From the NCBI GenBank assembly GCA_019057865.1, contig JAHLWP010000045.1:1-27950 (forward strand): a stretch of DNA of 27,950 nt, read 5' to 3'. Under the pieces are notes generated by a model. It saw only the letters and a list, made by a program, of their open reading frames with translations, was not told the origin of the DNA and searched no databases. The translations under genes and the position numbers were made by a program. The stretch comes from Promethearchaeota archaeon. Lineage in GTDB: Archaea > Asgardarchaeota > Lokiarchaeia > Sigyniarchaeales > SOKP01. Positions 1 through 27,950 of the stretch are shown here, piece after piece. The first letter of the stretch is position 1; each line of letters begins with the position of its first letter.

Positions 1-148
1 GATCGTCGAAGGCTTCGAAGGTAGTTCCAATCGTATTTAGACAAGCCATTTGGCGATCATCTAATCGATCAATTTGTTCGCCATCATAATAAAGATTGGA
101 TTTCATTTTACCTAAATCTTTCATGTACTGTTCTTTTGTCCTAACCAT
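1..148 (-). CDS. 4-hydroxybutyryl-CoA dehydratase / 4-hydroxyphenylacetate 3-hydroxylase family protein, N-terminal part (runs off the window)
   Basis: Manual translation from ATG at 148: MVRTKEQYMKDLGKMKSNLYYDGEQIDRLDDRQMACLNTIGTTFEAFDD. This fits the family N-terminus (T.EQY..SL.....VY..GE.I). Absent from the ORF track because it is truncated. Confidence 0.7.
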   Translation of the reverse strand, partial: MVRTKEQYMKDLGKMKSNLYYDGEQIDRLDDRQMACLNTIGTTFEAFDD

Positions 149-419
149 TTCTCATCAATTTTTTAAATTGTTTTTTTTTGGTTTAATTCTTTAATTGTAA
201 TTACATGTTTTTAATTTTAATACAAGAAGTATTAAATCATTTTGATTAATAATTTTATATAATTCAATATTTGATATATTTTTAATTTTTATCATCGATA
301 AGCCAAGTTTTATTATTAAATTTCCCAGGTTTATTTAAATATCCCATTTTAAACTCACTTTAATGTATTAGTAATAATAAATTAGAAGAGTTTACTATCC
401 CTTAAGAATAGACTTAATT

Positions 420-1484
420 TTATTTATTTAAGAATTTTTTCAGTTCTTTTGTGATTTTTTCAGTTTTTTTATCCTTTATCCAATATCTTATTTTCGAGGA
501 TTTTAGAAAATTCTGAATTTTATCATTTAATTCAATTAATTTCTTTCGATCTTCATCAGAAAGCTGAGGGATTTCTTCTTCTATTTTTTCTTTTACTTTT
601 TTAACCTCTTCTTCAATACTAGGGATTTCTATTTGTTCTTTTCCATAAATAAGTCGTTTTCTTAAGATTTCTTTTATATTTTTTATCCACCCTTGAATCC
701 AAGGAAAATTGCCTTGTTTCTTTGGATCAAGTATATTAATTGTTTTTCTATCAACAATTATTAAATCATCAGGACAAGAATTTTCACACGCTCCGCAATA
801 AAAGCATTCATCCTCATTACAAGCAATTTTTCCATATTTTTTTACATCCTCGGCACTTTCCGGAATAAAGAAAGATTCGGTAGGACATATGTTCACGCAT
901 GCTTTACATCCTTGTGGATCGCATTTATAAAGCATATTCTTTTTAATAATTACTTCTCCTTTTATAGGAGAATCTATATGAAAACATTGAGTTGGACATT
1001 CTTTTTCAATTCGATAGTAATCCTTTATATTATTTCTAGTTCTAACATTTAAACATAGAATACATATCTCGTTTTTTTTATCCTCTATACATTTCTTTTT
1101 GTCAATATTAAAAAAATTTCCAATTGAAGGATATTCATCCATATTAATTTGCCCTTCTGGTTCAATAGATTCATGAAAAGCGTCATTTGGACATACTATT
1201 GCACATAACATACAATAACAACATTTATCATAATCTATTAAAATTTTAGGGTTACTCTTATCTAGAATATTTTGGGCAATTTCAGGAATAGGTCCGAGTT
1301 CAATTGCATCGACAGGACATACTAATTTGCATAAACTACATCCAATACATTTTTCTATATCATATGTAAGCTTTTTATTAACTTCTTTAAATTTCCAATT
1401 AAGAATGAGTTGTTCTGGAGTGATCTCGATATCTTTATTTATTTGTTCCTCTTGAGTTTCTTCTTCGGGAGATGTATTTGAAAT
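420..1484 (-). CDS. Polyferredoxin (FwdF-like multi-[4Fe-4S] protein)
   Basis: The frame is open from 1490 to 420. Motifs: CIGCSLCKLVCP and CCYCMLCAIVCP (upstream of, or spanning, the ORF-track ATG at 1211), CDPQGCKACVNICP, CFYCGACENSCP, plus an interrupted site C..CILC...CP. Start placed at ATT 1484 behind an SD-like GGTTGA; the exact start is uncertain. Confidence 0.85.
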   Translation of the reverse strand: MSNTSPEEETQEEQINKDIEITPEQLILNWKFKEVNKKLTYDIEKCIGCSLCKLVCPVDAIELGPIPEIAQNILDKSNPKILIDYDKCCYCMLCAIVCPNDAFHESIEPEGQINMDEYPSIGNFFNIDKKKCIEDKKNEICILCLNVRTRNNIKDYYRIEKECPTQCFHIDSPIKGEVIIKKNMLYKCDPQGCKACVNICPTESFFIPESAEDVKKYGKIACNEDECFYCGACENSCPDDLIIVDRKTINILDPKKQGNFPWIQGWIKNIKEILRKRLIYGKEQIEIPSIEEEVKKVKEKIEEEIPQLSDEDRKKLIELNDKIQNFLKSSKIRYWIKDKKTEKITKELKKFLNK

Positions 1485-1581
1485 CTTTATTCAACCATTC
1501 ATTCCATTTTTCAAATCTATTTAATCTAAATAGTCCTTTATAATTAATTTTAATGTGCTAAATATTTAAAAAGAAGGTATA

Positions 1582-2082
1582 TTAAGAGTAATAAGAATAG
1601 CTTTCTTTATCAAAACCATAAATATATTCAATAGAAATTCCATCAGGTTGAAGATCTAAAGGAGCATAAATTAAAGGCAAGTTCGGAAAGTATGTTCCGA
1701 TTCCTTTCTTTGCTAACATTATCGCAGGATGATCTGTTTCTTTAAAAATTTTCTCACTGATTATTAACGTTATCGCTCTACATTGTTGTTCATCTAGGAT
1801 TCCTAAAGAGTGAACATATTCATGTAAAAGTATGTGATAAGTATAAGCCCAAACTATATCATGAGGTTGTTCTTCTAAAATGATCTTTAAAGGAGTTTTA
1901 TTCATGAGTATTTCTGTACCAGGGTAAAAGTGCATCCCGCCTATAAAACCTCCACGAAATATACCCATCTCAACTAACCCTAAACTTAATCCTGCTCGAT
2001 GGCGTCCATATATTTTTCTAACATCTTTTTTTACTTTTTCAAAAATTTCTGGCATTAATTCTTTAAAATCGTGAAGATTCAT
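1582..2082 (-). CDS. Small zincin-type metallopeptidase-like protein (HExxH)
   Basis: LLHEYVHSLGILDE is HExxH with a downstream Glu; SD-like GAGGTT upstream; C-terminus YYS. Confidence 0.7.
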   Translation of the reverse strand: MNLHDFKELMPEIFEKVKKDVRKIYGRHRAGLSLGLVEMGIFRGGFIGGMHFYPGTEILMNKTPLKIILEEQPHDIVWAYTYHILLHEYVHSLGILDEQQCRAITLIISEKIFKETDHPAIMLAKKGIGTYFPNLPLIYAPLDLQPDGISIEYIYGFDKESYSYYS

Positions 2083-2138
2083 ATAATAACCTCAAATTTT
2101 TATTTTAATATACAAAATTGATGAAGAGTAAGACAATT

Positions 2139-2915
2139 TCATATATCAAAGAACCAATTATCTTCGTCTTCTTTTAAAAAATCCATTAGATTAGATAAAT
2201 CTCTTAACAAATGTCTAACAGAAACTCTATGTTGATCCCTACTAATAAGATCCATGTCTGAGAAAAACATATCATCTAACAAGCTATCAATATTAATTCT
2301 CTTGAAATATTTTATTGGATTGTAAAATAGTGTATAAAAAATTTCTTTTTCCAAAATAGAGCGTCCCTTCCTAAGTTGACCTTCATATTGTTGTCCCATT
2401 AAATTTTTAAGCTCTACTATGAGGCATTCTTTGTTTTGCAGTAAATCACTTCTTTCCTCTTCTAATTCTATAATGTTTTGTTCAATTTCTTTAATTTTTT
2501 CTCCTAAAAATCTTAATTTTTTGTTAGGAATTTTAATTTTCTTATAATCAACACTATATCCAATATCTTTTAGCTGAAGTGTTTCACTCTTTTTATCAAT
2601 TGTAGTAACATTATATTCTATATTATAATGATCAGGAGATAAATCGATTCTTAAAGAGAGATTGCTCATTATCCGATATTTCCCACCCCTTGATTTGGGA
2701 TCTAGATTTTCAATTATACCATTATCAGATAAAATTTTTAATTGAGAATGAACTGCTTGACGAGAAATACCTAATGATCTCGCCAATTCTGAGGCACCAT
2801 GTGGCACCTTAGCTAGTTTTGCTAAAATAATTCTTCTTGTAGGATTACCTAATATTTCTAGTAATGTATCTAAGTTAATAGTTTTATTTTTATTTTCTTG
2901 ATTTTCAATTATCAT
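2139..2915 (-). CDS. ArsR-type winged-HTH transcriptional regulator with coiled coil (Phr/HSR1-like heat-shock regulator)
   Basis: ILGNPTRRIILAKL...ASELARSLGISRQAVHSQLKILSDNGII winged HTH, then heptad-rich KIKEIEQNIIELEEERSDLL; follows hsp20-cdc48. Confidence 0.8.
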   Translation of the reverse strand: MIIENQENKNKTINLDTLLEILGNPTRRIILAKLAKVPHGASELARSLGISRQAVHSQLKILSDNGIIENLDPKSRGGKYRIMSNLSLRIDLSPDHYNIEYNVTTIDKKSETLQLKDIGYSVDYKKIKIPNKKLRFLGEKIKEIEQNIIELEEERSDLLQNKECLIVELKNLMGQQYEGQLRKGRSILEKEIFYTLFYNPIKYFKRINIDSLLDDMFFSDMDLISRDQHRVSVRHLLRDLSNLMDFLKEDEDNWFFDI

Positions 2916-2965
2916 ATTTAATCTCTCTTTTTTTGTAAATTACTTAATACAATTTTAAATTTTTA

Positions 2966-5191
2966 TTATCTATATAATTCTTCTGAAGGTTCTTGTGAAT
3001 ATATTTCATGAGATTTTTTTGCTTTATCAGCAGATTTTAAGATTTTTTCAAATGCTTCATCGAATTCAGATTTAGAAATTTTCACTACTTTTACAGATTC
3101 TGCATCTTGAGTATTGATATTTTTATTAGTAACTGCCTTTCGAATAGTTAGTAGAGTAGCTTCTTCACAAATTGCTTGAATATCCGCTCCTGTATAACCT
3201 TCCATATCTCCCGCCATTTTATCAATATCCACATTACCTGCTAATGGCTTGTTTCTAAGATGGATTTTAAAAATATCAATTCGCGATTTTTTATCTGGCA
3301 TAGGTATCTCAACATGTCTTCCAAACCTACCCGACCTTAATAAAGCTGGATCAAGCATGTCGGGCCTATTTGTAGCAGCAAGTAAAACAACATCTTTTAA
3401 CCCTTCTAATCCATCCATCTCTGTTAATAACTGTGAAACAACTTGCTCTGTGACTTGAGAACCTGCAAATCTACCTCTCAAACCTGCTATAGCATCTATC
3501 TCATCAAAGAAAATTATACAAGGTGCTGCTGATCTTGCTTTTCGAAATGTTTCTCTTACGGCTTTTTCACTTTCACCAACCCATTTCGATAGAAATTCTG
3601 GACCTTTTACTGATATAAAATTTATCTCAGTTTCGTGAGCTAATGCTTTAGCTAATAAAGTTTTTCCTGATCCAGGAGGTCCAAAAAGTAAAATCCCATT
3701 TGGAGGTTTTGATTTTAAATGGGAATATAATTCAGGATATTTTAATGGCCACTCTATCACTTCTCTTAATTGGAGCTTAGCATCTTCTAGCCCCCCAATA
3801 TCGTCCCAAGTTTCAGTTGGTTGACTAATTAATACTTCTCTTAAAGCAGATGGTTCGATGCCTGTTAATGCTGTTTCGAAATGATTCATTTTAATTTGAA
3901 GATCCATTAATATTTCAGGAGGAATTGGCTTATCTAGATTTATTTTAGGTAAAATTTCTCTTATAGCTAACATTGCAGATTCTTTTGCTAATGATTCTAC
4001 ATCAGCACCAACAAACCCATGAGTTTTCTCAGCGATTAGCCGAAGATCAACATCTTTATATAAGGGCATTCCTCGTGTATGGATTAGTAAAATTTCATAA
4101 CGTCCATCAGTATCAGGAACTCCAATCACGATTTCACGGTCAAATCTTCCAGGTCTTCTCAATGCAGGGTCAATATCATTTACTCTATTTGTTGCGCCAA
4201 TAACGATAATTTCTCCACGCCCTTCTAAACCATCTAATAGTGATAATAATTGAGCAACAACCCTTCTTTCAACTTCACCGGTTACTTCACCTCTCTTAGG
4301 GGCTATTGAATCTAATTCATCAATAAAAATGATTGAAGGTGAATTTTCTTTAGCCTCTTCAAAAACTTTACGAAGATTTTCTTCACTTTGACCGTAAAAT
4401 TTGCTCATAATTTCTGGTCCACTTATTGTAATAAAATGAGCATCGGTCTCTCCGGCAACAGCTCTTGCTAGTAATGTTTTTCCTGTACCGGGAGGACCAT
4501 GAAGTAATACACCTTTAGGTGGATCAATACCAATTCTTTTAAATAATTCAGGATGCCTTATAGGTAATTCAATCATCTCACGGATTCTCTGAATTTCTTC
4601 TTCTAAACCTCCAATATCTTCATATGTGACTTTTCTTCTTTCTAATTCTTCAAATTCTTTATGAGTCTTTTCTGAAATAGTAATTGTAGTATCTAAATGA
4701 ATCCTAACAGCCTCAGCTTTAGGATGGTATTCAATAACAACAAAATCAATTCTACGACCCATAGCATTAAAACTTATAATATCTCCCTTAGTAACTATTC
4801 GGTTTTCTAATATTTGTGTTATTTGTTGAGGGGTTCTTAATATTATGGACTCTTCTAAACCTGCAAATGTTATTCGTTCTGCTAAACTAGCTTCTATTTT
4901 CCGTATTTCTACTATATCATCTAAAGAGGCATTTAAATTTCTTCGTAGTGAAGAATCTATTCTGATTGAATTAGTACCTCTATCTTCCTCTTTTCCAGGA
5001 TATAACAATGCTGCTGTTTTCTTTTCTGCCGCTGGATGTAAAATCTCAATTACATCACCAGTTCTAAGATTTAATTCCCTAATTAAGTCAGGATCGATTC
5101 TTATTCTACCTCTTCCCGCATCTATCTTATAAGCGTCTTTTATTTTAACTTTTCTCCCATTCCCTTTAAATTCCCTTGTTATTTCACTCAT
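2966..5191 (-). CDS. cdc48: Cdc48/VCP/VAT family AAA+ ATPase
   Basis: N-domain ([10 protein letters not shown]); two AAA modules with Walker A GPPGTGKT and GPPGSGKT, Walker B IIFIDE and [18 protein letters not shown] and ALLRSGRF; C-terminal HbYX motif LYR. Confidence 0.97.
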
Positions 5192-5273
5192 CTTTTTATC
5201 ATCATCATACGTTCATAATAAATTCTATTTCTCAAATATTTATTAAAATGATTATTTAATAATTATTATTCTA

Positions 5274-5882
5274 TTACCTTAATTTCTTCACTTTTATGTA
5301 AGCAATTCCATTATTTACACCTAACTCATAACTTTCCTTTAATAACTTAGAAGGTAAACTAATCTTTTTAAAATATTTCCGATTTTTATTTTGAGCGGTA
5401 AGCAATAATATTTTGCCATCAGCACTAAAATCTATCTTAACATCTCCTCTTTCAATACCTGGAACTTCAATTAGAATCTCAAAATATTCTTTATCTTCAT
5501 TAATCTCAGTATATGGTTCTAAAACATATATTTCTTCATCTTGCTTTAATGTCTCTAATGTAAGTTCACTCGCATCAATCTCTTTTTTAGTGTGTGAATC
5601 AAATAGTTTCTTTAACTTGGGATATTTATTCATGTCCACATTTTTTAAGAAGTCCTTAATTTTTTTATCATCAATATTACCTTCAATTTTTATTTCAGGT
5701 TTATCCATACCTGTTTCAAAATGATATGATATCTTAAATTCTTGCAATTTTTTATCATAAGGCTTTAGTCCTAAATCAATATTTTTTTCTGGAATAAATA
5801 AAACATCTATATCAAAAATATCTGAATCTAATTTAAAAAACTTTTTAAATTCATCAATTATATCATCAAAATCATCTCGCAC
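5274..5882 (-). CDS. hsp20: Small heat-shock protein (Hsp20/alpha-crystallin domain)
   Basis: C-terminal alpha-crystallin domain (EPYTEINED...IEVPGIERGDV...YFKKISLP...NNGIAYIKV). The ORF-track GTG at 5891 lies inside the SD GAGGTGA, so GTG at 5882 is the likelier start. Confidence 0.85.
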   Translation of the reverse strand: MRDDFDDIIDEFKKFFKLDSDIFDIDVLFIPEKNIDLGLKPYDKKLQEFKISYHFETGMDKPEIKIEGNIDDKKIKDFLKNVDMNKYPKLKKLFDSHTKKEIDASELTLETLKQDEEIYVLEPYTEINEDKEYFEILIEVPGIERGDVKIDFSADGKILLLTAQNKNRKYFKKISLPSKLLKESYELGVNNGIAYIKVKKLR

Positions 5883-5917
5883 GCTTTTCACCTCTGATTT
5901 TTAAGACTTCGATTTTT

Positions 5918-5959
5918 TTGTCATTCCTTAATTGTCATATGAACCTTTACATATAAAAA
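5918..5959 (-). promoter_or_regulatory. Putative hsp20 promoter (TATA) with three phased heptamers (candidate operator)
   Basis: Minus-strand TTTTTATAT at 5951-5959. Plus-strand TTGTCAT (5918-5924), TTGTCAT (5932-5938) and TTTACAT (5946-5952) recur at exact 14-bp spacing. Confidence 0.45.
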
Positions 5960-5973
5960 TCTATTGGTTTTAG

Positions 5974-6000
5974 AAAAAAAGTGTTCTACCACTCTTTTTT
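5974..6000 (-). terminator. Hairpin with T-tract, terminator-like (possibly bidirectional)
   Basis: Minus strand AAAAAAGAGTG-GTAGAA-CACTTTTTTT; the stem uses a G-U pair on the minus strand. Confidence 0.45.
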
Positions 6001-6098
6001 AAAAATAAAATATATTTAAAATGTAGAAAAAGTAAGTAATATACGTATTAGCCAACTGAAAAGATTTTTTTACCCCAAAAGCTATTATAAAAGGAGAC

Positions 6099-6167
6099 TT
6101 AGTGATTCAAATTGAAATTTTTGTTTACACGGATTACACGTTTAAGATTCAATTGATTTTCACACAT
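6099..6167 (-). CDS. Possible 22-aa peptide MCENQLNLKRVIRVNKNFNLNH
   Basis: ATG at 6167 preceded by GGGGTT; stop TAA at 6099-6101; exactly antisense to the 6102-6173 ORF. No homology evidence. Confidence 0.18.
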   Translation of the reverse strand: MCENQLNLKRVIRVNKNFNLNH

Positions 6168-6173
6168 TTTTAA
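6102..6173 (+). CDS. Possible 23-aa hydrophobic peptide MIQIEIFVYTDYTFKIQLIFTHF
   Basis: SD AAGGAG (6091-6096), 5-nt spacer, GTG at 6102, TAA at 6171-6173. No homology evidence. Confidence 0.25.
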   Translation: MIQIEIFVYTDYTFKIQLIFTHF

Positions 6174-6338
6174 CCCCGTTGACTATTTACGTAATATTAC
6201 TTATGATACATAACTAAAATTCATTTTAAAATTTATATCGAGATTATAGGATTTTTAATTTGTAAAGATTTAAATATTCATATTGTCCAATTTTTATGCA
6301 AGATTAATTTAATTAAACAGTAGATTTTGTAAAAGAGA

Positions 6339-7394
6339 CTATTTAAACTCCTTTTTTACCTCTTCAATGACTTCACCTGTCCGATATAACAATTCATAAG
6401 CTACTTTTGGTGAGTACCAACCTGATAATCCACAGTCAGGACCAACAAATTTAAGACGTTCTCCATAGTGATCAATAGCATCAAGCAGGTTCTTTTTAAT
6501 TCTTTCTTTAGAATCAATTAGACTTATTGTTCCTTCGATAGTCTTTAAATAATCAAATGAAACTCCTGAATCCAACGCCTCTGCCATAATATTATTAACA
6601 TTAGTCCTTGTAATACCTACACGGATAAATTTATCATATTGTTCTAACTCTCTTTTTGGAATTTTATTAGACTTATTTGAAGCATATTCACAGGTAATGA
6701 CATTAAGATTTTCTGTTTGTAAAGGAATTGATGCTAAATTAAGAGTATGAATATGAAATTGACTTTTTACATCAATTCCTTCTAGAGTTTTGTCAAAAAC
6801 TTGTATTAATTCATCATTATCAATATTAATTAAATCAACATAACCAAAAGAAGGTTCATCGACTGAAATGATTGAAGTTTTCATGTATTTTGTATTGATA
6901 ATGGAATTTTTTAAGAAAGAATTTATTGATTTAGCAAAATTTAATGCCATATCTAAATAAATCGTAAAATTTAATTTCTTAATATACATTTCTATAGGTC
7001 CTGTTATACATAATTTAATATTAAGAGGCTCAGCTGTTCTTTCATAGTATTCCACCCCAAATTTATCAAGTACAAACATTTCTGGAATAAAAGCTTTATC
7101 TGGATCTACTAAATTTGGCTCAGTTTCGTAATCTGATAACGGCTTTAAAAATTGTTTGTACATATCCATATGCTGCGGATAATTAACTACTTCTACTCCT
7201 GCTTTTAATTTAAACTGAAATGATTGAAGGAGTGGGTGAATGAAATAATTATAAATTCCTCGATGCTCAAAAATATCCACTTTATTTATTATTGCTTTAT
7301 AGGCAGTCCAATAAAACTGCTTAAACACTTCCTTATCGACATAATTCGGTAATGGAAAACTACCTACATCATCAAACTTAGGAAACTCACTCAA
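6339..7394 (-). CDS. Core (folate-independent) methionine synthase, MetE C-terminal barrel only, MesC-like
   Basis: 351 aa; FDDVGSFPLP, NYPQHMDM, CITGP, SVDEPS; Zn-site candidates HIH (His where MetE has HxC), CEYA and GPDCGL. TTG start behind SD AGGTGG. Confidence 0.8.
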   Translation of the reverse strand: MSEFPKFDDVGSFPLPNYVDKEVFKQFYWTAYKAIINKVDIFEHRGIYNYFIHPLLQSFQFKLKAGVEVVNYPQHMDMYKQFLKPLSDYETEPNLVDPDKAFIPEMFVLDKFGVEYYERTAEPLNIKLCITGPIEMYIKKLNFTIYLDMALNFAKSINSFLKNSIINTKYMKTSIISVDEPSFGYVDLINIDNDELIQVFDKTLEGIDVKSQFHIHTLNLASIPLQTENLNVITCEYASNKSNKIPKRELEQYDKFIRVGITRTNVNNIMAEALDSGVSFDYLKTIEGTISLIDSKERIKKNLLDAIDHYGERLKFVGPDCGLSGWYSPKVAYELLYRTGEVIEEVKKEFK

Positions 7395-7570
7395 TTTAAT
7401 TGACCACCTTTTTAATTAAAATGTGAAAAAATCAAAAAAGAAAATTTCGCAACTGTATATTATTCTTTTGCAATATTTGTTCTATAAGTTTAAGATCTTT
7501 TAATTTATCAATGAAGAAGTTTTTTAATAAAGTATATATATTCATTTTTAGCATTATATATAAAGAACGT

Positions 7571-7600
7571 GCTTTAAAAAGCTAAAAGCTTTAAAAAAGT
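7571..7600. promoter_or_regulatory. Tandem short inverted repeats in a divergent promoter region (candidate operator)
   Basis: GCTTT-AA-AAAGC at 7571-7582 and near-copy GCTTTAAAAAAGT at 7588-7600, just downstream of TTATATATAAA. Confidence 0.25.
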
Positions 7601-7679
7601 GGTAATCCATTATTTTATTCAAATAATATTAACAACTTGTATTGTATTCAAAAAATAATTTTAGAAAGAAGGGAATATT

Positions 7680-8807
7680 ATGTTAAAAGCAGAAAAATTG
7701 CCTAAAGAATGCAAAGAATATATGACTCCAATGGAAAGGATAACGGGTCTTATATCACGAAAAAAACTTGATAGAGTTCCGTGCTTTCCATTCGTTTCAG
7801 CAGCAGCAGCTCAGCTTAGACGGTTAAACTATGGAGAATATGCTACAAAACCAGATTTATTCTTAAGATGTCAAATAGAAGCTCAACAGCTTTTTGGGTA
7901 TGATGGTATTACAGCAATGCCAGATCTTTGCGTTGAGGCTCAAGGTTTTGGGGCAAAAATCATATATCCCCCAGATAACGCTGCTTATCCAGATCCTTAT
8001 AATCCAGTTCTTAAATCTCCAGATGATTATAAAAACATAGGTAAATTATTTGATTGGTCCCATGCTGACAGGATGAAAAATCAAATAAGAGTTGTTAAAA
8101 CCATAAAGGAGGAATTACCTGATTTAATGATAGGAGGGATGACAATAGGTCCATTAGGATTAATAAGCCGGCTTCGTAATATTAATGAACTCGTGCGAGA
8201 TTTCACGCATCATAAAGACAAGCTTCATGAAGCACAAGAAATTGTAACCGATATTCAAATAGAATATATTGAAAAACAGATTGAGGCAGGAGCTCGAACA
8301 ATCATGGTTCCTGTCGTTTTAGCCGAGAGAGAACTTATGAGCAAGGAAATGTGGTTAGAATTAGATATGCCCTATCAAAAGAAGATTGCCAATTTTGTGA
8401 GAAAAAAAGGAGCTTTTTATATGGTTCATACTTGTGGTCGAGGTCCCTATTTTGATCCGATAATTGAGCATCTTCGACCAGTTCTCATTCAAAATGCATT
8501 CTTACCTGATGGTATAAAAACTGAACAGGAAATGGTTGAAAAATATGGGAAGAAGTTAATATTTTTAGGATTTTTAAGCGTTTCATTACTTGCATGGGCA
8601 CATCCTTATGAAGTTATAGCGGAATGTAAAAGACAACTTGAAGTTTTCGGAAAGTCACCCGCAGGCTATATTCTTGGAGCGTCTTGTGAATATCCCCCCT
8701 ATGCACCCCTATATAATGCGATGGCTGTTGTTAAAGCAGCTAGGACGTATGGTAAAAATTTTCAAACTGGTAAGGGAGCCAATTATGAAGGAGAAGAAGG
8801 AGGTTAA
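7680..8807 (+). CDS. MtaA/CmuA-family (uroporphyrinogen decarboxylase fold) corrinoid-dependent methyltransferase
   Basis: MTPMERI...DRVPCFP, DLCVEAQGFGA, GP motif, Zn-binding HTCG and C-terminal GASCE; directly followed by a corrinoid protein gene. Confidence 0.85.
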   Translation: MLKAEKLPKECKEYMTPMERITGLISRKKLDRVPCFPFVSAAAAQLRRLNYGEYATKPDLFLRCQIEAQQLFGYDGITAMPDLCVEAQGFGAKIIYPPDNAAYPDPYNPVLKSPDDYKNIGKLFDWSHADRMKNQIRVVKTIKEELPDLMIGGMTIGPLGLISRLRNINELVRDFTHHKDKLHEAQEIVTDIQIEYIEKQIEAGARTIMVPVVLAERELMSKEMWLELDMPYQKKIANFVRKKGAFYMVHTCGRGPYFDPIIEHLRPVLIQNAFLPDGIKTEQEMVEKYGKKLIFLGFLSVSLLAWAHPYEVIAECKRQLEVFGKSPAGYILGASCEYPPYAPLYNAMAVVKAARTYGKNFQTGKGANYEGEEGG

Positions 8808-8812
8808 AAGCT

Positions 8813-9460
8813 ATGTCAGATGATGAAATTTTAAATAAGCTTAAGGAAAGTGTTCTAGATTTTGATGAAGAGACTGCTAAAGAAGCTGCTAAGGAAGCAA
8901 TAAAGGCAGGAATTGACCCATCAAAAGCAATAAAGGAAGGGTTATACCTGGGCTTAAAAGAAATTGCGGATCAATATGAAGACAATTTCTTTATAACAGA
9001 TATGGTTATAGCTTCAGATGTATTCTATGCGGGTGCGAATATTTTAAAACTTAAAATAGATCCAGAAAAAGCTAAGGCAGATAGTAAAGGAACAGCCGTT
9101 ATTGGCGTTGTGAAAGGAGATATTCATGATCTTGGCAAGAACATGATGAAATACCTATTTGAAGCTGAAGGTTTCGAAATTATTGATCTGGGATTTGATG
9201 TTCCTGCTGAGAAATTTGTTGAAGAGGCAGAGAAAAACGATGCGGATCTTATCTTAATTTCTTTAATGCTAAGCTCAAGGTTTCCTGAAATCGGAAAAAT
9301 CGTTAATTTAGCTAAAGAAAAAAAGTTACAAGCAAATGGGGTGAAGATTATGGCTGGTGGGGGACCTGTTTCAGAAAAAATAGCCTATGAACAAGGTGCT
9401 GATGGATGGGCACTCACAGCTCCTTTAACGGTTAAAAAAGCTTTAGATTTGCTTAAATAA
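8813..9460 (+). CDS. Corrinoid (B12-binding) protein, MtaC/MtbC/MttC-like
   Basis: N-terminal cap domain plus GVVKGDIHDLGKN (DxHxxG), DLGFDVP, MAGGGP, GADGW; SD GGAGGT. Confidence 0.92.
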   Translation: MSDDEILNKLKESVLDFDEETAKEAAKEAIKAGIDPSKAIKEGLYLGLKEIADQYEDNFFITDMVIASDVFYAGANILKLKIDPEKAKADSKGTAVIGVVKGDIHDLGKNMMKYLFEAEGFEIIDLGFDVPAEKFVEEAEKNDADLILISLMLSSRFPEIGKIVNLAKEKKLQANGVKIMAGGGPVSEKIAYEQGADGWALTAPLTVKKALDLLK

Positions 9461-9484
9461 TATATCAAATAGGATTAGTATTAA

Positions 9485-11323
9485 TTAACAATTATAAAAG
9501 AAGTTAAATAAGAGATTAATCTCTTTTTCTTTTACCTTAAATAAATCGAAAAATAATTTATCAATTCTTACTTGAATTTCTTTTCTATTCCCGCTGGATT
9601 GAACTAATTGTTTTGTTAATTTTTTGATTAAAGATATTTTCTTACAGTCCTTTTCTGATGTAAAGTTTTTTATAAAAGGGATGGGCAAATCATCTTCTAA
9701 TTTTGTCTTACTTCGCTTTATCCGAATATTTTTTGCGTTAAATAAAAAACGGACTAATTTAGAATTCAAATACGCTAACATAAATGTGTAATCAATAGAT
9801 TTCTGGTTAAATCTTGGCCATAAGAAATATGTATCAGATGTAGCAAAATATGAGGACTTTGAATATCCGAAAATATTCTCGTTAGATATATACTTAAAAA
9901 AGATCTTTTTACCCATTTCATAAAAAGGTTCAAGATCAATTAAGGTTTCATTGGAATTATTTTCATTTCTCCGGATAAACGTCCCTCTTCTTGGAAAAAA
10001 ATAATCATTTGGATTCTCTTTTGCATTAACTAAAATATTTCTTAATTCTGTTTTATATTGTTTTAGGTATTGAATTAGATTTGGATATTTTTCTTCAAAA
10101 AATCGATTTCTTTCCTCTATATTCGCACCATGAAATTCATTTTTATTAAAATATATAGCAGACCCGGTATGATCCCCTTCATTATAACTGTAAGGCTTTA
10201 TTGATTTACTTTTATAAATTTTCTTAAGTCTTTCTTTCTCATTGTTTAAAATCTTTACAAATTTATTGTTAATTTTTATATATACATCTCGCTTCTCTAT
10301 TTTAAGATTCTTTCCTTCATTTAAAATAAATAAATTATCTTTGATAAAAATTATACCATTTCGTACAATAAATCTATCCTTAAGATAAGAGATTTTACCA
10401 TTAACGATACAGTTTTTTTCAATATCATCAATAATCTCCTTGATCTCTTCCGGATATAATAAGTTCCAACTTCTATCTGGTTTCAAATCATTATTCGTTA
10501 TAGCAGATCTATATTTTCTTATGCTTCTATTATCATTACCTAATAATACCTTTTTAAAAATCAATGTATTAAAATTTTCATTATTATTACTTGAATTTCC
10601 ATTCTTAGTAATCTGAATTACTTGAATAGGTTTGTTTACGGATCGTTGCTTCTCCAGATCTGTTTTCTTCCTTAATATAAAAATACAATTATGCTGCCCT
10701 TCTGCTCCTTTAAATAAGGTCATATTTGATAAGTCGATGTATTGAAGTAAAAAACATTCTTCTAATATATGGGGTTTTAATAATTTTATCCCTGTCTTTC
10801 TGGATTTTGTTAGCCAGTAATTTGTTGTGATAAATGATAAAATCCCACCCGGTTTAAGTTTTAAAATTCCTAAATGTATAAAATAATAAAATAAATCCAT
10901 ATTACCTACAAAGAATTTTTTACATATAGGAAACTTCTTTATATAATCTTGAAATACCTTTGCATTGTAATTTTGGCCTAAATATGGAGGATTACCAATT
11001 ATTAGATCAAATTTTTCGTTTAGATCGGAGCCTAAAAAGTTTTCAAAATTGAATTTTACCTGAGGATAATTCTTTAAAAGATTCGTCTTCAAACTATTAT
11101 CCATTTCATAAGCAGTTATATCTGAAAAGTTATTTTGAATAAGAGATTTCAGAAATATACCTTCTCCTACAGATGGTTCCAAAACCTTTAAATCTTGATG
11201 AGTTTTATTATCGGTCGTAATAAAATTAGATATATTATTAACCATAAATTTCGCGATATATTTAGGAGTAAATATTTGTCCAATTAAATTATATCCTCTT
11301 TTATTATTATTTTTTAAAACCAT
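9485..11323 (-). CDS. N6-adenine DNA methyltransferase, gamma class (TaqI/Eco57I-like), no adjacent endonuclease
   Basis: GQIFTP (motif X), VLEPSVGEGIFL (motif I), IIGNPPY (motif IV), DLFYYF, LKPGG, and TaqI-C-like LAYLNSKL. Confidence 0.88.
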   Translation of the reverse strand: MVLKNNNKRGYNLIGQIFTPKYIAKFMVNNISNFITTDNKTHQDLKVLEPSVGEGIFLKSLIQNNFSDITAYEMDNSLKTNLLKNYPQVKFNFENFLGSDLNEKFDLIIGNPPYLGQNYNAKVFQDYIKKFPICKKFFVGNMDLFYYFIHLGILKLKPGGILSFITTNYWLTKSRKTGIKLLKPHILEECFLLQYIDLSNMTLFKGAEGQHNCIFILRKKTDLEKQRSVNKPIQVIQITKNGNSSNNNENFNTLIFKKVLLGNDNRSIRKYRSAITNNDLKPDRSWNLLYPEEIKEIIDDIEKNCIVNGKISYLKDRFIVRNGIIFIKDNLFILNEGKNLKIEKRDVYIKINNKFVKILNNEKERLKKIYKSKSIKPYSYNEGDHTGSAIYFNKNEFHGANIEERNRFFEEKYPNLIQYLKQYKTELRNILVNAKENPNDYFFPRRGTFIRRNENNSNETLIDLEPFYEMGKKIFFKYISNENIFGYSKSSYFATSDTYFLWPRFNQKSIDYTFMLAYLNSKLVRFLFNAKNIRIKRSKTKLEDDLPIPFIKNFTSEKDCKKISLIKKLTKQLVQSSGNRKEIQVRIDKLFFDLFKVKEKEINLLFNFFYNC

Positions 11324-11419
11324 CTTACCTTAATATTAGGTTATAAAGTCTAAATATTTGGTGGTTAATTGATTTTAAAAAGCAAAAAAGTAGGAAGAAA
11401 AAAGGATAGATGTATTAGA

Positions 11420-12952
11420 TTAATGATCATGATTATGTTGATGCTCGTGATGCTCCATTTTAATGTTTATCGGTTGTAAATTACCAATTGCCCAACCTGT
11501 CACCTCATTAAGTGAAGGATGAATAACCATTGAGTGATAAATTGGCATAAATGAGCCACCTTCCGGACAAGCTCGGGCAATTTTAGGAATATCAGTTTCT
11601 TCAGTAAATTCTGGTAAAACACAAGTAAATCCTGAATTCATCAAATACACAAATGGTTGAACGAGAATTGCTGCATAAGGCCCAACAACATGTGCTCCTA
11701 AAATTCTATATGATTTATCAACTATTAATTTAACAAATCCATCATCTTCTTCACCAGTTTTAAAACCCATTGCGAAACCCTTTGCTACAGTTGAGTAATT
11801 TTTTACTGCTATATAAATTTCATGTCCTTTTTCTATTGCTTCTGCTTGAGTCATTCCAGCATGACCTATTTGAGGATAAGTAAAAATCGCCCATGGAACT
11901 GCAGAATAATCTACTGAACGTTTTTGATCTTCTGGACCAAAAATATTATTAGTACAAATTTCTGATTCATAATTTGCTTTATGACGAAATTGAAATAGAC
12001 CATTAGCATCACCAATACACCAAATATTCTTTTTATTAGTTTCCAAATACATGTTTGTTTTTATCCAGCCTTTTTCATTTATTTCAACACCAGTGTTTTC
12101 AACTTTTAATAGATCTGCATTTGAACGTCGGCCTGTAGCTACAAGAATTTCTTCTGCTGTAATTTCCACTTCTTGACCTGTCTCCATGTTTCTAGCAATT
12201 ACTATTTTTGTTTTTTTCTTTAATTTTGCTTTAATTGCTTTATGATTAACATAGACTTTCATATATTTCTTAAAATTTTGTTCTAAAAATTGACTGATTT
12301 CTGGTTCTTCAGTCGTCACTAAACGAGGAAGCATCTCAATGATTGATACTTCTGTTCCCATAGCTGAGAAAATATGAGCAAATTCTGCAGCAATTACTCC
12401 TCCTCCAATAATTATAAGACTTTTCCAAGGTTGACTTGGAAATTTTTCACCAAAGAAGCTTTCATTGGTAATATAGCCTACATCTTCTAAACCTTCAACT
12501 GGTGGGATAAATGATCGTGCCCCTGAGGCTATTACGAATTTATCTCCTTTAAATGTGCCAAGAATCTCTTTCCCATCAATAGAATTTACCCGCATCTCAT
12601 ATTCTCCAGTAAATTCGCCTATTCCTTTGTATAATGTGAGATTAGGGACGTGTGATAATCCCTGCTCGATCTGCTTGCTTTCATCGATCTGAGACCACAT
12701 TCTTTTGGATATTAAATCCCAATCAATTCTTTGTACATTGAAATGAATTCCAACTTTACTTGCATGTTGAGCTTCTCGAATCAAGTCTGCTGGGTGTACT
12801 AAAACTTTCGAAGGAATACAACCACGAGTTAAACATGTAGCGCCTAACTTTGTATCTTCTACGAGTGCACATTTCATACCCATTTGGAGACCCACATTCA
12901 AAACATTTAGTCCTGCTCCACTGCCTATAACAACTAAATCATATGTTTCCAT
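11420..12952 (-). CDS. Class-I pyridine nucleotide-disulfide oxidoreductase (dihydrolipoyl dehydrogenase / mycothione reductase-like)
   Basis: VIGSGAG (FAD), GATCLTRGCIPSK redox-active disulfide, IIGGGVIAAE (NAD(P)), ATGRRSN, GD, catalytic HPSLNE; His-rich tail. Confidence 0.88.
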   Translation of the reverse strand: METYDLVVIGSGAGLNVLNVGLQMGMKCALVEDTKLGATCLTRGCIPSKVLVHPADLIREAQHASKVGIHFNVQRIDWDLISKRMWSQIDESKQIEQGLSHVPNLTLYKGIGEFTGEYEMRVNSIDGKEILGTFKGDKFVIASGARSFIPPVEGLEDVGYITNESFFGEKFPSQPWKSLIIIGGGVIAAEFAHIFSAMGTEVSIIEMLPRLVTTEEPEISQFLEQNFKKYMKVYVNHKAIKAKLKKKTKIVIARNMETGQEVEITAEEILVATGRRSNADLLKVENTGVEINEKGWIKTNMYLETNKKNIWCIGDANGLFQFRHKANYESEICTNNIFGPEDQKRSVDYSAVPWAIFTYPQIGHAGMTQAEAIEKGHEIYIAVKNYSTVAKGFAMGFKTGEEDDGFVKLIVDKSYRILGAHVVGPYAAILVQPFVYLMNSGFTCVLPEFTEETDIPKIARACPEGGSFMPIYHSMVIHPSLNEVTGWAIGNLQPINIKMEHHEHQHNHDH

Positions 12953-13221
12953 AAATTCAATTTTGAAAGTATTATTTTTAAAGTTTTTACTAATGTTTTA
13001 AAGGAAAAAGTGAAATAAAAGAAATATAAAGATAGAGAGATGTATCTCTTTATTTAAAAAAAGTTATTAAAAATTTATAATATCATTACTTTTCATTAGT
13101 AAGAAGAAAAAATAAAACAAAATGGTGTTCGATAATAACAATATCAAAAGAAATCATACGAGACGAAAAAATTAGAACTGTCATTAATTCAGAATATAAA
13201 GATAATGAGTTCATAAATTTA

Positions 13222-14397
13222 ATGAAAAAGATTACAAATGAATCTATTGAATCTAATTCTTTTTATAAAGAATTAGTTAATAAACAGAAATTTAGTACAG
13301 ATGATTTGAATAATTTAGATGATTTAGCGATAATCCCATATATACCTGGTCCTTATTTCAAAGAATCCGCTAATATGTTTAAAAAGTTAATGAAAATTCC
13401 AGTAAAATCCCCTGAATTTGAAACTTGGAATGTATCTTCTTGTACTACAGGAGACGCATCCTTAGTGGGGCGTTCAAGAGAGGATATAGAATTATTGGCA
13501 AGTATGACCATCAAATGTATCTATGAATTTATTCCCATCCCTAAAGATGAATGGTATAACACAATCTCATTTAATTTTTCTCCAAGTGTTAAGTTTTTAA
13601 ACAGAATTGCATGGAGATATACAAAAATCAGACCAGTTAAATTATATGGTAGTATTTTACATGAAATATCAACAAGGATGTCGAATCCAAAATTTCTAAT
13701 TAAATTTTTTATTTTAAAAGCATTTAAGGAAATCATTAAAAAACGAAGCCTTGTAGGGGCTTTTGGAATAAATACAAAATTCGTTATTAATGAAGTTAGG
13801 AAAAACTCACAAAAACCAGAAGAGGAACAGAAACATATCTCATTTGGAGGAAGTCTTCAATTACTAAATATCTTTATGAACGTGTATATGAAAGAAGATA
13901 ATATCAGATTCGATATACCTAATAGTGTTGTTAATACTGGTGGTGGAGGGTGGAGTGGGCATAAATCTCAATTGAAATATCCTCCTATAGATAAAGTAAA
14001 ATTTGTTTCGGATTGCATTGAATACTTTGGAACTAAAGCTGATAGAATCACGGATATGTATGGTTTTACAGAAACACCAATAGTTTTTGGTAGTCATTGG
14101 TCAGATAAACATCAAGACTTTATTTTCCATTGTCCATCTCAAGCCAGAATTCTAATTAGAGATTTAAACTCATTAGATCCTCTCAATAAGAAGGGTGATC
14201 AGGGTCTTCTGGAGGTTTTTACACCATTTGGAGTAGCGACCTCAGTAAATCATGCTGTACTCATAGATGATTTAGTAGAGTTAGTTTCAAAGAATAGATG
14301 TCCTGAATGCGGATATGAAGGTGATTCGTTTTTAGTTCATGGTAGAATTAAAGATAAAGAAGGACTCGGATGTGCATCTATCCTTGAATGGATATAA
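13222..14397 (+). CDS. LuxE-like acyl-protein synthetase (ANL adenylation superfamily)
   Basis: VSSCTTG (P-loop), NTGGGGW, DMYGFTE, LIDDL, CPECG, HGRI...GCA (C-terminal Cys like the LuxE acylation site). The frame stays open upstream; the start may be ATA at about 13132-13135. Confidence 0.72.
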   Translation: MKKITNESIESNSFYKELVNKQKFSTDDLNNLDDLAIIPYIPGPYFKESANMFKKLMKIPVKSPEFETWNVSSCTTGDASLVGRSREDIELLASMTIKCIYEFIPIPKDEWYNTISFNFSPSVKFLNRIAWRYTKIRPVKLYGSILHEISTRMSNPKFLIKFFILKAFKEIIKKRSLVGAFGINTKFVINEVRKNSQKPEEEQKHISFGGSLQLLNIFMNVYMKEDNIRFDIPNSVVNTGGGGWSGHKSQLKYPPIDKVKFVSDCIEYFGTKADRITDMYGFTETPIVFGSHWSDKHQDFIFHCPSQARILIRDLNSLDPLNKKGDQGLLEVFTPFGVATSVNHAVLIDDLVELVSKNRCPECGYEGDSFLVHGRIKDKEGLGCASILEWI

Positions 14398-14462
14398 ATC
14401 TGGAAAACTAATAATTTTAAAAAAAAGAAGGTAAAAATTGAATTGAGTGCAACCAATTTTAT

Positions 14463-15401
14463 TTAAGATTCTATAATTTCTACGAGTTTTGGAAAGATTC
14501 TGGTGTAATGAACGCTCATTGCATGAATTCCGGAAAGAAGATTCTTTTTTCTTAATTCTGTGATGAATGGTTTGAAAAATCTGTAATTTGCTTGATCATA
14601 AGCTTCTTTTTGCATTTTCTTATCAGTTGAATAATCAGTTTTAATGCCCTTCCATTTAGCTAAAATATTTTTAGGAACGCTCACGCCTGGCACAAATGTA
14701 TCAAAACCTTTAGCCATTCCATAACTCTTCATTGGAAATATTCCTAAGAGAATAGGCACTTTATATTTTTTAATTTCTGTTAAAAATTCAATGGTTCGAT
14801 CTAAGTCATAAACTACTTGAGTTTGTATAAATTCACAACCCGCTTCTGCTTTCCGTCCAATTTTTAAGATTTCTGCTTCCATTGGTTCTGCATTTGGATT
14901 TGCTGCTACGCCCACATGAAGAGTTGGTGGGTGCTCAATTTCGTGACCATTTATCGTTCCTGTATCAACCATTTCTCTCACAAGTTTTACTAACGTTGCA
15001 GAATCTAAATCAAAAACAGGTTTACTTTCAGCCATATCACCTAATGCAGTGTGATCACCAGTAAGAGAAAGGATATTTCTTAATCCTAAGGCATGTCCTC
15101 CCATAATCATACCAGCTATACCCAATTTATTAACATCTCGTACGGTTAATTGCCAAATAACTTCTAAATTTGCTTCTTTCTGAATAATATGCGAAGCAGC
15201 CATACTATTAATTGTTACGATACCAAGAGGACTATCTGTAACGTTTGCAGCAATAACATAAGGGGCCATATCTTTTGCCTCTTGGATTGTATGAGAAAGG
15301 TCGCATGTCTTTTCAGGCTCAAGTTCACCAGTAAGTATGAATTCTCCCTTTGCAAGTGCTTCTCCTAATTTTGAATACACATGGTTTTCTCTTTCTGACA
15401 C
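14463..15401 (-). CDS. metF: Methylenetetrahydrofolate reductase, catalytic subunit (copy 1)
   Basis: GELEP, ANVTDSP, QLTVRD, LTGDH, PVFDLDS, KAEAGCEFIQTQ, PGVSVP. SD GGAGGTGA places the start at GTG 15401 (ORF track gives 15410). Confidence 0.9.
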   Translation of the reverse strand: MSERENHVYSKLGEALAKGEFILTGELEPEKTCDLSHTIQEAKDMAPYVIAANVTDSPLGIVTINSMAASHIIQKEANLEVIWQLTVRDVNKLGIAGMIMGGHALGLRNILSLTGDHTALGDMAESKPVFDLDSATLVKLVREMVDTGTINGHEIEHPPTLHVGVAANPNAEPMEAEILKIGRKAEAGCEFIQTQVVYDLDRTIEFLTEIKKYKVPILLGIFPMKSYGMAKGFDTFVPGVSVPKNILAKWKGIKTDYSTDKKMQKEAYDQANYRFFKPFITELRKKNLLSGIHAMSVHYTRIFPKLVEIIES

Positions 15402-15413
15402 TTTTTTCACCTC

Positions 15414-16085
15414 CTACCTAAAAACAACTTCTTGTTGATGTCCACTTTCAGACCAATCTCTTGCATCACGTAGTTGGCTAAAAAGATCCAACCTGCCGAT
15501 TGTTTTCAGGCGATTAAAAATCAAAACCCAACCGCAATCTTTTTCATAATTACCAACTTCGCATTTTCCATCAACCATACCACCACAAGGACCATTCATG
15601 AGACCTTTAGCGCATGTAGCAACAGGACAGATCCCTCCAGTATAGTTCAAATAGCAATCACCGCAAGCTCTACAGCGCATATAGAACCTACCGATTCTCT
15701 CAGTCATACCAATAAATTTTGTATTATTGGAGACAAGAACTGGTTTTTTTGGATATTTGTTCTCCAGCACCTTTACTATACTCTGAAGCCCCAATCCACA
15801 ACTAAGGGTTAAAATTGCGTCAGATTCTTGAATTTCGTCATCAATTTTGCGAAGATCCTTTTTCATAACTCTATTATCACATACATCCTCAGAAACTATA
15901 ACAGCAGTAACTTCATATCCTTTTTCTATTAAAAGGTCATTCCATTCTTTTGCACCTTCTGTCCCTCCAGTTTGGCAAAGAGCAGCACAAGTGCCACAAC
16001 TTACAATAGCTAATTTCTTGATTTTATAGTTTTCCAACGCTTCGATTACTTCTTCAGTTGGCTTTTTTGTTGTTATAACAACCAT
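15414..16085 (-). CDS. metV: Methylene-THF reductase Fe-S/Zn subunit (copy 1)
   Basis: CGTCAALCQTGG, CD, SCGLG, CRACGDC...GGICP...CAKGLMNGPCGG...CEV...CGW; immediately upstream of metF. Confidence 0.9.
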   Translation of the reverse strand: MVVITTKKPTEEVIEALENYKIKKLAIVSCGTCAALCQTGGTEGAKEWNDLLIEKGYEVTAVIVSEDVCDNRVMKKDLRKIDDEIQESDAILTLSCGLGLQSIVKVLENKYPKKPVLVSNNTKFIGMTERIGRFYMRCRACGDCYLNYTGGICPVATCAKGLMNGPCGGMVDGKCEVGNYEKDCGWVLIFNRLKTIGRLDLFSQLRDARDWSESGHQQEVVFR

Positions 16086-16475
16086 TTTAATTTAACCATA
16101 TTTATTTATATTCTATAAAAATATCCTTAAATAGGGAAATTAACAAATACATAAAAAATTAATTATTATTTTTTATCATATTTATTAAATTGCATAGTTT
16201 AAAAAGACTAAATTTATTATTATATTGACAAAAATCATATTCATTTTGTAAGAATTATACATTTTTGTTGTTTTTAGAAAGATATTTAATGAAATTTAAT
16301 CATATTATTTTTCGAATTAAGTAATTAATTTATAGAAAAGTTAAAGAAAAAAAGAAATCTAAAAGGAGGCTTGGAATAACTATAAATTCTTTAAAAATTT
16401 ATATTATTGAGATAATGAGTTAAGCTGATTTATTATTCTTAGAAAAAAAGGAAAAAAAGAAAAAACCAAAATTAT

Positions 16476-17954
16476 TTATAATAATGCTGGTAAAATCCTT
16501 GCTAAAGGAACTGCTAGACCGCCAAGTAATGAACCAATAGAACTGATTTTTTTAATATAATCCTTAATATTTTTTGTAACTTTTACTGTTCTTGTCTTAC
16601 CCTCTATAATTGTACCTTCTGAAGAGAGTAAAAAGATTTGGACCGTTTGTTCTCCTGTTTCTCTTGGTTCTAAGGTTAACCATGTTGTATCCCCATTCTC
16701 TAACATCGTGGACAACACACCAGCAATATCAGTACTTCCAGAAGAAATTAATGGTATAGGTTTATCAGGAATCATAAAAGTACCGCGTCCTTCAACTTCA
16801 ATATCAAGAATCATCTCAGTGGGAACAAATCCAGGTGCCACTACCTTCACAGTATATTTTTTATTTTCAGGGGCGTTATTGTAAAGAAAAACCATTACAT
16901 TTAACTCAGAATTTAGGTAAACAACTTCCTGTGCTGTTGAATCCATATATATTGGATCTTTTGATACCCGTTCAATATTATCAGCTAGCTCTAATTGTAA
17001 TCTGTCTATGATGTTGAAAAATCCAGGATTAAATTTTTTAATGTAATTAAATAATTTATAGATATCTTTAATGGAGAAATACCACGCGCCTTCCATGAAT
17101 ACACCTTTCTCAACATCAAAATTATCTGAATTTACGTCAATAATTTCTCTTAATTCTTGAATTAATTGATCTTCTGATAAAACTTCCTGAAATTTCAGGT
17201 AATAGAGAAATAGTAGCTTTTCAATAGCAAAAGTAATAGGTAATTCTTCCTCTTCTTGCTCTTTTACTTTTTGAATGAAATCGGGAGTTAGAATTTTGTT
17301 TAATTCTGCTAAATATTCATCCCATTTAAGAAATGTAACTGGATCTAAATGGTTTGATAATATTTCTGCGAAAAAATTATCCAAAAATAAGGAATGAGTT
17401 GTTGGCTTGTAAAAATCTTGAAGACCATTTACATCATGAATATTGAGGTTTAAACTACGGATTAATATAGATAATCCTAAACCTACTAATGCAAAACCAG
17501 CAGCAGCAAATCCTATGTCAAGAACATCAAGAGCTAACATAACTACAAATAATATAATTGCAGTAAAACAAATAAGCGAAATAAATTTTAATAAATTTGT
17601 TACTCTTTTAACGCTGCTTGAAAGTAAGTCAAATCCGTCAAGGCTATCTATTGGTCTCCCTCTCTTTCGTTCAAACTTTAATCTCATTTTAAGAGAGCTT
17701 TCAGTAGAACTTGCACCTAGTAATAACATAAAGGAATTGAATGCATAAATGACTATAACTATTAAATAAATTACTTTTAATGTAAAATCAAGTGCTCCAA
17801 CTGCAAAAAACGCAAGAAGCGTAACTATTAACAAGGCTATAGGTAATATGAATAGTAAGAGTTTCCCCACCTTAGAAATGTAACTTATCATTTTACCTTG
17901 AAATCTTTCTTTCTTGATAATTGCCTTTAAATCCCTTTCTAATACTGCTTCCAT
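16476..17954 (-). CDS. Hypothetical membrane protein (about 4 N-terminal TM helices, soluble domain, beta-rich C-domain, hydrophobic tail)
   Basis: 492-aa ORF with hydrophobic segments LLLFILPIALLIVTLLAFFAVG, VIYLIVIVIYAF, FISLICFTAIILFVVMLAL, IGFAAAGFALVGLGLSILI. Confidence 0.75.
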   Translation of the reverse strand: MEAVLERDLKAIIKKERFQGKMISYISKVGKLLLFILPIALLIVTLLAFFAVGALDFTLKVIYLIVIVIYAFNSFMLLLGASSTESSLKMRLKFERKRGRPIDSLDGFDLLSSSVKRVTNLLKFISLICFTAIILFVVMLALDVLDIGFAAAGFALVGLGLSILIRSLNLNIHDVNGLQDFYKPTTHSLFLDNFFAEILSNHLDPVTFLKWDEYLAELNKILTPDFIQKVKEQEEEELPITFAIEKLLFLYYLKFQEVLSEDQLIQELREIIDVNSDNFDVEKGVFMEGAWYFSIKDIYKLFNYIKKFNPGFFNIIDRLQLELADNIERVSKDPIYMDSTAQEVVYLNSELNVMVFLYNNAPENKKYTVKVVAPGFVPTEMILDIEVEGRGTFMIPDKPIPLISSGSTDIAGVLSTMLENGDTTWLTLEPRETGEQTVQIFLLSSEGTIIEGKTRTVKVTKNIKDYIKKISSIGSLLGGLAVPLARILPALL

Positions 17955-18264
17955 ACTATTATCACTTTTTTATGAAATTTGTTATTTGCATTATTACAGA
18001 ATTTAAATTTAAATTTTTATAAATTACTATTTTCATCAAAATTTCTTCAAAAAATTAGTGATTTGATAAATTTGATCGGTAATGTTAAAATGAGAGTGAA
18101 AAGAGTAGAAAAAGGAAAAAAAATGATTAAAAATGTTTTTTTTTGATCACTTTTTCTATGGCATTTTTTATTTTTTTAATAACTTTTTTTGTTATCTTTT
18201 TTTGTCATAGTATTTTTTTCGTAAAAAAAAGTAAGAAAAATGTCGATTTTCAGTCAAAAAGAGA

Positions 18265-18375
18265 ATGCAAAATCATGAAAAGTGGGAACAATACCCCGTG
18301 AAAATACAAATTCCGGATTCCATCATGAGAATTCTTGAAAAAGTCAGTCTTCGAAGATTTCGCCTGATAGTGTAA
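18265..18375 (+). CDS. Possible 36-aa protein MQNHEKWEQYPVKIQIPDSIMRILEKVSLRRFRLIV
   Basis: ATG...TAA ORF covering a locally GC-richer patch of an AT-rich spacer; no clear SD. Confidence 0.2.
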   Translation: MQNHEKWEQYPVKIQIPDSIMRILEKVSLRRFRLIV

Positions 18376-18488
18376 AATTTGTGAAGGAATTTATCCCAAT
18401 ACATTTAAATATGAAATAGATCTAACTTAAGATAGAATTAAAAAAATTAAACATTAGTAAAAAAAACCAATAAAAGTGATTAAAAAAT

Positions 18489-18833
18489 ATGGAAATGTTA
18501 AAAATTCAAGAAAAAGTAATGGCATTAACTGATGAACAAGTAAAAGGGGTATATTCACTTGCAAGCAAGGTTAGTATGGATACAATAGAAGATTTGGCAC
18601 CTGGTTTATTAAAGATTTGCTTAACTGCTGAAAAGGGAGAATTAAAGAATGAACTAGGTAGAGTTATTTTCCATTTACAAAAAAATGAGCGCCTTAATAC
18701 TAGAATTGGTCTTGAAAAGCTATTGGATGGTGCTTTAAGAGTTAATGCTGAAAAAGTATTCAAACTCCTTGAATCCTCTGAACCTGATGCTCAAGGATTA
18801 GCTAAAGATATTAAAGGAATTTTAAAGGAATAA
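18489..18833 (+). CDS. Hypothetical protein (114 aa, helical)
   Basis: Composition like neighbouring genes, SD-like AGTGA upstream, T-tract after the stop; no motif recognised. Confidence 0.75.
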   Translation: MEMLKIQEKVMALTDEQVKGVYSLASKVSMDTIEDLAPGLLKICLTAEKGELKNELGRVIFHLQKNERLNTRIGLEKLLDGALRVNAEKVFKLLESSEPDAQGLAKDIKGILKE

Positions 18834-18864
18834 GTTTTTTTTTATTACTTCATTTTATTTTTAT

Positions 18865-19146
18865 ATGTCAGAATTCAAAAGTGAATCTGATATAGATAAA
18901 GCTTGGGAATATTACGAAAAAATTAGAGATGCGCTTAATGGTTTGTTTGAGATTTTAAGCATGAGTTTAGATGAGGATAATATTTTTTACCAGTTTGGGG
19001 TAGACAACTTAGTAAATCTGAAAGAAACGATAATTGATTTGCTAAAACGCGATTATAATCCTGTTGAAATAAAAAGAAAGTTACGAGATTTAGAATTTGA
19101 TATAAAGAAAGGGCTTTTTTTTGACAAAAGTCAAGAAGAAATATAA
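18865..19146 (+). CDS. Hypothetical protein (93 aa, acidic, helical)
   Basis: ORF with protein-like composition; no motif recognised. Confidence 0.7.
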   Translation: MSEFKSESDIDKAWEYYEKIRDALNGLFEILSMSLDEDNIFYQFGVDNLVNLKETIIDLLKRDYNPVEIKRKLRDLEFDIKKGLFFDKSQEEI

Positions 19147-19370
19147 ATTATGTAGTACATTTCTTTTGACGCTTAAATAATGGTCTATATATAATTTATA
19201 TGAAGAAGAATTTTTATCTAAAGTAAGGTTATAAAATTACAAGTTATCCAAATATAGATTTTATTTTGAATAATTTTAATTAAAACTATTATTTATTTTT
19301 TTGAGATCGTAAAGTAGAAATCCCTTTGAAATTTTCCTAACTAAAGTCAAAAAAATGATATAGTAACAAA

Positions 19371-20393
19371 TTGTATAACTTTAAATTCGAAGTAACTGAA
19401 ATTGAAGGAATTTTTCAATTTAAAATTGATGTCCCATTTGCGGTCAAATTTGTATGTCTTTATCTCTTCAGATTAGACGAAAAAGTAATTCTAATTGACG
19501 CAGGCTTAAATATGGGGAATTGGAAAAGACTATTTTTTAAAGCTCTAAAAGAAGTAAATCTATCAATTAGCGATATTGATTATTGTTTTATAACCCATAT
19601 CCATTTGGATCATATGGGTTTAGCAAAAACCTTGAAAAGTAAAAATCCAAATCTTAAGATTTTAATGCATGATATTACCTACCAATTAATGAAATGGGAG
19701 ACTGATCAGGCAGATTTAAAAGAGTTAGAGCAAGAAGCTATTAAAGTTTCTAATGAATTGATAAGATATGGTATTAGCGAAGAACAAGGAAAAAAAGTCA
19801 TTCAATTTTTCACATATTGGCCAAAATTCCTACAATATCAAGAGCCAGATACCATTTTACATGATGGAGATAAAATCTTAAATAGTTTAAATATTATTTG
19901 GACTCCAGGCCATAGTTTTGGCCACATATGTATTTTTGATGAAGAAAGACGATTCTTGTTCTCTGGTGACCATATACTCAGCCGCATCACTCCACACATC
20001 GGAAATTTTGTCGTTCCTTCTGATCTGGCAGAAAAATATAAAGAGTATAATTTTAACAATATTTTAAAACACTATTTAGACTCTTTGGATAGAATAGATA
20101 AATTGAATCCAAAAATAATTTTCCCAGCACACCAAGAAGTTATATATAATCCTCATGAAAGAATTTTAGCAATTAAAGAACATCATAAAAATAGGTTATT
20201 TGAAATTTCAAGTTTAATCAAAAATAATCCACTTACTCCTTTTGAAATCTCTAAAATTCACTTTGGTGAGGATTTGGATGATATTAATTCATTTATGGCT
20301 CTAAGTGAAGTTTTAGGTCATTTATTCTATCTTGAAAATGAAGGGAAAATCCAAAAAATTGAAAAAAATGGTAAGTTATATTATAAGAGTTAA
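19371..20393 (+). CDS. Metallo-beta-lactamase-fold hydrolase with C-terminal winged helix
   Basis: LIDAG, THIHLDHMG (HxHxDH), TPGHSFGH, SGDH, FPAH; C-terminal EVLGHLFYLENEGKI. TTG start. Confidence 0.9.
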   Translation: MYNFKFEVTEIEGIFQFKIDVPFAVKFVCLYLFRLDEKVILIDAGLNMGNWKRLFFKALKEVNLSISDIDYCFITHIHLDHMGLAKTLKSKNPNLKILMHDITYQLMKWETDQADLKELEQEAIKVSNELIRYGISEEQGKKVIQFFTYWPKFLQYQEPDTILHDGDKILNSLNIIWTPGHSFGHICIFDEERRFLFSGDHILSRITPHIGNFVVPSDLAEKYKEYNFNNILKHYLDSLDRIDKLNPKIIFPAHQEVIYNPHERILAIKEHHKNRLFEISSLIKNNPLTPFEISKIHFGEDLDDINSFMALSEVLGHLFYLENEGKIQKIEKNGKLYYKS

Positions 20394-20422
20394 AAAATTT
20401 TGTTTTAAATAACTAACTATAA

Positions 20423-21022
20423 GTGGATTTAATGATAGCATGGATAAATTTCATTATAATGATACTCTCTTCTTTATTATGCTGTCTACTTTACATTAAA
20501 AGTGTACAACCGGTAGCTTTAGAGAAAAAAATTGGTGAAAAAGCATATAAAAGATGTACAATCTATCATTTTATAGCTGGAATATTGATGCTTGCTATTA
20601 TTGTAACACAATTTATCTATTTCTTTTTTCCACTTCCTATTAACTTCCCTCGCTTTTTTCCTTGGGATTATTGGATATCTGTTTTAGTAGCAATTGGGAT
20701 TCTAATTCCAAGTCTAATACTAATGATTAAGGGAGTACAAGATGCAGGAAAAGAGACTATGAGACCATCTAAAGAGCAAACTTTATATGGTGGGATTTAT
20801 AAAAAGATTAGACATCCACAAGCTTTAGGGGAGGTGTGGTTGTGGTGGATAGTACCATTCTTATTAAATTCACCATTTCTAGCTCTTTATTCACTAATAG
20901 CAATTCCGATATTTTATCTTTTTTGTGTTTTCGAAGAAAAAGATCTAGAATATAGATATGGTCAAGCTTATATTGATTATAAAAAACAAACAGGTATGTT
21001 CTTTCCAAAAAGAAAACGGTAA
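20423..21022 (+). CDS. Isoprenylcysteine carboxyl methyltransferase (ICMT/PEMT) family membrane methyltransferase
   Basis: Several TM segments; GGIYKKIRHPQALG and EEKDLEYRYGQAYIDYKKQTGMFFP signatures. Confidence 0.85.
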   Translation: MDLMIAWINFIIMILSSLLCCLLYIKSVQPVALEKKIGEKAYKRCTIYHFIAGILMLAIIVTQFIYFFFPLPINFPRFFPWDYWISVLVAIGILIPSLILMIKGVQDAGKETMRPSKEQTLYGGIYKKIRHPQALGEVWLWWIVPFLLNSPFLALYSLIAIPIFYLFCVFEEKDLEYRYGQAYIDYKKQTGMFFPKRKR

Positions 21023-21027
21023 AAAGA

Positions 21028-21489
21028 TTATTTATTAATAATTTCTCTGAGAATTTTTAAGACAACACAAACTCTCTCAACACTTTTCACATCACTTCTA
21101 CCTCGAAAATTTTCTATTAGAGCGTCAAGTTCTGTTATCTCTGGAACATTTACTTTTATTAATATCCCACATTCTCCAGCTAAAAAATATACTTCTTCAC
21201 ATTGAGGTAATAGTTGAGTTTCTCTGATCAATTCTTTTAATTCGGACTGATTCTTAGGTATTAAAGTTATAAACGCATAAATACATCTCTCTTCTTCACG
21301 GCATACTTTTATAGTAAATTTTTCTATCACTCCATCTTCTTGAAGTTTTACAATTCTTTTTCTTACTGTGGATTCTGATAAAGGTATTCCTTCTTCTGCT
21401 AATAACTCTGCTATATCTTTATAAGGTCTTCTTGAATCCTCTATAAGCATTTCTAATATTCTTTTATCTTTCTCATCCAGATTTTTCAT
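21028..21489 (-). CDS. Lrp/AsnC family transcriptional regulator
   Basis: LDEKDKRILEMLIEDSRRPYKDIAE...LSESTVRKRIVKLQEDGVIEKF HTH plus RAM domain. ATG 21489 follows SD GAGGGT (ORF track gives TTG 21495). Confidence 0.92.
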   Translation of the reverse strand: MKNLDEKDKRILEMLIEDSRRPYKDIAELLAEEGIPLSESTVRKRIVKLQEDGVIEKFTIKVCREEERCIYAFITLIPKNQSELKELIRETQLLPQCEEVYFLAGECGILIKVNVPEITELDALIENFRGRSDVKSVERVCVVLKILREIINK

Positions 21490-21599
21490 AATCAACCCTC
21501 TTTAATAATGATTAATTATTTATAATTCCAATACAATTTATAGAAAAATTTATTTTTTAATATAAAAAAATTGTTTCTGTTAAATTTTATCACCAGTTT

Positions 21600-22538
21600 T
21601 CAGAAATCTTTGAGTAAGGGTCCAAATAATCTTTCATATTCTACAGCCATACAATGTATTCCTGCCGCTTTAGTGTTCTTCTTAATCTCCTTAATGAATG
21701 GTTCAAAGTACTCAAGATTTATTTTATCGATTGCTGCATATTTTGCTGGCTTATTTCCTTTATTTTCCTTTTCCGCTGTCTTTAACATTTTAAGTAAATC
21801 TTTTGGAACTGATACACCTGGTATAAATTTATCAAAATACCATGCTATCCCATATGATTTTAAAGGGAAAACACCAAGTAGTACGGGCACATGTAACTGC
21901 TCCAGGTCCTTAAGGAAATCCTTTGCTTCATCAACTTCAAATGCAGTTTGTGTTTGGATAAAATCAATACCTTGTTCTACTTTACGCCCTACCTTAAGAA
22001 TCTCCGGTTCTCTAGGATTGCTATTGGGATTGGCAACACATCCAAAATTCATTTTTATTTTGCCTCCCTCAAGTTCATTTCCTTCATAATCAGTACCTTC
22101 ATCTATCATCATAGAAAGCATCTCTGCAAACTGTGTGCTATCTATATCATACACTGGTCGACCTCGTTTATGATCTCCTAATGCTGTGTGGTCTCCAGTG
22201 AGTGTTAGGATATTTTTTAACCCTAAGACTGCTCCAGCTATTACATCTCCAAAAAGTGCAACCCGATTACGATCCCGAACAGTTACTTGCCATACGGTTT
22301 CCATACCTACTTTTTCTTGAACCAAATAGCTTGGTACTAATGATGACATATAAGCATCGCCTTGGGGTCCATCTGTTACATTTGCTGCGACTATCTTGCC
22401 AGTTTTCTTCATTTCTTCAGCAGAATATAAGATTTCACTTAAATCCAAGATCTTTTTAGGTTCCAACTCACCAGTGACCACAAATTTTCCTTCTTCAATA
22501 GCTTTGCATAAATTACTATATGCTGGTCTTTTTGCCAT
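21600..22538 (-). CDS. metF: Methylenetetrahydrofolate reductase, catalytic subunit (copy 2)
   Basis: GELEP, ANVTDGP, QVTVRDRNR, LTGDH, PVYDIDS, GIDFIQTQ, PGVSVP; SD GGAGG inside the end of metV. Confidence 0.9.
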   Translation of the reverse strand: MAKRPAYSNLCKAIEEGKFVVTGELEPKKILDLSEILYSAEEMKKTGKIVAANVTDGPQGDAYMSSLVPSYLVQEKVGMETVWQVTVRDRNRVALFGDVIAGAVLGLKNILTLTGDHTALGDHKRGRPVYDIDSTQFAEMLSMMIDEGTDYEGNELEGGKIKMNFGCVANPNSNPREPEILKVGRKVEQGIDFIQTQTAFEVDEAKDFLKDLEQLHVPVLLGVFPLKSYGIAWYFDKFIPGVSVPKDLLKMLKTAEKENKGNKPAKYAAIDKINLEYFEPFIKEIKKNTKAAGIHCMAVEYERLFGPLLKDF

Positions 22539-23237
22539 TTATTCTTTCCCCTCCTTTTTTTCCTCTTGTTCATTGGTATATTCCTTATAAATTTCCATAT
22601 ATCCCGGACTTGTCGATAGCCGGAAATCTCTTGGACCTCTATATTTTTTAAACAGATCAAGTCTATTGAATTCTTTCAACCTTTCCCACATTCGAACCCA
22701 TGCACAAGGTATTGTATAACCTCCTACTTCACACATACTATCAACCATACCACCACATGGGCCATTGCTCAAATGTTTTGCACATCCTGCACGAGGACAT
22801 ACACCACCTGTCTCTCCAATTATACAATCTCCACAAGTTTCGCACATTTCAATGAAGTTATTTTCACTATTGTATTGAGTACCTCCGAAGTGACTATTTT
22901 GAGCTGGAAATGTAAGAATACTAGTTAGGATTTTATTCATCATTACAACTCCAAGACCACACGCCAATGAAACAATAGCTTCATATTCTTCTACAAATGG
23001 TCTTACTGTTGTTGCAGCAATTCTATCATCACATTGTCTAAGGACAGTTATGGCTTTCCATTTTAGATCTTTCCCTTCAGTACGTGCTTTTAATTCTAAG
23101 AGTTGACCTAAAACCTTAGCCTCATTAATAGAACGTGGAGGTTGGCTGCATCCATCACATCCAGCTATTAAAATTTTATTATATGGTTTTATCAGTTCGT
23201 ATATTTCATTTATATCTTTTAGTTGTGTAATTATCAT
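22539..23237 (-). CDS. metV: Methylene-THF reductase Fe-S/Zn subunit (copy 2)
   Basis: GCDGCSQPPR, RQCD, ACGLG, CETCGDC...GGVCP...CAKHLSNGPCGG...CEV...CAW; SD AGGAG. Confidence 0.9.
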   Translation of the reverse strand: MIITQLKDINEIYELIKPYNKILIAGCDGCSQPPRSINEAKVLGQLLELKARTEGKDLKWKAITVLRQCDDRIAATTVRPFVEEYEAIVSLACGLGVVMMNKILTSILTFPAQNSHFGGTQYNSENNFIEMCETCGDCIIGETGGVCPRAGCAKHLSNGPCGGMVDSMCEVGGYTIPCAWVRMWERLKEFNRLDLFKKYRGPRDFRLSTSPGYMEIYKEYTNEQEEKKEGKE

Positions 23238-23324
23238 CTTACAAAACTCCTATTTTTTCCATATTTCTTTTTTTTCTTAAATTTCATTCTTTAATTAACT
23301 TAAAAATTTTAAAATTCACATTAA

Positions 23325-24206
23325 TTAGGTTGTTAATTTTTCAATTAACTTAGTTGGTTTCACACTTCTATTTTTCAGATTGAGATCTTCTAATTCTATA
23401 CCTAAAGCAACCGCCATCATTTCGGGTAAATAAAGAACTGGAATATCCAAGTCTTTACCTGTTCTACGTGAGATTATTTTCTCCTTTCTATCATATTGGG
23501 TAACGCAAGCAGGACAAACTGCAATTAAGGCATCAACATCTTCTTCAAGTTCACATAGTTCAGTCATTTTATCTTCAACTAATTTTTCACCTATTTCATC
23601 TTGTAGTCGAGCACAATAACCACAGCACTCAAGTTTATTCGCAAAATCAATTGTTTTTGCACCAAGAGTTTCAAGTATTATATCAATTTTTTCAGGTCTT
23701 TCTGGGTGATCGAATCTCATGATTTTACTTGGCCTAACTAAGTGGCAGCCATAGTGTACAGCAAGATTTAAGTCATCTAATGGTTTAACTACTAAGCTTT
23801 TTATTTTATCAAGCCATTCTGGTTCGGTAAATAATTCAACAAAATGATATACTTTAGTTTTTCCTGTATATCTATGATTTATTTTCTTTAAGATTCCATT
23901 TATTTTTTCTAAGTACTCTCTATCTTCTTCTAATAGGACACTTACTGTTTTAAGCGTTTCATAACAACCAGAACAGATAGTTAGAACATCTAAACCCATT
24001 TTCTCTGCAATGGACAAGTTTCTAGCTCCAAGAGCCATCCATGTGTCAATATTTAATGATTGCATCGCCACAGGCTCTGGACAGCAGCTTACACCTTCCA
24101 TCTCTTTTAACTTTACATCTAAAATGCTAGCAATTTGTCGAAAAGCTTTTTCAAAATGTGGAAGCTTTAAAGGGATTGTACATCCTAAAAACATCGCATA
24201 CTCCAT
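23325..24206 (-). CDS. hdrB: Heterodisulfide reductase subunit B
   Basis: Two CCG domains: LGC...SCCPEP...CSGC and HYGCH...ECCG...CPAC. Confidence 0.93.
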   Translation of the reverse strand: MEYAMFLGCTIPLKLPHFEKAFRQIASILDVKLKEMEGVSCCPEPVAMQSLNIDTWMALGARNLSIAEKMGLDVLTICSGCYETLKTVSVLLEEDREYLEKINGILKKINHRYTGKTKVYHFVELFTEPEWLDKIKSLVVKPLDDLNLAVHYGCHLVRPSKIMRFDHPERPEKIDIILETLGAKTIDFANKLECCGYCARLQDEIGEKLVEDKMTELCELEEDVDALIAVCPACVTQYDRKEKIISRRTGKDLDIPVLYLPEMMAVALGIELEDLNLKNRSVKPTKLIEKLTT

Positions 24207-24208
24207 TG

Positions 24209-24739
24209 TTAATCATCCTCCTTTTCTTTCACGAGATCTCCTAATCCCGTTTCTTTTATAATAAATCTAATTTCATCTAGATTTGGTGGAACAATTTCTG
24301 GTAAGCCCATTCTATTTCTTCTTCTATCGATGTTATCTTTTAATCCTCCTGTGTAAGGAACAACAAAACCATTGTCATATATGACCTGAACCGTACCGGA
24401 ATACTCTTTAGGTATTTTACCCTCTTTAACTGCCATATTTCGCAAAAGCGCTAAAATGAAAGAATAATCCACATTTTTTGGACATCTTTCAGTACATCTA
24501 TGGCATAGAGAACAGGTCCAGATTGCTTGGCTTGATAAGACTTCTTCTTTTAAACCTAAGAGACACGAAGCAACAACTCTGTGAGGTTGCATATCTACGT
24601 ATTCAGTAACTGTGCAACCAGAACTGCACACTCCACATTGAATGCATTTTAACAGAGATTTAGCACCTACTTTTTCGCTTATTTCATAACGAAAATCCCT
24701 ATCTAAATCGCTGGCATTTTTTTTAATCATTTCAACCAT
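24209..24739 (-). CDS. hdrC: Heterodisulfide reductase subunit C
   Basis: CIQCGVCSSGC and WTCSLCHRCTERCP (2x[4Fe-4S]); lies between hdrA and hdrB. Confidence 0.93.
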   Translation of the reverse strand: MVEMIKKNASDLDRDFRYEISEKVGAKSLLKCIQCGVCSSGCTVTEYVDMQPHRVVASCLLGLKEEVLSSQAIWTCSLCHRCTERCPKNVDYSFILALLRNMAVKEGKIPKEYSGTVQVIYDNGFVVPYTGGLKDNIDRRRNRMGLPEIVPPNLDEIRFIIKETGLGDLVKEKEDD

Positions 24740-24741
24740 TT

Positions 24742-27700
24742 TTAAGCACCCTCCTTAGCTTTTTCTTTTTTTAATTCTATCTTGTCTCCTGTTTTAGGTA
24801 AAGGTCCCAATTCTTTTATTTTATTTACAAATTCAGTGACAACTTCAGAAAATCGCTTTCCTTCGCTTGCAGATACCCATTCAAGACGATAACGTCCGGG
24901 ATTAATTCCAACTTTCGCTAAAATCTCATGAATTTCATTATATCGCCTTAACATGTCATAATTACCTTCTAAATAATGGCAATCTCCTATATGACATCCT
25001 CCAACAAATACTCCATCTGCACCCTCCAAAAATGCTTGCAAAATAAAACTTTTTGGAATTCTTCCTGTACACATAACCCTAATAGGCCTGATATTGGTAG
25101 GATATTGGAATCGGCTTACACCACACGTATCAGCACCAGCATAACTACACCAGTTGCATAAAAAGGCAACTATTCTAGGTCTTTCATCAATAAATTCTCC
25201 TTTAAGGGCCTCTGAAATCATCGGATAAATTTGATCATCAGCAAAATGACTCATTGTAATTGCTCCAGCAGGACAAGCTGCTGAACAATCTCCACAACCT
25301 TTACATAATAAAGGATTCGATTGAGACACCAATATATCATGATCGAAATTTACTCCAATTGCACCAAAATTACATACTTCCTCGCATTTTTGACAAGCTA
25401 TACATAATGCTGGATCTACTACAGATACTAAAGGTTCATTCTCAACCTCACCTGAGATAAGTGGTATTAAAGCATGAGCTGCAGCTCCTCTTCCTTGAGA
25501 AATTGCGTCAGCAATTCCTTTTGGACCATGACAGGTTCCTGCAAGATAAATTCCATCAGTAGCGAAATCGACAGGTCTTAATTTAATATGGGCTTCTAAG
25601 AAATAGCCATTTTGATCTCTAGCACACTTTATTAATTCACCAAGTCGTTTAGTATCATATGGTACTAAGGGTGTAGATAGAACAACTTTATCTGCCTTAA
25701 TAGTAAGATCTATTTGAGTTAGAATATCGTTAACATTAACTTTAAGCTTGCCATTAGCAATATCTACTGTTGGATATTCATTAAATCTTATATAATTGAT
25801 ACTTTCGCGTGCTTTCCAATAATAAAGTTCCTCATCAGTTCCCACTCTAATATCTCGATACAAAACATAAATATTAGAATTTGGATAGTTTTCTTTTACA
25901 TATAATGCATGTCTAATAGATTCAGAACAACAAATTAACGAGCAATAAGTAAATCCATTACCTCCTTCTGGCTGTCTTGACCCTACACAATGAATAAAAA
26001 CAAGGGTTTCACCATCTTTTAACTCATTATTCTTAAGTTTTTCAGACAGTTCCAGTTGAGTTATTACATTTTCATTTTCTCCATAATGATACCAACCTTC
26101 AGGTTTATACTCGTAGGCACCTGTAGCAGTAATGATAACCCCAACATTCAAATTAATCTCTTTATTTTCTGCATTATTTTTAACTTTAATTTTAAAATCA
26201 CCAATTGATCCCTTAACATCCACCACTTCGGATTGTAAATACGTTGTAATGTTTTTCAACTCGTTATATTCCCTTATTTTTTCCTCTAAAAATTGCTTTG
26301 AATCAATTCTATCAAAATTAATCTTATAAATTAGATTCAATTGGCCGCCCAATTCGTCAGATTTTTCCACAAGATGGACTTTAAATCCTTTTACGGCTAT
26401 TTCCATGGCCGCACTCATTCCAGAAATTCCACCACCTATAATCAAGGCTTCGGGAACAACATCGCCTCTAATTTTGAATTCAGATGTTTGCTTTCTAACT
26501 CGAGCTATACCCATCCTGATTAAATCTTTTGCCTTATCAGTTGCTTTTGGATTATCATTCATATGCACCCATGAATCTAATTCTCGGATACTTACAAAAT
26601 TAAAGAGATACTCATTTAAACCTGCTTCTCTTATAGTTTTTTGGAATAAAGGTTCGTGAGTTCTTGGGGTGCATGCTGCAACGACGACTCTATTTAAATC
26701 AAGTTCTTCAATTTTTTCTTTAATAATGTCTTGAGTTAATTGTGAACAACTATACTTATTTTCCATAGCATATACTACGTTTGGAAGAGTCTTAGCATAA
26801 TCTACCAAGGTTGGTACATCCATATAACCAGCAATATTGATACCACATCTACAAATAAACACACCAATTCTAGGTTCTTCATCTGGTCTAATATCTTTCA
26901 ATGGTGGAAGTTCAACTTTTTGTTCCTCTTCACTCATTGGAATGGCGTGCGTAGCAGCAAGAGCCGCTGAACCTCCTGCTTTTGCCACAGAATTAGCTAT
27001 ATCATCAGGTGATTGACATGAGCCAGAGACATATATTCCTTCACGCGTGGAACGTAGATCTTCTGTAGAATCTTTAGTTTTAAAGAATCCAAGCTCATTT
27101 TGCTCAATCCCTAAGATATTTGCTAATTTCTCAGCATCTTTTCGAGGGGTCACTGCATTTGCGAGCACTACAAGATCAAATTCACTTACCTCGACTTCAC
27201 CAGTATCGAGGTTTGCATGTTTTACATAAAGATTATGATTTTCTGGATTTTCACGGATATCTCCGGGAATACCTCTGTAATATATAAGACCATATTCATC
27301 TTTAGCCCTCTCAATAAATTCTTCTTGATTCTTTCCTACTACTCTTATGTCATTAAAAAAGATAGTAACACTTGTTTCAGGTGCATGTTCTCTGGTAACT
27401 ACCCCTTCTTTAGTTTGATACATACAACAAAACTTGGAACAATAGGCACAAAGATCTTCATTTCGGGAGCCAACACAACTTACAAATCCAATATTATGCG
27501 CATGTTCATTATCTGAAGGCCGTAAGAGCGCTCCTCCCGTAGGACCTGAGGCACTTAATAAACGCTCATATTGCATAGCTGTAACAACATTGGGATATTC
27601 TCCATAGTGATATCTTACTAAAACTGAAGGATCTAATTGATCATAACCTGTAGCCACAATAATCGAAGCAAAATTATATTCCACGACCTCATCTTTATCA

Positions 27701-27950
27701 TCCCAATTAATTGCTCCTGCTTCACATTCTTTCTCGCAAAGTTGGCAAGCTTCTTTAGTGAGATAAAGACATTTCTCAGCATCAATAACGGCTTTCCTCG
27801 GAACAGCTTGTGGAAATGGAATGTATATAGCAGTTCTATTCCCCATTCCCTCCTCAAACTCGGAAGGTATCTTTTTCATGGGACACTTTTCAGAGCAAGC
27901 TTCACACCCAGTACATTTTTCCCAATCTACATACCTTGCTTTTTTCAATA
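24742..27950 (-). CDS. hdrA: Large HdrA with tandem HdrA modules fused to a C-terminal MvhD domain (5' end outside the window)
   Basis: Module 1 remainder: CTGCEACSEKCP, ATG, CVGSR...YCSKFCC. Module 2 from about 26880: IGVFICRCG, AACTP, IGGGISG, CVGSR...YCSLICC. Then 2x[4Fe-4S] CIACQKCEEVC and CKGCGDCSAACP, then MvhD (about 25180-24742) FLCNWCSYAGAD, MCTGR, GCHIGDCHY. Confidence 0.95.
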   Translation of the reverse strand, partial: LKKARYVDWEKCTGCEACSEKCPMKKIPSEFEEGMGNRTAIYIPFPQAVPRKAVIDAEKCLYLTKEACQLCEKECEAGAINWDDKDEVVEYNFASIIVATGYDQLDPSVLVRYHYGEYPNVVTAMQYERLLSASGPTGGALLRPSDNEHAHNIGFVSCVGSRNEDLCAYCSKFCCMYQTKEGVVTREHAPETSVTIFFNDIRVVGKNQEEFIERAKDEYGLIYYRGIPGDIRENPENHNLYVKHANLDTGEVEVSEFDLVVLANAVTPRKDAEKLANILGIEQNELGFFKTKDSTEDLRSTREGIYVSGSCQSPDDIANSVAKAGGSAALAATHAIPMSEEEQKVELPPLKDIRPDEEPRIGVFICRCGINIAGYMDVPTLVDYAKTLPNVVYAMENKYSCSQLTQDIIKEKIEELDLNRVVVAACTPRTHEPLFQKTIREAGLNEYLFNFVSIRELDSWVHMNDNPKATDKAKDLIRMGIARVRKQTSEFKIRGDVVPEALIIGGGISGMSAAMEIAVKGFKVHLVEKSDELGGQLNLIYKINFDRIDSKQFLEEKIREYNELKNITTYLQSEVVDVKGSIGDFKIKVKNNAENKEINLNVGVIITATGAYEYKPEGWYHYGENENVITQLELSEKLKNNELKDGETLVFIHCVGSRQPEGGNGFTYCSLICCSESIRHALYVKENYPNSNIYVLYRDIRVGTDEELYYWKARESINYIRFNEYPTVDIANGKLKVNVNDILTQIDLTIKADKVVLSTPLVPYDTKRLGELIKCARDQNGYFLEAHIKLRPVDFATDGIYLAGTCHGPKGIADAISQGRGAAAHALIPLISGEVENEPLVSVVDPALCIACQKCEEVCNFGAIGVNFDHDILVSQSNPLLCKGCGDCSAACPAGAITMSHFADDQIYPMISEALKGEFIDERPRIVAFLCNWCSYAGADTCGVSRFQYPTNIRPIRVMCTGRIPKSFILQAFLEGADGVFVGGCHIGDCHYLEGNYDMLRRYNEIHEILAKVGINPGRYRLEWVSASEGKRFSEVVTEFVNKIKELGPLPKTGDKIELKKEKAKEGA

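Follow-up and report, generated by a model that had tools for sequence, protein, structure and literature searches.

A conserved Hdr-MetVF gene cluster in Lokiarchaeia as a candidate energy-coupling oxidoreductase at the methylene/methyl-pterin step

Methanogens run the step between methylene- and methyl-H4MPT with the F420-dependent enzyme Mer. The question raised by the locus considered here is what the metV and metF genes of an archaeon are doing directly behind those of an Hdr module, and whether the two sets of products work as one enzyme. The reading favored, to which a probability of roughly one half is given, is that the six genes of the cluster specify a soluble Hdr-MetVF oxidoreductase that would act at the methylene/methyl-pterin step and couple it to ferredoxin and a disulfide.

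The window, the whole 27,950-nt stretch of DNA analysed, is the entire contig C29. On its minus strand, calling of open reading frames confirms a cluster of hdrA (doubled and fused to mvhD; 24742..27948), hdrC (24209..24739), hdrB (23325..24206), metV (22539..23237), metF (21600..22538) and, by family match, a regulator gene of Lrp/AsnC type, lrp (21028..21495), with gaps of 2, 2, 87, 0 and 104 bp; the reading frames and the first four gaps of the preliminary description were reproduced. The contig end truncates hdrA, so that the window carries residues 98-1165 of a 1165-residue protein. Its 5′ end was recovered on contig C67, where the first 97 codons lie (L001:5999-6340) and whose 3′ end overlaps that of C29, read as the reverse complement, in a 55-mer that is unique within the assembly. 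The joined product is 86% identical to that of an uninterrupted gene of a relative, the alignment spanning residues 1-1165. Whether mvhAG or fdh would be found upstream of hdrA had been asked at the outset; the upstream gene is a divergent small GTPase gene, and neither a hydrogenase nor a formate dehydrogenase is encoded there.

The doubled HdrA with fused MvhD initially proposed is borne out by domain matches and by alignment to the HdrA of 5ODC. Two HdrA-like modules are followed by a C-terminal FlpD/MvhD domain (24805..25173, minus strand; PF02662, 4e-52, with the MvhD chains of 8RVU and 5ODC matching at about 1e-50), and the best NCBIfam match of the whole, HdrA2 (NF040770), scores 1003 bits, short of the 1100 set as cut-off for the family. 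Module 1, whose remainder in the window (26920..27948, minus strand) is delimited by alignment to 5ODC HdrA residues 235-517, a Cys map and self-alignment, comprises a thioredoxin-reductase-like FAD domain bearing an inserted 2x[4Fe-4S] ferredoxin domain. It retains the Glu/Lys signature of the bifurcating flavin as E225/K277 (E356/K409 in M. thermolithotrophicus HdrA) and, in the part encoded on C67, the equivalents of Cys194/Cys197 as C57/C60, Cys197 being the residue that completes the N-terminal cluster; by the 5ODC alignment and the Cys map it is without an N-terminal FeS domain. Module 2 (25210..26883, minus strand; aligned to 5ODC HdrA residues 2-234 and 512-647) has an N-terminal FeS domain (C463, C465, C498 and C523) and a C-terminal 2x[4Fe-4S] ferredoxin domain, and its FAD domain is without the inserted ferredoxin, with Gln in place of Cys197 and S/R in place of the E/K signature. 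This is the pattern of complementary domain loss that has been interpreted elsewhere as a self-heterodimer (PMC9012536). The order of the modules, the reverse of that in ANME HdrA3/HdrA4, is the order described for the MTHFR-linked HdrA of Sporomusa ovata, and the enlarged form with a second thioredoxin-reductase-like module of that description is also present (PMC9430772). Of the smaller products, HdrC (176 aa; TIGR03290, 9e-30; Fer4_8/Fer4_17) has two [4Fe-4S] motifs, HdrB (293 aa; TIGR03288, 1e-81, plus two CCG matches) retains all ten Cys of its two CCG motifs when aligned full length with 8RVU HdrB, MetV (232 aa) has 12 conserved Cys and a C-terminal PF12225 domain, and MetF (312 aa; PF02219) has the MTHFR fold.

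Set beside the MvhADG-HdrABC complex of hydrogenotrophic methanogens (5ODC, 8RVU), the HdrA domains, HdrB and HdrC align full length with E values of 1e-64 to 1e-178, and the cluster ligands, the module 1 bifurcation residues and MvhD are conserved. In contrast, the hydrogenase subunits are absent, MetVF being proposed in their place, and a single fused pseudo-dimer, its modules having lost domains in complementary fashion, stands where the methanogens have an HdrA homodimer. A search of the genome did not find the CoM synthesis gene ComA, and there was no family match for DsrC either, so that neither of the known substrates, CoM-S-S-CoB or DsrC, is indicated for HdrB. A different type of precedent is HdrA2B2C2 of Methanosarcina acetivorans, reportedly characterized by Yan et al. 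in 2017, which takes electrons from F420H2 and, with no hydrogenase involved, bifurcates them to ferredoxin and heterodisulfide. An HdrA-MvhD fusion is common to both, whereas HdrA is doubled only in the cluster studied here, whose linked catalytic module is MetVF. The precedent named in the preliminary description was the HdrCBA-MvhD-MetVF methylene-THF reductase of Moorella thermoacetica, which Mock et al. are said to have described in 2014. The acetogen Hdr-type reductases (Moorella; S. ovata, PMC9430772) likewise have these six functions in one cluster and keep the HdrB Cys ligands, and the present linkage is a real archaeal analogue of them, but with MvhD fused to HdrA and with an inserted ferredoxin in module 1 that S. 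ovata is reported to be without (PMC9430772). Neither is there a counterpart of the GltD/NAD(P)H insert of Moorella HdrA, a possibility raised early on, since Pfam and NCBIfam scans of both parts of hdrA yielded none and the HdrA and MvhD domains cover the full sequence. Among archaea, MetF has been proposed to substitute for Mer in ANME-1 and ‘Ca. Syntrophoarchaeum’, the latter with MetFV-HdrA-MvhD clusters, and Asgard sequences were already listed in the ANME-1-type MetF clade (PMC9012536). The likeness extends to an archaeal-type MetF with MetV, the absence of canonical Mer, the presence of other H4MPT enzymes and the hypothesis itself, of MetF feeding an HdrA paralogue; the cluster here, however, is complete (HdrA::MvhD, HdrC and HdrB) and kept across a whole Lokiarchaeial family.

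Identity of the pterin is central to what such an enzyme could do. The preliminary description had a bacterial-type THF methyl branch coupled to Hdr; the Hdr part of this stands, on linkage, its conservation and the modelling dealt with below, and the THF part finds no support. Ftr, Mch, Mtd and CdhC are all present in the 99.7%-complete genome, in which Fhs was not found, and the host, in contrast to acetogens, has the H4MPT and not the THF pathway. In a quick maximum-likelihood tree MetF is also apart from the acetogen type, in an archaeal clade (22 rows, SH-aLRT 100) separated by a branch of 0.84 from 42 mostly bacterial rows, a bacterial hdrA/mvhD-linked MetF being among the latter and sequences from Moorella, Sporomusa, ANME-1 and Syntrophoarchaeum being absent from the tree. 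The nearest MetF cluster outside Loki, at 48% identity, is from Bathyarchaeota/Hecatellales. Neighbors elsewhere point the same way: metVF is beside mtd/ftr in Bathyarchaeota, has mer as its neighbor in four other Asgard families, and adjoins mer, mtd, ftr or cdhC in other archaea. Archaeal-type MetF is present in 30 of 33 Mch-positive relatives versus only two of eight that are Mch-negative. H4MPT is, from these sequence comparisons, the most likely C1 carrier of MetVF, though as FolD is present a folate-type pool probably exists.

For canonical Mer (TIGR03555), no protein exceeded the cut-off in this genome, in the order (41 genomes) or in the family (25 genomes); two divergent oxidoreductases of F420 type that resemble Mer, at 165 and 139 bits against cut-offs of 349 and 276, could be doing its job. 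Mer and MetF are both present in 24 of 151 Asgard genomes, with the genes within 6 kb of each other in 10 of these, so MetVF is not simply a Mer substitute, and the occurrence of metVF beside canonical mer in other Asgard families likewise means that substitution is not the whole story. From an energetic perspective, midpoint potentials (after Thauer and co-workers) are about -500 mV for ferredoxin and about -140 mV for heterodisulfide, with a mean of about -320 mV, and the methylene/methyl-H4MPT couple is at about -310 mV. That mean matches the H4MPT couple and not methylene/methyl-THF. For the latter, -200 mV has been given (PMC9430772).

Gene content, the conserved domains and ligands, the kept linkage and the genome context are observations, whereas formation of a complex (from the model only), the nature of pterin and disulfide and the way electrons run are inferred. 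In the mechanism proposed, the flavin-containing TIM barrel of MetF would interconvert methylene- and methyl-pterin, MetVF would occupy the seat held by the MvhAG hydrogenase in methanogens, and the two HdrA modules, on one polypeptide, would pair with each other as an asymmetric dimer. In module 1, the FAD would split or join electrons between ferredoxin, reached via the inserted ferredoxin domain, and a candidate disulfide/dithiol at HdrBC. Such a complex is envisaged as reversible and near equilibrium, with reduced ferredoxin plus thiols driving methylene-H4MPT reduction in one direction, and methyl-H4MPT oxidation being bifurcated to ferredoxin and disulfide in the other. The more specific proposal, that MetVF sits on the hydrogenase's MvhD seat with the methylene/methyl-H4MPT couple (about -310 mV) as mid-potential partner of a bifurcating Hdr, between ferredoxin and a putative Asgard disulfide, is put forward tentatively, as less likely than not.

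Both gene order and modelling bear on where MetV would attach. In all 80 related Promethearchaeota genomes, which as kin are non-independent samples, metVF directly follows either hdrB (63) or hdrA::mvhD (17), and the metV-metF gap, 0 bp here, ranges in 74 of the relatives from -8 to 4 bp, most being 0-1. A third order, metVF-hdrA::mvhD-hdrC(-hdrB), is seen in other Asgard lineages, at L102 and in G064, and in another Asgard family takes the form metVF-hdrA::mvhD-hdrCB-mer-mer. A polyferredoxin::MvhD fusion precedes metVF in Bathyarchaeota, and mvhD is directly 5′ of metV in one bacterial cluster, making MvhD a recurrent neighbor of MetV in Asgard, Bathyarchaeota and bacterial loci. When HdrA residues 936-1165 were docked with MetV, the sole contact modelled, the score was 0.66 against 0.00 for the best of three controls, and it passes a mark that 58 of 80 solved complexes attain, as do two of 110 mismatched pairs, counts that are only rough here given the custom alignments. 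[quoted passage not shown] As no solved structural relative of MetV was found, the passing score does not stem from a known MetV complex. The model, which the preliminary description had called for, supports, short of showing, binding of MetV to HdrA/MvhD.

These same observations count against a wiring of the type proposed for M. thermoacetica (PMC9430772, PMC6085437), which is considered unlikely here. It would have MetVF as the high-potential end acceptor via HdrC and HdrB, MvhD as the port for a separate donor (an MvhAG-type hydrogenase or an F420H2-oxidizing subunit), ferredoxin as the low-potential product and, as the likelier substrate, methylene-THF or a folate-like pterin. The order hdrA-hdrC-hdrB-metV-metF of type A loci does track that electron path, FolD is available, and group-3 [NiFe] hydrogenase genes are present elsewhere in the genome (C54 and C72). 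However, the neighbor of metV is mvhD and not hdrB in loci of gene-order types B and C as well as in those of Bathyarchaeota and bacteria, the docking places MetV on the MvhD face, and the hydrogenase loci carry adjoining hdr genes of their own. The lack of a match to Fhs and the H4MPT-pathway neighbors are also adverse, and H2-driven bifurcation onto methylene-H4MPT would be approximately isoenergetic. Pull-downs from S. ovata can be cited on both sides: MetF bound HdrB, whereas with Strep-MetV as bait HdrA and not HdrB was recovered (PMC9430772).

The reading in which MetVF and Hdr are partners also has to be weighed against one in which they are mere neighbors with no obligate complex, MetVF being a ferredoxin-dependent reductase like the MetFV of Clostridium ljungdahlii, Hdr serving another reaction and the shared locus reflecting common regulation or history. 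The 87-bp hdrB-metV spacer (23238..23324, minus strand) is pertinent to this, as it is AT-rich, contains T4/T5 runs and has GGAG as its ribosome-binding site, and orthologous type A spacers, of 46-117 bp, have a T5-T8 run just past the hdrB stop codon; the conserved oligo-T run and A/T-rich spacer could mean that transcription stops there and restarts before metV. Also in its favor, the genome has many further hdrA paralogues without metVF, and metVF pairs that stand alone exist, both a second one in the window and those of families f18, f23 and f12. Adjacency in all 80 genomes and in at least three different gene orders, type B spacers of only 18-40 bp with nothing but a ribosome-binding site, and a docking model that passes its controls make separate function rather improbable.

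Other methyl-transfer genes in the window are the stand-alone paralogous pair just mentioned, metV2-metF2 (14463..16085, minus strand; 44% identical in MetF and 35% in MetV to the pair in the Hdr operon), an MtaA-like methyltransferase accompanied by its corrinoid protein (7680-9460) and, at 7394..6339, a core-MetE-like methionine synthase, the latter trio being 12-15 kb from the operon on the same contig. All the components from which the preliminary description had drawn a ‘methyl-group routing island’ are accordingly present, but an island is not established, as conservation around the second metVF goes no further than a loose linkage, and corrinoid-dependent methionine synthesis is the simpler reading of the trio. 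A mainly anabolic role for the operon itself, with methyl-pterin destined for methionine and S-adenosylmethionine under an Lrp-type regulator and not for catabolic carbon flow, would suit that trio, the presence of lrp after metF in 76 of the 80 relatives and the view that Methanosarcinaceae MetFV is anabolic (PMC9012536), but is very unlikely since a low-flux anabolic step would hardly warrant the expense of a bifurcating Hdr module, stand-alone metVF2 is available for the methionine task, and the neighbors in other lineages are the catabolic Wood-Ljungdahl genes mer, mtd, ftr and cdhC.

The idea of bifurcation through MetVF has already been proposed for acetogenic bacteria and alkane-oxidizing archaea, and what is added is an archaeal variant. 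The cluster suggests that one carbon-reduction step within the Wood-Ljungdahl route is coupled to electron bifurcation. If MetVF does hold the hydrogenase's seat on MvhD, the step for which methanogens use Mer would be an energy-coupling site in Lokiarchaeia, and in the operons that also contain mer (metVF-hdrA::mvhD-hdrCB-mer-mer) the pterin could even pass hydride back and forth between F420H2 and Hdr.

The genes at issue, each assigned by both Pfam and NCBIfam, all lie on the minus strand at one end of the window (the whole of contig C29, 27,950 bp, in an assembly of 4.26 Mb, 29% G+C, completeness 99.7% and contamination 5.2%): hdrA (27948..24742), hdrC (24739..24209), hdrB (24206..23325), metV (23237..22539), metF (22538..21600) and lrp (21495..21028). 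The gaps of 2, 2, 87 and 0 bp of the preliminary description are borne out, with a further 104 bp between metF and lrp, and close homologues of the MetF carry the label Promethearchaeota (formerly Lokiarchaeota). The hdrA reading frame is open at the contig end. Its 5′ part was recovered on another contig, C67, whose final 55 bases match, in reverse complement, the final 55 of C29, a 55-mer with no other occurrence in the assembly. The joined gene starts at C67:5999 and specifies 1165 residues. The join is validated by a relative's unbroken orthologue, 86% identical to the product over residues 1-1165. Unique 55-nt end overlaps also chain C33, C67, reverse C29 and reverse C12 (across window ends 1 and 27950), so that the locus can be extended both ways without new sequencing. 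On C67, 5′ of hdrA, are an AT-rich spacer of ~550 bp, a divergent small GTPase of the Ras/Arf type, such GTPases being typical of Asgard archaea, PEP carboxykinase and a thermosome subunit. The mvhAG or fdh genes whose presence upstream had been raised as a question are absent there, and hdrA is therefore the first gene of the cluster.

In 20 relatives' loci metVF adjoins Hdr genes without exception, in one of two arrangements, the window's own (type A) and type B, hdrC-hdrB-hdrA(431 aa)-hdrA(555 aa)-mvhD(256 aa)-hdrA::mvhD(1163 aa)-metV-metF-lrp. A scan of species-representative genomes, overlapping these 20 and using a narrower MetF alignment that returned close Promethearchaeota orthologues only (MetF 72-96% identical), gave 80 loci; the linkage is kept in 80/80, none being without Hdr, with type A in 63/80, type B in 17/80 and lrp after metF in 76/80, counts that are not independent because the genomes are kin. 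The type B clusters (L008, positions 1-8500, and 16 other loci) have split (431 + 555 aa with the 256-aa MvhD) and fused (1163 aa) doubled HdrA together ahead of metVF, and a single hdrCB pair. A third order, metV-metF-hdrA::mvhD-hdrC(-hdrB), occurs on a cofilin-bearing metagenome contig and in the Asgard family of genome G064, where two canonical mer genes directly follow hdrA::mvhD-hdrC-hdrB. Further afield, a Bathyarchaeota contig has two metVF pairs beside mtd and ftr, one of them preceded by a polyferredoxin::MvhD fusion, and in a bacterial Wood-Ljungdahl cluster mvhD is immediately 5′ of metV. MvhD is the recurrent neighbour of MetV across these arrangements. Adjacency persisting through different gene orders is a stronger argument than the counts, and the Hdr-metVF locus is a real, conserved feature.

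Alignment to solved methanogen HdrA (5ODC), together with cysteine mapping, yields the domain map of the joined HdrA. In module 1 (about residues 1-440) the FAD domain begins right at the GxGxxG motif, so that the N-terminal FeS domain is missing; there is an FPTxDCSIC motif whose C57 and C60 are the equivalents of Cys194 and Cys197, an inserted two-cluster ferredoxin domain (C109-C172), and E225 and K277, the Glu/Lys pair marking bifurcating flavins. Module 2 (about residues 453-1010) has the N-terminal FeS domain and a C-terminal two-cluster ferredoxin domain; its FAD domain lacks the ferredoxin insert, Cys197 is replaced by Gln and the Glu/Lys pair by Ser/Arg. C-terminal to module 2 comes MvhD (about residues 1020-1147). 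The NADH-binding, GltD-like insert contemplated in the preliminary description is absent, both from Pfam and NCBIfam scans of the two protein parts and from the cysteine map. Such complementary domain loss, also present in Moorella HdrA, was read by Chadwick et al. as a fused self-heterodimer (PMC9012536). Relative to the order here, the two modules are swapped in ANME HdrA3/4 (PMC9012536), whereas the MTHFR-linked HdrA of Sporomusa ovata, as described in PMC9430772, has the same order but no ferredoxin insert, and its MvhD is a separate protein, where the Loki protein keeps the insert and has MvhD fused. HdrB keeps ten of ten cysteines of both CCG motifs, and MetV has twelve conserved cysteines. 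At MetV residue 31 (window 23144-23146) the sequence is GCDGCS, as against GCDGCC in aligned Hdr-linked MetV1 orthologues from related Promethearchaeota, and this Cys-to-Ser change adjoins two invariant cysteines. Besides this one, the genome has seven or more doubled hdrA paralogues with 42-48% identity across about 900-1000 residues (contigs C31, C3, C37, C87, C14, C23 and C72, with six in tandem on C31), several with separate or fused mvhD.

The favoured reading is that MetVF would occupy the seat that the hydrogenase holds in Mvh-Hdr. Electrons would pass from MetF to MetV, MvhD, the C-terminal ferredoxin domain and the FAD of module 1, where one branch would reach ferredoxin by way of the N-terminal cluster and then the inserted ferredoxin domain, and the other would lead via HdrC and HdrB to a disulfide. 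The main rival is the Moorella scheme, with the donor on MvhD, MetVF after HdrB and ferredoxin as the product. Pertinent to where MetV sits is a model of HdrA residues 936-1165 (the C-terminal ferredoxin domain plus MvhD) paired with MetV, each supplied as an orthologue alignment. The docking score was 0.66, with 0.00 for the best of three controls; in calibration the mark was reached by 58/80 solved complexes and 2/110 mismatched pairs, figures that are only rough here because own alignments were supplied. Three runs had at least 90% of contacts in common, with partner pLDDT at least 87, and at the interface MetV residues 8-10 and 28-55, in its N-terminal Cys-motif region, meet the cluster loops of the ferredoxin domain and MvhD; no solved relative of MetV was found. 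The model is support for, rather than proof of, a putative association of MetV with the C-terminal ferredoxin/MvhD end of HdrA. The textbook potentials of ferredoxin and a heterodisulfide average ~ -320 mV, which matches methylene/methyl-H4MPT and not methylene/methyl-THF, and the complex could therefore be reversible, running in either direction. For methylene/methyl-THF the potential is -200 mV (PMC9430772). Neither ComA nor DsrC had a match in the genome that would point to the disulfide.

As to the pterin, the bacterial-type THF methyl branch of the preliminary description is not supported: the genome encodes Ftr, Mch, Mtd and CdhC, formyl-THF synthetase was not found in it at 99.7% completeness, and the MetF falls in an archaeal clade. 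The lone FolD is among housekeeping genes, a neighbourhood that gives no pathway clue. In a quick maximum-likelihood tree, from which the Moorella, Sporomusa, ANME-1 and Syntrophoarchaeum proteins are absent, MetF1, its paralogue MetF2 and Bathyarchaeota proteins form that clade (SH-aLRT 100), a long branch away from mostly bacterial MetVF-type sequences. No canonical Mer scores above the curated cut-off in the genome; two divergent Mer-like F420-type proteins, on C54, reach 165 and 139 bits where the cut-offs are 349 and 276. Although in the window's genome such genes are on a different contig from the stand-alone metVF2, they directly adjoin that pair in several members of the genus (G017:C31:23437-25545; G011:C87:2880-5578; G016:C78:8185-11912; G007:C26:28167-33710). 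Among 41 genomes of the order, canonical Mer is in 0/41 and Mch in 33/41, with archaeal-type MetF in 30/33 Mch-positive versus 2/8 Mch-negative genomes. Canonical Mer was also found in 0/25 genomes of the window's family, where MetVF, judged on gene content, is now the only recognisable methylene reductase, duplicated and with one copy tied to Hdr. Strict complementarity, with MetF replacing Mer, holds in the order and fails across the phylum: among 151 Asgard genomes, 48 have canonical Mer, 59 this archaeal MetF type and 24 both, and in 10 of these 24 the two are within 6 kb. Four other Asgard families have metVF 0.3-6 kb from canonical mer (L114, G064:C12:48000-66000; L113, L111 and L112), e.g. 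metV-metF-hdrA::mvhD-hdrC-hdrB-mer-mer in G064 and a tight metV-metF-mer cluster in G047. On this co-occurrence, MetVF is taken to accompany the H4MPT methyl branch, and the locus evidence points to H4MPT over folate. A recent wholesale acquisition of the operon from bacteria is rejected, given a MetF in the archaeal clade and at least seven doubled hdrA paralogues in the same genome.

Relevant to whether the cluster is expressed as one unit is the 87-bp hdrB-metV spacer, which has a GGAG ribosome-binding site at its end. In type A orthologues this spacer is 46-117 bp long, with a run of T5-T8 directly 3′ of the hdrB stop, an oligo-T run at which transcription could be attenuated or terminated. 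Before metV in type B loci there are only 18-40 bp, and metV and metF are separated by -8 to 4 bp, mostly 0-1. A sigma-70 promoter and terminator scan, a model not applicable to archaea, gave no more sites than shuffled sequence.

Elsewhere in the window, and bearing on the putative methyl-group routing island of the preliminary description, the stand-alone metV2-metF2 (16085..14463) is loosely linked to metVF1 in several relatives, on the same contig at 7-39 kb. Its metV2 has, 390 bp upstream, a conserved 492-aa multi-pass membrane protein (16476-17954, minus strand) with no Pfam or NCBIfam match, and the order membrane protein-metV2-metF2 is in 16-21 of 80 related loci. On the minus strand at 7394..6339 is a gene for a core-MetE-like methionine synthase, which scores 239 bits to PRK06052 and has no match in Pfam. 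Pointing away from it are genes for a methyltransferase of the MtaA/CmuA family (7680-8807) and for a corrinoid protein (8813-9460), and the trio is most simply read as a candidate system for corrinoid-dependent methionine synthesis. The interval 9485-12952, which separates the two C1 gene groups, holds a 612-aa Eco57I-type restriction-modification methylase and a 510-aa dihydrolipoyl-dehydrogenase-like flavoprotein disulfide reductase (516 bits), the latter perhaps acting on a thiol/disulfide pool.

Published already are the Hdr-type MetVF reductase of Moorella and Sporomusa (PMC9430772), and the proposal that MetF stands in for Mer, MetFV-HdrA-MvhD clusters in Syntrophoarchaeum and fused HdrA pseudo-dimers (PMC9012536); recent Asgard papers place metF in the folate branch (PMC12222021, PMC11291895). 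In the open-access literature searched, no account was found of a complete, family-wide Lokiarchaeial operon, nor of HdrA::MvhD with the ferredoxin insert kept and no NADH module, nor of metVF-mer adjacency in other Asgard families. In the light of that adjacency the notion of MetF as a plain substitute for Mer is too simple, and one fused HdrA::MvhD without an NADH module is a compact system for testing what an Hdr-type methylene reductase bifurcates to. The electron balance and energy conservation of the Asgard Wood-Ljungdahl pathway bear on models of eukaryote origin that are based on hydrogen and syntrophy, and are still argued from gene lists, which enter metF as ‘folate branch’ and hdr as ‘unknown heterodisulfide’; the conserved operon joins both.
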